Notes under the pieces: generated by a model
Database searches by the model: none
What the model saw: only the letters and a program-made list of their open reading frames with translations
Told to the model about the DNA's origin: nothing
Program-made: the position numbers and the translations under genes
Assembly (NCBI GenBank): GCA_044892505.1
Contig: CM097882.1
Coordinates: 196,974,001-197,038,000, forward strand
Direction: 5' to 3'
Source of the DNA: Schmidtea nova
Lineage: Eukaryota
Length of the DNA stretch: 64,000 nucleotides
Shown here: piece by piece, positions 1-64,000 of the stretch
Numbering within the stretch: position 1 is the stretch's first letter
Layout of the letters: each line of letters opens with the position of its first letter

Positions 1-1535
1 AATTGACCAACATGAAAAAAAATTCTAGGGGAGGTTGTAAAGGTTATATCAATATTGTTATTTTTATTATTGTTATTATGATTATTATTATCGCTTTTAT
101 TATTGAGGGCGTCCTGTTGGACACAGGGTGACCCCCTTTATTTTGTAATTTGTGTTCATTGTTTGTAATTTGAAAATTTAAAAATCAAAAAATCAATTAA
201 AAAACAATTACCTATGGCAATAAAAAATTATTACGAGTTAAAAGTTTTTAAATAATTAAAGAAAACAAGTTAAAGAAAATAAGGGGGAAAACAAGTTATT
301 CAAGTCAAAGTTACGTGAGTACCGGTTGTTTTTATTGTTATAAGTAAATAATAAACGTTGTAAAATGTTTTATTTGTTTTCGTTTAATTCATTGTTATAA
401 CAAATACACACGCATTTACTCACCTAAATAACAAGCACCCCCAACTGTCCGTAGATAGTAATTTTTAAAGGAAACTCTGTTGGGCCCTTCAATTTTCTAG
501 CACAACCATTCACTAAACAAAGAACATAATAATAGACATAGAAAAACATAGTACTAAACTCAACAAATACATAAGAGCAATATTCCATTAATAACCTAGC
601 CCTCCGTTGCCTTTTATAATTGGTGTCAGAAGCAAAAAACATCAAAAACTAACTCAACGATTTTTTTCAATCACTAGTTAATCAATAGTTATACATAGAA
701 CTATAAAGGATAGTGACACTTTTTGCTGAACACAGTAGCCATATCCTTAAAAGAAATATTAATTTTTTCATAACATATACAAAAAACATACAAATGAAAT
801 AAAACAAATTGCATCAAACAAAAACCAATTTACCTCGACCAACAATGAACAATTAAACTCAAAAATACCGCACAACGAGGAAAATACCCAAATACAAAGA
901 GAAAATAGCCATTATTATTTTAGCTCAGACAACTTACACAATAAACTCAGTAATTAACCCTAAATCGAACATACCAAACTACCGAATTTTGCATTTTACG
1001 GATGACTGTTGAAGTAATAATAATATGCCACGTTTACCAGGCATTAATAATACATTTACTGCTATGTAACAATAATAATAAAAATTGATTAAAAAAATTT
1101 TCAAATAATTATTAATTAATGATTTATGTATTTAAATTATAGAAAAATGATACCCATGACAAATTGGCAGAAAAGTTTCCAGAATTCAGCCGTGGAGAAA
1201 ACAGTTTCTCAGAGACAAAAAGATAGACTGTTACATTGTGGATAGAGACTACGAATGGATATCTCAGCGCCTTTTGAACTATCACGTTTTTTATTGCGCG
1301 CATTTGTCGGGTAACCATCTAAGAAGCTGTTGTTGTGTGAAAATAGGAGTAAAAGAATTAAAAATCGTAGACAATCAGCAAGCATTAATAACAATACCTG
1401 ATAACTGGCAAGTGTATATGCAAAGTTAATAACTCATTTCAAATAGAAGGGAAATCCCCCGACAAACAATCGAAACCTCTTATAAGCCCAAAAATCAAAA
1501 CGAATACAATTATATTTACAAAAATTGAATAAATT

Positions 1536-4500
1536 TTAAGTGCGGTCAAATCGAGCAATCACCCCACCGTCACACGCGCACAACAATATCTTAGCCTCGT
1601 TCGTAAACCGGGTCTGTCTAATTGTAACCGGAAGCCCGTTTTTGTTATTGATCATGAATTGCTGAGGCTTCAAATCAAAAATACTATTTCCCTCGGTGAT
1701 TTTCCTGTCTCGCAAATTCCACACATATATATAGCCCAACCGGTTGCCGAGCGCAAGAAGACCGCGCTTGACATCGATATCGAATCTGACATACCAAATA
1801 TCGCAGTCATCCAATTCAAACTGGTGGAGGATGCTCGGTTTGACGTCTTGGCCGATTTTAAATGTCGGCAACAGGCTGGAATTCAACGAGCCCGGCTTCC
1901 ATAACACAAGGTACCCTTCACAGGACTTCGAAAACACCAGCCCCCCAAACCAGCGGCCGCAATCGATGTAATTTCCATGGATTTTGTTGGAACTGAAATC
2001 GGGAAAATGCTGCAGAAACGTATCGAAAACCATTTCATTTTCATGGTGCAGATATTTACGAGATTTCGCAATCGAGTTTGTCAATCGAGAATCGTCTAAT
2101 TTCCAGATCTTGATTGTGTGATCCATTCCGCACGAGAGTAAAAACCGGCCGGCCATGTCAACATCGCCGTGAAGGATCTCGGATCTGTGGCCTTCTGAGC
2201 CACCAAAAATACAAACCAAAACACTATTCCAAACATTCCATAATCTGATAGTATAATCTGAAAGTTATTTTAAAATTTTACATTAATTTACATATAGCAG
2301 TATTTATTGGACTTTTTCTTGTAATATTTTCCCTTATGATCTATTAGTTCTCATTTATTTAGGGTGACCATTCGTCCCCGATCAATGCCGGTATTCTGTA
2401 TAGCTTACACATAGACTCAGTAAAAGGTGCGAGAACCGACTATTATTCGTTGTAATTTGATTTTGCGAGTATATCAACTATGTGCAATCTCTAGCGCACT
2501 CAAAACTTCAGTCACGAATCGTCTCCGGCATTAGACCAGGGATCAGCGGTTAGTATAATACGATCTATTGGCATCAGAACTGATGTCACATATAATTACT
2601 GATCTGGTTTCCAGACCGGTGATGTATGTTCGACCGCTCATGATTTTTATTAGAACCAATTGATGGTATATTCGGATACATTTATATTGATTCAATTGAT
2701 GAACTGGGATCGCAAGGAACCGGTAATCATGTATTGTCTAATTTTAATCAGAGTTATGAGACTTATAGACACTGTTCATTGATTCAGTTAAATGGTTATA
2801 CAATTAGTCAGTGCATCGTAATAATGATGAAAAATGCTGGGTGCATGTGATTAGACTTCGTGCACGCCATGCAGATAATGGGAGGGCCACATTATATAAC
2901 GGAACATGCCCCTATAATAATGAAATACACACTTATCATATAGTTATGTAATATGTTCTAATTCCGATAAATCCTTTGACATTAGGATGCCGAATCACTT
3001 AGTTTAGCTAATGTAAGGTTGTCCTTTTCCGAGCTGGTCCGATTTTAAGGCCGGCCACTAAATAGTCCTTCCGCATTATTTTCGTTTATTACCCCGAAAT
3101 CGGATGCAGGCTGAGTCGGATGTTTACATTCGGTGGGAACTATGGATCTCGAATTGCGAAATCTCGCCAATCCTTGTGTGATGAAGTACTTGTGAGTTAT
3201 CTGGTTAACTAAAGCGGAGAATGACTCCAGGTAACTAGTTTGTACTCTCTTTATCCTAGAGTTTCTATTCTAGCTCTATGTCCAGGAAAATGTCCCAAGA
3301 TTAGAGATTCGTATATTATCAAAATAAATTTAGTTTATGTGATATTTTCACATACAGATCGAATGATTTTCAGAGATTTATATTGAAAACATTGTAAACA
3401 AAAATTATTTTACATTATATATCGTCTTCGTATTCGGGCATCAACCAACTCCCCTAAACTTTCATTCATTATTTACTAGTTTGTGACTTTTATTCCTTAG
3501 CGACGATGTTTTTCTTTAAGTTAATCCTAAACACGTGTTCGAAAGTTTAGGCGACAAATTTTTTGTATTTTTCCCTTTCAGTCAGTCTTTTGACGTGAAG
3601 TTACGTGAAAGTGACAGAATTGATTGAATACCTGAACCTCCGGAAGTATAAACAAAAAATCGCAAATTCTTTATTCCGGTAAGTAAACTTGTTATGTTAA
3701 AACTTTACATTAACCTTTTAAATAAATTTAATTTTAAAATGAGAGATTTTCAGTCCAGTGACGGCTAATATTGGCAGAATTTGTTAACCCTTATCATCGT
3801 TCAATTGAATAAAAATATTTATTTCATGAATATCAAGTAAATTTAAATGTTTTAATATTTTTAAGTTTTTATTTGTATGTCACAGTAAAAGTACGAATTT
3901 CAGTAAATGTAAACATAATAATTATTTTAATCTTTTTTAAATGACGAACGTTCATGCTTCAAGATTAATGGAAATAATTTCAATGGTTAATTCAAGTAAT
4001 TAAGCAAAATTTAGTGTAATAATAATAATAATAATAATATCATAATTATCTTTTTTCACCTTTGATCTTTTTTTATTATTATTATCAATAATTCTCATAA
4101 TGACTATAGATCAAAATTTTTTTTTATAAACAATAACACAATAATTCGGCACAGCCTTTACCAAGCCTTTACACACTTGATAAAGGCTGTGCCGAATTAT
4201 TGTGTTATTGTTTATAAAAAAAATTTTGATCTATAGTCATNNNNNNNNNNNNNNNNNNNNNNNNNNNNNNNNNNNNNNNNNNNNNNNNNNNNNNNNNNNN
4301 NNNNNNNNNNNNNNNNNNNNNNNNNNNNNNNNNNNNNNNNNNNNNNNNNNNNNNNNNNNNNNNNNNNNNNNNNNNNNNNNNNNNNNNNNNNNNNNNNNNN
4401 NNNNNNNNNNNNNNNNNNNNNNNNNNNNNNNNNNNNNNNNNNNNNNNNNNNNNNNNNNNNNNNNNNNNNNNNNNNNNNNNNNNNNNNNNNNNNNNNNNNN

Positions 4501-6221
4501 NNNNNNNNNNNNNNNNNNNNNNNNNNNNNNNNNNNNNNNNNNNNNNNNNNNNNNNNNNNNNNNNNNNNNNNNNNNNNATATCAATAATTCCCATAAAGAA
4601 TGACTATTGATCAAAATTTCTTTAAATAAGTACACGATATTTCGGCACAGCCTTTATCACTTGATAAAGGCTGTGCCGAAATATCGTGTACTTATTTATA
4701 GAAATTTTGAACTATAGTCATTCTTTATGGGAATTATTGATATTAATAATAAAAAAAGATCAAAGGTGAAAAAAAGATAATTATGATAATAATAATAATA
4801 ATAATAATAATAAAATGGATATTAGAAGTGGCAAATGTCACAAAAGCTTGAGCCATTTTTGTTATTATATGAATAATTTACATAGAAATACAAAAAAGTC
4901 TTGCAAAGTTCGGGACATGTTCATTATTAAATCTGTGAAGCCTTTTGGTCTATGTTCTTAACTCGTATATCGTTTTACTTGTAATGGGTGTAATGCCACA
5001 TACATTTGAGAGACTATCTCTCATATTCTTTTATTGTGGCATAAATTTCGAATTTTTCAAAATAATTTTATTACTAACTAATAATAGACGAATTCAAATT
5101 TATATTTTTTGTAACGTAGTAAAACCATCTTGAAAATCTAGATTTAAAGAAAACAATTAAAGAATTCATTAAAGAATTGGGTTACCATTCGTCGCGGATC
5201 CTGTGGGACAGTGCCGGATTCTATTAATAATAATTACCCCCCGCCCCCGACAGATATCCCGGATTGTACTCAAGAAGAGGTGTTTATTCTTACAAAAATG
5301 TAAAGAAATCAAAGCAGGCTTTCATAGGTCATCAAAACTTATATAATATGAAGTAATTTACATTATCGAGTTAAAGATAGCATAATACCGGAAGATAGAG
5401 CATTGTCACGCGTTTCAAGTGATGATATTTTAATTACTCGTGTTTGGGAATAAAATAATATTTGATATTCGGTTATCAATATAATCCTTAATTTTAATTG
5501 GTTGATATTTTAATATCAACTTTCAGAAATTATAAAGAAATAACAATCAATAAATACCTTTGCTAAATGAAAATAATAAATCTGGATAAAGAGGATGAAA
5601 TATGATCTCATTAATTGATTGACCATGACCGCCTAAATTGAAGATAACACCACCCATATTAGGACTGATAATTCGAATAATTCCCTTTTTCCCGGCACAT
5701 GCAACGATTTGTTGGCTTGCAGTGCAACTTTCCAAGTACGATTCAAACATTTCATTTCTATAATTTTCATTTCTATTTTGATAGGGGACATAATAAGACC
5801 ACGCACAGCAATAGAACTCTTCATTTGGGTCGGAATCTTTATATGCGTGAAGAAATTTGATATTGTTTATAGCAGTGTCAATAAGACATTCATAAAAAGT
5901 AACATTTTGGCCGCCAACTGAAACAAATAAAATTGGATCAGACTTATTTTTACGAATACGATCATTGACAGATATTCCAAAAATAGAATTGTTGTGGCTC
6001 TCTTTGATTAAAGCAGTTTGCTTAAAATTCAGTTGACTTGAGTTTAGCAAACTATCCGATAAACTTTTAGAGGAATTTGAACAACTTTCCTTATCTAATT
6101 CTAAATTTACCAGTCCCTTACGTTTTGCTTTGATTAATCTGGATTTTTTGTTAATTTGACATTTATATTAAATGTATGATTACTTGCGTTTTGTATCTAT
6201 TTTATTTTCTTCTTTAGACAT
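1536..6221 (-). CDS. EED: Polycomb protein EED/ESC (WD40 subunit of PRC2), 3 exons: 6221-6184, 6138-5558, 2257-1536 (~446 aa)
   Basis: Diagnostic EED motifs HNNSIFG, DPNEEFYCCAWSY, GHGQSINEI, KDYTIRLWNV..IFGGSEGHRSEIL, SCGMDHTIKIW, IHGNYIDC, CDIWYVRF. GT-AG introns of 45 nt (6139-6183) and 3300 nt (2258-5557) join all exons in frame (38+581+722 = 1341 nt). Confidence 0.93.
4030..4810. repeat. Two head-to-head foldback (palindromic) copies of a Penelope-like element 3' end, inside EED intron 2, separated by an N gap
   Basis: Arms of 4030-4240 and 4578-4800 are reverse complements about centres ~4168 and ~4660. The sequence matches 51560-51690, the tail of the Penelope element (ttgataaaggctgtgccgaa...gatcaaaggtgaaaaa). 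Confidence 0.85.
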
Positions 6222-8076
6222 TAAATATTTATAAAAATAACAATTAAGTAACTTAAATTATAAAAATTGTTAATGAAAATTAAAACAAAAGTATAAGTGC
6301 ATAATTTGAAAATAATTTTTAAAAATATTATTTAAACTATATAAAAACTTATATATTTAAGATTTTTATTTTCAAATTATTTTAAAAAGTATTTTAAAAT
6401 AGAGAGATTTTAATATCTTACAAGGTTTTCAATATAAAAAACATTGTTAAGTTGTTTTAATCAATCGATAACACATAGATGCACAAATATCAAGTTTGAA
6501 TTACAAATACTTCACTCTAATTCGGTAATACAAATTTTAATTTCCCTTGAAACTTTTAAAAATATTTTATTTTATTAAGTTTAATTAATATTAATTAAAA
6601 CGTAACAAGTATGTCGTAAAAGTGACGTAAAATTTATATTGAGAAAGATGAATACAATTTATGGTTATTAAGTTGTAAGTTATTAATTAAAAAAGGCAAT
6701 TTTTGGTATTCAGATATATAAATTTATGTACTGTTATGGCTACACCTGGTATAAAATTTGAAATATATTGGAAAAAAACTAAATCCAAAGTATTTATTTA
6801 TTCAGTAGTAATACAAGCAAGTCTCACAGTGCACGCCTGGTTGAAGAGATGCTTTTCTTTCTAGTCACAAAATAATCTATCTCGATACGCTATGACAGCT
6901 TTTTCTCCATCTCCTTTTGTTTGACTCATAATGATCTCGATTGCTTAAAATCTGACATGATTGTTTTAGATAAATTTTATTCCTCTTTTTAGAAAATCTA
7001 AAATATGATAATCGTACAAATTTATTTTTAATCTTTCGAAACTTTCGAAACTTTATAAAATTTCCCTAAAATATCATTAGAGTAGGCACACAATTAAAAA
7101 AACACATAATATTAAAATAAAACAAAAACGCAAAAAGTAAACACGTGATTTTTATTTTAAAAAACGTGCAAAACCCTAAAAAATATTAATGTAATGAGTT
7201 GGATTTTTTGCAGCTATATAGTCTCTAGCCTATTTCTCAGCTCAAAAGCTTTCTCCCTCCACTTGAAACCCGTTTCTTAGCAACATTGGTACTGTGAAGT
7301 AGATGAATATGTTTGCACAAGGTAAGATGCGTATCCGTGACTGCTAATAGACTAGCAATTCATTGGATTTAAGTACCGCGGATAAAAAGTAATGGTACTT
7401 TTATCTTTTAGGTTCAATCATATTATATTCCATCACCGTTTATAACTATTTTCTATAATCATTTAACATTAATATATTAATGTTTACATTTTCCTCGTAA
7501 CCTTCAGACTAAATTAATTCTCTATGAATTCAGTTACTTATTCCCGACAATCAAACATAACAAACAAAATTTAAACAAGATGATAAATGCAATAACATTT
7601 ATCTGTCTTCTATCACATGTACCATTTCAAATTCTTATCTGGCCTGTGACCCGTGCGAGATTCCGTAGTTGTTTCCTTTTCCGCTCGGCTCTTCTTTGTG
7701 CTGGGTTCATGTAGGGGTTAGATCAGAATTTCCAATAGGTACTAGGGATACCCCGTCCATGATCATACATAAATGTTTTCTATCTCACTCGAGTGCCCTT
7801 GACTACCTCCCTATATAGCCAATTTGGTGATGCGCAAGGTGATTGAACAATCATGGGCAGGTGAGCTTTATTGCTAGAATGACTCCCCATTTATGTTCAC
7901 AGGTTTTGGCTGCCTTTAGAAGGGCTTACGCAATTTTATTTATTACAAACAAAACGCCTATGTATTCGATTTCTGTCTCTATGTTTCTTACAAATCTGAT
8001 TTAAGTTAATTATTATTAATTACATAAAACGAAACGAAACAGAGAAAAACGACAATTGTCACTATCCGAAATATTT

Positions 8077-8676
8077 TTATTTTCCGCAAAAATTTAAGAA
8101 ATTTCCGTCGGGAAGAAATATTTCTGCTAACAGATCCACTTCTGACATCTCCGTCATGCTATCGACCTGGGCTTGCAACTGTTGGGCGAACATTCGCTGT
8201 TGTCGACGGCGTTTCGACCCAATCCTTTTTCTTTTCTTTGCAGGATTGGCGACTGGGGCGGGAATTACCACTGGCATGGGACTTGTGATTTGTAGTGACT
8301 CCAATCCACCCACATCAGTCCCTACGGAACATGCAGTCTTCCCTTCAGCTACCCAAGTGCTGAAACGTAATTGGCCGGATTTGGTTTCTCAGTTCCTTTT
8401 CTATGAACGAGGTTGTCACAGAGGGGAGGCACTTCCGCAACTCCATCTTCGTTGCCTCCCACTCCACGCGATATTTGTCGGCCGTTCTTTGGGCTCTTTC
8501 GGTGCGGGCTAGTTGCTCCTTCATTCTCGCTGGAGCAAACCAGCTCTTCCGCAAATACTGCACTTGTGCCTCCCATTTAGACAGTTGGGCCTTGATCAGT
8601 GCCAACTCCTTTTCCAGGATTCGCCTAATCCCCAGGCTTAATCGATCTCATTTTGGTATTTTGTCTCTGGATTCAT
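8077..8676 (-). pseudogene. Disrupted orphan coiled-coil/basic ORF of the TG...CA element (paralog of 48411-49007)
   Basis: ORF-track pieces 8345-8605 and 8077-8313 align with 48411-49007 (WFAPARMKEQ, KRKRIGSKRRRQ). ATG at 8676, one in-frame stop and two frameshifts. Confidence 0.75.
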
Positions 8677-10595
8677 ACTGTAAAGTAAATGCAGCGGATT
8701 AGTAAATCTTCTACTGTGAGTTATTTTATATAGTGACAAAACTACAATTCGTATCAATTACGAAAAACAACAAAAAGAAATAAGCAAGACTCATATATAA
8801 TTCCCTTAAAAAATGGTTTATTAACTCGTCATCACACAATCGTTCGGATACAATGTTCAATTTTGTTTCCATACACGGAACAATATGTAGGCCTTGGTTT
8901 ATTGGAGCTTGACGAATAAGAGCTAGTGAGAATTCAAGCGTGGGGCTTCTTCGGACGGGTCGTGGTGAGGTTCATTGATTCAGCCCCAGTTTGAATTGTT
9001 CGTATTGAGGGATATGTCCCGAATGGATCATCTTCGTGGGGTTTCGATCTGGGCCATTTATGACTATTACGAGCAAGCCAAATGTTGGAGAATGTCCTTT
9101 GTTGGAAATTGGCAATCCTGGGCCTCCGCGGTATAATATTCGGTCTCGACCGGTGTTCCAAATGGAGAACGGGCACTTTTTCCCCAATTCCCTCCTCCAT
9201 TTATACATCAAAATGTTAACTGTTCTCATGATTTAGTGTGGCAAGTCTGTTAGCTCTCGTTCCTTTTTAGACGCTGCCGTGTTGGCTGCCGTTGCCGAGT
9301 TACATTGGGTTGATATCAATTGTTCTAAGGATATATGCTCCATCTAGATTATTCTATCAAACATTCTTTATATTAAAAGGCTTAATTAATCGCCAAATCT
9401 AGGATACATATGACGAGACAAAAAAAAAATTCATATTAAGTTAACCCCGGTGTCGGAAATACAACAAAAAATTAATACTATTTCGAATATCGACACTGTC
9501 GCTATGTACAGCGTTCAGGATAAATTAAAATTAGCACTTCGTATTTACCTGCGCTATTTACAGCGATCAGGTTTACAATGTTATCGAAAAAATTGTTACA
9601 ATTAACCCGGCATCTAACCGAATCAGCTGGTTTACGTGTGGACAGCATTTCTTCATTATTTGTTCCGACTACTTAGCCAAAATTATCACTGAAGTTAACA
9701 TGATCGAGATTCTGTTTTATGACAGACATATGTAGTTTATTTTATTTTGTCGTGATGTGTCTACTCTTTGCTAACTGTGCGCAAAGCTGGTGGACCAGTG
9801 TGTCAGGATGTATTGCCTATAATAGCTGCCTGATTTACCTGACTACTGGTAATTGATTGTACTGTTTGTTGAATTGTTACAAAAATTTCGTGATTTGTGG
9901 TGGATCGATTCAATGATGATGGAATATTCTAACTATGTAATTGTTAAAAATAGTTCTATCGAACACATCGTGCCGACTCCCAAAAATCCCGCTGTGAGAA
10001 AAGTTATTGGTGAATTTTAAGCAACCATGCCCTAGGTGCAACACCGAGTTAATTATAGTTTCTTTAATTTACTGTCTACGACAATCATATAACATTTCGT
10101 TCAAACAACTTTCCACACTCGCCCTCTCGTCTATAAGCATCTGGAATATCTGTTCCGTGGCATAACGATAACCTATGAGCAACCCCGATATACGATTTAA
10201 TAACCTCCTAACATTTAAGCTAAAATCCTGGAAAAAAATAAAATCCCTTTTTTGTTTGCTACCCACTCACCATTCTGTGGAATTGTGAAGTCCCACAATA
10301 ACGGCTGGCTCCCTCGCAGCGTGAGCTACGGAGGAAGCATATTTATTGAAACATTAAATACAATAAATAAATCAGATCAAAAGAAAACATATATTAATAT
10401 AACATCAAAATAATAAAATCATGGGAACATTGAAACAATATAAAAATTTTACTTTTCTTTCCAAGAGTGAAAAAACTTGCTAATAAGTATCAATATGATC
10501 AAACTTTAAAAAACAGTTTAGTCGTTCTTTAAGTATCTCAAAATTGAAAAATTAAGTTTTTAAGTCTCACAACTAAGTCTGAATTTGTGATTTTC

Positions 10596-10662
10596 GGATC
10601 GGTATTTATACTGATCCAGTTGGTCAGATTGACCAATCAGGATCAGGCCGTCCATCAAAGTA
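10596..10662 (-). promoter_or_regulatory. CCAAT + GGTCAnnnTGACC + TATA promoter cassette of element copy A
   Basis: 67 nt identical to the reverse complement of 47273-47339. Contains ATTGG, GGTCAATCTGACC and TATAAATA on the minus strand. Confidence 0.6.
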
Positions 10663-11048
10663 TGTCACTCATTTTTCTTTATTCTAAATAATATTTTATT
10701 TCCGTTTAAGATTTCTCATTGGGTGGTCGTGATTTTCCAAGTAATTATTCAATTACTTGGACTTTTATTTTTTATTAATTTATAATTTTCGGTTTCAGGC
10801 CACCTGCTGGTTGCTCTGTTGCAAAATATGTTAATTCTTTTCTACTGGTAATTTATTTATTGTTAATTATTTATTTATTTCTATTCTTTTTCCTAGATTG
10901 CTATGTTTTGGTAAATTATTTTTATTATTTTTTGTTTTAATTGTCGTATCATTTTCTCCGTTTTTAGGCTATTTGGTGGGCCCAACACTTGCTTTATTTT
11001 TGTTTTTTATTCACCTTTTCTATTTCAGCAACTGGCACATACATTCTA

Positions 11049-11350
11049 CTAGGAAAACATGCCTGTTCCTGATAAGTTAATGACTGTATTGCGCTTGAGA
11101 GGGTATCCTGCATGACTTTTTTTATTCAGTTGGCATTGACTCTTATTGAGCTTGATTTTAAGAGCGCTATTCTTGAAAGCATCACGATTCATTTCTTTTT
11201 TTAATGCATCTATTTGTCTCTTAGAGTATGACATCTTTTCAGGCAAAAACCACGTGTTTTCTTTTTTTCGACATCTGTGGAGAATATTAACGAATATTCG
11301 CTCCGCTTCATGCTTTTGTTGGGTCGCTTCTTTTAGTGCGTTTCTCAGCT
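11049..11350 (-). pseudogene. Distant paralog of the element ORF (WFLPEKM motif), whose basic C-terminus is displaced to ~7600-7695 by element A
   Basis: Extended frame ELRNALKEATQQKHEAERIF...KENTWFLPEKMSYSKRQIDALKKEMNRDAFKNSALKIKL resembles ...TSWFAPARMKEQ...ATKIEL. RRAERKRKQLRNLARV lies just beyond element A. Confidence 0.45.
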
Positions 11351-11570
11351 CTCATTTTAAAACATATATTTTTAAGATAATAGGTCATCAATTACTCTTC
11401 TTATTTATCAAAATGAAATTTGTATCAGTAATCGTCTATTAAACACCTAAATTATTGACACTTTTAAGAATTACGAAATTAAACAAAACAAGAAACATAA
11501 AAAGGTTACAAAATTTTATTGCCAAAAAGTAAAGAGTTCAAGATGATTGAATTTGCATGGTGCTTGTTAT

Positions 11571-11882
11571 TCATAAGCTGCCGTCGCTACTAACCAATCG
11601 AAGTGATCTTCGGGACCACTGTCTCTGGTTATATTTTTCTCGGATTTTCTTATTCAGTTCCTTTTGGCGTTGTCGAAGGCGCGCTCGTTTTCCAGGTTTA
11701 TTCCTTAGCTTTGTTGGGTTTCTTTCTATGGGTATGAGTGATTCTAATAAAGTGTCTTGATGTTGTATTTCTCGTTTGGAAATGATGAGCTTGTTTGACA
11801 TCCGTTGATTTCTGGAATTGATCCTCCGTTCCTGCTTAGGAATCACAATTTTTGGAGTGGAGTGTAACTGGTATAGCTCCAA
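11571..11882 (-). CDS. Orphan Arg/Lys-rich ORF (TTG start in track; no ATG seen)
   Basis: 103-codon open frame with KPGKRARLRQRQKELNKK. No recognisable domain. Confidence 0.25.
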   Translation of the reverse strand: MELYQLHSTPKIVIPKQERRINSRNQRMSNKLIISKREIQHQDTLLESLIPIERNPTKLRNKPGKRARLRQRQKELNKKIREKYNQRQWSRRSLRLVSSDGSL

Positions 11883-12856
11883 GGAAATCGAGAAGCCTTC
11901 TTCACTCTCAATAACGAAATTAAACTCGCAATTGTCTGGTTGATGCGTGAGGTAGTAGAACCTTTATGACATCCATGAGTGCCTGCTTTACGCTATATAT
12001 GTAGTTAATTGATTTTTCTGTGCGCTGTTGCATCCTTGGACTCTTTGTGAAGATTGAATCAATAAATTTTAAATTTTGCCATAATTAAGTTTGATTCTCT
12101 TTTTTATAACTATATTTAAGTTGCGTGGCTTCCGTAGGTTGAATCAGCCCCCGTCCTTCAAAATTAGAATTTATTTTTAATTTTAACATTTCAGAAAATT
12201 ATTGAATTCTGCTTTTAGTTTTGTCGTGGAATAACAATTTGTTGTATAGAAACTGGATTGTTTTATTCCCATTTCTTCTTAGTTCTCCCTCTTTCAGGTG
12301 TTACATCTTTGCTGTTGGTAAACGGATTTATCATTTAGATTTTTTATGATTTTAAATTATAGTGGATTTTAATCGTACTTTTACTGAAATCTGAAAATGC
12401 TAAGTTCATTGATTGTTTCCGTGATCAGAATCGATGAATAAAAGCTTACCGTGTAGGTAAACAATTTTTTAAACTACATCATTGATATTGATTTTATGTC
12501 ATTGTTCATTACGTCAATTCTTACAGATTTACAAAACTAGAATCGGAGAAAATAGAGAGTTATGTTCAATTCCAAATTAAACATTCAAACATCAGATTAT
12601 CATAAGACGGTGTTTCGAAACACTTGGTCGTAAAAGATCTTTTCTAACATAAATGATTGGCATCAAGCATTGGTTTCTCGCAAATCGTGCAGTACGGTTT
12701 TATTTTTGTTGGAGAGTAGTCATTTTTTCTTTATCAAATATTTGTTTTTGATCATGTAAATTATAGTAACTCGTCAAGTATTTTATCGTAGGTATGCTTA
12801 CTGGTTCTTATTTCCTTTTACGTATTTGTTCTCAACAAATAAGAGGTAAGGTTCAA

Positions 12857-12936
<80 letters not shown>
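12857..12936. repeat. (TA)n microsatellite
   Basis: Direct reading. Confidence 0.95.
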
Positions 12937-12939
<3 letters not shown>

Positions 12940-15900
12940 AATGTTGTATTCATTAGGACGAATATTATATTAGGCATTCATTAGGACGAAGATGAAATCA
13001 CAAGCATTACATGTTTTCCAGCTTTCATTTAGCATTTCAGCATTTTATAAGTTTATAAGTCAGATTTTCTTGTATAGATAAAATAGCTACGATATTATAG
13101 TATAAATAATATAAATAACAAAACCTTGCACTTGGCCAATCCACTAATCCTCATATAGTCAGATATGAGATGAAGCGTTTTTGGATGTATGCGCTCATTT
13201 CGATGAAAAAATGGATCAGAACGCTGAAAAAACTCCTGCGAACTAATGATTCACCAAAGCGACTAATTGCGGTACAACGACTAGATGGACCACCATCAGA
13301 CGTATGGAAAATGCATTAATTAAAAAAAAATATATGGTAATAAATTATATCAATAATTAGAATAAATCAAATATAGGTTAATTGTATAAAGGGGCGAAAT
13401 GTGCAGGTTTTCAAATGGGGACTAAATTGTCCGACATTAATTTCATGACATACAAAATAATCAAATAGAAATAAAACGAAAAAGCATATAAAATATTAAA
13501 TTTTCAAAGTCTAAAATATACCTGATAAAATAACATGAATATTAATTTAAGTTAATAATAAAGGAATCAACTAAAACAATTAAAATACTGGGCAAGAGAC
13601 AATCGAGTGGCATGACTTCGATGGTCTCCTGCCCTTCAATAGAAATAACCCTTACAGATTGGTTACGCGCTGGTTCTTGAAGTGCGAACAGAAAAATTTT
13701 CGGAACGATCGATTGAGGTTTCTCTACTAATTGAACAATGTTTCTCTGCGAGTCTCTTACTCTCTGTAGATATTTTGTTGTGAGTAAAATTTCAGTTGTG
13801 ATTCTTGCTGGGGACTCTTCAACTTGAAAGATTTTTCGTTAAAGATTTTTGCAGGGGTCCGCCTTGGAAAAATTCAAACTTAAAAGTCGCAAAATTCTGA
13901 AGAAATCCATTTTGATGGCGGTAAATATAGTTGCTCAAATTGCTATTTTCGTTGATGTATTAAAACTAATTGTTCTAGAAGAAATTTTCTAATTCTTGAA
14001 AATTAATTTCAATAATTTTACGCAAAATTGAATTATTATTTTTGCATAAAATTTTAAATAAATTCTAAATAATTAATTTTTGATCTAAAATTTCATTTTT
14101 AAATCAAAGTTTTTCCTAAGTTATTAATTTATCATAATTCTAAACTAAAAACAATTTTCTTTCATATTTTTCGAATTTTTACACTAAAATTTGAGAATTT
14201 CCTCCCGAAAAGATGTTTATTTTTCTTAGTGTGTTATTCCATTACACAATTGATGTTTTTACGTTATACAGGTGTTTTTCACATATACACTCAATGCGCT
14301 TTTGTTCGTTTTAATTTTTCAACTTGTTTTGATCGATTATTTCATATGTTCTGCTGCTACTGGGTTGTAATTGGTGTTTTGAGTTCATAGGATTTCAAAT
14401 CTACTTCTTGCGCGCTCTCTACATATTGTAATACCGCGCCATTTAAACAAATCTCAATCTTTGCCCAACAAAAGTAACACATAACATCGCTTATTTTATT
14501 GTTATGCTCAGCCAAACATTGATTAAAAATGTATTACGTTTTATTTGTAAAAACCCAGCAAAAAATATATCCCTGCAAAAAACATCGATGAAGAAATTAA
14601 AATTGTAAAAGAAAATCGCAATGTTTTCTAATTTCGTTGATTTTAGATATTAACTTGTAGCATCGAAAACTAAATGTATACAAAAAGAAACAAATTCAAA
14701 GTGCACAATTAAGTATCATGAAGTAAAATAAAATAAGAGAATATAAAACATTAAAGTACAAATAGTAGTCATTACATAAGTTGGTTGAGATAAGGATGAA
14801 ACGATAGAATAAAGGTGTTTTAAAAGAGAGCCCATAATTTGATTGCAGGTTGGATTTACATACAAAGGACCGCCAAGAATTAAATGGGGAAGATCTTTGC
14901 TTGTATATTGAATAAAAAAGCATGATCAAAGAATAAAAGCAGTATTAAAATAAAGAGAATAAATTATTAAAAATTGTAGAAGGAATCCCCATTGAAATAT
15001 CGTAAAAATAACAGAAATAGAATTGAAAATAAAATTGAAATAAAATTCGATTGTTTTAATCAATCAATTAACGCGCGCAAAAGTTAATGCACACATTATT
15101 TAATAGAATTTAAAAAAATATTTAAAAAATAAATTATAAAATTAAAATTACGGAAAATAAATAAATAATCATTTATTAAAATAAATAAGTTAAATAGTAA
15201 AAATTATATATGAATAAAATTATAAATAGTTGCATTTAATCAATGAAATGCGTAGGCGTCACTTATAATTAGTATAAATAGACACTGAAAAATCATAATT
15301 TAACTACTAATTTTGTGGACGGATAATTTAACTTTAAATTTTAAGGAGAGTGATTTTTCCCTCCCAGCCAGCACCAGTGACGATTGAGTTTATTCAGTGG
15401 AGTGAATCGAACGTAGGTTTTATGTTTTATGATGATAAATATTAGGCTGTACATTTGAAAGTTGTTAATAAACCTTTAAATTCTATATGTTTTTTGTTAA
15501 ATATTATCAAGCTCGTTCAAATGATTTCTGATTTAAAATGATTTTAGGAGAAGCTCTGTTGGTGCAAAGGTTACAAGTTCTCGGTTGTTAAGAATTGTTT
15601 GGATCGATTAATCGATTAAAGTCTTCCTACCATCTTATTATTAAATTATATAAAATAGAGAGGGAAAGAGTAAATTATGGAAATTAGGAATAAATAAGCA
15701 TTGATCTGTGATAGAATAATGGATAGAAAGATTGAAATTAATTAATAAAATAGATATGTGCGTAACTCCTTCTATCGGCAGCAGGAACCTGAAAGAGAAA
15801 ATATAGTGAGGATTATTTTTGGCGACGAAGTTCACCTGCTCATTGAATTCTCGCACCACTATGTACATTGCCAACATAGATTACGAGAGAGTAACTATGG

Positions 15901-16950
15901 GTTCACAAGTGAGGGAGATTTAACATTTTCCCGATGGTGTGTGGGTTTACCGTAATCCATAGTAACAACAATTTTTAACAACCCATACACCAACAAAATA
16001 TTGATATAAATTTCGGGTTTTAGAGATGAGATATGTTGAGTGAATTAAAAATAATAAATCGCTTTGTTTTTATAAAAAATAAGGCATGTTTTTTGTAAAT
16101 TAATCAATTTAGATTATATATAACATTTAATTGAAATTATATCTAAAGAATGGGACAAAAGAATGAGCTCTATACCTTCTAACGGTCACTCTTGAACCCA
16201 AAAGGGATATTCAGTTAATTATAATTCTGTGTAGAGCGCTAACGTTTTGCGAATATCCACCCGTTTGTTAAATTATGGGCGTTGCTTAAATTGTTTATGT
16301 GGTTTCTAAGGAAAACGATAAATTGAGATCCATCAATAATCTAACAAAGAACTTAGAATTATTTTACTCAAAAAATCTTTCGTCTTAAACACTCGTGAAA
16401 AAACACATAGTAAAAATAAATGACTGAAGATGAAACAGTGAAACGAAGCTCAAGCGATGAAACGAATGAAAAGCCGGATTTATACTCAGAGCAGTCCTTA
16501 CATATTTGGTATCTCTGTTCTAATTTTTGTGGCGCATTTAAAAATTGATATTGCATTTCATATATATACACTTATCTAAAAATTATTGTGTTCAAATTAT
16601 TTTAAAAATAGTAATATCAATACAAAATAAAATAGAAAGTTTTTAAAAATTATTTGGTGTTCATGTGTTATAGCACAGTCAACATATTGGTTGGACATCC
16701 CTGTATGTAACAACTGATTGAAACTTTGATTAGCTCATGTTAATCATTGTTTAAAAAACTAATCAAATGAACTTGATTTTATTTTTGTATTTTATTTTTG
16801 TTTTTTTTCATAATTCAAATCAGGAATAGTATTAAATATTTAAATTGTTTATTCGAGTTATTTTATTGATACACCTTGTTTTTATTACAAATATATTATA
16901 TATTTATGTTTAATTGTTTTTAATATTTTAAAATAAATAAATAAATTGTC

Positions 16951-17983
16951 ATGCACAAAATAAAACATCAATTTAATATCGTGGCTTCATCAGCATTGAT
17001 TATGGTTAATTAAAATTCTTAATTTATTCTTTGGTAAATAAGTCATTAGATTTTTGGATTAGCAATTGCCGTGTTGTCGATATTTATTTTATACGATCAA
17101 ACCAATATTTTTGAAATAATTGGATCAAGCTTATATCAAAATGGAATTTACATCGCTGCCTTTTCAGGAATTCTTATAATTCTTATATGTATTATTTCTT
17201 ATCTTGGCGCTTGTTTCTTGAATAGATTTTTTATTATTATGGTAATGTTAAAATAAAATATGTTTAATAAAAGCTTTATTTTGTAACTCAATAGACTTGC
17301 GTATTTCAAATTATTATAACAATAATGCTTCTTTTGGCGGGAATTTTAATTCTTATTTTCGATTATGACGTAAGCATTAAATCAACTTATCCAGTTTGAT
17401 ATTCACGGAGTTAGATGAATGCAAAATCTCAAACATTTATGGAGAGCAGTCTGCTTATTTCATACAATAAGACCAGTTTGATTACGAAATCCTGGGATGA
17501 GGCACAAATTAGATTGAGATGTTGTGCAGTGTCTGATAGAGGATGGCAATTATATCGTTCTTCATACTGGAGTGCGAATACAAATATCGTGCGGAATTAT
17601 AATTTTAATCTCACAGGTAAAATTGGAGTATTTGAATGACATTGTTATTGAACATTAAATTTACCCTTGCTTAAGAATTCAGTCCATTTTATCAAATGGT
17701 TCCAGAATCCTGTTGTTATCGTCTAATAGATGGACAAACAGGATGGCCAAGTGACAAGCCATTGAATATTGATCAATGTCAAAGTTTTTTATTCGGACCT
17801 CCTCGCTTTTCCGATGGAGCTCATAATCCAGCAATCTACTATAGAGTGATTAAACATTAACCAACTTGTTTTTTATTGTTTAATTTCATCTTTATCCAGG
17901 GTTGTTTCAATGCTACGAGATCTTATATAAAAAATTATTCGGGTTATATGGGTGGTCTTTGCTTATTAACAATACCGGTTATG
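16951..17983 (+). CDS. Tetraspanin; exons 16951-17004, 17050-17241, 17295-17369, 17415-17616, 17676-17845, 17900-17983; last exon unresolved
   Basis: Three N-terminal TM segments, EC2 with LRCCA (CCG-motif variant), VPESCC, terminal GC, then the start of TM4. All six exons join in frame via 45-59 nt GT-AG introns. Confidence 0.88.
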
Positions 17984-18136
17984 GTAAGTGTTATTCAGTC
18001 ATCGCTGCGTCTAATACATTCATATTATCTATCAATTGGATTCCTTATATTTTGTTTTACATAAAATCATAACAAACTCTTTGAAAAGTTGCCATTTTCT
18101 TTTATATTATTATCCCTTATTAATTAAAGGTACAAC

Positions 18137-18541
18137 TAGAGCCGGATTTACTCTTGAGGGGGCCCAAGGCTAAAAATCTTATGGTGCTCTTTTATAATTT
18201 TTTTTAAACATAAAGGTTAATTTGTTAATGTTATTTCGCACAATCAGTAATCTGAAGCAATGATTTGATTTTAATGTTTTGTTTGTAAACGGTTGAAGAA
18301 AATCAAAGCCAACATTGTTTTTTCTAAAATCAAAATTTGAAAAAATATTGTGCTTTCGTGAAATTTTTACTTTAGAAAGGTATTATATTAAATATGATAT
18401 GAAATATAATTAAATACTTCTTTACTCATATTACACAAATATAATAATCTGCAAATAATTAAAAGATGTAATAAGTTTTTATAATAATAATACAAAATTT
18501 GGGGCCCCCGCCAGTCAGCCTAAGGGTAAATCCAGGCCCTG
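18137..18541. mobile_element. hAT-type MITE (405 bp)
   Basis: Imperfect TIRs tagagccggatttac / gtaaatccaggccctg; 8-bp TSD ggtacaac/gatacaac. Confidence 0.75.
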
Positions 18542-18730
18542 GATACAACTCATTGATTTGCTATATTTGTTGTTGATCGAAACCAAAGTCACTTGAATAA
18601 TTTTGTTGAAGATGTTAAGAAAGAAGTTGGACGTTGGAGAAAAAATTATAAAATGGACTTGTAACTAATAAACTTGAAAATGTTTTAACTGTCAATATCT
18701 AAAATGAATTAATTATGAATTAATAACATT

Positions 18731-18733
<3 letters not shown>

Positions 18734-18795
<62 letters not shown>
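18734..18795. repeat. (TA)n microsatellite
   Basis: Direct reading. Confidence 0.95.
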
Positions 18796-18797
<2 letters not shown>

Positions 18798-20049
18798 TGT
18801 CGATAACCGTCTTTGTGGATTGTTACCCCAGAATCAATCAAAACAAGGGGGATGAGCCAGTTGCGCAAATTTCGCCCCATACCATCATAGGTTTTTGGTA
18901 TTGTCGATGTTTAACACTGGAAGCGCTGTCTGAAGTGATATTTGATCAGATCTGATTGCTTTGAGTATTTTACCTGTGTTTCAACGTGAATAGCTTTTCA
19001 TCGGAAAAGAAAATCCGGCCCGATTCGTAGTAGCGGTTCATTTGAGAAGCTCTCGACATCTCTCAAAATGGTTTGCTGTCATCGATGAGCATTTGTCCTT
19101 GTTTGAGCCTGCATGGGTGAAGATTGAGCTTCTTTTTGGCAATAATTCAAACCGATTCACGAGCAATTCCTCATTGATAAATGTGAATTCCGGAAGATGC
19201 GTTTCTTGATGATTTTCTGGTTTCGGGAGGTCTTTACTGTCCCTTTTTCGGCCGAAAATAAAAAAAATATTTTATTGATAACGTAAAAACAAAACACATA
19301 TAGACTAAACATGGTAGAGAATCTAATAAAAATAAAATTAGAGCGAAAAACTAAAATTGAAAATTTTTTGATTTGAACAAGTTTTCCAAGTTATTTCTGG
19401 TCACACTGTATTTATAAAAATAAATGAATAATATTTATGGAACGAACAGTAATATTTTACATAGTACCTTCGTTCAAAAAGATTATCCGAATTAAAAGCG
19501 ATAGTATATATTAGGTATCACATATAACGTAAAACAAACAAATATTATTATAATTATTATAATTATAAAATGGTGATTCCCTGGTAGCAGCATTAAGTAT
19601 TAAATTAATTAATAAATAAGTAACAAAATAAGCCTTTGCTGTATTAACAATTTTATTAAGTGGGAAAATTTTCTATTATAAAATAATCCTCGTCAATCTC
19701 TAATTTGGCAAATAACTGGAATTTTCATTCATTCTGTTTCTTTTTTCGTGATTTCTCTTCCTTTTCATTGAATGTTAATCTGATTAATATAAATTTTTTA
19801 AATTCTTAATTTTTTTAAAATGTTTTTTGTTAAAAATTTAAAAATATAAAATAAAAACTCTAAAAATTCTTAAAAATTCTTTCTAAATTTTTTTCAGAAT
19901 AAATAAATTTATCCTTTTTTTTAAAAATTGAAAATTTTTAAAATTTTCATTGTTTGTATTCTACACTTTTAATTTTCCAACCTTGAATTTGAATTTTATT
20001 TTTTTCTATTTTTTCTATTTTATTTTATCTCTTTGAAATGCCCATAAAT

Positions 20050-20642
20050 TCTCTCTACTATCATACTATCAGACTATCATCGATATTCAACCGGATACCA
20101 AATTCATCCAGGAAGTTCATTCCACCAATTAGTTGAGGTCTAATTTCATCTGCTATATAAAATTGTATATCTTTACTTTCTTTTATTCCTTGAATTTTAA
20201 TGTTTATCATAATAGTTCAAACAATATAAAGGGGACTGTTATTTGCACATTTTACTTTCATATTACTCTTTTTGACATTATTCATGTAACATTCCTCAAT
20301 CATATTGCCGTCTATGACGCTGATTTTTGCTTCTGTGTCAAGCAAACATCTTAAACATCTACCATTCATAGTAACATCAACGCTTGGTCTGCCTCCCATA
20401 GCATCATATCTGATAACTGAATCCCTGTCATTCATCAAACACATACTTGAATCAATTGTTAGTAATCTTTCTTCACTACTACTTCCACTTGCATCATAGT
20501 GGCTGTTAATTTCATTTATTAAACTTATACATTCGCTATTTTGAGAGTTATATTCAGATATACTATTTCTATTTAATTCGCAAATATTATTTATATTAAA
20601 AAAATTATTATTTAAATATTTACAAAACATACAATCAAACAT
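20050..20642 (-). pseudogene. Retroviral-type aspartic protease fragment of an older Gypsy element, abutting the 5' LTR of Gypsy-1
   Basis: CLLDTEAKISVI (DTG-like) and, after a stop, PQLIGGMNFLDEFGI. Confidence 0.7.
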
Positions 20643-20924
20643 ACAATCACAATTGTGAATGTCATATTTTACGGTCTAATTTATTTTATGATTAGAGATA
20701 TTCGTGTATTATGTTTTAAGCGCCGTCATTGTTATGGACGGCGCCCTTGCGGTCACCGGGGTCCCCCTCTTTTTCTTGTGAAGGATAATATTTATTATTA
20801 TTATTATTATTATTATTAACCTAAAACGAATTTTAAATTCGAAATTCGAATTTGGCTTGCTATAGCAAACGCTATAGTAAGCCAAATCGACAGAAATAAA
20901 AAAATCGATATTTAAAAATAGAGT

Positions 20925-21130
20925 AATTATCTGAATAATCTGAAGAATAATCTGAATAATAGAAGAATAATCTGAATAATCTGAATAAAGAATAATCTGA
21001 AGAATAATCTGAATAATAGAAGAATAATCTGAATAATCTGAATAGAAGGATAATCTGAAGAATAATCTGAATAATAGAAGAATAATCTGAATAATCTGAA
21101 TAGAAGAATAATCTGAAGAATTATCTGAAC
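20925..21130. repeat. GAATAATCT-based minisatellite within the 5' LTR (expanded copy at ~25275-25540 in the 3' LTR)
   Basis: Tandem tctgaataatagaagaataa units; accounts for most of the 855 vs 948 bp LTR length difference. Confidence 0.9.
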
Positions 21131-21547
21131 AATAACATTATCGTTCTCAGGTCAAGTCCCCCTCTATAAAATATATCGATATCAACCGATAAACAATTCC
21201 AGAAAGAGCAAGCAACGATTATCAGAATAATAACATTATTGTACTTGAGACAAGTTCACTCTATTCTAATATAAGTTATCAGCAGTCCTTTGATTCACCT
21301 ACCCTTAGCCAGCCTCAAAATATTGTACAGGTTCAATTTGCCTTTAGTATCGCAAGATAACCGGAATGTCCAAGGCCGAACAACCAATATATAGACAATA
21401 GTAAAGTAATATTTTCGTGGTTTTTCGGGTTATTTTTACTTAATAAAACTTATTTAATTAATTGAGTTATTCAGTAGTTTTTTATATTTTATATTCAGTA
21501 TTTGTACATTTTACTCAACGCAATCAATTACACAGCAAACACCCCGA

Positions 21548-24500
21548 GTGTCCCAACAATTAATAGGAGACTCTCTCGGGCCCTACAACATTTCTCTGCA
21601 CACACCAGTGATAGCACCCACATCAGGTGACAAAAACAACACATTTTGGGTGCACAGTAATAACATAGATTTTTTAATAGACACCGGCTCGGTGATTTCA
21701 TTACTGCCCCATTTTATGTATAAAAGTGCCAACAAAACAGAAAAACCATTAACAGCAGCTAACGGCACAAACATAAAAACCTCCGGGCAACAAACAATAA
21801 ACGTAACCATAAATAAAAAGAACTACAACTGGACATTCACTATAGCCGAGGTCCAACAAGCGATAATAGGAGCAGACTTCCTAACAAATTACAACCTCTT
21901 AGTTGATTGCAAAAACAAGCAAATACTAGAAAATACTAACGGTACAACTCGACAACGCAACACGAGCAGTGGACAAAGACATTGGCGTCGTTACAACAAA
22001 CATAAAAAACAAACCAAACCGGAATAAAAACATACCAGAAATCGACAAAATTCTGGAACGATTCAAGGAATTAACGGAACCCGTCCAATTCAACGACGAC
22101 ACAGAAAAAACAACCGAACACGCCATAATCACAAACGGAAATCCAGAGTACGCAAAAGTAAGACCACTGGACCCCAAAAAGATAGAAATCACAAAAAACA
22201 TTTTCAGCGAACTGTTAGAAAATAACATAGTAAAACATTCCAACTCTGAATGGTCTTCAGCATTGATGCTTAAACAAAAAGCAAATGGTGAATGGAGAGC
22301 CTGCGGCGATTACAGACTATTAAACAAAATAACAGAACCAGGCAGCTACCCATTACCTATAATTAAAGACATCATAAATAGATTAAACGGCGCAAAATAC
22401 TTCTCAAAAATAGATCTACAAAAAGCATACCACCAGATCCCAATTAGAAAAGAGGACGTCAAAAAGACAGCAATAACAACCCCAATCGGAATGTTCGAAT
22501 ACAACCGAATGCCTTTCGGTTTACGAAATGCGGCGGCAACATTCAAACGATTCATGGACCAAACGATGAAAAACAACAAAAACACAATAGCTTACCTGGA
22601 TGACATCCTAATATCAAGCCCAGACAAAACAACTCATCTAAAAGATGTAGAAACGGTGTTCGAAACACTGAACAAAGCAAAACTCAAAATAAACATACAA
22701 AAATGCGAATTCATGAGAAATGAAATAAATTTTCTGGGACACACACTAAACGACAAAGGAACACAGCCAATCGAAAACAAAATTAACAATATAAAAAACT
22801 ACAAACTACCAACAACCACAAGAGAGTTGAGCAGATTTCTAGGAATGGTAAACTTCTACCATTCGTACATCCCAAACTGCAGTAAATTACTAGCACCATT
22901 AAATGACATTATCACAACAAAGTGAAATGTCACAATAAACTGGACTCATCAAACAACCGAAGCATTCGAGAAAGCCAAAGAAAGTCTTTCAACGGCAACA
23001 CTACTCGGATATCCTGATCCAGAAATAGAATACCAATTAACTACAGACTGCTCAGGTTTTGCAATGGGTGCAACAATTTTCCAGGAAAACAAATTCGGAA
23101 AACAACCACTAGGTTTCTTCTCTAAAAAGCTAAAGTCACACCAAACAAGATATTCGACTTTTGACAGAGAACTACTAGCAATACATGATTCAATCAAACA
23201 CTTTCAACATCTACTCGAAGGGCGAACTTTCAAAATATTCACCGACCACAAACCGCTAACAAACGCAATTGAAATGAAAAATCCTTCGCCAAGACAGATC
23301 AGACAAATCAACTTCATTTCACAATTCAATTGTACAATAAACTATGTAGCGGGAAAATCAAACATAGCAGCAGACGCCTTTTCCAGAACCGAAAGTGACA
23401 TAAATTCCTTAGAATTCGGTGAAATGATTAATTTGTATCAAATCAAACCCAAACAAAACGAAACATTAAGGAAACTGCCTACTAAACACAGCCTAAAACT
23501 CCAGGAACTTAACGGAGTATGGTACGATGTATCCAACGAAAGCAACAGACGAATTCTTCTACGTGAAGAATTCCGCCAAAAATGCATCGAAAAGATCCAC
23601 TCCATTAATCATCCGGGAAACAAAACGACTTTCGAATTAATTCACAACAATTATATATGGCCCGACATGAGGAAAGAGATAAAAAAGTTTGTCAAAAGCT
23701 GCCATAATTGCCAAATAAGCAAACCGACAAAGAAAATTAAAACAGAAAAAGTAAACTTCCCAAGTAGTCAACCCTTCGAGGTGATTCACATAGACATAGT
23801 AGGACCGTTACCACCGAACAACGGGTACAACTACTTACTAACAATCATCGACAGAAAGACAAACTGGTTTGAAATCGTCCCAATAAAAGAAATATCCGCT
23901 CAAAATATATGTAACAACATCGAACTGAATTGGATAGCTCGCTACGGACAACCCAAAATACTAATAACAGATCAAGGGAGGCAATTTGAATCAGAATTAT
24001 TCAGCGCCCTATGTAAAAAATATGAAATAAAACGAAATCGAACAACCGCTTACAACCCTCAAGTGAATGGAAAAGTCGAAAGACTGCATAGAACGCTTAA
24101 ACAAAGCATCCGAACCAAAGCGAATCACAGAAATTGGTTGTCTGAACTACCGACAATATTGCTGGGACTAAGGAACACACCAAACTCAATAGACAACGAA
24201 AGTCCAGCATGCAAAGTGTTTGGCAGAGAATCAAACCTCCCAACAATTAAAAACAATACAACAGAAAACGCAAAAACCAACAAACAACCAAACGACACAA
24301 ACAACGAAAAAATAGAAAAGAAATTAAATGGAATCCTAAAAAAGAGAGCGAACTCTGAAATGGACGGAAAAGTAGTTCTAACGACAGACTACGTATTAAT
24401 CAAAAAGCCCTTCACCAAAGTTTTCGAACCAAAATACGAAGGCCCATTCAAATTGCTAGAAATTAATAAAAATGTGGCAACAATAATAAAAGACAACATC

Positions 24501-24644
24501 AAAACAAGAATAAATCTTAGAAGCATTAAACCATACCACAACAATCAAAACACTCCAAACAACCCCACAAAAGAAAAAGCCCCGCCACAAACAAAAACAC
24601 AAACAAAACATAAACACATCACATTCAACTCCAAAACTCGATAA
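21548..24644 (+). pseudogene. Gypsy pol (protease, RT, RNase H, integrase) with a PR/RT frameshift and an in-frame TGA at 22923-22925
   Basis: LIDTGS; YLDDILI; TTDCSGFAMGA...ELLAI...TDHKPL; HHCC zinc finger; IHIDIVGP, TDQGRQF, VERLHR. Confidence 0.92.
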
Positions 24645-25915
24645 AACTGTTCTACAAGGACACAATAATCACAACCCTTTACAAAAAACGCTATAGCGAT
24701 TGCCTCAAATAAAAATACACAAGCAAAACACAGGCACCACATAGTCATCATTTGTACAGATTTTTATTTTTCTATGTAAATATGTAATTTATGTTGTTAA
24801 CTTGTAATCAAACAAACAAAACATAACAAAAACAATACAAAACAAAAAAAAAGGTTTTATGCTACTGTTATTATAAAACAATGTAAATTTTGAGTAATTT
24901 GTAAAAGGGTTCAAATATAAATGTTAATTTTTATTCTTTTGTTAACCTCCGGTTTTAAAGGGGGAAGTTATGTGAATGTCATATTTTACGGTCTAATTTA
25001 TTTTATGATTAGAGATATTCGTGTATTATGTTGTAAGCGCCGTCATTGTTATGGACGGCGCCCTTGCGGTCACCGGGGGCCCCCTTTTTCTTGTGAAGGG
25101 TAATATTTATTTTTATTATTATTATTATTATTTTTTATTTTTATTATTTATTTTTATTATTATTATTAACCTAAAACGAATTTTAAATTCGAAATTCGAA
25201 TTTGGCTTGCTATAGCAAACGCTATAGTAACCCAAATCGACAGAAATTAAAAAATCGATATTTAAAAATAGAGTTATTATCTGAATAATCTGAAGAATAA
25301 TCTGAATAATAGAAGAATAATCTGAATAATAGAAGAATAATCTGAATAATAGAAGAATAATCTGAATAATAGAAGAATAATCTGAATAATCTGAATAGAA
25401 GAATAATCTGAAGAATAATCTGAAGAATAATCTGAATAATAGAAGAATAATCTGAATAATCTGAATAGAAGGATAATCTGAATAATAGAAGAATAATCTG
25501 AATAATCTGAATAGAAGAATAATCTGAAGAATAATCTGAACAATAACATTATCGTTCTCAGGTCAAGTCCCCCTTTATAAAATATATCGATATCAACCGA
25601 TAAACAATTCCAGAAAGAGCAAGCAACGATTATCAGAATAATAACATTATTGTACTTGAGACAAGTTCACTCTATTCTAATATAAGTTATCAGCAGTCCT
25701 TTGATTCGCCTACCCTTAGCCAGCCTCAAAATATTGTACAGGTTCAATTTGCCTTTAGTATCGCAAGATAACCGGAAGGTCCAAGGCCGAACAACCAATA
25801 TATAGACAATAGTAAAGTAATATTTTCGTGGTTTTTCGGGTTATTTTTACTTAATAAAACTTGTTTAATTAATTGAGTTATTCAGTAGTTTTTATATTTT
25901 ATATTCAGTAATTGT

Positions 25916-26576
25916 ACAACAGAATGATTGAAAACAAAATCCATAATCCCCAATTGAAAATGCTCTAAAACTCGAGTACAGAAAAGACGGTCAGTCTTGT
26001 CCAAAGTATGTGGCATTACGCCCATGACGTTTGAAAAATTAAACGAGTATAGAACACAAAATGTACATGTTAAAAAAACATACATGTTATCGTGTGTGTT
26101 ACTAGTAATAGTAGTGTGTAGACGTTACCAACAGTGGTAATAACACAATGTGTATGTTGTTCAGGGATTATATATTGATGTGTGTTTTTACGTTAGCAAC
26201 ATCTTCCTCAAGGCTTATATTGATGTATGTGTGTGTTTACATTGGCCCGTCTTCTCTGTATTCGAGTTTCAGAGCGGAGTCAATTATTAGGATTTAGCGT
26301 TGTTTTCAGTCATATCGTTGTTTGTGAATATGTGAGTGTGAGAGTTTTGAGTCCGTGTGTTTGCTTCATTTCTTGCGGTTTAAGTAAATTAACTGATGTG
26401 GTTGTTGATGGTGTTTATTTTTTTCTTTTGATTTGTGTTCTATACTCGTTTAATTTTTCAAATGTCATGGGCGTAATGCCACATACTTTGGACAAGACTG
26501 ACCGTCTTTTCTGTACTCGAGTTTTAGAACATTTTCAATTGGGGATTATGGATTTCGTTTTCAATCATTCTGTTGT
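25916..26576. mobile_element. Foldback/MITE-like element with ~145-bp inverted arms
   Basis: 25916-26060 is the near-perfect reverse complement of 26432-26576. A related sequence (gtaatgggtgtaatgccacatac) occurs at ~4940-5010. No clear TSD. Confidence 0.7.
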
Positions 26577-27323
26577 TTATAAATATGAAAATATTTATAA
26601 TATATTCTTAAAAAAAATATTTTTTTGTATAAAAATAAAAGAATATTATATTTGTAAGATTAATTTATTAATTTAAAAATTTTTATTCGATATAAATTTT
26701 TTGACTATAATAGAATTTAAAATATATATTTTATTTTAAAAATTATTACTAAGTTGTTCGAAAAAATCGATTTATTTGATTTATATTTGGATGTAACATT
26801 GGTAGCACCTGATGAAGAGAATTAAGTTCTCGAAATATATTGTGCAAAATATATATTNNNNNNNNNNNNNNNNNNNNNNNNNNNNNNNNNNNNNNNNNNN
26901 NNNNNNNNNNNNNNNNNNNNNNNNNNNNNNNNNNNNNNNNNNNNNNNNNNNNNNNNNNNNNNNNNNNNNNNNNNNNNNNNNNNNNNNNNNNNNNNNNNNN
27001 NNNNNNNNNNNNNNNNNNNNNNNNNNNNNNTGGAACTTCCAAACAACCCTGATGAAACATTTTACGAAACATCAACCATTACCACCTTTACTTTCTAGAC
27101 ATCCATTATATGCCTATATATCATTCATTTTACTTGAATTATATCCTCCAAACACGCTATTTACACAGGAAATTAATGTATCGGTGTTTCTTGGAGTGTC
27201 TGACTGCATGAGATATTTTCCTTCGTTTAAAAATTAAAATTTTTATCCTGATTTATTTGAAATTGGGGCCCTTTTAAAGTGGAGGCCCGTGCCACATGGC
27301 CATCCTAGTCCCCTCTATCCGGG

Positions 27324-27325
<2 letters not shown>

Positions 27326-27369
<44 letters not shown>
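27326..27369. repeat. (TA)n microsatellite
   Basis: Direct reading. Confidence 0.95.
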
Positions 27370-27373
<4 letters not shown>

Positions 27374-30300
27374 CTTTATCTAAGGATACACAATTTCAAG
27401 TAAAAGTTAAATCGGAGCATGATTATAATAAAAATACTTAGCGTTTCCATTTCTACGATGTTGTAACATCATATATACTTATTATAGTTACCTTTCACTT
27501 TATTTTTAATCATTTGTTTTACTTTTATTAATTTTCCTATTTTATTCACCATCTCTTATTCCTTTTTCAAACTTCATATCTCTCTCATCAATAATGTTGG
27601 TTCATTTTGTTTCATTTGTTTCTATTCAGTTAAATATTTATTTTATTATTTTTACCTCAATAATGGTAATATTTTTATCTTTTATTTTAGATTTTAGGTA
27701 TTGTGGTCTCATTCAAATTTTTATTCTCCAATATTTCTGAGAAAGATGATTAAATATCATATCATTCATTGTACGGTTATCTTTACTATAACACACATAT
27801 CATGTTTTATCTAGTCTGAAATCTTGCTTTTAATTTTCGTATTTGTATTAATATTATTTTTAAGATAATTATTATTAAATACATTACTATTGTTTACATT
27901 TATTTATTTCCTTAAAAGACTTATATTTTGTATTTGAAAACGTGTTGTATTCAAATATTTGTAAATTTTTGTCAATGTATAGTAGTAGTCTGTGACCCTA
28001 TAAGTTGCATGTAAATTCCACCCCCTAGAAAATAGGTCACTTGTCTCTTTGGCTACCGAGTGGTTGCTATGGTGACCATGAAAAAAAGGACAAATTTTTG
28101 CTCAGGGTCAAAAAGCAAATTAAGGGCAGTTTACTGTCAAAATTTATGCAAATTAACTTCAATTTTATAAAAATTTAAGCTGGACAATTAAAATTTAATA
28201 AAAAGTAAGTAAGGTTATATAATATTTACGAGGTTAAATTAAATAGTTTCAAAAATTAGATAGGTTATGTGTTGGGCAAAAACTTAAATTTTATTACTAT
28301 TTGTTTAAATGGCGCGATAACTCTAAAATCTAAACACGCGTAATAAGTTTATTTAACGTCAAATATAGACGCTGTACTGCCCCCGTCATATATATCTTTA
28401 TACTGTAATATAATAAATATATACATATATATTAAATTAAAAATATGCTTATATATTGCAAACAAATCAGAGTTGTTTATATGCTTATTTTGTATTTGAT
28501 CTTTTACCCGAATAAGACAAATACAGAACGGGATACAGAAAACCAGAGCTCTACAGACGCCTTCTAAATCCCTTAAATTACTAATTTAAGAGGAACACAA
28601 ATAATAGTGAAATAATACAGAATTTGCACGAATAAGCACGAAATTTATATAGAAACTAACACGAAAACCCCTTGCGTACAATGTAAAGATTAAAATTGAA
28701 TTTTAGATTAAAATTTTTCATTTGCAGAAAATAAATTGGAACAAAGTAGAAATTAATAAAATTATAAAATTATTGATTATGTTAATAGAATTATTGGCGG
28801 AAATAAAATTTAAAAAGAAAAATAGTAACATAATGAAAACATTTAATACGCCATAAGAGTTGTTTTAATGTAATTACGTCAAGGTCATACAACATATAGT
28901 ATATATATATATATACCAATAGAAAAACACTGAGCATCCTTATAGCACTATTTATAGAAATCGCCACCTTAAATTTGAAGTAAGTTTTTTTGTTTTAGGC
29001 TTCAGTCGGTGATGTTTGGACTAGTAGCCATATTTTTATGTTGATGTAACCGATTTGTCCAGGACGATATCCTCGTCAAGTATTGTTTTAATATATTAAA
29101 CCTTTCATGTTTTCAGAATATTGTTTGAGACTCCAATTTGAGTTAAATTACTCATATTTGAAATACATAGCAAGATATAAAATCTTTTACATATTACCCG
29201 TCATAGTTCATCGAATGATAGTACGTCAGCTTGAGAGAATCTTTGTGCTCCATGGAAAGGTAGTATTCGGTAGCGGTGTATTGTCGGTGAACGATCATCT
29301 TTGACCAAACGGAATGCGAGGTCGACACTGAAACGATCGGAAAGGTTTTAAAACAACTTAATTACTCATATTAAATCTGCATTTTGAGAGAAGCTTACTG
29401 TGACATGTTTTTAGGCGCTTTCGTGAGCCGAATCATAGTATAACCCAAAAATCATGGAGACAATGTATGTCTTATAGAAAGCAACCGAAACGAGAGTCGG
29501 GAGTGAACCATTGTGTTTTATATTATATATAGAGTAATGAGTTGAAGTTCGACTAATTGAATTCACTTCATTATCTGAAGTTCACAATACTATCACCAAA
29601 GTAAAGTTCACCAAGAGTCGGATCGCGAAATTCATTATTATAATAAATCTTCTACTTCTCGCCCTCAATCACACTAATTGAACTACGCGCAAGATGAAAT
29701 AAAACTAAACTACAAACGATTTAATATTATATTGTATAAATATAAATCAGGACATAGACGATTTTTATTAAAAGACTTTATATGACCTTAAAATTAGTAA
29801 AGTGGCCTCTTAACTAAAAAAACTACGTTGACAACCACAAACAAAGGGGCTTCACTAAGAAATTAACATATTCATCATGCATTTTTGGAATCGAAAAAGA
29901 ATAAATAAAAGAATGAAAGTAGGTAGTTAATGGCCCTTAAACTCACTTAAATTCTACCCACCCCCCACCCCCCTAGAAAATTTTTTTTCTGAGTTTACGG
30001 GCCACTATGTTTTTTCTGGCCATTTTTGTATTGGAAATTTATTGTCGGTCTTTTGTACAGGTGCGTTAGCGGGCCATTATGTTTTTGGGTCGATCTTTTG
30101 TATTGGAAAACTTTTCTCGGTCTTTTGTACAGGGATTTTTAGCTCCGAGATTTTTCTCGGGTAAAAAGGGACTCTAGTAATGTGAGAGTTGAAATGACAC
30201 AATATTTAAAATTTAATAAAAAAAAGGGTAAAATTAATTTTTTGGAGAAATCAGAGTTGGTAAATTTTTAAATATAAAATGAAATTCTTTTTTCACAAAA

Positions 30301-30442
30301 TTCTTTTTTAAACCAATAAAAGTCTTAACTAATAAAAAAAAATTTTTAACTAATAAAAAGAAACATTTTTAACTAATAACAATTCAAATAAATAAAAAAA
30401 AACATTTTTAACTAAATTTTATTAAAATAAATACAAATTTTA

Positions 30443-33400
30443 TTAAAATAAATCTTCTTCATCGTCTTCTTCTGTAACTTGATTGAATTCTCTGTCATTA
30501 GTGTCTTTATAATGCCCGTATGCACAACTTTCATTTTTTCCCACCCAAACCCTTTTATCATCATTATTAGTTAGTGCAATTTTTGAATTTTTAAAGCTAT
30601 ATAACTGATGATTTTTTGTACCTATTCTAAATTGTGGTACACTAATCTCTGAGTTATTTAAATAACATTTTACATATGAATCGTGGTCTATTTTAGTATC
30701 CTTTAATGTTGCTCCCTTAGCTTTGTAGTATTAGTTTTACCCAACAAGCTGTAACATTTCGGTCTAAGGAAAATCCACTCATCATATCCTTCACCCTTAC
30801 TTTCATCTTTGAATTTCCCAATAACAGAATCCAATTTCTTGCTGTATAGTGGGTGATCAGTTGGATAATTTGATGTATCTAACAAGTTATCATTTTTCAT
30901 TTCATTTAATAATATTTCTAATTTTAGATTTTTAATTTCTAGAAAAAACGAATCTGTATCGCCTGCTACGATATTTATCTGACAACTATATTTGTCGCGA
31001 TATTTTTGTAAATCTTTGTATTGTAATTCGTACATTCGAAGTTTTGATAAATCAAGCACCGATTGTCCAATATAACTCGGTCTATCTAAACAAATCGAAT
31101 CTGGATTTAATAAAGCAGCAACTAAATTATCGTCGATTTTAATAGATTTTTTGAAAGAAGGTTTTGATGTATATTTAACTAGTTTTTTCTCCGTTGAACA
31201 TAATCTTAAATTCATTCTCCTTTTAAGATTTTCCACTGTTTTGCCATACAGACTATTATTGAGTAATTTGAAAAAGTTTTTATCTAAAGTATTAGTACTT
31301 TTCGCCCGCAATTCAGTATTGGTGTCTATATACTTTTTGAAAATTGGAGATTGTTTAAATTTAACTGCTCTATTTATCTTTGTGACTTTAACACCAAGTC
31401 CTAAATATAATTGAAGTAATCGCCAATGAATTATATAATTATTTTTAGGGTAATGAGTCAATAGTAATTTTTCTACTTTTGAACCTCGTGGTTTCATTTT
31501 TTCTGCAGCTACCGGGAAATCAACCAAGAAATCATGAATTTCAGCAGGTATTTCCAAATCTACCTCTAAAGTGTAACCGTAAGATATAGATTCAAGATTT
31601 AGATTAATACAGTCATGCAAAATATTATCTAAATTATCAGTCACCCAACTAAATTCTCCACAAGGTAAAGGTTCACTTAAAGCCCATCCGTAAAGATTAT
31701 TTATATCGATATACAATAATTCTGTATTTTCATCGGTTTTAACGAAGTGTTTATTTACAAAAGTCAAACCTCCTCGAATTCCCCCTTCATAAAAGCTAAA
31801 CATTTCATTTTCTGTTATTAATTCTATTGGTTCATCTAAAGTCATTAAAGAAGATGACCAAGACATGCCAGGAATACCGAAGTAATTCAATGGCTCTAAT
31901 CTATTGTGAGCTATAGATTTGGTTCGAAATTGCTGAAAGAAATCAGCCAAAAGAAAGCAATCAAGTTTCAAGTAAGTCATCATATAATCTAAAAGAGTAA
32001 CACAGTTTGTTTCTGTCCAAATCAGTTGTGCCTTTTCATATTCTTCTTTTGAAACACCTTTCCAGATTGGTGGTAACTCATAAGTATTTTCAAGTACTTC
32101 TAAACTTATAGCAAAGCTATACGGAAAAATCCCCTTTTCAGAAACTATAGTTCCATTAAAAAGCGAATTTGTCAAAGGTAAAGATTTCAACGTTTTCACT
32201 GCCTTTACCAAAGAATCATTCACAAACTGGTATGAGTCTATAAATTTTAAACTAATCTTGCCAACATGAGCTATCAATGAAATAAATTTTTCAGTTGTAA
32301 TAGGTATACAACCCAATGACCAATTCTTGAACTTATTTAATCCGTGTTTAAGAATATGGTGCATATCATATCCTTTCAAGTTATGAAAAACTATTGGTAA
32401 AGACTTGTTGATTTTTCTATTAATGTTACACGTTTGACATGCTGCACCTAAATATTTCCCAGTGAAATGGTCATGGTCTCTTACAGGATCTACGATATTT
32501 TTCATGCAAAGGTAACAAGTGGTAGCATTTTTAAATTGATCCTCTTCAATTTCAGTCAATCTATTCATTGGTTTGTTTCCATTTTTATTGTAATATGAAA
32601 GAACTTTTAATAAAGCAATATCTTCAATCGCTTTTAAAAATTCATCTACACAATTTAGTCCAATAAATTGTTGGTAAGATTTTGTCCCATCAAAGTTATT
32701 TATTAACAAAAGCCCCGCAGAAATAGGCAAGTGTTTCTGATAATATACATCATCCTTTGGTAAAATTGATTCAAAGTCTGCATAAATAACGAATGGTGGG
32801 GTAACAGTTTTTGACCAATCTGTAAATTTTAGCATTTTATTTTCCGGGAAAGTGTATAATGTTGTTCCTAGTTGATTTTTTCTGCATAAAATCTCATGTT
32901 TTTCAAACGATAATTTATTTGGGAAACCATTTAAACATCTACTGCACCATTCGCTTCTTATCCTAGTAGTACAATAAATGCTTTGGTGACAATTCATTAA
33001 ACGTTTTAAATTTATAATAGATACATAATGATATTTTTCCCCTTCATTTAATAACAATAAATTTATAGTTTTTCCTTCTATTACTTTGGACCGATGAATA
33101 ATATCCAAATGAGGATGCTTTAAAATATAATCATCTTGCTCTTCATTAATTTCATTATTATAACATAGTACATTTATGATCAATCCTGGATTCTTTGCCT
33201 CGAATTTTCTGATACTATTTAATTTCATGGGCATGTCTGATATATCATATTTGAGCTCTGACAAAAAATTTGTATATTTTGATACTCTTTCTTTATTTCT
33301 AGATATTAAATCATATTTTAATATAGCTAAAATGCTATATAAAAAACATAAATTATCCTTATTATCGATGTTTAATATACATCTCTTTCCTTTTAATCCT

Positions 33401-34580
33401 TGAGGAGTTTTTACAATGCTTCTACCTGCTAACCTACTTATATTGGATATCTTAGTTACAACAAAACTTATTTCAGTAATACGATTAAGTACCCAACTGC
33501 TACCTAATTCCGAAAATGAAGTTATCTTTTCATTCAATTTTTTTAATTCCCTCTTCGAAAAATGTCTGTGTCAGAGGTTTTGCACTATTGGAAATATTGT
33601 TTCTTTTAATTTCTCCATCTTTCTCAAATTCAACACAGATACCAAATTGTATCTTCACATAGCCTATTTCGTTAATTATTTCTATTAATTTATTAATTAA
33701 TGATTGTGGAAAAATAATTTGCTTTATATTTAAATCACTAGTGTTAATTTTTAAAATCCTATGCGATCCATTTAAATCACTTTCAATGACAGGGAGAGGT
33801 TCTATAACACTTCCTCCAGTTTGATAAAATCCAACGTTCCAAAAATCTTCAATCTCTTCCACCGCTTCAATTAAAATCTTGTTTTCATCTGCTTCATCCG
33901 CTTCCATCGCTTCTAATAAAATCTTGTCTTTAATCTCTTCTTGTAAATTTTGTGATTTCTTGATTATTTCTATGTTCAATTTAATCTTTTTATTATTTAT
34001 AGGGTTTTGAGTCAAGTTTGGTCTTTTAAATAATTTTATTTTCTTAGACCTATATTCATTTAAATGATCCTTATGTTCATCGTAAAAATTTTTATATGTA
34101 AAGGGTTGGGAAGTTTGGCATACGGGACATATATAATAGCGAATTTTATAATAAGAGTGTCCATAATATTGCTCCATTGATCGATGACAATTATCGTTGT
34201 GGTCAGTTGAAAAGCAATAATTTGGGTATAAAGCACCTATGAATGTAAAGTAAAGATTATTTAAATTATTACAAAATATTACCAAAATTATATATTTACA
34301 AATATTTTACTAAAGTTATTTACTAAATTAATTAAAATAATTATCAAAATATAATTAAAATTAATTAAAATTAATCAATACTTACATTGAACATTCAATA
34401 CCACATCAGGTATAACTCCATTATTCATAATATTCTCAATATTAACTTTCTCAGCTTGTACGGTAGTTTGTTCAGTCATATCTACATCACCTAAAGTAAA
34501 AGTTAAATAATTTACTAATTTAATGATTAAATACCATTTTCTTCCGCATTTTCGTTCATAAAACTTGTTATCATGTTCAT
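30443..34580 (-). pseudogene. Protein-primed DNA polymerase B (Polinton pPolB) with two predicted 5' introns and two single-base frameshifts (~33535, ~30725)
   Basis: ExoI YADFES, ExoII FHNLKGYD, ExoIII YLKLDC, PolA YIDINNLYG, PolB KLLNNSLYGK, PolC AGDTDS, EndoVII-like CYLC..RDHDH..AACQTCN. KAKG...DDKR C-terminus is in a shifted frame. Confidence 0.92.
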
Positions 34581-35124
34581 TTTTTAATGTTTATTGTTTG
34601 TTAAAGTGAATAATGAATGAAAAAGTATTGTTTATATATCAAAGTTATTACACACACATAACCTTTGACCAATAAAAATCGAGTAAGGGGTAGGAAATTT
34701 ATTCTTATCAGCCAATCAGATTCGAGTAAGAGGCAGTAAAGGTATTATTATCATCAGATAGAGAATTATGACTAATTATATATTACGTTGCAGTATTTTA
34801 AAAAAACTAGAAAAGTTATTTCAACAAATTATAATACACAACAAAGTTATAAAATATTTCAATGAATTGCATGCAATGAATTGTCATATGATTAAATTAT
34901 ATTAGACTAAATATTTCAGTAAATTACGTCTAAATTATATTACATTTCAATAATTACGTCAGTTATAAAAAATATTTTAATTAATTTTGATAAAATACAT
35001 TAGAATTGTCAATAACACACACAAAACCTTTATAATTTTCATTAGTATATGATAGAAATTAAATTATATCTACACATGATTACAATAAATATTCGATAAA
35101 TCTATGCTAAATAGTCGAAAAATC

Positions 35125-36240
35125 CCAGTATTTTATTACAAAACACGTGTGCATCACAAACATATCAATATACTTAATTTTGAATCAAGCCACTTTATAG
35201 ATATTTAAATTTTATCTATATGTAATTACAATGAAAACTCACTAAAGTTATTTTAAATAACTAAAACTTACAAAATTAATTACAAAACACGTGTGTAACA
35301 CGAAAAACGACAACATTTAGATTTTAAATCAAGCCATTTTATAGGAAATTAAATTTTACATATACTTTATTACAATGAAAAGTCAATAAATTTATTTTAT
35401 ATACATGAAAAATGCAAAATTAATTACAAAACACGTGTGTAACACCAAAAAACGTCAACTTTTAGATTTTGAATCAAGCCATTTTAAAGGAAATTAAATT
35501 TTACATATACTTTATTACAATGAAAAGTCAATAAATTTATTTTATATACACGAAAAATGCAAAATTAATTACAAAACACGTGTGTAATACAAACACACTA
35601 ACAAACTAATTTTCTAATCAAGCCATTTTATAGGAAATTAAATTTTACTTATACTTTATTACAATGAAAACTCAATAAATTTATTTTATATACACAAAAA
35701 ATGCAAAATTAATTACAAAACACGTGTGTATTACAAAATACGACAACTTTCAGATTTCTAATAAAGCCATTTTGTAGACATTTAAATTTTACACATAATA
35801 TTACAAGGAAAACTCAAAAAAGTTATTTTATATACATGAAAAATGTAAAATTAATTACAAAACACGTGTGCATTACAAACACACCAACAAACTAATTTTC
35901 TAATCAAGCCATTTTATAGGAAATTAAATTTTACTTATACTTTATTACAATGAAAAATACATAAAGTTACTTTATATTGTTAAAAATTTGAAAATTCAAA
36001 ATAAAACACGTGTGCATCACAAAATACGACAAATTTCAGAATTCTAATAAAGCCATTTTGTAGACAATTAAATTTTATCTATATAATATTTGAATGAAAA
36101 CTCAAAAAAGTTATTTTATTTAGGTGAAATATACAAATTTAATGACAAAACACGTGTGCACAACAACATACACAACATTTTGAATTTTTAATTCAGCCAT
36201 TTTGTAGACAATAAAATTCTGTCTATCTATTGTTTCACTA
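35125..36240. repeat. ~145-bp tandem array, 8 units, each with AAACACGTGTG
   Basis: CACGTG cores recur at ~35143, 35288, 35433, 35577, 35722, 35863, 36007, 36151. Confidence 0.9.
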
Positions 36241-36727
36241 AAAACTCGATCGGGCCGGTTTATCGACTCGAAAAAGGCGTTTGAAGTCTTGTAGTAGGAG
36301 GATGTGAGCGGTCTGCCCCCCCCATGTGTGAACTCATATATTTTTTTATTAAATTTAAAATAAAATTTCATATTTAAAAAAAAATTAAAACAAAAAAGTC
36401 ATATGATTAAAACAAATAGTCCATTTAATTTAAACAAAAATTCACTTAATTTAAACAAAAATTCACATAATTTAAACAAAAAATTCACTCAATTTTAAAA
36501 ATATACGAAATTACGTAATTATACATGGAATTACATAATTATCGGGTTTTATTAAGCACACTTTATCACGTAATGATTACGTAATCACGCGTGCTACATA
36601 AATCCCCGAGCGATTACGTAATATACACACATGGGGGGGTAGTGGCGCAGACTCCTCATAGCCTCCTACTACAAGACTTCAAACGCCTTTTTCGAGTCGA
36701 TAAACCGGCCCGATCGAGTTTTTAGTG
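36236..36727. mobile_element. 492-bp inverted-repeat element (66-bp perfect, ~95-bp imperfect TIR beginning CACTAAAAACTCG)
   Basis: cactaaaaactcg...gtagtaggagg and its exact reverse complement at the right end. No matching TSD. Confidence 0.7.
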
Positions 36728-37590
36728 ATTAAAAGCTCAAGTGAACAAAGACAAAAATCAAGACAATTTTGAGAGAAACAGAATCAAACAAATAAATCTG
36801 AGTAAAGCGATAAGACCATTGTTTAACTAGGAGTAGCAGCTATTTACCAAGTGAATAGATATATAGACGAATGGAGCCATGAAAGAGTATAAGGTTCGAA
36901 AACAAAGACTATGGAAAGCTGAAAGAAGAAAAAAACAATTTCGGAAAATAGCCAAAATTGCAATTGTAATGGAAAAATTAAATAAACACTATTTTAGTTT
37001 CCGTTTTCATTTTCTTTTTATAGTAACTATTTCAGTTTTCCATTATTGAGTTATTATAACAGAATGTGTATGGTTGAATTCTCTACCCGTTTTCATTGAA
37101 GCAGAACATTAATGAATTAGAAAAGTAGATAAAATAGGCCTGAGGGTTACAAGTAAAGGCAGATAATAACAATTTTAGAATTTTATGATTTTCTGCAAGG
37201 TAATAATGAATAAAGCTGAAGTTAAATACATGATGAAGGGAGCAGAATTGAGATTACCATAACCTTCTGCTGGGTCTACGATTTGACCATCATTTGAATA
37301 AATAAATAATAATAGATAAAACAAAAATAACTATTGTAAAACAAATACTACAAGAAGAGATTTAAATGGAATGAATTGAATTAATAAGACAAGAAATAAA
37401 TGGTGTAATAAAAATAATAAAAAGACATATAAAAATGTAATAAGAAATGAGATTTAAATGTAATAAAATGTTTGGCAATTGAAATAAATAATTAATTAAG
37501 AAAATATTTAACAAAATTACGATCATTTAAAACAAAAAAATTAAATCTATCTATTTTTAAATAAATTATATTTTGGATCATCAGCTTCAC

Positions 37591-37640
37591 GCTGATTGGT
37601 TGATGTGCTGATCTGATCAGTATAAATACTGATTCAGAAT
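37591..37640 (+). promoter_or_regulatory. Third, diverged copy of the CCAAT/TATA cassette; probable element terminus TGCTGGGT at 37268
   Basis: ctgattggt...gatcagtataaatactgattcag. ATTGG lies 327 bp from tgctggg, versus 352 bp in copy B. Confidence 0.5.
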
Positions 37641-38847
37641 CTAATGATTTATATGATTTATGCGATTTTTGTTTTGAGCAAATTTTGAGCAGAAATTTAG
37701 TTAGAAGGTATGTCTGATCTTTTATTTTATTTGTATTAGTATTATGATATCTGTCATTATATTTCTATGAACCTAAATTTTCGTTTTAACTATTGTTATG
37801 ATTTTTACAATTTATGATTTACTTGCGCTCCTTCTACTGTGTAATCGGTGGAAGGAGGCGAAATGAATTATTTTTATTATGTTTAATGATTTGAGGGGGC
37901 TCCTTTCCACTGTGTAATCGGTGGAAGGAGGCAGACTTCGCCTGAGTGGAACAACTACTCCGTAAAGTTAGGCCGTCTTCATGGTATTAAGTGTCATGAA
38001 GAGGGTAGGACTTTAATACTGAATTTTAATTAATACTGGCAAGTATAGCCAAATACCTATTATGTTTCATTAACAATTTATAAAAAATATTTTATTCAAC
38101 GCATTTAAAAACATCCATTCGGCATTGTACATAGGACATTTGGAGCGCAGGGTTGCCAACATTGGTTAAAAGAGGATTGAATACTAAATACCATCCTTCA
38201 GAGTTTCTGGAGGCAGGAAAAGGCTAGATTGCAGCCATCTGTTATATATAAATCACCCGAACATAAAGAGGTGGAGATAAAATGAGTTGCTGAAAACATC
38301 CAGGGAAATATTGTGCCCGCATCAACAAATATAGCCATAAAGTGTAATTTCACCTGAGAGAGCTACGTCATCATGGGAATGAAAATCGTTTGGTCTTCTG
38401 GAAATCCGGCTAAGGAAGAGTACGAAAGTTGAAAAGAAAGATAACTTGAGAAACCCCTCACTATTAATAGTCCAATCTGTCTATTACTGCTTAACACCAG
38501 ACTCAGAACTCTTGTGGAGACCCAGATTTTTCATTGATTTTACGGCAAGCATCATTTTTTAAAGATAACCGCTCATTTTTGGNNNNNNNNNNNNNNNNNN
38601 NNNNNNNNNNNNNNNNNNNNNNNNNNNNNNNNNNNNNNNNNNNNNNNNNNNNNNNNNNNNNNNNNNNNNNNNNNNNNNNNNNNNNNNNNNNNNNNNNNNN
38701 NNNNNNNNNNNNNNNNNNNNNNNNCAAAGACCAAATGTGAAGCAGTTCAGAGTATATTGCGTAATTCAATCACTGTGTTAGTTATTGCGTAATATACATA
38801 ACTATTTAAGAGTGATCACTCGGTGTTTTTAGTAAATAAATCTTTAG

Positions 38848-40050
38848 ATGGAACCGATTGTTGTAACTGGCGACCACGCCGAAAATATTCACACAATGAC
38901 GACTCGAGGAGAAGGGAAAAAATCTGCAAGAGACGTACTATCAAAACGTGCTCAAGAACTCTTGGATATGGAAATTAGAAGATACGACGGCAGATGTACC
39001 AAAGAAGCTGAAAAATGGATACATGCAATTGATGATTGGATCGCTAGAAATGACTTAAAGAGGACAGAAGCATTCGATTTTCTCCTTTGCGACGAAGCGG
39101 CTACGCTGTGGAAAAATTTCAAAACAGAAAAAACAACAGATAAAGCAGCTAAAGAATGGTTTTCCGAAACATTTACTATTAAATTGACTATTTTAGACAA
39201 GATTAAAGAACTTGCTGCAATTAGACAAGATGAAAATGAAAGATATGCAACCTTCGAAATCCGGGTATTAAAATTAGTGGATGAAGTTATTAATTCAGGA
39301 ATGAGGGTAGAGGAAATTGCCAATGAAATTATAACTGGACGAGTCAGAGACAGAAGATTAAAAGATGCGCTAACAATGAAACCAACGATGACCACAGAAG
39401 AACGAAATCAACTGGCCAAAATTTAGGAAAAAGTGGAATCAAAAGAAAAGACGGAAGAAATTATGGTAATAAAAAAGAGTAGTTACGCAGAAGCAACAAG
39501 GAGAAGGAATCCAGAAACGTTTACCAGAGAAACAAATGGAAGTAATGGCAATATATTAAGAATCCAAGGAAATTACAGAAGAGAGAATTTACCAGATAAT
39601 TCTTATAGCAGAAATAACGAAATAAATAATACAGTCGAACGGAATATGCAGAGAAGGACACCAACGGTTTCGCTTAAACACATCGCCAAGAGATTATACA
39701 ATCGATCTAGAGGCCTTCCTGATCCAAGAAACGTCGAATTACAGTCAGGTCAATGTTTTTGCTGTGGAGAATATGGGCATAGAAGATATGAATGCCCACT
39801 AAAAGATAAATGTTTGATATGTGGTAAGGGAGGACATAATTTTCGTGATTGTTATTTATTAAGAAAGAAAGAACAGCAGAACTATGAGAACAAGAAAATT
39901 ATATCTTGTGTGCATGATGAAGAAAACGGAAGAAATTACTCCGATGATGCAGAAACCAGAGAATCAATTAGTGATTATGTAATTCATGATGTGGAAACTG
40001 AAAAAAACACGAGGAACTCTATTGCATACATTTCGTCAATGGGGTTGTAA
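38848..40050 (+). pseudogene. Gypsy gag with two CCHC knuckles; in-frame TAG at 39424-39426
   Basis: CFCCGEYGHRRYEC and CLICGKGGHNFRDC; both ORF-track pieces are in the same frame. Confidence 0.85.
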
Positions 40051-40082
40051 AGAAAGAAAATCGGAATGACAGAGCAGAAGGA

Positions 40083-43000
40083 ATGAGGTATGTAACATCA
40101 GATGGAAGAGAATGGAGCAAGATGATGATAAATGATGTTGAGATTGAGATGTTGTGGGATTCTGGAGCTTCGATTACAGTGATGAATGAGGAAACGTGGA
40201 ATAAAATTGGTAGTCCACGGTTAAGCAGTAGTGAAATCAAAATATGTGGAGTTTTTCCAGGAACTCAAAAACCACTGGGATGTACAGAAGCAAATGTTTA
40301 TTGGCACAATAAGATGAGGAGTATCAAAATAATTGTTATTAAAAATATTTTTCCAGGTTTTATTGGTGGGGTAGATACTTTGAAAGCATTTGGAGTGCAG
40401 TTGATGGAAATTAACAATATTGAATCCGAGACAAAAATTAGTAATTATACTGATGAGGAGAGAAGACAAAAAGCAAAAAATGAATTGGGAAAAAATGAAT
40501 TGCCGACAATTAACAAATTATTAGATGAATTCGGGTCAATATTTATGGCAGCTAGATTTGATTTAGGATTCACAAGAATCGTTGAACATGAAATTAATAC
40601 ATCTGGGAATCCAACAATGCAATTTCCAAGACGACAACCGATGCATCTAGAACAGAAAATTGACGATATGATAAAAGAGTTAACAAAAGCTGGAGTTATA
40701 AGACGCTGTAAAAGTCCATGGAGCTCCCCATTAGTCGTAGTGGGGAAGAAAGACGGCTCAATAAGAATGTGCGTAGACTATCGAGAGCTGAATAAGATAA
40801 CAGAAAGAGAATCTTTCCCTATGCCCAACATATCTCAATTACTCGATAACCTATCAGGATCTAAATACTTTTCTTCTTTAGATCTTGGACAAGCATACTA
40901 TCAGGTAGCATTAGCAAAAGAAGCGCAAGAGAAAACGGCTTTTAGTTCCAAAGAAGGTCAATTTTGTTTCAATCGACTTCCGTATGGACTATCAACGGCT
41001 CCAGCAACGTTTCAGCGATTAATGCACACGATGTTAGAGGGTATATTGTTTAATGGAGCAATTGTTTATTTAGACGATATTCTTGTATATGGCAAGGATC
41101 AGTCTGAACATGATGAGCGATTACGAGAAGTTTTTAAAAGAATACAAAAAACAGGACTAAGAATAAATCCGGAGAAGTGCGAAATTTACAAAACAAAATT
41201 AAAATTCCTTGGTTATACCATCAGTGAAGATGGAATACAGACAAATTCAGAGAAGATCAAGTCAATTACAGAAGCGACGAAACCGCAGTGTGCTAAACAA
41301 CTTCAATCATTTCTGGGTTTGACAAATTATTATAGACGATTTGTTAAAGATTATGCTAAAATAGCAGCACCCTTACATGCAGCAGCTTCAGGTTGTGATA
41401 AAACAATCAAATGGTCAGAAAATTGTGAAAACAGTTTTAGTCAGCTTAAAGAAGCCTTAACACAAGCTCCTATTCTTGATTTCCCTCGTATAGATCGGAA
41501 ATTTATTTTGGATACTGATGCCAGTTTTGAGGCTATTGGAGCAGTTTTGAGTCAAATAAAAGAAGACGGTTCAGAAATAGTTATCACATACGGTTCAAGA
41601 AATCTGACGGCCCATGAAAAGGGATACTGCGTAACCAGGAAAGAATTATTAGCGTTACATGAATATGTTTTATATTTTAGACAGTATTTATACGGGAAAG
41701 AATTCGTGGCCCGAACAGATCACAAGGCTTTAGTATTTATGAACACAAACAAAAAAGCAATAAGTCCACAATTTCAGACATGGATGGCTAATCTATCGGA
41801 ATATGACTTCCAATTGAAATACCGGAAAGGTGAAGAACATGCAAACGCAGATGGATTATCAAGGATCGGGGGTAGTTTGTGTGCACAATGTCAGACAGCA
41901 CATGTACAACATAAACAAGAAAGATCAAGGGTAAGATACATCAATTTGATACAAAAAACACATACAATGTTGGAGATTATGGAAGAACAGAAGAAAGATA
42001 AATTGTTCCAGGACGCGATGGAAATTCTTAGGAATCAGATAGATGTTCGAAAGGAATCGTTTCAAAATAGTTTTTTATTCAGATATAAAGATCAGTTAAA
42101 GATATCGGATGATATGCTTGTATTGGAAAAGGACAAAATAGATCTAGTGGTAATCCCAGAAAGCTATCAATCTAAATTAGTGATTAAAATACATGAAGAT
42201 TTATGTCATGTTGGAACTAAGAAACTGTTTCATTATTTGGAAGGGAATTTTTTCTGGCCGAAAATGCAAGAAACCGTTAAATAGATAGTAAAACGATGTG
42301 TCACTTGTGCAAGAAGGAAAATAGACCAAGGAAAGACAAAGGAAATTTTAATTCCACACGAAAGTTCTGAATTTCTAGAACAGATTGTTATGGATGTTGC
42401 TGTCATGGAGAGAACTTCAACAGACAAAAGGTATGTTATCGTTATTATTGATAGGTTTAGTAAATTAGTAAGTCTAACGGCTACAGCAAACCAAGATGAA
42501 AAAACTATTTTGAAGACGCTAATGAACAATTGGATTTACAAATATGGTAAACCTCAAAGTATATTGACGGACAGAGGGCGAAATTTTGAAAGCAAATATT
42601 TGAAGGAAAAATTAGAGCAGCTGGGAATAAAGCAAGAATTCGCAACGCCGTATCAACATCAGTCGAATGGCCTAGTGGAAAGAGCTATCAGAACAATGAG
42701 GGATTTACTTGTGACTACGATGAAAGGTGGCTGTGCTGAAAAACAGTGGCACGAACTGCTGCCTCGAATTGAATTCAGTATTAACGCAACTTATCAAAGT
42801 GCTACAAAATTTTCACCATTTGAGATAGTATATGGACGGAAAATAACATTACATGCTAATTCTAGGCTCAAACATCAAATACGAGATATTTCAGAAGAAG
42901 CACAAACGAATAACAAGCAAGCTGCTCAAAAGATGAGGAAATTCGAGGATGACAAAAGAATTAAACGACATTTTGAAGTGGGGGAGGAGGTACTAGTACG

Positions 43001-43154
43001 ACGAGAACCACATAGAAGAAACAAAAATGATATTCAATATGATGGTCCATATAAAATTCTTAGATTTGTGTCAGATCACCAAGTTGAATTGCAATATCCA
43101 AATACAACGCGACACCGACGAATCGAATGGTTAAAGAGATGGAATCAATTTTAA
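40083..43154 (+). pseudogene. Gypsy pol (PR-RT-RH-IN); -1 frameshift site AAAAAAC at 40002-40008; in-frame TAG at 42282-42284
   Basis: LWDSGAS, YLDDILV, LDTDAS...ELLAL...TDHKAL, IHEDLCH..CVTC, IVMD/TDRGRNF/VER. Confidence 0.92.
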
Positions 43155-46100
43155 GAAGGGGAGAGTAATGATATTGCAATAAAGGCCAAAGACCAAATGT
43201 GAAGCAGTTCAGAGTATATTGCGTAATTCAATCACTGTGTTAGTTATTGCGTAATATACATAACTATTTAAGAGTGATCACTCGGTGTTTTTAGTAAATA
43301 AATCTTTANNNNNNNNNNNNNNNNNNNNNNNNNNNNNNNNNNNNNNNNNNNNNNNNNNNNNNNNNNNNNNNNNNNNNNNNNNNNNNNNNNNNNNNNNNNN
43401 NNNNNNNNNNNNNNNNNNNNNNNNNNNNNNNNNNNNNNNNNNNNNNNNNNNNNNNNNNNNNNNNNNNNNNNNNNNNNNNNNNNNNNNNNNNNNNNNNNNN
43501 NNNNNNNNNNNNNNNNNNNNNNNNNNNNNNNNNNNNNNNNNNNNNNNNNNNNNNNNNNNNNNNNNNNNNNNNNNNNNNNNNNNNNNNNNNNNNNNNNNNN
43601 NNNNNNNNNNNNNNNNNNNNNNNNNNNNNNNNNNNNNNNNNNNNNNNNNNNNNNNNNNNNNNNCGTCTAAATAATACTATAAATTATAAAAATAAAATAG
43701 ATAATTAATAAGACTAAAAAGAAATAAAATACAAATATTTATTGTCATAAATCTTCATCATCATCTTCATCTTCGTCATCTTCTTGAACTTCATCATCAT
43801 CTTCATCATCATCATCTTCGGTAAATGAATCCCCCATAACTGTAAAACTTTCCCTACAATGTCCATAAGCAATACTTTTATTTTTCTCAACCCAAAGTCT
43901 CTTATCATCGAGGTTTGTAAGTGAAATTTTTGAAAACTTATTAGTAAAAATTTGATGATTTTTACTCACAAATCGAGACTGTTAGACTGAAACTATATTA
44001 TTATTTCTATAACAATCAAGATAAGACCGATGCTTCAGTTTAGTATCTTTCAAACAGACGCCTTTAGCATTTAAACATTCCTTATCACCTAAAAGGCTAT
44101 AAAATTTAGGTCTAAGAAAATTCCATTTCTTATATTTATGATACTTATTTTCGTCTTTAAACTTTCCTATAACCGAATCAAGTTTTTTCGAATATAAAGA
44201 ATGACTAGGCTCGTAATTCGATGTATCCAAAAGACAATCTCTAACCATCGCAGGAAACAGAACATCTAACCTACAATTCTTAATCTCTAAGAAGAAAGAA
44301 TCAGTATCGCCTGCAACTATATTAATCTCACAGTTGAATTCATTGCGATATTTTTGCAATTCTTCATACTGGAGTTGATACATCTTAAGTTTCGATAAAT
44401 CTAAAACTGATTGACCTATATAACTCGGTCTGTCTAAACACACAGAGTCTTTATTTAAAAGAACAGAAATCAAGTCATCATCTATCCCATAAGTTTTCCT
44501 GAAAGTTGGTTTCGATGAATAAGTAATCAGTTTCGACGCAGAGTTGCATAGCCTTAAATTTAATCTTTTCTTAAGGTTTTCGACAGTTTTTCCGTAAAGA
44601 CTGTTATTTAACAGCTTATAAAAATCCTTATCTAAAACAAACGATGAAGCTGCCCTAAGTCGTGTATTAGTATCTATATAATCTTTAAATATAGATTTCT
44701 GCTTATATTGAACAGCTCTATGAATCTTTGTTATTTTAACTCCTTAAGAAAGAAATAGTTTTAAAAGTCTCCAACGAAGAACATAATTCTTCTTTGGATA
44801 ATGTGTCAACATTAACTTTTCAACTTTAGATCCTGGAGCACACATTCTTTCTGCCGCTACTGGAAAGTCATTTAATTTGTCGTGAATTTCAACCGGGATT
44901 TCCAAGTCAACTTCAAATGTTACACCGATTGTTAAAACCTCTAAGTCAGCATCCATCAAATTAATTAATTAAATTTATTCTCATCAGTGATCCATTTAAA
45001 TTTACCACAAGGTAACTTTTGGCTTAAGGCCCAACCGTACAAATTATTAATGTCGATGTATAGTAGTTCAGTCGTTTCGGAGGATACTACGTGATGTTTG
45101 TTGACAAATGTCAAACCACCACGGATCCTCCCTTCGAAAAAATTATACATCTCCATATCCTGGAGCAATTCAATAGGTTCTTCCAAGGTAATAAGTGCAG
45201 AAGACCACGACATACCTGGAATACCCAAGAAATTCAATGGTTCTAACCTATTATGAGAAATTGACTTGGCTCTAAACTGTTGAAAGAAGTCAGCAAGAAG
45301 AAAGACGTCAAGTTTTAAGTATATCATCACGTAGTCACAAAGAATTTGACAATTAGTTTCCCTCCAAATAACTAAAGCCTTATCGTATTCAGCCTGTTTA
45401 ACACCCTCCCAGATTGGTGGTAATTCATATGTTTCATTCAAGACTTCTAACGATGTCGCAAAATTATAAGGAAAAATACTCTTACAATCAACAATAGTAC
45501 CAGTGAATTTTGATCGCGTTAAAGGTAAAGAAGTCAATGTTTTAACTGCATCATTTAAACTGGAGTTAATAAACTGACAAGAGTTAATGAATTTAATTGT
45601 TAAAACACCGACTCTTGCAGATAAAGTAAGGAATTTTGCACTGGTTGTAGGAATACAAGATATTTTCAAACTACTAAAGTTAGCCAATCCATATTTAAGA
45701 ATATGATGCATGTCATACCCTTTTAAGTTATGAAAAACAATTGGTAGTTCCTTAAGAATCTGTCTAGTAAGATTACATTTCGAACAAGCAGCACCCAAGA
45801 ATTCACCAGTGTAATGGTCATGATCTCTAACCGGATTAACTAAACGATTTTTACAAAGGTAACAAATAGTAGATGAGGCAAAAGATCTTTTATTATCAAA
45901 TGTCATAAGAAGTGGTTTTTTGTAGTTATTTTTATAAAAATGAAAAACAATTTCTTCACCTATATTGCTAATTTCAGAAAGGAACTTAATTACACAATCT
46001 ATACCTAAGAAACTCTTGTATGTTTTTTCACCAGTAAAGTTCTTAACAAGTAAAAGTCCCGCAGATATAGGTACATGTCTCTGAAAATATTTATCATCAG

Positions 46101-47272
46101 AGGTAAGATCGCCTCAAAATCAGCGTAAACTACAAAAGGCGGAGTAATCGTTTTACCCCAATTACTAAATGTTAAATAAGGGTTTTTAAGTAAAGTATAT
46201 AGAGTTGTGCCTAAATGATTTTTTGAACACAACTCTTGCTGACGAACGAATGAATCTTGATATCTAAACCCATTCAAGCATCGATGACACCATATGCTTT
46301 GAATACTAGTACCAGATATTGATTTATTGTCAAGATTTAAAAGTCTACCAAGATTGGTGACTGCTATATAATGAAAAGAGTCACCATTTTGCAAAAGAAT
46401 CAAATTAATAGGAATTCCGTCTACTACTTTCGACCTATGAATTATATCAATACATGGATGTTTGAAAACTTCAGGCTTAGTGTCTAGAATTCCAGATTCA
46501 TCATATGACAGTACTTTAATCGCATATCCCGGGTTTTTAGCTTCAAACTTTGGGATATTGCAAAGACGCATAGGTAAATCAGAAGGACTAAAGTTAAGAT
46601 CTGAAAGATTATAATTACTGGCCCTATGTCTATTTTTACGAAAAGGTACCTCATCATACTTAATAATTACCAAAACAGAATAGATAAAACACAAGTCATC
46701 AGAATTATGAACATTTACAACACAATGTTTTGACTTTAAAGATTCAGGAGTATCAATACCACCGTAACCTATCAACCTACTAATCTCAGAAAATTTTGTT
46801 AAGATGAAATGAATTTCATTAATTTTATTAATTACCCAATTACTGCCTCTATTATTAATTAATGTAATTTTTTCATTAAGAATATTAATGCCATCGTCTA
46901 AAAAAGTATCTGTGACAGGTTGTGCAGAGTTCGAAATAACTATAGTGTTGGGCCCACCAAATGGTCTAAAAAAGACGAAAATAATTTAATAATTTAAACA
47001 AAAAATACAAATAATAAATACAAAAAACATTGGAAAAACCTAAATTAAAAATCAAAATAAAATAATAAATAATAATAACTAAATTTCCAGCAAAGGAAAA
47101 AAATCAAATTGACACGGGAACGAGCAGCATGGGGGTCTGAAATAAGAAAATTACAAATAAAATCAAATAAGAGTACAATAAATTAGTTAATTACTTGAAA
47201 AATCAGGACCACCCAGTGAGAAACCTGAACCGGAAATTTAAAATGGTTTATATTAAAATAAAATAACAAAGT

Positions 47273-47339
47273 TACTTTGATGGACGGCCTGATCCTGATT
47301 GGTCAATCTGACCAACTGGATCAGTATAAATACCGATCC
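47273..47339 (+). promoter_or_regulatory. CCAAT + IR3 palindrome + TATA promoter cassette of element copy B
   Basis: ATTGG at 47298, GGTCAATCTGACC, TATAAATA at ~47325; identical to 10596-10662. Confidence 0.6.
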
Positions 47340-48410
47340 AAAAATATTAAAAACCGACATAAAAATTTTGATTACCGAACTGATCTATAACAATCGATTC
47401 AGTCACATCAACTTTGTTACGATAAATTTTCGAAATAATTTTTGGGAACGCATCAAACTTGGATCTTAGAGAGTAATTTTTTTTTTATTGTTATTAAAAT
47501 AATTTTTATTACATGTTTCTCATGATTCCCATTTGATTTTATTTTAATATAGTTTATTATGATTAATGAGTTGGTTTATTCTATTATTTTATTTTATAAT
47601 AAATACACTTCCTCAGTAGCTCACGCTGCGAGGGAGTAAGCCGTAAGTGTGGGATTTCACCGTTCCACAAGATGGTGAGCGAAGTTTTTATTGACAGTTT
47701 TATTTTATTTAATTGAGTGCTATCAGAGGTTTACCTTAAAGTAGAGTTGTGCATGGGGCCAGGGTTGTACTTGCAAACAATCAAACAGGAGATCAAACAG
47801 GAGATGTCCAAGAGTAATTAAAATATCATTGATTATATAACTTAACAAATCAGCTAAATCGGTTTCACCTTATGTACATTATGTCGAATCCACACAACTG
47901 CAGCTGATCTAGACAAATAGATGCATCCGGACACACCGAGGAGATTCCGACATTTTAATGAAATTTTTGACTAGGGTATAAATAGTAACATAATCGAATT
48001 TAAATCACAGATTGGATAAATAAAACAGTAACCTGATCGCTGTAAATAGCGCAGGCAATAATATTTGAATTTCTTATAAACGTATCCCGATCGCTGTATA
48101 TAGCGACGGTGTTAAGCGCCCCAAACTGAACTGCTCAATGGCTTGCATCCGACGAGATCCAGTCAATCACGGGTTGCACATTACCCCCGTTCACGGCCTC
48201 CAAGTGAAGCGTTTTCGCTAACAACGTTATTCACACTACTATGAATAAATATGTATCATCAATTAAATGGTGTTGATCTGTCTTTTTGTTTGTTATTAGT
48301 TGAATTTCGATCCATTTATTGATTTAATTATCCAAATCTTTCCACTCGACGGATAGTATTAGCCGTTGGTAGTATAATTTCAGTATCATAAAATAGGTTT
48401 ATTATTTAGT

Positions 48411-49007
48411 ATGACGGAAACCAGCCAACAGCGGGAATTGGATAAGGCGTGGAGAATCCGCCGAGCATTAGAAAAGGAGTTAAATCAAGAAAAAGCATTA
48501 CGGGCTAAGGCAGAAGCTCAGATTCAGTATGTACGAACCAGCTGGTTCGCCCCAGCCCGTATGAAGGAACAGATGAGTCGAACGGAAAGGGCTCAAAAGA
48601 CAGCTGACGATTATCGCACAGAATGGGAAGCAACAAAAATTGAGTTGCGCCGATGTCTCCATTCTGTGACGACTTCTTTCATAGAGTCCGAATTGAGATC
48701 ACAAATCCGACCCATCACCTACCAGAAATGGGTAGGAGAACAGAAGGTGGCCTGCTCGGTCAGTACCGACACCGATGGTCTCGAAGTAACAACAGTACAA
48801 AGTCCGATAGAATCCACCGTTGCACCAAATCCCGTCGGAAAACCGAACAAGAGAAAGCGAATCGGTTCCAAGCGCCGTCGCCAAAGGAAGCTGTTCTCTC
48901 AGCAGCTGCAGGCACAAGTGACCACTATGGCAGAAATGTCGGAAGCCGAGTGGTTATCAGAGATATTCCCTCCGAAGGAATTTTCAAGGAATTTTTGTAG
49001 CAGATAA
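48411..49007 (+). CDS. Orphan 198-aa coiled-coil protein with Arg/Lys-rich C-terminal motif, intact in copy B
   Basis: ATG-to-stop ORF; homolog at 8077-8676 with many substitutions but conserved motifs. Confidence 0.7.
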   Translation: MTETSQQRELDKAWRIRRALEKELNQEKALRAKAEAQIQYVRTSWFAPARMKEQMSRTERAQKTADDYRTEWEATKIELRRCLHSVTTSFIESELRSQIRPITYQKWVGEQKVACSVSTDTDGLEVTTVQSPIESTVAPNPVGKPNKRKRIGSKRRRQRKLFSQQLQAQVTTMAEMSEAEWLSEIFPPKEFSRNFCSR

Positions 49008-50417
49008 AATCATAACATGATGTCAGATCTTGGTGTTGATTAAATATTTGCTTGTTTGTTTTTTTTGTTTGTTATTTCCTATGTATTTCCTTCGGTTACA
49101 CAGTTCATAATAATTAAATTTAAATTACATGTCACACAACGAAAGGAGTAGCGTTAAAAATTTTAAATATTATCGAATTCGTAGTTTCTTTTTGTTTGTT
49201 TTGTTTTTTGATAAATACATAAAATCACAAGTACACCGAATAACAACAATTGCGTAAGTCCTTCTACGGCCGCGTAAACCCGTAAACATAAAGGGGGAGT
49301 AGTCCTAGCAATAGTGCTCACCTGCCCCTCATTGTTTAACCACCCTGCGCATCACCAACTTGGTTATCGGGGGAAATAATCAAGGGCGCTCGAGTGTAAC
49401 TTACGACTATTTGTACATGATCATGAAGGGGAGATCTCTAGCAATCATTAGAATTTTTACTAACCCTTCCATGAACCCAGCAATAGTTTTAAAAGCACCA
49501 TCTTTTTCAAACTCTACTTCGATGCAAAATTGTATTTTAACAGTTCCCATTGTTTCAATTACGTTATTTAATTTATTAATTAAATTAACCAGTACAATCA
49601 TTGTTTTTAAATTCAAGTTAGTGACAATCATTTTCACTATAGCATGTGATTTATTTAAATCAAATTTAACAACAGGTCAAAGAGAACCACCAACCTGTAC
49701 TTCAGGAACTAAAGAGTCTATATCTGATAATTTATCGTCATCGTCAGAAATTTCAATAAAATCAGGAAGAGAACCAACAATTTGAATATTGGAATTATCA
49801 ATTGAACCAGGAACAAAAGAGTTCAACCTCAAAATCAGAAAGATTATTTATATCAGGAATGATATCATCATCAGGAATGATATCATCATCGGAAATTATA
49901 ACTATATCTGAAGGAACAACTGAAGTTACACCTGAAAGAACAACTGGAGGAATATCATCAGAAAGAACTGACTTATTAATTTTGATTGGGTTTGGACTAA
50001 AGTCATTACATTTTCTTTTAAGTGGTAATTTTAAAATAGATTTCTTTGATGTTTTAAATTGATCTAAATGCTCGCAATGAGTCTTGTAAAAATCTATATA
50101 TAAAGATGATGAAGTAGATTTGCAAATAGGGCAAATGTAGTAGTTTTTAAAGTTATGAGGGTATGCATAATATCTTTCCATTATTTCATGACATTTTAAA
50201 TCATGAATTGTAGAGTTGCAATAATTTTGATATAAATTACCTATAATTTTAAAAAAATTATAAAAAAATTATGATAAAATAACAATGATGTATATATTAA
50301 GTGTGTATACACACATTCATTTCAAAATATCGTAATATATATTTATTGATATGATTGGTTAAATAAATTCCAAAAGTTCTATATAAACGAATTATAAAAT
50401 TAATATAATCATTAAAA

Positions 50418-50645
50418 ATGTATCAACTGAAAAGTAAGATTAATTAATATTAAATGATTATTTTTAAATTTCTTTTTCTAGAATCGAAAAGAATGACAAA
50501 ACAAGAAATAATGAAGATTATTCTTGAAGAAAATCCTAATTCAACATCTAATTTGGTATTGAATCCACCAGTTCAATTCTTGCAATACTCGATAGAGTAT
50601 TTGAAATACCCGATCAGAACACAGAAGGTAAAATACCGTTTTTAG
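50418..50645 (+). CDS. Small Polinton-2 gene with a predicted 48-nt intron (50434-50481), truncated by the Penelope insertion
   Basis: ATG TAT CAA CTG AAA A|gtaaga...ttctag|AA TCG gives MYQLKKSKRMTKQEIMK... in frame. Confidence 0.4.
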
Positions 50646-51049
50646 ATACCATAGTAAGTTTCACAAAAGGCCAAGATACACTAAATGCAAACACCGAGCT
50701 ATATTCTAAAAGTTTACATAGCGGTCATATCCTCCCATGGAAAAGCCACGTTCCACTTCAACGCAAAATCGCATTACTAATAGGAGAAAGAAAAAGAGCC
50801 ATAAGAAACTGTTCAGACGCAAACAAAATATAAGAAACATTAGAAAACTTCAAAATACGATTCCTCCAAAATGGATACCTTGAAGACTTTGTAAAGAAAC
50901 ACTTCCTTAACGAACCATACCACAATAAACGCAACAATAGAAAACGCCAGAAACACAATAACAATAACAAACACACAACATATCTAAGATTACCTTTCCT
51001 AAATGACACTACAGCCAACAAAATCACCAACATTTTTAATCAAACAGAT

Positions 51050-51466
51050 TTGCCTATCCACATCCGTCCAACGTTCATAACCTCCGCACCGTTAAAATCA
51101 CAACTCCGAAAGCCACCAATTTCCAACATCTCCAAACATAAATGTCTTTGCCGTTCCACAACCCGATGCTTTTGCTTTTCCAAAAATATAGTATATAAAC
51201 TTTCTTGCCAAAAATGTGACGCTACTTACATAGGAGAAACACATAGAACTTTTCGCACCCGACTTAATGAACACACTAAAATCAATACCAGTAATTATTA
51301 CGAACACTGGGAGAAAGTACATAAAACAACTCCATCTATAGAAGAAACAAAATGCCAGATTCTACAAGAGGGATTCAAAAATTCATTACAAAGATTAGCT
51401 TCCGAGACTTTTTTCATAAAAAAATACAAACCGTCCATCAACATTCAATTCACACAAAAAAATTAA
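51050..51466 (+). CDS. GIY-YIG endonuclease domain of the Penelope-like element
   Basis: IVY...CxxC...YIGET..RLNEH motif. Confidence 0.85.
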   Translation: MPIHIRPTFITSAPLKSQLRKPPISNISKHKCLCRSTTRCFCFSKNIVYKLSCQKCDATYIGETHRTFRTRLNEHTKINTSNYYEHWEKVHKTTPSIEETKCQILQEGFKNSLQRLASETFFIKKYKPSINIQFTQKN

Positions 51467-51555
51467 AATAAATTTTTTCATCCAATAAAATCATTATAAA
51501 ATATTAAAAAAATAATTAAGGCTACTATTTAGGATTAAGTAAATATAACGATAGA

Positions 51556-51597
51556 AATACACACTTGATAAAGGCTGTGCCGAAATATTGTGTTATT
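51556..51597 (+). ncRNA. Minimal type-I hammerhead ribozyme candidate with U3-A8 core variant
   Basis: acac-UUGAUAA-a-GGC tgt GCC-GAAA-UAU-U-gtgt: stem I acac/gtgt, 3-bp stem II, palindromic AUAU stem III. Confidence 0.65.
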
Positions 51598-52199
51598 GTT
51601 TATAAAAAAATTTGATCTATAGTCATTATGAGAATTATTGATAATAATAATAAAAAAAGATCAAAGGTGAAAAACGATAATTATGATAGTTATTAAATTG
51701 TTAATAATAAAAAATTAATATAAAAATAATATAAAAATGTGGCAATTATAAAATATATTTAAAGAATTAAATTTAAAAAAATGTAAAAAAAATAATCATT
51801 TATTAAATTTTTATAATATAAAAAATACTCACATTTATTCATAGAAAATTTCTTTGGCATACTGTTCTTCTTATTCGTTGGCATATTATTCATATTCATA
51901 TTTTCTATATCTGCAAATAAAAATAAAAATATATTTATAAAAAATAAACATGCTTACTAAAGTTGGCTTGTTGTTAAAATTGTCATTTATTTAAACGAAA
52001 TATTTTTAAAAATAGTAATATAATTCAATTTAATTTAAAATAATTTAAATGTCGATTATTTAAAAATAATTAATTTTCGTTTAATCATTATTTAATTAAA
52101 TATTTTTCAATATGTAATTAAAAATATTTTCAACTATAATTTAACAAAAATAATTCAAACATAAATGGAAAAAGTCGAAATCTTTTTATAATAAAAATT

Positions 52200-52577
52200 T
52201 TACTTCATATATTTTAGCCATGCTAAACAATGTTGTCCACAGGTTTTGTCATAGGATTTTGATACCGAATTCTGTTATATTCTATTGGCTTTAACAATGA
52301 CGATAATTTTTTCAACAATATCGGCGGATAATAGAATCCCATTGGATCAAACACGTATATTTTATCGGGTTTATTATAAATTGCAAGCCAATGTTCACCT
52401 TTGAGATTTGATGATTGAGTATTGACAATCAAAGCCTTATTCACATGTATATACGGTATTTTATCTAGAGGGAAAACTCCTAGAAATTCCGATCCAATCA
52501 ATTTTCTAGCAATTTGATCTATCTGAATTGAACTAAAATCAATAAAATTTAATTTTTAAAAATAAATCTTACTTCAT
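52200..52577 (-). pseudogene. Adenain-like cysteine protease, 40-nt intron (52533-52572), frameshift just before the catalytic QxxxTCG motif
   Basis: Spliced MNSIQIDQ..FLGVFPLDK, GEHWLAIY, FDPMG, YQNPMT; CGQHC lies in a shifted frame. Confidence 0.85.
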
Positions 52578-52608
52578 TTAATTTTTAATTAATTATAATT
52601 AGTTTATA

Positions 52609-53829
52609 TTAAACGAGTATTGTTCGATTAGATGTAATTTGTAATTCCTTTTCAAAAACTCCATATACAATTACAGAAACCGATTCAGTCAATGGTGTGC
52701 CAAATTTAATATCAAGTCTTAGATTACCTTGTTGAGGTAATTGACTTTGATTTAGATCAAAATCTGGAGCCAAAACAAAAGTGAAAAAAAGGATATTTGG
52801 TTTTCCAATCTGATAAAGAAATACCGCAATTCATACTCTTATTCAGGTAACTAAGGTTACGGATAATAGATTGCATATAACTAGTATTGCAATTATCATT
52901 TTCAAAATCTTGAGAATATTTTTCACGATAATCACTTCCTTTCGATAAAGTTAAAGATTTGACATTAAAATGATCGTAAATAGAATAAGTTTCAGTAAAT
53001 GAACCACTATGTCTCTTATTTCCTTGAAATGCTACAAGAATAAAGTTTGGTAATCGTCTATCTCCAAAGATTTGTTCCTTATAAAACGAAGAAGAACCCA
53101 TTGGCAATAAAAATTCTACAACTTCCTTCTTTTTTATTGGATAAATTGCAATTCTTGTACCAAGTCCAATTTGATGCCCTGCCAAAACTGATGGTTCAAC
53201 TCGAACTCTTCTAACCATTAATTTTCCCTCTAATAATTCAATTATAGGTTCAATTTCTGTACATGTTAAACTATCGGATGGATTTGATCTCGTCAATTTA
53301 ATTTGAACACTAACACCTGGTAAAAAATATTTGGGTTGTTCCATGAAATCGAAATGTAATGGAGAACAAATTGAAAATGGTTTTGATTTTGCAATCCATG
53401 CTTTTCTAGTAAGATCATGGTCATTGTATCCCATTGGAGTTAAAGATGTGTGTTTTGTATCACTATTGTAGTTGAGAATAGTTTCAATCATGGCTTTGTG
53501 TGTAAATGTATCATTTCCCCCTTCTACTTTAGTAGAATTGAAAATTAATTCGGCTTCTTTAAAAAGAGTTTAAAAAAAGAAATTGTTGGGAGTAACATCT
53601 GCATCCAATCCTAAATTTTCACCTGATTTGTTTACAACCTTAACCTGAAGAGATAGTAAAGTATCGTTCAAATCTAAATATTCAGTTTGAGATCCGTTGA
53701 TGTAAAATTGAATAGATGATGTCCCAGCATCTGTAATTGAATTTGTAATGTAAATATCTTCAAATGCACCATGTTCAATTACTGCTTGTGGAGACGGTCT
53801 ATCAAATATTCAGATTTTGCACTAATCAT
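52609..53829 (-). pseudogene. Double-jelly-roll major capsid protein (Polinton PY/hexon-like), with frameshifts and one stop
   Basis: SKSE..FD..QAVIE, YLDLNDTLLSLQVKV, PLHFDFMEQPKYFLPGV, RLPNFILVAF, QGNLRLDIKF are typical of Polinton MCPs. Confidence 0.85.
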
Positions 53830-54233
53830 TTTTCGAATATTGTTCCATATTCTTTCATTCTTTTGTTTATATGTTTCTTTATATTTCTTTTACGTTTAAG
53901 AATTCCGCCATTTTGTTTATTTTCAGTTTTATTTTCGTTAACCACATCAGTCACTTTATTAATTACTTGTGGTAAATGATGAATCACATCAGGTAATGAA
54001 TCTTTAATTTCAGAAATGGCATTGGATTTTAGTGCAGGTAAAATCTTTGAATTATTATTTAACACATCATTGGCAGTTTCATACCAAAAATTTCCAATAC
54101 GTCTAAGAATTGGTAATGCAAATCTACCTATTGTTTTCAACCAACCAGTTCCATATTGCTTACCTACAAAATACGGTAATTCTCCACCTGATTGACGGTT
54201 GCTATAGAAACGGATAATATCTGTATTATTCAT
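53826..54233 (-). CDS. Polinton virion core/membrane-active protein with QxGG/QxGxG motifs and an amphipathic helix
   Basis: RQSGGELPYFVGKQYGTGWLKTIGRFALPILRRIG; basic C-terminus; stop overlaps the MCP ATG. Confidence 0.65.
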   Translation of the reverse strand: MNNTDIIRFYSNRQSGGELPYFVGKQYGTGWLKTIGRFALPILRRIGNFWYETANDVLNNNSKILPALKSNAISEIKDSLPDVIHHLPQVINKVTDVVNENKTENKQNGGILKRKRNIKKHINKRMKEYGTIFEK

Positions 54234-55236
54234 TTATTTTACGGAAATGTAATGTCAAGTAAGTCTTGTCTTCTTTTGCAAATTTAACTATTTTTCCACT
54301 GTCATCACGAATATTGATTTCAATATTGTTTATATATGTGGAACTGACCGGTAAATACATTGAATTTTTCGTAACAATTTGAACCAAATCACCCTTTTTA
54401 TGTTTTTCAATCCAAACACATTTCAATAGGGGAACTGACATGTCACCAACAAGAATTGGTTGAATAATATTCGTATAGATGAACATTTGTTGATGAAGTT
54501 TTAAAACTTGTGGATAATATACACCATCAATTATTTTGTCAAAGAATTCTTGTTCAATTAATCCTAACTAATTTACTAAATTCATACTAAATTTTATACT
54601 AGTTATATCATCTTCAAGAATTAATTTTCCTTCTTTAATATCAACCACTTTAAATGGATGTCGATAAAAAGTTTCAATTTGATCCGATAATTCAGTAAGA
54701 TTACTTATTATTAAATCATCTTTGAAATTATCTGTGTATTCAACAAGATAAGTATAAGTTATAGTAAATCGTATAGTATCATCAAGTTTTTTATTTTCAT
54801 TTGCAGGAATTTCAATTTTGTGTAATTCATCATTAAATGACACAGCTTTTTCTTGAAACCCTAATTTTTTAGCTTCTTCAACACTTTCAAATATTATTTG
54901 AAATGGAAAATATTTACAATTTACATTTAAAATATTGCCATCAATATACATCATATAATAATTAGAATCGTGACTTATTTCATATTTATTCTTTTGCTGG
55001 TTAAAATTGAAATATTCATAACTAGAATGTAATTCACTTCTAGTAAATTTTATACTTGAATTATTATAAAACGGAAATTCATTGTATACAAAAGTAAAAT
55101 CCATAAGAGCAACTTCCCAACTACTATCCAAATAAATTGGGTTTTGATATTCAACATTGAATTTTCCAGCTTTATTATTGGGATGTGTCAATGGGCAAGA
55201 ATTACTAGGTAAATTAACATAAAAATCTTTTTTAAT
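54226..55236 (-). pseudogene. Minor capsid protein (penton) paralog 1; in-frame stop at 54568-54570, start codon reads ATT
   Basis: FYVNLPSNSC..PNN..F.VE..NPIYL..WEVAL N-terminus and MFIYTNIIQP.LVGD..VPLL..YLTLHFR C-terminus. Confidence 0.8.
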
Positions 55237-56806
55237 CTTTTATTTTACGAAAATGTAGAGTCAAATGAGTCTTTGTATCTTTTGAAAATTTAATTAATTT
55301 TCCACTGTCATCACGAACAGCGCTGTGCTGTAACTTTTGGGGGCCCTGTGCAGAAACTAAAAAAATATTTTTTTTAAATTTGAATTAATATTTTATTGAT
55401 TTAAAAAAAAATAATACAAAGCATTTATAAAGTAATTTTTCTAGCTTTTTTGCTGGCAAATTCATTATTTATATCATTGTAATCAATTGCTCTGGCTGTT
55501 GCATTTCCAATCGGCAGTATTGCAAATCCAGGAAGTCTTTCCTGTGACATTGTAGACCGTAGATAATTTTCAATTAATTTTATTTTTGAAAACGATCGTT
55601 CACAATGAGCAAAGGTAAAATGGGTACTGTTAAAATTATTCGATATGTGATACATACATTTGGATCTAATTCTTCCAAACTTCTTTCTAAAATGTATTCC
55701 AAATTCTCCATAATAGTATAATTATCTTCTAAAATATATTTTTTCTAATGGAGAAGTTTTTCCAATGTATTTTATATTTGGGGGCCCTTCAAAAATAGGA
55801 AGCCCAGTGCCATTACACTTGTTGCACTTGCGATAGTACGGCGCTGATCACGAATATTGATTTCAATGTTGTTTATAGTTGATGTTGAAATCGGCAAATA
55901 CATTGGATTCTTTATTTCAATTTGTACAACTTCACCTTGGTCATATTTCTTGATCCAAATTGATTTTAGGAGGAGAACTTGTACATCTCCAACAGTTACT
56001 GGTTCGATAATGTTGATGTAAATGAACATTTGCTGATGAATTTGTAAAATTTTGGGAACTTTTACACCGATTATTTCTGTATCAGTATATGTTTGTTTCT
56101 GTAGACCCAGAGATTTGGTTAAATTTGAATCAAAAGTAATTTTTGAAATATTATCACGAAGAATAATTTTAACCAATTCATTATTGTCAAGTTTCATTTC
56201 TTTAAATGAAGATGGATTAATTTTCATTAAATATCCTTGCAATTCCGGTAATGACGTTATGAATAATTCTTCTTGAAAATAATAATCATTAACAGTTTTA
56301 ATGTCATAATTTAATAAAATTCCAAATTGTTCAACACTATTATCATTCGTGAATTTTGGTGATTTTAAGCGATAATGATCATTTTCACTTGTAATTGTGG
56401 TATTTTTCAATCCAAAACTTTTTGCATGTTCAAGATCTGGAAATGTAATTTTATATGGAACATGTGGACAAACAATCACTAAATAATTATATTTTTCAAT
56501 AAATACATCAGTGTCTGAACTAGGTTGAGAAACTATAACTTGAAATGTTTTATTTTGATTATTAATTCTTAAATAACTAATTTCTTGAATTTCTCTTTTA
56601 GTTTCAATTTGAATAAAAGAATTACTATAATACGGGAACAAATTATACACAAAAGTAAAATCAATCAAAGCAACTTCCCAATCGTCATTACTATTTAAAT
56701 AAATCGGATTTTGAAATTCTACATTAAAATTACTAGCTTCATTATTAGGATAAATAAGAGGACATGCATTGCTAGGCAAAATCATATAAAACTGGTTTTC
56801 TTTCAT
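55234..56806 (-). pseudogene. Minor capsid protein (penton) paralog 2, interrupted near its C-terminus by a hAT element
   Basis: FYMILPSNAC..WEVAL and MFIYINIIEPVTVGDVQV..IEINIRD; the sequence resumes DSGKL beyond the insertion. Confidence 0.82.
55318..55846 (-). mobile_element. Non-autonomous hAT element (529 bp) retaining the transposase C-terminal dimerisation domain
   Basis: Perfect 8-bp TSD ATCACGAA; TIR cagcgctgtgct / agtacggcgctg; CERSFSKIKLIENYLRSTMSQERL. Confidence 0.9.
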
Positions 56807-56819
56807 AATATTTATTTAA

Positions 56820-57900
56820 TCAATTGTTTTTCAGATATCCAACTTGGAGTTTCATAGCCATGCCATTTAACGTAATATTGTTTATATTTCCCATCAGTTT
56901 TGGTTTTTAAAATCTTTTAAATTCAAAATACTGTGGGAGCTGGAATAACTTGAAGTTATTGTTCGTAGAATTTACCCTCGATTACATTGTTTTCATGATC
57001 GGAAATAGTATACATGATAGGATTTTGATTAGTATCAACATTTGAGATTTGATATACTTCATCACTCTAATTACAATCAAAATTTTTGATGAAGGGAGAA
57101 GCACTGATTTTACTCATTCTCACATAATCACCTACTTTATATTTGGGTTTTTTATTAATTGATTTTAATCTATCTTCTATTCACCCATAAAAATTATTAT
57201 TTGAATATACATCGATAGGTTTCATTCTATTTAATCCCGAATGCGGTGAACGATTGTAACTGGAAATAATTTTCGGTAAAACATTTATCCATGTTTTGTT
57301 ACCTTGATACACAAAATACTTTTTCAAACGATCTCTTAAAGTACGATTAAATCTTTCAACATGAGCAACTTTGAATTGAGACAATACAGAATAATGATTG
57401 ATTTCTTTGATCACTTCTTTTACTTTGCTGTTATAAAACTCTTTTCCTAAATTAAAATTAATTAATTAAAAAATTTAATTTAATTTCTTACCCAAATTAG
57501 TTTGTAAATTACGTGGCTTCCCATCTTTAAATAAAGTTTAAATAACATCAGCCATTTCATTAGCAGATTTAGTTTTTGTTGGAATAGCTCGTGCATAACG
57601 GCTAAAAACATCAATACAAGTCAAACTATATTTGTAACCCTTGTTAATTTTAGAATAAGGGATCATTTCCATCAAATCCATTTGCCATAAATCATTACCC
57701 CCAAAAGTTTTATATTTCCGTGTAGGAAATCTTTTCAGCATTGGTTTATTTAAACTATATGCCAATTGATCAGATAACCATTTCTGAGTTTCATTCTTTG
57801 ATCTTTTTATTCTTTTTGCCAATTTTTTGACTGAACCAAAACCATTGGGATCTTTTGGGTTTGTCCATATCGTTTTTATATTCTTCATGATTTTCTTCAT
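56820..57900 (-). pseudogene. Polinton retroviral-type (rve) integrase with C-terminal chromodomain-like segment; 45-nt intron 57447-57491; several stops
   Basis: LWQMDL, CIDVFSRY, spliced LQTNLG|KEFYN, VERFNRTLR, YYVKWHGY..SWI. Confidence 0.88.
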
Positions 57901-57962
57901 TAATACAACAATTTGTTAAAATATTTAAATCTATATTATGTTTATTCGGTTGAGAAATTTTA

Positions 57963-58291
57963 TTACTTATTTCTTAAAGAAGAAATTGCGCTTATTGCTG
58001 ATAATACTATTGGAATTAATGTACCGAGAAATCCACCCTTTTGTTTATATATTATTTTTTGCATAAGATTTCTATTTTTGGTATTCACTAACGATAAAAG
58101 CGAATTTTATGTTTTTGCAGTTCAATTTTCTTTGATCTACTAATATTTACATTACCATGAACAATATTAAAAATGATTTCAAGTAAATCATCAATAACAA
58201 AGGGTGGGAAAGCTTGTAAAATCATCATTCGCTTATTAGTTGGAGCTTTAACCAAAGCATTAAAATACGGTAAACTACGTTCAAATTTCAT
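57963..58291 (-). pseudogene. Polinton core protein with adenovirus pX/mu-like C-terminus (one frameshift)
   Basis: Shifted frame gives KQKGGFLGTLIPIVLSAISAISSL, resembling adenoviral pX GG-(I/F)LPxLIPxIAAAI. Confidence 0.6.
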
Positions 58292-58312
58292 GATTAAGAT
58301 TTTTGTATATAT

Positions 58313-58513
58313 TTATTTCGCTTTACTTGTTTCTTTACTTGTTTCTTTTACTTGTTTCTTTCTTTTATCAACCTTTTTGACAACTTTTTTAACTAATTTA
58401 GGTTTTTGATCAACTTTTTAAATTAGTTTTTGATCAAATTTTTTAATTAGTTTTTGATCAGCTTTTTGAACAGCTTCTTTATTTAACTTGACAATTACTT
58501 TTTTAAAGGACAT
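58313..58513 (-). pseudogene. Lys-rich repetitive basic protein (putative DNA-condensing), one internal stop
   Basis: MSFKKVIVKLNKEAVQKADQKLIKKFDQKLI*KVDQKPKLVKKVVKKVDKRKKQVKETSKETSKAK. Confidence 0.45.
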
Positions 58514-58534
58514 TATTATTTCATTTATTTGTTT

Positions 58535-59155
58535 TCAATTTTGTTTATAAACCGTGACTCCTTTTTCGTTAAATATATCCGTTCGGATACGTAAATCATC
58601 AGGACATTGTTGAGTAAAATCAAAGAATAAATATCCATGAGGAACTTTAGTAGAATCTTGAAATGAATTAATTAAGAATTTCCTATCATTAGGGCAAGCT
58701 TGTCTTGCTAGAAAATCAATAATTGTAGCATCTCTTGGGTGTTTGAATATAACCAAGTATTGAACATTTAAATTACGGGTTCTGTGACCGCCTTGATAAA
58801 ATAAATTTTGAGTAATGAAAATTACAGTAACTCCTAAATGTCTACTAATTTTTGTGAATACATTATTAAAATCTTTTTCTTTATTTGCTTCTTGATACAA
58901 ATCATCGATAATTATAACATCGCCTTGACGTAATCTAGATGACCAGTTTTTATCAAACCCTTTTATAATTGTCATTTTTAATTTTCAGAATTGATCTTGA
59001 GTCAGTCCATGTTCTTCATCAGCTCCTCTATGCCAGTAAATTTTATTGAATTTAGATTTAAACATTTTTGATTGCAACAATTTACATACAAATAAAGTTT
59101 TTCCACTACCACTCGGTCCCACTATTTGATAAACTTTATCATTTCTTAATTCCAT
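58535..59155 (-). pseudogene. A32/FtsK-like packaging ATPase; stop and frameshift at ~58980-58997
   Basis: Walker A VGPSGSGKT (upstream piece), Walker B IIIDD, SRH...ITQNLF, PHGYLFFD. Confidence 0.88.
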
Positions 59156-59211
59156 TTTTATTTAATTAATTAGTTATTTTAATATAGTTTATATTTATTC
59201 AATTTATACAA

Positions 59212-59691
59212 ATGATAAGTAATATTAATTATAAGGGCAAGTGTTTAGTTCCAAACATGATATTTCCTGTTGGAAAACCACAGCAAGTTATAGATAGTAC
59301 CGGGAAGTACCCTATTTTATTTTTCAGATCGGGAAAATGTCGTGTAATGGGTTGTAAGCAACCGTTAAAACCAGATGATTTGAAATATAAAATTTCGGAT
59401 TTAAAAATTCAATCGATCACTATAACATTGGATATGGGTAAAACCATAAATTTATACGACTTGCAAAATAAAACAGAGGGCTGGTACGAACCTGAAATAT
59501 TCCCAGCTTTGAGATTAATAAATTATAACCCAATTTGTATTAATATTTTTTCAAGTAGAAAAGTTGTAATATTAGGAATTAAAACATTGGATTATTTTAA
59601 TCAAGTAAATGAAATTAAAAATTATATTAATTCATTAATCTATAATGAATTAAATGATGAAGAATTTCTCGATTTATTATTAAATATTTAA
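59212..59691 (+). CDS. Divergent TATA-binding protein (TBP)-fold protein, intact ORF inside Polinton-2
   Basis: Two TBP-repeat ends: ILFFRSGKCRVMGCK and KIQSITITLD..INLYDL..WYEPEIFPAL..CINIFSSRKVVILGIK (compare TBP YEPELFPGL..LIFVSGKVVLTGAK). Confidence 0.8.
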   Translation: MISNINYKGKCLVPNMIFPVGKPQQVIDSTGKYPILFFRSGKCRVMGCKQPLKPDDLKYKISDLKIQSITITLDMGKTINLYDLQNKTEGWYEPEIFPALRLINYNPICINIFSSRKVVILGIKTLDYFNQVNEIKNYINSLIYNELNDEEFLDLLLNI

Positions 59692-59736
59692 TTTTATTTA
59701 AATAAATTGTTATTTAACAAATCTATATTTTTGAAA

Positions 59737-60126
59737 ATGTCTAAAAGTAAGTATTATTTTTTAATTATCTATATTATTATTATTTTTTATTTAGCTTTTT
59801 TATTTGAAGTGATCCTGAAGAAAATTCAAGAATTATATCCAAAAATAAAAAATTCTTTGGATTACTGTGCACCCGAGTTATTTATTCATAAAATATACAA
59901 ACTTACTGGGATCAATATCGAACAATTGCTTGAGCTTCATTATGATATGGTTCTCGGATCAAATGCTAAATGCGTTGAAAATTGTATAGTTTGTGAAGAT
60001 TCGATGAGAGTATCCTGTGTAAACGGATGTGCATGCTGTCACGATTTTAAAAGAGATCATTCGGTGCATATCTTAATGACCGAAATGCGTAAAGCATATT
60101 ATAACGACATTTATAATTTAGAATGA
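59737..60126 (+). CDS. Polinton-2 Cys/His-rich hypothetical protein with a predicted 48-nt intron (59747-59794)
   Basis: ATG TCT AAA A|gtaagt...atttag|CT gives MSKTFLFEVILKK; CVENCIVC..SCVNGCACCHD..H cluster. Confidence 0.55.
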   Translation: MSKSKYYFLIIYIIIIFYLAFLFEVILKKIQELYPKIKNSLDYCAPELFIHKIYKLTGINIEQLLELHYDMVLGSNAKCVENCIVCEDSMRVSCVNGCACCHDFKRDHSVHILMTEMRKAYYNDIYNLE

Positions 60127-60649
60127 AGTTTTATGATTTACTTGCTCTTTATTTTTATTTTCAAAGTTTTNNNNNNNNNNNNNNNNNNNNNNNNNNNNNN
60201 NNNNNNNNNNNNNNNNNNNNNNNNNNNNNNNNNNNNNNNNNNNNNNNNNNNNNNNNNNNNNNNNNNNNNNNNNNNNNNNNNNNNNNNNNNNNNNNNNNNN
60301 NNNNNNNNNNNNNNNNNNNNNNNNNNNNNNNNNNNNNNNNNNNNNNNNNNNNNNNNNNNNNNNNNNNNNNNNNNNNNNNNNNNNNNNNNNNNATAAAAGT
60401 TTTTAAAATTAACTTCCTTTAAAAAATNNNNNNNNNNNNNNNNNNNNNNNNNNNNNNNNNNNNNNNNNNNNNNNNNNNNNNNNNNNNNNNNNNNNNNNNN
60501 NNNNNNNNNNNNNNNNNNNNNNNNNNNNNNNNNNNNNNNNNNNNNNNNNNNNNNNNNNNNNNNNNNNNNNNNNNNNNNNNNNNNNNNNNNNNNNNNNNNN
60601 NNNNNNNNNNNNNNNNNNNNNNNNNNNNNNNNNNNNNNNNNNNNNNNNA

Positions 60650-60895
60650 AGACTTCATTTTAACAAAATAAAATAAATAGACTTCATTTAAACAAAATAA
60701 TAAAAAACCACTTCATTTAAACAAAATGGAAAATTAAAAAATTCACTTCATTTAAACAAAATAAAAAATTAAAATTAATTCCTTCATTTAAACAAAAATT
60801 TTATTAAAAATTAAAAACAAGAACAGGGGGGGGGTAAAAAAATGTTTAGGGAGGGGGTCTGTTCCTGTTCTTGGGCGCTCCCCCTACTCTACTCT
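60650..60895. repeat. Polinton-2 right terminal region: cttcatttaaacaaaa repeats, G-tracts, terminal ctactctactct
   Basis: Direct reading; AG/AGT-type termini are typical of Polintons. Confidence 0.6.
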
Positions 60896-61558
60896 TAAAA
60901 TATCAGCCAAGTTTGGATCAAAAGTAGTGTCAATGTTTGTTCAGTTATTTGTTAGTTTTAAAAATTTTGAAGTGGAAAAATCAACCTTGAACTGTGTTTG
61001 GTGTGCTTTATAATTGAATTGTTAAAACAAATTTCTTTTAATGTTTAAGAAGCAATTATGAGAATGGAAATATTTTTCTCATATGTCTTCAGTTTATTTA
61101 GAAGATATTTCCGGGTTTACTAAAAGTATATCCTTTTTTGCAATTTAGTACATGTAAAAATTTATTAAATCTAAAGTGTTCGATTTCAAATGTAAACCAA
61201 TTTGGTTTGTTGAAACAATAACTTTTAAATACTGATAAAACTTATTTAAAAAAAAAGAAAGTTTGTTTTGAATAAATAATATTTTGTCTTAAGATCTTAG
61301 TAATAAATATATAATGATACTTTTTCTGAAATTTTTCAAAAAGTTGATAGACAAAAATATTAAATAATAATAATTAAAAATTTTGTTTTAATGTTTAACA
61401 TTTTTTGTTGTGTTTATATTTCCTTTAGAATTCATTTATTATAATTTGTATGAGAAATTAAATGGAATATTTACTTGCAAATATATAAATTAATATATAC
61501 GTGCTATTAAAGTCAGTTGAACATATTAATTTTAAAATATTTTATGTCGTGTTTTTTT

Positions 61559-61934
61559 ATGATTGTTTTATATTCTATCACAATTTTCTTGATCAGAAAT
61601 ATTTTTGGAGAGCAACCATTATCCGGTTGTAATTTCCTAAAACCCTTTAAAATTACGAACAACAATTGTACTAGTTATCATGAAGTTTGTTTTAAAAAAG
61701 GTATTTTTTGATTTGGAATTTATAATAACTCTTTATTATTATTTAAATAAATAAACAACTAAAATTATCCCAATTATACTATAATTTTAGTAAAATATTT
61801 GGTTTTATATTTTCTTCAGATGATGACAATTGCAACCGAGTTAATGCAGCATGCAGTCGTAAAATAACGATTTAATAATTAACTGAAAATTAATTGTCTT
61901 TTAGAATGTCCTCCATCAAACATTACAATTATGA
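61559..61934 (+). CDS. 5' exons of a probable secreted Cys-rich host protein (61559-61700, 61820-61858, 61905-61934, continuation not found)
   Basis: Signal-peptide-like MIVLYSITIFLIRNIFG; phase-1 symmetric micro-exons join in frame: ...CFKKDDDNCNRVNAACSQCPPSNITIM. Confidence 0.4.
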
Positions 61935-62545
61935 GTAAGAATCATACAAAAAGTGATTATTAAATGATAATTTTTAGTCTTATATGAAATTGTTCAATCT
62001 TTAAAAGGTAAAATTTAATTTTTATTGATTTCACAATCTGCCTAATTCATGACTAATTTCGTTTGTTATGAGTAATCAGGCAATTTGGTATTATATTGAT
62101 TTTTCCACGAATAACCAATCATAATTCATTTAATTGCCTGTTAACGCACAAAAAACATTAAATTTAATTTTCCAAAAATATTTTTTTTTAAATTAAAAAA
62201 AGTACATTATTATTAAAATTAGTTATTAATTATTCCTAATCTTCATGACACCAAATCGGGATACATTTTTCCTTGTCAATATTTTTGATGTTGCATTGGT
62301 TGCTACGTAATTTTTAAATATTCAATTCAATTCAACAGATCAGCAATAATTTTCTAAAATCACTATCATAATTTTAAAATTCCAACTTTAGCACACTGTT
62401 TAATTTTTGGAGTTACTACCCCACCATTTGTTAACGCACGTTAGCAATGATTCTTTGAATTTTTTAAACTAAATTCAGGTTTTAAAATTCACACATGATA
62501 AAGGATGTGGCAAAATATTGTGTACTTAATAAAAAAAAGTTATAA

Positions 62546-63034
62546 GGGGCCGTTCATAAAGTATGTACGCACTTAGGGGGTAGGGGGGGGTGTCAGACCA
62601 AAAGCGTATTGGTATGTATGGGGGTAAAACACGGTAAATAAATACAAAACTAGTAAATATAGCCGCAGAGTATAGTATGATTCGATTAAAAAATAATGGT
62701 TAAAAGAAAATTTCGGTTTTTAAAACAGCAATGAGGCTTAACAATTAGACATTTAATTGATATGTAATAACAATCATTTTTAAAAATGTCAATACTAATC
62801 GTAACAAACAAACAGTCTCTTGAGCATATCAAAACGAAATAAGATAGTGGCATTGTCATTTATGTGTTATTTAAGTAAATTGGTGACCAACTTGAAAGGA
62901 GTATTGTAGTTTTGGTACTACCAGTGTATGTACCGGGGGGGGGTAGGGGGGCCGAAAAAGTACACACTGCAACATGGGGAGGGAGGGGGGTAGCATTTAC
63001 GATTTTTTGGCGTACGTACTTTATGGACGATCCC
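62546..63034. mobile_element. PIF/Harbinger-type MITE (489 bp)
   Basis: TAA TSD on both sides; TIR ggggccgttcataaagtatgtacgc / gcgtacgtactttatggacgatccc. Confidence 0.85.
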
Positions 63035-64000
63035 TAATGCAAAATATTGGATTAACATTTTTTAAATTTTTTCATTAATTAATATTTCTTAATTAATATT
63101 TAATATTTTCTCCATCAAAAATTTTTACAACTAAAAATACTCTACGCCTACAAACATAATTTTTTATATTCTCAGAAAACCTCTGGTAAAGTTAAACAAA
63201 ATATTTCAACTCTCCAAAATACTCGGTAAATTTACACATTAAAACACTTAAATCTGGATATTAACTTTGTAAGTGATTTTTAGGCTTTTTTAGTGAAAGT
63301 TGAATTTTAGCCTTTTTAAGTGAGAACTAAACAAGTTTTCTGAGAGTTGAAATGTTATATGCATAAATTTATCTAATTTTTTTCTGAAATATTTTAAATA
63401 TTCTCAATCAAAAAAGTGTTATATACATGTCTCAAATGAAAAAACAATTTGATGTAACTCAAAATTTATTAAAAGGCATATTTATTCATATTTATTATTT
63501 ATTCATTTATTCATTTCAATTAAAAAATCTAAAATGATAGTCTGTCAGAACAATCGATGTAAAAACCTAAAAATGATTACAAAAATTCATTATAGAAAAA
63601 ACTACAAGTTCATTCTCGCTAAAATAAGTAGTTTAAGTAAAAAGTTAATTTCAGGTGAAAGAGATTACTAAAATGTTTTAAAGGAATAATCGGTGAAAAT
63701 GGTTAAAAAGATAAATATTGTTTAAAAATGCTATTGCAGTAATAAATTCTCACTAAAAGGTAAATTTTAAAAACATTTCGCAGATAAAAAATATATAAAA
63801 AGAACAATTTAATTTTTACATTAAAATCTTTTTGTATATGACTCTCAGTTTACTTGCAGAGGGAAATTAAAAAGAAAACATTAATTGTATAAAATATGAA
63901 TATAAAGAATTTTAAATAATTTTTTTGAATGAAATGCTGTTTATTTTAAATGGTCATTAATGAATTTTATGTCAATGGAAAATTTTCGAAAATTAAAAAT

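What the first reader, a model, noticed from the sequence alone, without database searches (positions are those of the whole stretch)
7699..10987. Unclassified gene-bearing TG...CA mobile element family (copies 7699-10987 and 46946-49482)
Seen: two diverged 2.5-3.3 kb units share termini TGTTGGGCCC...GAACCCAGCA and only a 7-10 bp imperfect inverted repeat. They have 4-bp TSDs (perfect ATAG in copy B, which splits pPolB), no transposase or RT, an internal promoter, conserved structured blocks, a conserved ~180-nt 3' block and one orphan ORF. Known: TG..CA ends with 4-bp TSD are the signature of Gypsy-type/Ginger integrases. Inference: either giant protein-coding solo LTRs of an unknown retrotransposon or a new non-autonomous class mobilised in trans. 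A basic-motif protein encoded beside structured RNA elements recalls Rev/Rex-type accessory systems (speculative).
Basis: partly seen in the sequence, partly recalled or inferred. Interest (0 to 1): 0.82.

Follow-up and report, generated by a model that had tools for sequence, protein, structure and literature searches.

The report
Gene-carrying giant planarian LTR relics
These are real mobile-DNA insertions in a planarian genome, most likely the left-over, unusually long end repeats of giant retrotransposons, and they carry their own small conserved gene of unknown function.

Summary
A (7699-10987, minus) and B (46946-49482, plus) are diverged relatives with shared TG...CA ends and no RT, integrase or transposase. 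B's 4-bp TSD is confirmed against an uninterrupted pPolB paralogue. The host is a Schmidtea-type planarian (EED exon 97% to S. mediterranea). The orphan ORF is under purifying selection (pN/pS 0.26, pS saturated). The window holds three more relatives: C (no ORF), D (truncated) and E, a decayed homologous ORF into which A inserted. Read by hand, E's ORF matches the published probe of the Repbase-derived planarian transposon GLT2 (12 of 29 residues), so the ORF family is probably already catalogued; the link to A/B is indirect. Best reading (0.6): solo LTRs of giant Burro/GLT-type Ty3/Gypsy elements, left by LTR-LTR recombination, with an accessory gene inside the LTR behind a CCAAT/TATA promoter, poly(A) signal, strand-specific hairpins and a splice donor. 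Ginger membership fails. A stand-alone single-unit element mobilised in trans (0.22) is not excluded, because no parent element lies in the window. The Rev-like role is untested.

The parts
7699..10987 (-). Copy A, whole unit (3289 bp); TSD CAAG/CAAA; inserted inside the decayed ORF of element E
46946..49482 (+). Copy B, whole unit (2537 bp); perfect ATAG TSD; splits a Polinton pPolB gene
46946..47272 (+). B 5' segment, 53% A (U3-like); the opposite strand has short GT-AG intron patterns at 47194-47137 and near the terminus
47273..47340 (+). B promoter core: inverted CCAAT box in a palindrome plus TATAAATA at 47325; 67 of 68 nt identical to A
10595..10662 (-). A promoter core, TATAAATA at 10610
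47598..47680 (+). B: AATAAA (47598), two tandem hairpins, ATG|GTGAG splice donor (47675)
   Evidence: z -3.84 on ORF strand, -0.87 on the other
10265..10347 (-). A: AATAAA (10347), two tandem hairpins, ATG|GTGAG splice donor (10270)
   Evidence: z -3.33 on ORF strand, -0.43 on the other
10072..10227 (-). A only: candidate 52-codon exon after a 43-nt GT-AG intron, in frame with the ATG before the donor; no homologue in B
   Evidence: inferred from sequence pattern only
48030..48112 (+). B middle conserved hairpin with an internal direct repeat
   Evidence: folds on both strands
9493..9573 (-). A middle conserved hairpin
48411..49007 (+). B intact orphan ORF, 198 aa, pI 9.8: long helix (2-98), beta hairpin, basic patch at 144-160; preceded by an AG|TATG acceptor-like site shared with A
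8077..8676 (-). A homologous ORF, broken near its 5' end and near 8350; open segments 8629-8351 (76% aa identity to B) and 8346-8080 (58%)
49250..49482 (+). B conserved 3' block (U5-like), 76% to A, ends CCCAGCA
7699..7933 (-). A conserved 3' block
14815..15995 (+). Relative C: short, ORF-less; TATA at 15272, 3' block 15752-15995 ending CACCAACA; 5' end and TSD not defined (start approximate)
   Evidence: nhmmer E 1e-14
37268..38582 (+). Relative D: 5' part only; starts TGCTGGG, related promoter at 37576-37639, two hairpins at about 37820-37940; cut by an assembly gap
   Evidence: nhmmer E 3.6e-4; z -5.39
10989..11351 (-). Element E, decayed homologous ORF, 5' pieces (GLT2-like segment at 11276-11190)
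7612..7692 (-). Element E, basic 3' piece of the same ORF on the far side of copy A

Best explanation
A and B are solo LTRs of two long-diverged families of giant planarian Ty3/Gypsy retrotransposons of the Burro/GLT type. The parent element is reverse transcribed and inserted by a Gypsy integrase, giving TG...CA ends and a 4-bp TSD (ends and TSD shown; the enzyme inferred). Recombination between its two long LTRs later deletes gag-pol and leaves one LTR between the original TSDs (inferred). Each LTR carries, on the ORF strand: about 400 bp of A-rich U3 with a CCAAT/TATA promoter, about 260 nt to an AATAAA, two hairpins and a strong splice donor, a splice acceptor directly before a conserved ORF, and a conserved terminal block (motifs shown; their use inferred). 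The ORF would be expressed by read-through of the poly(A) signal and splicing. Its product, a long coiled coil with a basic NLS/arginine-rich patch, most likely acts in the nucleus on the element's own RNA (splicing, polyadenylation or export), like Rev/Rex or CERV (inferred; about 0.3 for that specific role). Selection on the ORF acted while the parents replicated; the solo copies are dead ends.
For: Ends fit the Metaviridae integrase motif TGTTRNR...YNYAACA at 7 of 7 and 6 of 7 positions, with TATA and AATAAA in LTR order. 4-bp TSD proven for B; flatworm Gypsy solo LTRs have 4-bp TSDs (lennie 63 of 65). Host is Schmidtea-type, where over 90% of LTR elements are Gypsy and Burro has an internal region up to 25 kb and a total over 30 kb, which by subtraction gives LTRs of about 2.5 kb or more, the size seen here. 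ORF pN/pS 0.26 (95% CI 0.19-0.34, 178 codons), third-position identity 37% against 74-78%. E's ORF is homologous to B's (0 of 2000 full and 4 of 2000 local shuffles) and matches the GLT2 probe by hand. Opposite-strand intron patterns whose last exon runs off the 5' end (P about 0.008 in each of A and B) suggest that the unit normally continues into flanking element sequence. C shows that the ORF region is a dispensable insert between conserved end modules.
Against: No parent is seen: none of A-E adjoins gag-pol, a PBS or a PPT, and 79 of 80 small ORFs scanned in and around them gave no Pfam family (the one hit is a protease fragment at 20220-20675). Five relatives without one internal fragment in 64 kb is also what a stand-alone element predicts. 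The two gag-pol elements in the window have unrelated LTRs. A 'U5' of 1.9-2.6 kb would need a very long strong-stop DNA. The GLT2 link is indirect and by hand; GLT/GLT2 primers mismatch the window at 6 or more of 20 positions. Whether Repbase GLT/GLT2 are LTRs of Burro-type elements could not be read; GLT2 and BURRO1 are expressed in different cells. With a relaxed pattern the intron enrichment is modest (A opposite strand 1.5 per kb, B 0.4, background 0.59). No NES-like pattern in the protein.
Confidence: 0.6

Rival explanations
1. A stand-alone, single-unit non-autonomous element: it has its own promoter, structured RNA signals and gene, and is copied and integrated in trans by a Gypsy RT/integrase (for example through a one-LTR-like circle), with no two-LTR parent.
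For: Five diverged relatives in 64 kb, none beside gag-pol, PBS or PPT. ORF under purifying selection. GLT2 is treated as a transposon in its own right, with an expression pattern distinct from BURRO1. A conserved CAG|GTGA donor on the opposite strand of the 3' block in A, B and C would continue the antisense exons if the ends were joined.
Against: No terminal redundancy for strand transfer and no PBS/PPT inside the unit, so no known route to a full DNA copy. Solo LTRs explain ends, TSD and promoter without a new mechanism. The 3' block intron pattern is not significant (P 0.13-0.16).
Confidence: 0.22
2. Sub-case of the solo-LTR reading with the orientation reversed: the genomic RNA runs opposite to the ORF, starts about 300 nt from the TGTTGGG end, and the ORF is an antisense gene inside a giant U3, driven by a divergent promoter. 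Counted within the 0.6 of the best explanation.
For: Gives the usual long-U3, short-R/U5 layout; that end is T-rich on this strand and carries GT-AG patterns; CCAAT boxes work both ways (general knowledge); antisense accessory ORFs are known in Gypsy elements.
Against: No conserved AATAAA in the terminal 330 nt on that strand (sequences). TATA, AATAAA and the strand-specific double hairpin all lie on the ORF strand.
Confidence: 0.15
3. Non-autonomous cut-and-paste DNA transposon using a Ginger-type transposase, carrying a passenger gene.
For: TGT-type ends and 4-bp TSD are shared with Ginger.
Against: Ginger1 has 40-270 bp TIRs and CCGG/CCGT targets; Ginger2 has 50-180 bp TIRs and RTATAY targets. 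Here the inverted repeat is 8 of 11 nt and the TSDs are ATAG and CAAG/CAAA. The two ends are conserved as different, asymmetric 230-700 nt modules.
Confidence: 0.07
4. Host gene duplicates or chance similarity, not a mobile unit.
For: The ORF is under purifying selection and has no known relatives.
Against: Homology stops exactly at TG and CA; B interrupts a Polinton gene with a proven TSD; A interrupts another element's ORF.
Confidence: 0.01

Closest known systems
GLT2 / GLT (Repbase-derived S. mediterranea transposons used by Li et al. 2021, PMC8532177)
   Same: The visible 400 of 485 nt of the GLT2 probe, read by hand on the reverse strand, encode a coiled-coil ORF with 12 of 29 residues identical to E (11276-11190), including the motif TW..P.K; that motif pattern occurs exactly three times in the window's six frames, in A, B and E. 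Same host genus.
   Different: Not the same family at DNA level (primers mismatch at 6 or more of 20). Direct GLT2-to-B similarity is weak. The GLT probe showed no clear match by eye. Length, ends and TSD of GLT/GLT2 were not available; my recollection that Repbase files them as LTR-type is recalled, from no call.
Burro / GYPSM1 giant Ty3/Gypsy elements of dugesiid planarians (PMC6431247, section 7)
   Same: Host group, Gypsy-type ends, implied LTR size of about 2.5 kb or more, accessory ORFs.
   Different: No Burro polyprotein domain next to any copy; no LTR sequence available for comparison; the review text does not mention an ORF inside the LTR.
Solo LTRs of flatworm Gypsy elements and ta-TRIMs (PMC4558846)
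   Same: Single TG...CA unit, 4-bp TSD, internal promoter and poly(A) signal, read-through and splicing.
   Different: TRIMs are typically 0.5-1 kb overall and non-coding; A and B are 2.5-3.3 kb single units with a selected ORF.
CERV of C. elegans Cer1; retroviral Rev/Rex (PMC10309623)
   Same: Small nuclear accessory protein from a spliced mRNA of a Gypsy-type element; basic patch and RNA hairpins here.
   Different: CERV is large, with G and M domains; this protein is a 198-aa coiled coil with no NES-like pattern. No sequence comparison with CERV was made and no fold match to any viral protein was found.
Additional and antisense ORFs of plant Gypsy elements (Grande, RIRE2, Retand; PMC7264820)
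   Same: Orphan, often nuclear or coiled-coil accessory proteins kept under selection.
   Different: They lie between pol and the 3' LTR, not inside a TSD-flanked terminal unit.
Ginger1 / Ginger2 (PMC2836005)
   Same: TGT-type ends, 4-bp TSD.
   Different: TIR length, target preference and transposase all differ or are absent.

Membership tests
Ty3/Gypsy solo LTR | Short inverted repeats TGTTRNR...YNYAACA | tested here: met
   TGTTGGG (7 of 7) and CCCAGCA (6 of 7) in A and B
Ty3/Gypsy solo LTR | 4-bp target-site duplication | tested here: met
   B perfect and confirmed on the empty paralogue; A 3 of 4
Ty3/Gypsy solo LTR | TATA-like promoter followed by AATAAA | tested here: met
   TATAAATA at unit position 378/380, AATAAA at 641/653, conserved in both; function untested; AATAAA is common in this AT-rich DNA
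Ty3/Gypsy solo LTR | GT-rich stretch after the poly(A) signal | tested here: inconclusive
   The T-rich stretch precedes AATAAA; GC-rich hairpins follow it
Ty3/Gypsy solo LTR | Same unit occurs in pairs around PBS, gag-pol and PPT elsewhere in the genome | not testable with these tools
   Only 64 kb available; no pair in the window
GLT/GLT2 (Repbase) | Homologous ORF | tested here: inconclusive
   By-hand match of the GLT2 probe to E (12 of 29 identical); E to B moderate; direct link to B weak
GLT/GLT2 (Repbase) | DNA identity at family level | tested here: not met
   Four published primers mismatch the window at 6 or more of 20 positions; only primer sites were tested
GLT/GLT2 (Repbase) | Same ends, length and TSD as the consensus | not testable with these tools
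Burro/GYPSM1 | LTR sequence match and linkage to the giant polyprotein | not testable with these tools
   Grohme 2018 not held; no polyprotein fragment beside the copies
Ginger1/Ginger2 | TIRs of 40-270 bp | tested here: not met
   8 of 11 nt only
Ginger1/Ginger2 | CCGG/CCGT or RTATAY target | tested here: not met
   ATAG and CAAG/CAAA, two sites only
TRIM/LARD | Two direct terminal repeats with PBS and PPT between them | tested here: not met
   No internal direct terminal repeat in A or B
Rev/Rex/CERV-type export factor | Basic RNA-binding/NLS patch | tested here: met
   Nine or more K/R in 15 residues around 143-160, conserved in A
Rev/Rex/CERV-type export factor | Nuclear export signal | tested here: inconclusive
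   One regular-expression scan found none
Rev/Rex/CERV-type export factor | Binds own RNA and is needed for export of unspliced RNA | not testable with these tools
   Needs experiment

The most novel reading that the evidence does not exclude
A widespread planarian class of single-unit, gene-bearing satellites: each unit is a free-standing LTR-like element with its own spliced regulatory gene and RNA hairpins that is copied and integrated by Gypsy/Burro enzymes in trans without ever being half of a two-LTR element.
Probability: 0.2. Interest if true: 0.85.

Novelty: new member of a known kind. Interest (0 to 1): 0.47.

Why it matters
If these are solo LTRs, planarian giant Gypsy elements carry a selected accessory gene inside the LTR itself, next to retrovirus-like RNA signals. 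I found no description of that layout in ten literature searches; Repbase and Grohme 2018 were not readable, so it may be recorded there. It would give an anatomy for GLT2, a transposon de-repressed in neurons after smedwi-2 RNAi, and a second invertebrate candidate, after CERV, for Rev-like control that can be tested by RNAi in planarians. It also means such LTRs can be mis-annotated as orphan host genes. If no parent exists, it would be a new way for an element to use an integrase.

Tried and rejected
Protein relatives: none among 98 candidates of similar length or 7999 longer ones with the A+B alignment; shorter forms were not searched. The 1.84-billion search gave one hit, a chemotaxis-type repeat protein, rejected as a coiled-coil artefact. 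Exact sequence not in the collection. Atlas best scores 0.87 and 0.90, unnamed. No Pfam, PHROGs or PDB sequence match. AlphaFold2 on a 3-row alignment: pLDDT 69, pTM 0.26; Foldseek no match at E 0.001 or better; VIA-align only generic coiled coils, Z up to 7.7, covering residues 1-101, the rest barely tested. No Rfam family, no tRNA. First guess of a nematode host was wrong. An internal LTR end plus PBS at CCACA-nnn-TGGTGAG was considered and dropped: only 7 nt are shared between A and B and no second LTR follows; not tested against planarian tRNAs. The 3' block structure: 11 of 48 pairs compensatory, 0 of 500 shuffles, but the opposite strand gives 11 of 46 and n is 3, so inconclusive. E's ends and 3' block were sought and not found. 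C's 5' end and D's 3' end not found. The bacterial promoter scan is irrelevant to this host. Supplement searches for GLT/Burro were empty in PMC11410931 (3 files, one PDF unreadable) and PMC6884822. Viral and metagenome contig collections stayed unchecked; the bacterial genome collection was not used.
Full report
Observation. Self-BLASTN finds four colinear blocks (E 2e-80, 2e-10, 2e-23, 2e-42) and the homology ends at the shared termini. Block identities are 71% (5' segment), 67 of 68 nt (promoter), 85% (hairpins), 78% (middle block), 63% (ORF) and 76% (3' block, 232-234 nt). The inverted repeat is 8 of 11 nt. B has ATAG on both sides; the second pPolB copy in the window has 7 nt at that spot where B's flanks have 11, so the duplication is exactly 4 nt. 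A has CAAG/CAAA. Ends plus TSD alone would not be convincing: 34 of 1585 candidate end pairs pass a loose filter. No scanned ORF inside A or B matches RT, integrase or transposase (one search took 80 of the 85 listed ORFs of 56 aa or more, the other five had been scanned).

Host and setting. The EED gene at 6221-1539 is 97% and 85% identical in its two exons to S. mediterranea EED-1, so the host is a Schmidtea-type planarian, probably a congener (inference). The window also holds two Polinton pPolB regions and two ordinary Gypsy gag-pol elements whose LTRs are unrelated to A/B.

The ORF. B's ORF (48411-49007, 198 aa) is intact; A's is broken near its 5' end and near 8350. Over 178 aligned codons pN is 0.23, pS 0.86 (saturated), pN/pS 0.26 (95% CI 0.19-0.34); the five other frames give 0.43-1.82 and contain stops. 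It is therefore a real gene of old, separately replicating lineages. It has no relatives in any library searched. The low-confidence model is a 97-residue helix, a beta hairpin and a basic helix; structure searches give only generic coiled coils.

More relatives in the window. A profile of A+B finds the 3' block at 15752-15993 (E 1e-14), ending CACCAACA, 722 nt after a TATAAATA: relative C, without ORF. It finds the promoter at 37576-37639 (E 3.6e-4) downstream of a TGCTGGG start at 37268: relative D, with its own hairpins (z -5.4) and cut by a gap. Copy A itself sits inside a decayed ORF (E) with pieces on both sides of it. Read with X at each break, E aligns with B's protein in the same domain order (local score 65; 0 of 2000 full shuffles, 4 of 2000 15-residue shuffles; semi-global 7 and 6 of 2000) and is the best non-self hit of the A+B profile among 1321 segments (E 0.03). 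I chose E's frames by eye, so these values are optimistic; single natural pieces are not significant (E 1.6-19; 0.045 pairwise).

Link to a catalogued family. Li et al. 2021 (PMC8532177; passages and Table S1 seen, cells cut at 400 characters, the supplementary PDF not readable) used Repbase consensus sequences and studied transposons called GLT and GLT2. Translating the visible GLT2 probe by hand on the reverse strand gives a coiled-coil ORF with 12 of 29 residues identical to E at 11276-11190 (hand BLOSUM62 score 68, about 34 bits, roughly E 0.005 for probe against the whole window; not a tool result). The pattern [TS]W..P.[KR], present in that GLT2 frame, occurs three times in the six frames of the window: in A, B and E. 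The published GLT and GLT2 primers do not match the window (6 or more mismatches of 20). So A/B are probably distant relatives of GLT2, not members of that consensus. What Repbase says about GLT/GLT2 could not be read; that they are filed as LTR-type is my recollection only.

Anatomy. On the ORF strand both copies have 330 nt at 52-53% A, an inverted CCAAT box in a palindrome, TATAAATA at 378/380, a T-rich stretch, AATAAA at 641/653, two tandem hairpins and ATG|GTGAG at 718/730. The double hairpin is strand-specific (z -3.33 and -3.84 against -0.43 and -0.87). The ORF begins right after AG|T in both. In A a 43-nt GT-AG intron after the donor puts that ATG in frame with a 52-codon exon that B lacks. 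On the opposite strand the 5' segment shows short intron patterns (2 strict hits each in A and B, P 0.008 and 0.007; none in C or D), the last exon running out of the terminus; with a relaxed pattern the excess is modest. The 3' block is conserved in sequence, but its structure is inconclusive. No Rfam family matches.

Mechanism. Ends and order of signals match animal Metaviridae LTRs (PMC3601003, passages), and flatworm Gypsy solo LTRs have 4-bp TSDs (PMC4558846, passages). Planarian Burro elements have up to 25 kb of internal sequence and exceed 30 kb in total (PMC6431247, section 7), implying LTRs of about the size of A and B. I therefore favour solo LTRs of giant Burro/GLT-type elements (0.6), the ORF being an accessory gene made by read-through and splicing. 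A nuclear RNA-processing role is plausible from the basic patch, the hairpins and the splice layout, with CERV as precedent (PMC10309623, abstract and sections 6 and 15) and plant additional ORFs as analogues (PMC7264820, passages), but nothing here tests it. Against the solo-LTR reading: no parent, PBS, PPT or Burro domain beside any of five relatives, a very long U5, and distinct expression of GLT2 and BURRO1. A stand-alone element moved in trans stays at 0.22. Ginger fails on TIR length and target (PMC2836005, passages).

Novelty and score. The element kind (Gypsy-type solo LTR) is known and a related ORF appears to be in Repbase already, so this is best called a new, diverged member of a known but barely described planarian group. 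Ten searches found no paper describing GLT structure or an ORF inside a planarian LTR; Grohme 2018, its supplements and Repbase were not seen and may contain it. Other papers seen as passages only: PMC11410931, PMC10954484, PMC6884822, PMC10175614, PMC9646362 and bioRxiv 2025.12.11.693146 and 2026.01.28.702291. Interest 0.47; the stand-alone reading would deserve 0.85 and has probability about 0.2. One genome-wide search for paired copies decides between them.

Noticed in passing
window 59188-59691 (+): TBP-like ORF (Pfam TBP, E 8e-13) at the edge of the second Polinton, beyond its integrase and ATPase-like ORFs.
   Followed up: no
window 50834-51466 (+): GIY-YIG endonuclease ORF (E 1e-5) inside the second Polinton, on the opposite strand; possibly a Penelope-like insert (label recalled).
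   Followed up: no
window 52757-53569 (-): Polinton ORF that by eye matches the translated Polinton-1 probe of PMC8532177.
   Followed up: no
window 14470 (-) and 28270 (+): Two further TGTTGGGCAAA starts sharing about 57 nt (E 0.012); no ends or TSDs found. Possibly LTRs of another family, or the start of E.
   Followed up: partly
window 11571-11963 and 13542-13838 (-): Orphan ORF remnants upstream of E's ORF, the first with a basic patch; no Pfam or PHROGs match.
   Followed up: partly
window 20654-25918 (+): Gypsy element with about 0.9-kb LTRs (88% identical, internal tandem repeats), protease-RT-RH-IN but no gag found; an inverted protease fragment lies at 20220-20675.
   Followed up: no
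window 38725-43308 (+): Gypsy gag-pol with short LTRs (122 nt identical), PBS-like TGGCGACC at about 38868, flanked by assembly gaps; it abuts relative D.
   Followed up: partly
window 7861 (+), 49321 (-), 15835 (-): A CAG|GTGA splice-donor motif is conserved on the strand opposite the ORF in the 3' block of A, B and C; on the ORF strand the same bases can pair with the ATG|GTGAG donor region.
   Followed up: partly
window 1539-6221 (-): Host Polycomb gene EED, two exons; copy A ends about 1.5 kb upstream of its start.
   Followed up: partly
window 35052-36247 and 36235-36728: Tandem array of about 145-bp period followed by a 500-bp element with about 100-bp inverted ends (MITE-like).
   Followed up: no
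window 4017-4822, 51558-51721, 62490-62541: Palindromic AT-rich repeat family (MITE-like) in several copies.
   Followed up: no

Follow-up and report, generated by a model that had tools for sequence, protein, structure and literature searches.

The window, by which we mean the whole 64,000-nucleotide stretch of Schmidtea nova DNA analysed here, carries at 29918..36728 (no strand assigned) one arm and the centre of an element of the family that we call P1, with the Polinton DNA polymerase gene, pPolB, lying on the minus strand. The leader of this gene begins with a TATA-like box at 34630..34638 (-), ~50 nt before the ATG at 34580, to which we ascribe a presumptive promoter function, and boxes resembling it were also noticed in family P3 and before a small gene of the second Polinton of the window (Polinton-2). 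Downstream of the box we predict a 46-nt exon 1 (34535..34580, -), a 44-nt phase-1 intron (34491..34534, -; GT..AG, GC 0.14), a 105-nt exon (34386..34490, -) whose last base, T, is the first base of a split Cys codon, a 149-nt phase-1 last intron (34237..34385, -; GT..AG, GC 0.11) with an acceptor common to five pPolB families, and the main exon (30360..34236, -; lower end approximate), which encodes a Cys/His-rich N-terminal domain followed by the polymerase and is frameshifted in this copy near 33540 and 30720. The frame right after the acceptor at 34237 reads ALYPNYC, each exon is open when read singly from the ATG at 34580 or from that at 34559, and unspliced read-through meets a stop 3 codons into the first intron. 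The segments flanking both introns have a GC content of 0.30-0.36, against the much lower values within them. Both introns had been claimed by a sequence-only reading of this DNA, and both were recovered as in-frame, GC-poor, phase-1 GT-AG introns. Assembled contigs of 4 runs from one study that cover 33900-34640 span exons and introns alike with no joint at either intron, as DNA runs would whether or not splicing occurs.

The two-intron layout of that reading turned out to be incomplete when other copies were surveyed in the genome of 1.25 Gb, where P1 pPolB copies are many. The window lacks 99 nt at 34553/34554 which are carried by 58 of the 59 other aligned P1 loci, the 59th having unrelated upstream DNA, and the deletion junction of the window was found in none of the 59. 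This deletion is in frame, and it accounts for the absence of family intron 1 from the window copy and for its 46-nt exon, which is family exons 1 and 2 fused. In the family, exons of 52, 54 and 105 nt are each followed by an intron, of 43, 44 and 129-155 nt respectively, before the main exon is reached; all three introns are in phase 1, and the 34491..34534 intron of the window corresponds to family intron 2. The ATG at 34580 is kept in the 58 other copies and is the conserved family start, while that at 34559 was rejected as a family start, since it varies among copies. We also rejected the 5' open reading frame as a separate gene; since intact copies read through in one 1270-codon frame, it is the N-terminus of pPolB. 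This stop-to-stop frame, which holds 27 of the best 150 P1 matches (counted by hand), begins 7 codons inside the last intron and has its first Met ~20 codons after the acceptor.

To compare copies we used the 59 other loci and the window, minus the window itself, the one locus whose upstream DNA is foreign, and 12 entries that are second arms or overlap, which left 46 copies. GT/AG conservation was followed across them, as the sequence-only reading had proposed: all six dinucleotides are intact in 37 of the 46, and in no splice column of the 12 do three copies share a variant. The exon lengths 52, 54 and 105 are fixed in 44, 44 and 46 copies, respectively (one dropped second arm has 98 nt in place of 105), and family intron 2 measures 44 nt in all 46, while the last intron occurs in 11 different lengths. 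However, columns with shared variants amount to 19%, 7% and 20% in exons 1-3 vs 5%, 15% and 6.5% in the introns, no third-position excess of variants was seen in these exons among the 46 copies, and private substitutions in the same set were no lower at splice columns than elsewhere. The peptide of exons 1-3 is therefore not visibly constrained, as its variation is at least that of the introns and has no codon-position bias, and since P1 copies are young, conservation within the family has little power.

A motif scan of the collected loci gave five pPolB families, namely P1 (window 34237), P2, which is Polinton-2 (window 50241), P3, P4 and P5, sharing 36-57% amino acid identity over their first ~450 residues. 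In all five, homology begins at the same codon, directly after an AG, and this AG was found in 54 of 59 P1, 29 of 30 P2 and 12 of 12 P3 copies, in all 11 P4 copies found among 12 loci and in 11 of 12 P5 copies. As AG occurs in the last P1 intron at a frequency of only ~0.03 per position, its presence before the same codon in five families exceeds chance. The acceptor that had been claimed for Polinton-2 at 50241/50240 was found as described, in the same position and phase as that at 34237. In P3 and P5 an in-frame stop stands immediately before the N-terminal motif. An open upstream exon ending in T|GT, with a donor selected by eye from a single copy before being scored across the family, was present in 11 of 12 P3 copies (intron 796-831 nt, although the DNA flanking the acceptor is nearly identical), 8 of 11 P4 copies (507-904 nt) and 11 of 12 P5 copies. 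The P3 leader comprises a single coding exon and, in the UTR, a 47-nt intron. In P4, four open phase-1 exons are present in copy L145, of which the first has 52 nt as in P1 and the same codons before the donor; this four-exon layout rests on one copy, because its regular expression matched only 1 of 12 loci. For P2 we propose a candidate first exon of 10 nt (50311..50320, -; ATG, two codons and T), likewise chosen by eye, and a candidate 70-nt phase-1 intron (50241..50310, -) whose acceptor is homologous to that at 34237. Among 30 copies the ATG was found in 28, the T in 29, the GT in 26 and the AG in 29, with all four in 22, but the donor is weak and has a rival 6 nt upstream of it, and the first ATG is missing from one copy whose open frame runs for 1347 codons.

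As the best upstream exon ends in T in each of the five families, splicing would yield a Cys at the junction, where the unspliced reading gives Gly and has no upstream Met. The 234-aa N-terminal ORF gave no homologs among longer proteins; these were found instead by searching the N-terminal 392 residues against 1.84 billion representatives, with homologs taken from ENA and Logan contigs. In alignment A1, made of the five families and 11 homologs that we chose from the 150 listed, and in which the homolog contigs may be transcripts rather than intronless DNA, the junction column holds Cys in 7 of the 8 database rows with a residue there and Lys in one. One homolog, P0012, starts with MNCKIYPNYC, while three database proteins of A1 start later, at a conserved internal Met ~20 codons after the acceptor. 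The domain has the pattern C-x6-C-x4-H-x3/6-C, followed by an invariant C-x2-C and H, from which we infer that it would bind zinc, with the junction Cys as its first cysteine. A structure model of P0012 (pLDDT 71, pTM 0.45; residues 1-20 at 71-74), which cannot show zinc binding, had no match in the PDB at E<=0.001. It did match Drosophila-associated adintovirus 2, in a C2H2-type protein (E 1.9e-6), and weakly the PolB of a MELD virus (E 2.7e-3), with low TM-scores (0.31 and 0.23) and nothing on splicing in these matches.

Predicted introns were also noticed outside pPolB. The integrase gene next to Polinton-2, at 57.1-57.9 kb, which is retroviral-like as is the one beside P4 although its rve match (E 1e-6) stays below the cut-off, has a 45-nt phase-1 intron at 57447..57491 (-) inside the catalytic motif D-x-G | K-E-F, the D being N in this copy. 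An intron of 40-45 nt lies within this motif in all four integrase genes found (window, L066, L118 and L121), whereas the motif is contiguous in all 120 listed homologs out of 179 hits. A small gene of unknown function at 50418-50620 (+), divergent from the Polinton-2 pPolB, has a 48-nt intron at 50434..50481 (+) after its start ATG at 50418, and a second one is visible in copy L032, both being ~45 nt; in the window this gene is interrupted by an element with a GIY-YIG ORF (50834-51466). The pPolB and integrase introns have the traits of the U2 type, with GT..AG ends, a T-rich 3' tract, a host-like size and a frame restored on removal. The window further contains a host Polycomb EED gene at 1536-6220 (-), with E 2.6e-59 to EED structures and a long intron at 5557-2258; one intron of this gene has the same donor hexamer as the 34534 intron, and there is a 45-nt candidate intron besides.

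Elsewhere in the genome, whole P1 copies are head-to-head palindromes of ~13-14 kb with two divergent pPolB genes and arms 97-98% alike. They have AGTAG ends and, in the 4 copies with both ends located out of 6 examined, 6-bp target duplications. The same palindromic form is seen in P3 and P5, with 6-bp duplications in 2 of 2 and 1 of 2 copies, respectively, and as P3 copies are nearly identical (arms 99.2-99.96% alike) they must be very young. Besides the window arm, palindromes lie at L061-L063, L113-L118 and L187-L195. In the window, seven tandem repeats of ~144 nt (35132-36294) stand upstream of the P1 promoter, and an inverted repeat around a ~324-nt spacer (36235-36728) forms the palindrome centre. 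The arms of the P1, P3 and P5 palindromes showed no integrase, ATPase or capsid ORF and no other long ORF of their own, and we file these palindromes as non-autonomous Polinton derivatives, whose 6-bp target duplications suggest integration by a helper integrase. As to Polinton membership, PF03175 scored above cut-off on Polinton-2 pieces and gave no hit on the P1 pPolB; P1 shows polymerase motifs, and its DNA is 71-72% like that of Polinton-2 over two stretches. An ATPase homolog lies in the window at 58.5-59.1 kb, and L121 has Pox_A32 above cut-off and a weak DJR-like domain (E 0.007). No protease was hit by Pfam among the scanned ORFs, and the ends of Polinton-2 were not found within the window.

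Family P5 carries the centre, promoter and exons 1-3 of P1, 94% identical as far as a few bases short of the P1 acceptor, and beyond this joint there follow ~190 nt of a different intron, a pPolB only 43% identical and an element end of its own (L156-L166, L187-L193); one copy has a 1244-codon open frame. The sequences thus present P5 as a chimera, in which the P1 leader would have been swapped in by recombination inside the last intron, and a joint at such a place keeps the frame only after splicing.

Combined together, these observations make it very probable that pPolB starts in short upstream exons which the host splices to the main exon by removal of phase-1 GT-AG introns, building the junction Cys; that the last intron is real is more probable still than this model as a whole. 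Host RNA polymerase II would transcribe the gene from the TATA box at 34638, and the spliceosome would remove three introns in the P1 family and two in the deleted window copy, giving a product with a low-complexity extension of ~70 residues before an N-terminal domain of the form C-x6-C-x4-H-x3/4-C plus C-x2-C..H-x2-H. Failing this, ribosomes would either stop in the first intron or start ~20 residues late, past the first Cys/His motif. The last intron was probably inherited by all five families, with upstream exons that differ from family to family and could be exchanged by recombination inside it.

One might argue that splicing does not take place at all, that translation starts from the internal Met of unspliced RNA and that the GT/AG pattern arose by chance in AT-rich DNA. 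The internal Met is indeed conserved, and the 490-nt 5' region has 15 GT[AG] and 6 [CT]AG sites from which such a pattern could be drawn. But ~20 conserved residues with Cys and His stand upstream of that Met, homology begins exactly at the AG in five families with T|GT restoring the Cys, and the catalytic motif of the integrase is unreadable unless its 40-45-nt intron is removed, so that we regard this explanation as highly improbable. Of somewhat more weight, yet still unlikely in our judgement, is that the last intron alone is real and ancestral, while the two short ones upstream are lineage-specific, partly optional or part of a leader whose peptide is irrelevant. In its favour, exons 1-3 lack amino-acid constraint, leaders vary by family (one coding exon and a UTR intron in P3, possibly a 10-nt exon in P2) and in the window copy an intron was lost in frame; it is harder to reconcile with the exon lengths fixed in nearly all of the 46 P1 copies, with an unspliced reading that stops inside the introns and with the 52-nt first exons of P1 and P4, which have the same codons before the donor.

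The sequence-only reading had further held that the introns were gained before the lineages split. This stands, as the simplest reading and one that we consider probable, for the last intron alone, which would have been gained once before the families separated. A quick tree grouped the five families with two further rows (SH-aLRT 88), while in a careful tree, built with 17 of the quick tree's 36 database rows, P2-P5 were joined (100/98) and P1 was left in a polytomy with P0012 and others that begin M-x-C unbroken; five families as one group appeared in 20% of the bootstrap trees. The polytomy leaves room for a shared acceptor that arose by parallel gains at a favourable site or by recombination between families, and P5 shows that leaders do move between families. 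Yet the same position and phase are found in five families that are as little as 36-57% identical, and the P2-P5 clade and the quick tree also speak for common descent, so that we think parallel gain or transfer rather doubtful and a single gain the simpler reading.

Polinton core genes are generally described as intronless, and Kapitonov and Jurka 2006 are said to agree on this. Reports on vertebrate and nematode elements agree as well: among vertebrate Polintons/Mavericks (Barreat & Katzourakis 2021, PMC8097293) the ORFs of 134 intact elements are given as intronless, with 'no introns', and in nematode Mavericks (Widen et al., 10.1101/2022.07.12.499685) introns are reported in host-derived cargo (wasp, krma) while the core genes are called intronless. 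The general statement, which the sequence-only reading had taken over, would not hold for the pPolB and integrase described here. The vertebrate elements (PMC8097293) share with ours pPolB, terminal repeats and 6-bp target duplications and probably, outside the palindromes, a retroviral-like integrase, an A32-like ATPase and a jelly-roll-like capsid gene; they differ in being intronless, whereas here predicted GT-AG introns occur in pPolB, the integrase and the small gene. The nematode elements (10.1101/2022.07.12.499685) are likewise animal elements with intron-bearing genes, but their introns are in cargo and ours in core genes. Dinoflagellate maverick-polinton-like elements are described (PMC11957031) as having recent insertions of introner transposons, mostly after integration; introns lie inside Polinton-like elements there too, but those predicted here appear fixed, mutually unlike and common to old lineages. 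In the literature covered, which was partial and did not include Repbase reports or subscription papers, neither fixed spliceosomal introns in the core genes of animal Polintons nor polymerase-only palindromes were found described. The predicted introns in core genes contradict the standard description of Polintons, and the putative junction-made Cys, the leader swap and the polymerase-only palindromes are added to it.

A leader of the P2 kind has an analogue in adenoviruses, whose polymerase uses the same small leader exon as pTP. The HAdV-37 report (PMC2397415) has pTP joined from a predicted 9-nt exon, so that the E2B leader would supply the first codons of a protein-primed replication gene from a small upstream exon, as we propose for P2. 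In P1 and P4, on the other hand, the leader exons number three or four, are longer and lie near the gene, and the likeness is one of analogy only.

Since surveys look for ORFs on the assumption that core genes have no introns, clades that do have them would be counted as broken or be given truncated polymerases, of which the three database proteins that start at the internal Met may be examples. Obligate splicing of polymerase and integrase would make these elements dependent on transcription by nuclear RNA polymerase II and on the intron size of the host, which bears on virus vs transposon lifestyle and on reach between hosts. In RT-PCR the splice junction would serve as a simple marker of activity. 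The swap of leaders within an intron is a concise example of exon shuffling by a mobile element, and with the young polymerase-only palindromes the Polinton replication model can be tested from genome data. We would tentatively go further, although we hold it somewhat less probable than its negation, and suggest an animal Polinton clade that depends on the spliceosome in its core genes, in which the first zinc ligand is created at an ancient phase-1 intron that also acts as an exchange joint for promoter-plus-leader cassettes, helping several polymerase-only palindromes of ~14 kb, which have two spliced pPolB genes each but lack an integrase, to spread as a distinct helper-dependent, self-replicating class.

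Some further features were noticed along these elements and their surroundings. An Endonuclease_7-like Cys/His stretch lies inside the P1 and P2 pPolB (window 30703-33570 and 44965-46113) and recalls the HNH insert reported for nematode pPolB2. A TBP-like gene (PF00352 above cut-off) adjoins the Polinton ATPase gene in two elements (59188-59691, +, in the window; 9067-9558 in L121), and a small Cys-rich ORF, which starts like a signal peptide and has no Pfam hit, adjoins Polinton capsid genes (L119 1336-1929, +; L188). The window also has two LTR retrotransposons, at 20654-25767 and 38725-43308, with end repeats 97-100% identical and RT/RNase H/integrase ORFs. Finally, single-exon matches to proteasome subunits number at least 150 in the genome, many with stops and far above a normal gene set, and are perhaps carried by a repeat.

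Follow-up and report, generated by a model that had tools for sequence, protein, structure and literature searches.

We identified a clade of Polinton/Maverick elements in which GT-AG inserts are fixed in the integrase and protease genes, at the 5' end of the polymerase gene, and in two accessory genes (X and Y), and these inserts are, with a probability of roughly 0.9, spliceosomal introns removed by the host. The clade was recognized through a decayed copy, broken in most of its genes, in the window (the whole 64,000-nucleotide stretch of Schmidtea nova DNA analyzed here). The original prediction of a virus-like lineage that had acquired introns is supported, and dependence on splicing is predicted from sequence. 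Its suggestion of an intron-rich Polinton clade is better restated: the clade is intron-bearing, with six or seven introns predicted per element and in some genes only.

Element anatomy and abundance

The element has a Polinton-type anatomy (inverted termini, a 6-bp target duplication, pPolB, integrase, ATPase, protease, and capsid), and its genes overlap one another in viral fashion. A helicase gene was not seen. The visible part of the window copy, a member of family A, spans 43664..60893 on the minus strand; one terminal repeat ends at 60893, and the other end lies beyond view within the window. Other copies measure about 14 to 15 kb and have inverted termini, with terminal inverted repeats of 1.1 to 1.4 kb in all four family-B elements compared. 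Element ends read AGTAG (AG...CT termini), and the 6-bp target site duplications were perfect in 6/6 elements tested (three of family B, two of family C, and one polymerase-only palindrome). Two secondary insertions are found only in the window copy: one of hAT type (55318..55846, a weak match to Pfam Dimer_Tnp_hAT), absent from 6/6 other copies, and one of Penelope type (GIY-YIG; 50617..51700, plus strand). The copies number more than 10,000 genome-wide, a density of about one every 120 kb that makes the clade a major part of the host genome. As to a Polinton group 2 label, the accessible text of PMC8502044 gives as traits of this group (alpha adintoviruses) a PolB matching pfam03175 and an N-terminal OTU-like domain; here, PF03175 matched the polymerase fragments of the window but not the family-B ORF, and no OTU match was obtained.

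Inserts in the integrase and protease genes

The integrase gene (minus strand; Pfam rve/rve_3; 173 homologs) comprises exon 1 (57492..57900, start approximate, Pfam rve), a predicted phase 1 intron of 45 nt (57447..57491), and exon 2 (56816..57446), which has five premature stops in the window copy; both exons were delimited by tblastn. The intron lies within the second catalytic motif and contains two in-frame stops. When two otherwise colinear homologs lacking the interruption (61 and 65% identical) were compared by tblastn, a single gap opened at the insert site, exactly 15 codons long, and the insert is thus not a product of chance. It was present in 29/29 other loci aligned, and an exact-site motif search across the genome returned 10,654 copies with the insert versus 164 without it (reversed-pattern controls, 0 and 1 matches). 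GT..AG ends were seen in 10,347 (97%) of the insert-bearing motifs. Insert lengths ranged from 40 to 48 nt, 77 of the first 100 listed not being a multiple of three, and an in-frame stop or frame shift was found in 49 of 51 sampled. Both exons are open in 23/29 family-A loci and 27/30 family-B loci, and both, including exon 2 behind the insert, are under purifying selection: among 12 representatives picked for open exons, in the 59 of 66 pairs with dS above 0.3, median dN/dS was 0.15 for exon 1 and 0.12 for exon 2, with maxima of 0.31 and 0.19.

The adenovirus-type cysteine protease gene (minus strand; Peptidase_C5, 1.6e-5) starts with a coding exon of 5 nt, which provides the start codon, followed by a predicted phase 2 intron of 40 nt (52533..52572) and exon 2 (52200..52532), whose frame is broken near its 3' end in the window copy. 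This insert was likewise present in 29/29 other loci aligned. It measured 35 to 41 nt across 78 locus matches, including those of a family whose integrase is intronless, and its motif had 8,635 matches genome-wide (control, 0). In metagenome contigs from outside this genome, four of the six having the gene carry the protease intron and the other two begin with Met in register; the integrase is uninterrupted in the contigs that carry the protease insert.

Polymerase and accessory genes

The main exon of the protein-primed DNA polymerase gene (43802..50240, minus strand; Pfam DNA_pol_B_2 and Endonuclease_7), which includes an endonuclease-VII/HNH-like domain, has stops and frameshifts in the window copy and is broken there by a 2.5-kb insert (46947-49482). 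DNA_pol_B_2 matched the window fragments at 8.6e-16 and 1.2e-7, and the only Pfam match of the 1,298-aa family-B ORF was Endonuclease_7 (E 0.01). Upstream lie a predicted long phase 1 intron (50241..51832; 142 to 1,847 nt in other families), a predicted short leader exon (51833-51910), and a predicted 47-nt intron (51911-51957) that is possibly located in the 5' UTR; the leader exon and its upstream intron, all on the minus strand, are the least certain part of the model. The acceptor was found in 42/49 matches and a fitting phase 1 donor in 25 of these 42, with none by a strict pattern in the remaining 17. A Met 18 to 20 codons past the acceptor is conserved in 41/42 matches, and the polymerase might thus be made without the leader exon.

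The Cys-rich accessory gene X (59737..60126, plus strand) has a predicted phase 1 intron of 48 nt (59747-59794) that is common to other families, where it measures 35 to 54 nt. In the window this insert is in frame and free of stops and therefore proves nothing alone; acceptor and donor were in phase in 44/47 matches, whose proteins are 23 to 92% identical. Accessory gene Y (50418..50616, plus strand), antisense inside the long polymerase intron, is represented by exon 1, a predicted phase 1 intron of 48 nt (50434-50481), and part of exon 2, and has a second intron in other copies.

Splicing and rival explanations

The original prediction had located inserts in the integrase and protease genes and similar 48-nt inserts in what we call genes X and Y, and all four were recovered in place with GT-AG ends. 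In the window, each (40 to 48 nt) starts with GTAAG and ends with TAG. Alignment of many copies, the check that had been proposed, revealed a U2-type pattern: a GTAAG-type donor, a pyrimidine-rich 3' end, and AG are kept, and length and interior drift, integrase intron interiors of distant subfamilies resembling each other no more closely than shuffled sequences do (0.68 identical versus 0.64 for shuffles). The claim that sizes match those of host introns holds in that the ranges overlap. Host introns in the window, read by eye, measure 45, 53, 45, 59, and 54 nt in a tetraspanin-like gene (which had no Pfam match) and 45 nt in EED; element introns (35 to 54 nt) are slightly shorter and more AT-rich (0.90 versus 0.67 to 0.83). 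A branch-point motif was not enriched (15/28 versus 11.3 +/- 2.5 in shuffles), and protein database searches returned no junction-spanning protein at 85% identity or above. Judged by sequence pattern, removal of the inserts by splicing is likely.

The introns could instead be recent introner insertions rather than old, fixed parts of the element. In the part of PMC11957031 available to us, 25% of dinoflagellate viral elements (Maverick-Polinton-like) have introners, and these proviruses resemble the present elements in containing spliceosomal-type introns; in our data, the family-B integrase and protease introns are alike (z 2.8). However, the dinoflagellate introners are described there as mobile and mostly inserted after integration, whereas the present introns occupy a few positions that, instead of being scattered, have stayed fixed during the element's radiation and recur in outside contigs, the exons are selected, and no intron sequence is repeated, 13 of 14 within-element intron comparisons having z below 2. 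Recent insertion is thus very unlikely, although an ancient introner origin may apply.

Decay would make the inserts either private to a dead copy or a property of dead, nonautonomous families mobilized in trans by an intronless helper. The window copy is indeed largely broken, and the integrase-intronless family in the same genome, which is young, has open frames, and accounts for the 164 motif matches, could, in theory, provide integrase in trans. Yet the inserts are neither confined to the decayed copy nor lacking in intact ones: they recur in upward of 10,000 copies, some of which are young and have open exons. Moreover, purifying selection still acts on exon 2, which lies behind a stop or frameshift, in comparisons of families at dS of about 1, and the candidate helper family itself has the protease intron, leaving decay scarcely credible. 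The virus-style gene overlaps make unusual translation conceivable, but bypass of the inserts without the spliceosome, by ribosomal hopping, frameshifting, or separate translation of the halves, is hardly to be believed when insert lengths fall into all three phases among families, conservation is limited to the GT(A)AG and TAG ends, the same pattern occurs in four different genes, and the integrase break falls inside the catalytic core.

Origin and persistence of the introns

If the inserts are spliceosomal introns, host machinery would transcribe the element in the nucleus, and its enzymes could be made only after the host spliceosome had removed the inserts from the transcripts. The predicted introns thus point to expression in the host nucleus, and GT-AG inserts at fixed places in enzyme genes imply that the element likely needs the host splicing machinery to spread.

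The introns may have been gained singly in a replicating lineage. The protease insert in metagenome contigs with an uninterrupted integrase suggests stepwise gain, with the protease intron acquired first and the integrase intron later and once, perhaps at a latent G|GT donor-like codon. The 12 insert-bearing integrases form one clade (SH-aLRT 97) nested among uninterrupted integrases in a midpoint-rooted tree of 71 rows built by a quick method without bootstrap, and many relatives without the interruption have a donor-like sequence at the site. A tandem-duplication origin of the integrase intron was also considered and rejected, as no residual likeness to the flanking exons was seen (mean z -0.4 and 0.7).

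The element is presumably copied as DNA by its own polymerase, so that no RNA step would purge introns, and an intron with a stop or frameshift would be locked in. Such neutral lock-in, to which we give somewhat better than even odds, is favored as the cause of persistence over selection for splice-gated control, which is possible but doubtful. More speculative, and on balance improbable, is a splicing-gated Polinton virus lineage in which polymerase, integrase, and protease, but not the structural genes, would each sit behind a host-spliced intron and intron retention would serve the host or the element as a switch; the introns would have been gained stepwise with the capsid under selection, and the lineage, with relatives in unrelated environmental samples, would have undergone one of the largest animal Polinton expansions.

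Comparison with known elements

The element shares with animal Polintons/Mavericks (adintoviruses; vertebrate and Caenorhabditis elements) AG inverted termini, a 6-bp target site duplication, pPolB, an rve integrase, an A32-type ATPase, an adenovirus-type protease, a double jelly-roll capsid, and a protein-X-like gene. It differs from them in the predicted introns of its integrase, protease, and polymerase genes, in the presence of a TBP-like gene, and in its copy number. Adenoviruses are nuclear relatives that have pPolB and the same protease family and depend on host splicing, and the first residues of their polymerase come from a tiny upstream exon, which the predicted leader exon resembles. 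Adenoviruses are not known to integrate, and they splice long leaders onto late genes, unlike the short, host-sized predicted introns inside enzyme genes here.

The predicted introns break the working rule of an intronless Polinton core. The accessible parts of two studies so describe the core genes of vertebrate and nematode Mavericks: PMC8097293, where the ORFs of 134 intact elements are intronless, as in Kapitonov and Jurka 2006 (cited there), and 10.1101/2022.07.12.499685, where introns occur in cargo genes only. Here the integrase, the protease, and the 5' end of the polymerase are interrupted; an intronless core is a descriptive rather than a defining trait of Polintons, and the predicted introns are a variant trait. 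As excerpted, PMC8097293 also read GeneWise "introns" as evidence of decay and reserved the term intact for elements that have none. With the rule built into annotation in this way, lineages that are active but carry introns risk being counted as fossils.

There is precedent for introns in the integrase-type gene of a DNA transposon: Ginger1 transposons, according to the available portion of PMC2836005, are replicated as DNA and have retroviral-type integrase genes with one to four GT-AG introns at conserved positions, but unlike the present element they have no polymerase or capsid. An intron-bearing Polinton clade like this one was not found in the literature, Repbase entries being outside the search. 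The accessible text of PMC10748475, PMC8502044, PMC4028283, PMC11131425, PMC6431247, PMC5718144, 10.64898/2026.10.13.758929, 10.64898/2026.07.28.741278, and PMC12220804 (group I introns only) held no relevant passage on introns or splicing, and a viral-contig scan with a close integrase homolog gave eight pattern matches and no relatives. The clade offers a virus-like lineage whose intron gains form a series that can be dated and compared with intronless sisters, and the ratio of spliced to retained introns would be a simple readout of when and where Polintons are active.

Genes without inserts

No shared insert was present in the capsid (43 copies), ATPase (50), minor-capsid-like (45), or TBP-like (46) genes, compared with 50/51 for the integrase. 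The capsid gene (52609..53826, minus strand; one stop and one frameshift in the window copy) was identified by fold search only, having no sequence match in Pfam, PHROGs, or a PDB profile. The predicted structure of the family-B ORF (pLDDT 61.5) had as best Foldseek matches the Sputnik, SGIV, PBCV-1, and mavirus capsids (E ~1e-13), and on this model the ORF is a double jelly-roll major capsid protein. Two paralogous, intronless genes of ~340 aa (54226..56815, minus strand), the first interrupted by the hAT-type insertion, had no match in Pfam or PHROG and are, by position, likely minor capsid candidates. Also on the minus strand are a basic core-protein-like ORF with a protein-X-like ORF (57950..58520, bounds approximate; Adeno_PX on the family-B ORF) and the intronless packaging ATPase (58535..59158; Pox_A32 on the family-B ORF, 2.1e-6; one stop in the window copy); the intronless TBP-like gene (59212..59691; Pfam TBP, 7.9e-13) is on the plus strand. 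A small conserved ORF that overlaps its neighbors (53826..54233, minus strand), which we take from its position to be PZ-like, has an insert of 28 to 80 nt in 9/40 copies.

Element structure and the four inserts

The Polinton/Maverick in the window, which lies in a genome of 1.25 Gb, runs leftwards from about 60,893. From the terminal repeat, its genes are ordered gene X, a TBP-like gene, packaging ATPase, core-like genes, integrase, two minor-capsid-like paralogs, a PZ-like ORF, major capsid, protease, gene Y, and pPolB. Stops or frameshifts in most genes, together with three secondary insertions, mark the window copy as a fossil. Other copies have AGTAG at their termini, and perfect 6-bp target duplications were present in six of six elements tested. 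A double jelly-roll fold was predicted for the capsid ORF of family B, a second intron-bearing family (model pLDDT 61.5), and Foldseek matched this model to Sputnik, iridovirus, PBCV-1, and mavirus capsids (E about 1e-13). Of 51 copies, 46 retain the TBP-like gene (59212-59691, about 150 aa), as do four metagenome contigs. The minor-capsid-like gene (54226-56815) is duplicated in family A, that of the window copy, and in family B (paralogs 41-44% identical), and is single-copy in family C and the metagenome contigs. In many families, the protease start is immediately preceded by TATAAA-like motifs.

All four inserts named in the original prediction are present: in the integrase (57447-57491, minus strand, 45 nt), the protease (52533-52572, minus strand, 40 nt), gene X (59747-59794, plus strand, 48 nt), and gene Y (50434-50481, plus strand, 48 nt). 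Each starts with GTAAG and ends with TAG. Host introns in the window measure 45-59 nt (six cases, by eye); of the two host genes originally used for comparison, EED was correctly identified and the other, labelled a tetraspanin, had no Pfam match. The integrase aligned end to end with two uninterrupted homologs from public assemblies (61 and 65% identity), and the sole gap, of 15 codons, fell at the insert, which interrupts a motif read as QTDxGKEF in those homologs.

Conservation of the inserts and selection on the integrase

The inserts are a property of a clade and not of a single copy. Confinement to this decayed copy, which would have undone the original prediction, was not what we found: all 29 other integrase loci and all 29 other protease loci aligned had an insert, although these are best matches and hence biased toward close copies. 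Genome-wide, a pattern that left 34-64 bases unconstrained at the integrase insert position gave 10,654 matches, 10,347 (97%) with GT..AG, against 1 and 0 for reversed-pattern controls, and a protease-intron pattern gave 8,635 (control, 0); both totals are motif counts, that is, lower bounds, and not numbers of whole elements. In 33 of 40 sampled diverse copies, a protease match lay inside the fetched 10 kb. The uninterrupted integrase motif (one base longer) matched 164 times, mostly in one young family, the sister family C, whose integrases are open 366-aa frames.

As had been anticipated for aligned copies, GT/AG is kept and the interior drifts; length drifts too. Among the first 100 integrase matches listed, length was 40-48 nt and was not a multiple of three in 77; interiors of 12 subfamily representatives were 0.68 identical, versus 0.64 for shuffles. 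Of 51 sampled inserts, 48 contain an in-frame stop, one more shifts the frame, and two could be read through. Both exons are nevertheless open at 23 of 29 family-A loci (one outside the search pattern) and 27 of 30 family-B loci. Among the 12 representatives, chosen from the 51 for open exons, median dN/dS was 0.15 for exon 1 and 0.12 for exon 2; these medians cover the pairs whose exon-2 dS exceeded 0.3 (59 of 66). Selection of this strength could not persist on an exon that follows a stop or frameshift unless the insert were removed.

With uninterrupted metagenome homologs as queries against the 51 copies, the integrase carried the insert in 50, and no shared insert was seen for the major capsid (covered in 43 copies), ATPase (50), minor-capsid-like gene (45), or TBP-like gene (46).

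Predicted introns in other genes

The protease insert measured 35-41 nt in 78 locus matches, some overlapping, with the start codon plus two bases invariably upstream, a position held across proteins about 60% identical. For gene X, 44 of 47 matches showed an acceptor in phase, preceded by a GTAA donor at a distance of 35-54 nt. Two introns are predicted in gene Y, a gene restricted to families A and B.

Of the predicted introns, that of the polymerase is the least secure. In 42 of the 49 polymerase matches, an AG|G acceptor marks the start of the main frame (five of the seven misses are second, offset matches on loci that have the acceptor), and a Cys/His-rich conserved peptide precedes its first Met. 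For 25 of these 42, a phase-1 donor was located 142-1,847 nt upstream, and gene Y would lie antisense within this intron in families A and B. However, a Met 18-20 codons downstream of the acceptor is likewise conserved, which counts against it. Upstream of the polymerase frame on one metagenome contig (L255, 12500-12938), three stretches resemble short GT-AG introns by eye. The window polymerase also contains an endonuclease-VII/HNH-like domain (44965-46113), which PMC10748475 describes in nematode and oomycete pPolB2 too.

Predicted splicing and comparison with known elements

Introns are ordinary in nuclear DNA viruses and DNA transposons. Nuclear transcription and removal of the inserts by the host spliceosome is the reading that we favor, with a probability of about 0.9. 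For the proposed virus-like lineage with host-dependent splicing, the positions, ends, drift, selection, and gene distribution of the inserts are shown, and from these we infer transcription and removal. Copied as DNA, the element would pass on its introns, which would become obligatory once stops lay within them. They may be merely locked in or may serve control; their confinement to enzyme and accessory genes bears on the latter. In one planarian, Polintons are described in PMC8532177 as piRNA targets de-silenced during differentiation, which shows that transcripts of such elements can be assayed.

The premise that Polinton genes are generally intronless agrees with PMC8097293 and 10.1101/2022.07.12.499685, where Maverick core genes are so described, in contrast to the predicted core-gene introns of the S. 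nova clade. Elsewhere, dinoflagellate Polinton-like elements carry introners (PMC11957031) and Ginger1 integrase-type transposases contain introns (PMC2836005). Our literature search turned up no report of core-gene introns at fixed positions across a Polinton clade; such introns may already be annotated in sources outside it, namely Repbase entries, most subscription papers, and all supplements. An intron-bearing Polinton clade is very well supported by the comparative evidence, from which splicing is predicted.

Proposed history of intron gain

The protease intron, which also occurs outside the S. nova genome, appears to be older than the integrase intron, and the integrase intron appears to be a later, single gain. 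This order is based on several observations. A quick tree (71 integrases, midpoint root, without bootstrap) places the 12 intron-bearing sequences in a single clade (SH-aLRT 97) that falls within uninterrupted ones, with family C beside it, and family C has the protease intron. Among 38 metagenome contigs, the integrase site is uninterrupted in all 32 covering it; of six with a protease, four, including a nearly identical pair, carry a GT-AG insert of 37-47 nt in the matching position, and the remaining two, more distant, have an in-register Met start overlapping the capsid stop. Of 25 protease homologs in a protein collection, judged by eye from proteins only, eight have hydrophobic run-on N-termini stopping at the acceptor position, as expected if a prokaryotic gene caller reads through an intron, and six have a clean in-register start. 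Alternatively, family C may have lost the integrase intron. Many uninterrupted relatives have GGT AA, a latent donor, at the integrase site. No remaining trace of a tandem-duplication or introner-family origin was found.

Palindromic derivatives and other repeats

Family C has a palindromic derivative (loci L199-L204, e.g., G000:C1:17,243,500-17,257,750) with near-identical copies, AGTAG ends, and 6-bp target duplications. A single protease forms its center, and the mirrored arms carry ATPase, core, intronless integrase, one minor-capsid-like gene, PZ-like gene, and major capsid; no polymerase ORF was seen inside it. Many integrase matches occur as inverted pairs about 7.25 kb apart. A second type (window 30,000-36,700 and loci L205-L207), in which no capsid module was seen, carries a polymerase with two predicted 5' introns and is mirrored about a 144-bp tandem-repeat center. 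AGTAG ends are present here too, as is a 6-bp duplication. The two types hint at complementary, segment-like elements, but their termini differ.

A repeat inside the polymerase gene (46947-49482) is related to an inverted one near 8 kb (7,400-11,400), and the coiled-coil-like ORF of the former (48378-49007) had no Pfam match. The window also holds two Gypsy-type LTR retrotransposons (38,725-43,308 and 20,650-25,770) and, within the long EED intron, Penelope-type end fragments (4,017-4,811).

Follow-up and report, generated by a model that had tools for sequence, protein, structure and literature searches.

A compact TBP-fold protein encoded by a Polinton lineage of Schmidtea nova, a probable late-promoter factor

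Introduction

Why does a Polinton carry a gene for a protein with the TATA-binding protein (TBP) fold, and what could such a protein do for the element? The question is raised by a 64,000-nucleotide stretch of Schmidtea nova contig CM097882.1 (hereafter the window), in which a short open reading frame (ORF) with both TBP repeats lies within the right end of a Polinton. A preliminary description of this DNA had read the product as an element-encoded basal transcription factor or a TBP decoy, perhaps under ongoing selection or domestication, and had regarded TBP as lying outside the usual Polinton gene set.

The only link between TBP and Polintons that we found in print is the label 'TBP' on a MELD-virus map, in the legend to Fig. 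5 of Starrett 2021 (PMC8502044), which recurs in the preprint legends. In the portion of that article available to us, the text held nothing on TBP distribution, structure or promoters (the word 'promoter' gave 0 matches), and the supplement text, possibly incomplete, had no match to TBP. Term searches for TBP/TATA gave 0 matches in the accessible parts of PMC11161782, 10.1101/2023.08.22.554363, PMC11131425, 10.64898/2026.06.19.733378 and 10.64898/2026.10.13.758929, and TATAAAC had 0 matches among the papers listed. In the article text covered by these searches, no published description was found of the protein family or of the sequence box reported below. The present work adds an analysis of selection, a map of key residues, the comparison with TBP-less Polintons of the same host and a second motif, GTAAGAA.

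Results

The gene, which we call mini-TBP (59212..59691, plus strand), runs from ATG to TAA and encodes 159 aa, of which residues 1-144 form the saddle. The ORF matched the Pfam TBP family (PF00352) in two stretches with an E-value of 8.5e-13, above the curated cut-off. An AF2 model, computed with 121 relatives, reached a pLDDT of 94.4 and a pTM of 0.83. All 44 Foldseek matches of this model in the PDB at E <= 0.001 were TBP, the ESM Atlas returned TBP clusters only, and structure alignment with VIA superposed residues 1-144 on residues 164-337 of human TBP (Z 12.5, rmsd 2.7, 144 residues), the best unrelated fold scoring Z 6.9. The two TBP repeats and the TBP fold that had been proposed from the letters were confirmed by these results, and so was the shortened first repeat. 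All ten strands are present in the model, and both N-lobe helices, H1 and H2, are absent, including the basic H2 of eukaryotic TBP; the linker between the Gly of repeat 1 and the Gln of repeat 2 measures 16-22 residues in 118/121 relatives, compared to 32 in host TBP. According to the part of PMC7221094 at hand, the basic patch of helix H2 serves TFIIA, TAF1, Brf1, Mot1/BTAF1 and NC2. A profile comparison of compact with full-length Polinton TBPs aligned the C-lobe alone and left the N-lobe unaligned.

At the level of sequence, the acidic pair through which the C-lobe contacts TFIIB is kept: E93 is found in 118/121 relatives (Asp in the other three) and E95 in 121/121. Inspection of the intercalating Phe positions, which the preliminary description had called for, gave a mixed outcome. 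Three of the four (yeast F99, F116, F190, F207) are kept, as F38 (121/121 relatives), F97 (120/121) and F113 (121/121), but the position of F99 carries no Phe, being K22 by repeat symmetry or Q24 in another alignment, with a conserved F18 upstream. The DNA face is further changed, with N6, R44, M46, S68 and T70 in place of what we take to be V71, V122, T124, N159 and V161, the N-lobe residues being mapped by sequence alignment and repeat symmetry only. The numbering draws in part on a table in the accessible portion of PMC12529657. R101, C109 and N111 are invariant among the relatives and correspond to yeast I194, V203 and L205, the three positions behind the altered TATA specificity of TBPm3 (PMC1636458, in the part available).

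The mini-TBP gene sits 1.2 kb inside the right terminus of the element, head-to-head with an A32-type packaging ATPase gene (58535..59155, minus strand, starting at 59155 and carrying one premature stop), from whose ATG the TBP ATG is separated by a 56-nt spacer (59156..59211). Downstream of TBP lies a 129-aa ORF without a family match (59737..60126, plus strand), followed by the visible part of the right terminal repeat (60649..60893), which ends in CTACTCTACT. We place the right end of the element at ~60893, where terminus matches stop and where other copies have the same end motif; in other copies the same end sequence is found on the TBP side and on the PolB side, as terminal inverted repeats. 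The window shows the right end only, the left terminus not being visible. An open ORF inside the right terminus, divergent from the structural genes, had been described correctly.

To the left of TBP the element continues on the minus strand and contains later insertions. After the ATPase come a conserved small gene with a basic N-terminus (57969..58456; 181 aa in sister families, broken here), an rve integrase (56815..57900; six stops outside its 45-nt GT-AG intron at 57447..57491), penton-like gene A (55772..56806), labelled from size and position without a family match, its broken paralogue B (54229..55248), a conserved and open 135-aa gene (53826..54233), a broken putative major capsid gene (52612..53829), labelled from its size and a relative's weak Capsid_N match, an adenain-type protease remnant (52295..52486) and a broken protein-primed PolB (43775..50181), split by a 2.5-kb insertion at 46946-49483. 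The penton-like gene is tandemly duplicated in the family of the window (54229-56806), with 72-74% nucleotide identity. The element has the gene set of Polintons and adintoviruses (pPolB, rve integrase, A32 ATPase, protease and capsid genes, the capsid labels resting on weak or indirect matches), and shares PolB, integrase, ATPase, adenain, capsid and terminal repeats with the adintoviruses, Polintons and MELD viruses of PMC8502044, as far as that source was accessible. The claim that TBP is intact while its neighbours are broken holds for the ATPase, integrase, capsid and PolB genes but not in general, since the 135-aa, 344-aa and 129-aa ORFs are open as well.

A GT-AG insert of 42-47 nt was present at the integrase intron site in 39/39 own-family copies spanning it, the range over the own families being 36-47 nt, and this intron points to nuclear Pol II transcription. 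A short GT-AG intron occurs at the same site in all TBP-carrying families of this genome that were examined (window; L225, L227, L229, L231, L235), and is absent from the metagenomic locus L071. In L227, L229 and L231 a small ORF that starts with Met-Gly and ends with Cys, possibly a myristoylated peptide, directly follows an ATAAAC box upstream of the integrase.

Elsewhere in the window, reading of the ORFs suggests two LTR retrotransposons with near-identical terminal repeats (20654-25918 and 38725-43308), a broken reverse-transcriptase-like remnant (~50500-51450) and an EED/ESC-like host exon (1536-2156). A second, very young element with PolB only occupies 30500-36730 (40/40 matches ~100% identical) and contains an inverted repeat (36235-36728) and a 144-nt tandem array (35052-36250). 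It often occurs as inverted PolB pairs ~10 kb apart, and in one such pair examined no match to integrase, capsid or TBP was found; the element resembles a palindromic Polinton derivative with replication functions only.

The mini-TBP gene is not confined to the window. The 1.25-Gb genome contains at least 150 matches, and the 150 that were scored are 92-100% identical to it. TBP and ATPase were both present in 60/60 loci of this genome selected by either gene; being biased to the gene that selected them, these loci serve here to show linkage alone. In four more families of the same genome that bear capsid genes, five copies carry a ~50%-identical TBP in the same head-to-head place. Databases yielded 283 relatives, and relatives occur at 82 metagenomic loci, the long ones carrying PolB, integrase and A32 ATPase. 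Besides a canonical TBP, the host itself has a second one and two divergent TBP paralogues that are intron-poor (L154-L160). In a quick tree the compact TBPs formed one clade (SH-aLRT 99), nested in a larger Polinton group that includes an intermediate form, the full-length Polinton TBPs formed a separate clade (support 99), and Polinton TBPs split from cellular and other viral TBPs (support 92). The tree fits, without proving it, a single capture followed by stepwise trimming. A processed host TBP paralogue is ruled out by the separation of the compact clade from host TBPs and by the adjacent ATPase at all 60 loci. Mini-TBP, as the preliminary description had assumed, belongs to the element and is no host paralogue; it is a fixed component of a widespread lineage of Polintons. 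The earlier view that TBP lies outside the usual Polinton set has to be given up, TBP being standard in a large Polinton lineage and already labelled on the MELD-virus map of PMC8502044. Viral and prokaryotic collections yielded no usable Polinton control, and the single TBP locus that came from them belongs to a large DNA virus.

We then asked how the gene fares once inserted. Among 38 regions selected by terminus similarity (the window and one further copy excluded), 17 carry TBP, which is open in 12/17 copies, compared to 10/14 for the ATPase, a tally that counts one distant-family ATPase as broken. An apparently 'split' ORF129 in these copies was an alignment artefact and was excluded from the counts. 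In 76 copies, singleton variants of TBP were near neutral (pN/pS 0.74, with 7 nonsense changes), whereas variants common to at least four copies gave a pN/pS of 0.13 (shared versus singleton, Fisher p 1.8e-4); the corresponding values for the ATPase were 0.63 and 0.05 (Fisher p 1.6e-5). Since singletons are near neutral and shared variants purified, TBP is purified during element replication and, once inserted, decays. Private to the window copy are 3 non-synonymous changes and 1 synonymous change in TBP, to which is added a rare change at the near-invariant position 116. Because its element genes carry ~19 breaks per 10.4 kb (hand count), a 477-nt frame would be open by chance with a probability near 0.4. 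The window copy is a decaying insertion, and the suggestion of ongoing selection or domestication found no support in these figures.

Upstream motifs were surveyed in 61 metagenomic loci with a compact or intermediate TBP, on the sense strand and within 80 nt of each gene. The top hexamer was ATAAAC, present in 52/63 windows versus 4.5 expected. It preceded the ATPase in 19/19 cases (shuffled 1.5, antisense 0), the small gene in 12/15, the penton-like gene in 9/11, the capsid gene in 8/9, the protease in 3/3, the integrase in 6/11 and four accessory families in 7/10, 7/8, 5/5 and 5/5. When ten box-bearing families, picked after the per-family table was known, were pooled, ATAAAC occurred before 81/96 genes and its antisense form TGTTTAT before 0/96, as did GTAAACA (0/96). 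The hexamer was rare before TBP genes (1/42) and PolB (1/6), mostly missing before families 2 (3/17), 7 (0/6) and 14 (1/7) and the 135-aa gene (1/6), and occurred before 2/6, 1/5 and 0/1 genes of three further families. TBP genes themselves are often preceded by CCAAT and a canonical TATA.

The consensus of the box is (T/C)ATAAAC(A/G), or YATAAACR, and the base at -1 is C in 37% of boxes and A in 4%. In comparison to ~35 for control words, 87/170 ATGs fell in a peak 26-32 nt past the box, the distance expected for a box near -30 with a very short leader. Some boxes lie only 0-13 nt from an ATG, and many overlap the TAA stop or a Tyr-Lys-Gln run that ends the upstream gene. In the window the boxes lie on the minus strand, as ATAAAC 31 nt upstream of the ATPase ATG (59187..59192) and upstream of the integrase ATG (57940..57945), and as YATAAACR upstream of the basic small gene (58542..58549), at 58042..58049, upstream of penton-like gene A (56879..56886) and 35 nt upstream of the major capsid gene (53864..53871). 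The structural block holds six perfect 8-mers, 6/6 on the coding strand, but in the window as a whole the count of the 8-mer equals expectation (21 versus 21.1 expected). In the own family the ATPase box is kept in 69/70 copies, in non-coding DNA without an upstream gene on that strand, and the five copies of the four further TBP-carrying families have 35 boxes on the coding strand and 0 on the opposite one in 29.75 kb.

The same host harbours a second Polinton group, with a double-jelly-roll capsid, A32 and integrase, in which no TBP-profile match was found inside 14 copies, three of them with both terminal repeats and PolB; two strong TBP matches nearby fell in flanking elements of the TBP family. 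In this TBP-less group the box preceded only 2/34 and 1/77 genes (one copy being common to both tallies), and the structural block contained the 8-mer once in 14.55 kb, against 35 in 29.75 kb, a comparison of one lineage with another that differ in many genes. TBP-less copies (L254-L282) have TATAAAATG or ATAAATAAAATG right at the capsid and ATPase start codons. TAAATG is a poxvirus-type late promoter. The start-codon motif of the TBP-less group resembles poxvirus late promoters, and these elements may depend on a helper virus.

In Polintons with a full-length TBP there was no excess of ATAAAC; here GTAAGAA occurred 18 times versus 3.5 expected, four times at 28-34 nt before an ORF, in one data series from five contigs. 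These TBPs (L098, L100, L101, L104, L111) have both helices with a basic H2, and their elements carry PC4-like genes; they have Asn at V122/T124, as in KSHV ORF24. Among their relatives are Mercenaria proteins that bear the name TBP-like 1 and 'hypothetical' proteins of MAGs, and 'TBP-like' annotations in invertebrate genomes, such as two Mercenaria proteins, may be Polinton genes.

TBP and TFIIB are a textbook protein pair. No TFIIB-like match was found among the element ORFs scanned by profile, a scan that covered part of the small ORFs. The host genome has only 6 matches to PF00382 (TFIIB-type), at 4 loci; its TFIIB gene is interrupted by an intron at the interface, and another of these loci is Brf1-like.

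Discussion

Our preferred reading, which we hold to be probable, is that mini-TBP is the element's own late-promoter factor, predicted to bind YATAAACR and bring in TFIIB and RNA polymerase II of the host. Behind it stand the TBP fold, the lineage-wide presence of the gene, purifying selection between active sublineages, the strand and spacing of the box, its absence from the TBP-less group and the spliceosomal-type introns. Mini-TBP would be made early by the host machinery from a host-type promoter and would then bind the boxes before the packaging, capsid and integrase genes, where recruitment of TFIIB and polymerase could switch on these putatively late genes. Loss of helix H2 may allow it to escape the N-lobe regulators TFIIA, TAF1, Brf1, Mot1/BTAF1 and NC2. 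The proposal that the protein directs transcription of the element is, from the motif evidence of strand, spacing and contrast with TBP-less elements, likely to be right, and of the pair 'factor or decoy' the transcription factor is the better supported part.

Compared to cellular TBP, TBPL1 (TRF2) and TBPL2, mini-TBP has the two-lobe saddle and equivalents of F116/F190/F207, P191 and E186/E188, but is ~30 residues shorter, lacks H1/H2 and the Phe at F99, has a polar DNA face, is intronless and element-borne, and belongs to a separate clade of the quick tree. The vTBPs of beta- and gammaherpesviruses (KSHV ORF24, BcRF1, UL87), which in the accessible part of PMC12529657 read TATT late promoters, are likewise viral TBP mimics with a polar DNA face and kept Phe that work with host Pol II, and have a minimal non-canonical box before late or structural genes and a host-type promoter before early genes, the timing being a prediction in our case. 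However, ORF24, at 752 aa, includes a CTD and a Pol II-binding domain of its own and has five partner proteins, and a section title of the same paper predicts it to be incompatible with TFIIB, whereas mini-TBP (159 aa) is a bare saddle of 145 aa, without a Pol II-binding N-domain or partner activators, has kept the TFIIB pair and goes with YATAAACR instead of TATTWAA. By analogy, the system works like the herpesvirus vTBP/TATT system without being a member of it, and is likely to use host TFIIB. Giant-virus TBPs resemble mini-TBP as viral TBPs without the N-lobe regulatory signature; in what was available of PMC7221094 they have lost the TFIIB-contacting pair and often come with a TFIIB of their own, in contrast to the near-invariant pair of mini-TBP (118/121 and 121/121) and the scanned element ORFs, which gave no TFIIB.

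Several observations fit the late-promoter factor poorly. Families 2, 7 and 14 and the 135-aa gene are conserved yet mostly without a box within 80 nt, with a gap of 26-32 nt the 5′ leader is only a few bases long and some boxes are closer still to an ATG, DNA binding could be weak or different given the missing Phe at F99 and the heavily altered N-lobe, the contrast with TBP-less elements is a single pair of lineages, and the 8-mer is not enriched window-wide. Alternatively, a host factor (TBP or a paralogue of it, or a Forkhead protein) or some other protein of the element might read the box, mini-TBP having another job. TATAAAC is one base off a TATA box, the host has extra TBP paralogues, the control is one lineage contrast, and ATAAACA fits the Forkhead consensus, RYAAAYA. 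A Forkhead site, however, would hardly have fixed spacing, nor would one expect neither GTAAACA nor TGTTTAT in 96 windows, and this alternative sits badly with the absence of the box from TBP-less elements in the same host and with the 37% of boxes that have C at -1; TBPm3, too, disfavours a C in its downstream half (PMC1636458, part available). We regard it as unlikely. The decoy, the weaker part of the earlier alternative, would have mini-TBP sequester TFIIB, occupy host TATA boxes or repress element promoters, in keeping with the kept Glu pair, the lost N-lobe surface and the missing F99 equivalent; a pure decoy leaves unexplained why a remodelled DNA face is invariant and why the box precedes late-type genes and not TBP or PolB, and we think it improbable.

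Two further explanations deserve far less weight. One takes the box for a poly(A) or termination signal or for a coding constraint, linked to TBP by a coincidence of lineage; this is suggested by the many boxes that share bases with a TAA stop or with a Tyr-Lys-Gln run, but the ATPase box is non-coding with no same-strand upstream gene in 69/70 copies, and A at -1, which would give AATAAA, is found in only 4%; we give this very little credence. Least credible of all is domestication of the window copy, or its selection by the host, as a TBP paralogue: its frame is open and several neighbours are broken, but chance accounts readily for an open frame, TBP (12/17) and ATPase (10/14) stay open in similar proportion, the private changes are mostly non-synonymous with a rare one at position 116, and the compact clade stands apart from host TBPs.

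Taken more broadly, and with confidence only a little above even, the late-promoter factor would be one case of a one-gene orthogonal switch run by a broad animal Polinton clade: a captured TBP, trimmed stepwise to the smallest two-lobe saddle, which would co-evolve with its own box (YATAAACR for compact, GTAAGAA for full-length TBPs), use host TFIIB and Pol II and escape host TBP regulators. Given a factor dedicated to a defined box, a single small protein and a 30-bp promoter suffice to test how Polinton capsid genes are expressed and whether there is a viral cycle. If the reading is true, Polintons would have arrived independently at the vTBP strategy of herpesviruses, and mini-TBP would be a natural minimal altered-specificity TBP, showing which surfaces are needed for Pol II initiation, and it could provide an orthogonal TBP-promoter pair. 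For the elements themselves it would mean a virus-type early/late programme, with the TBP-less Polintons of the same host using a different signal.
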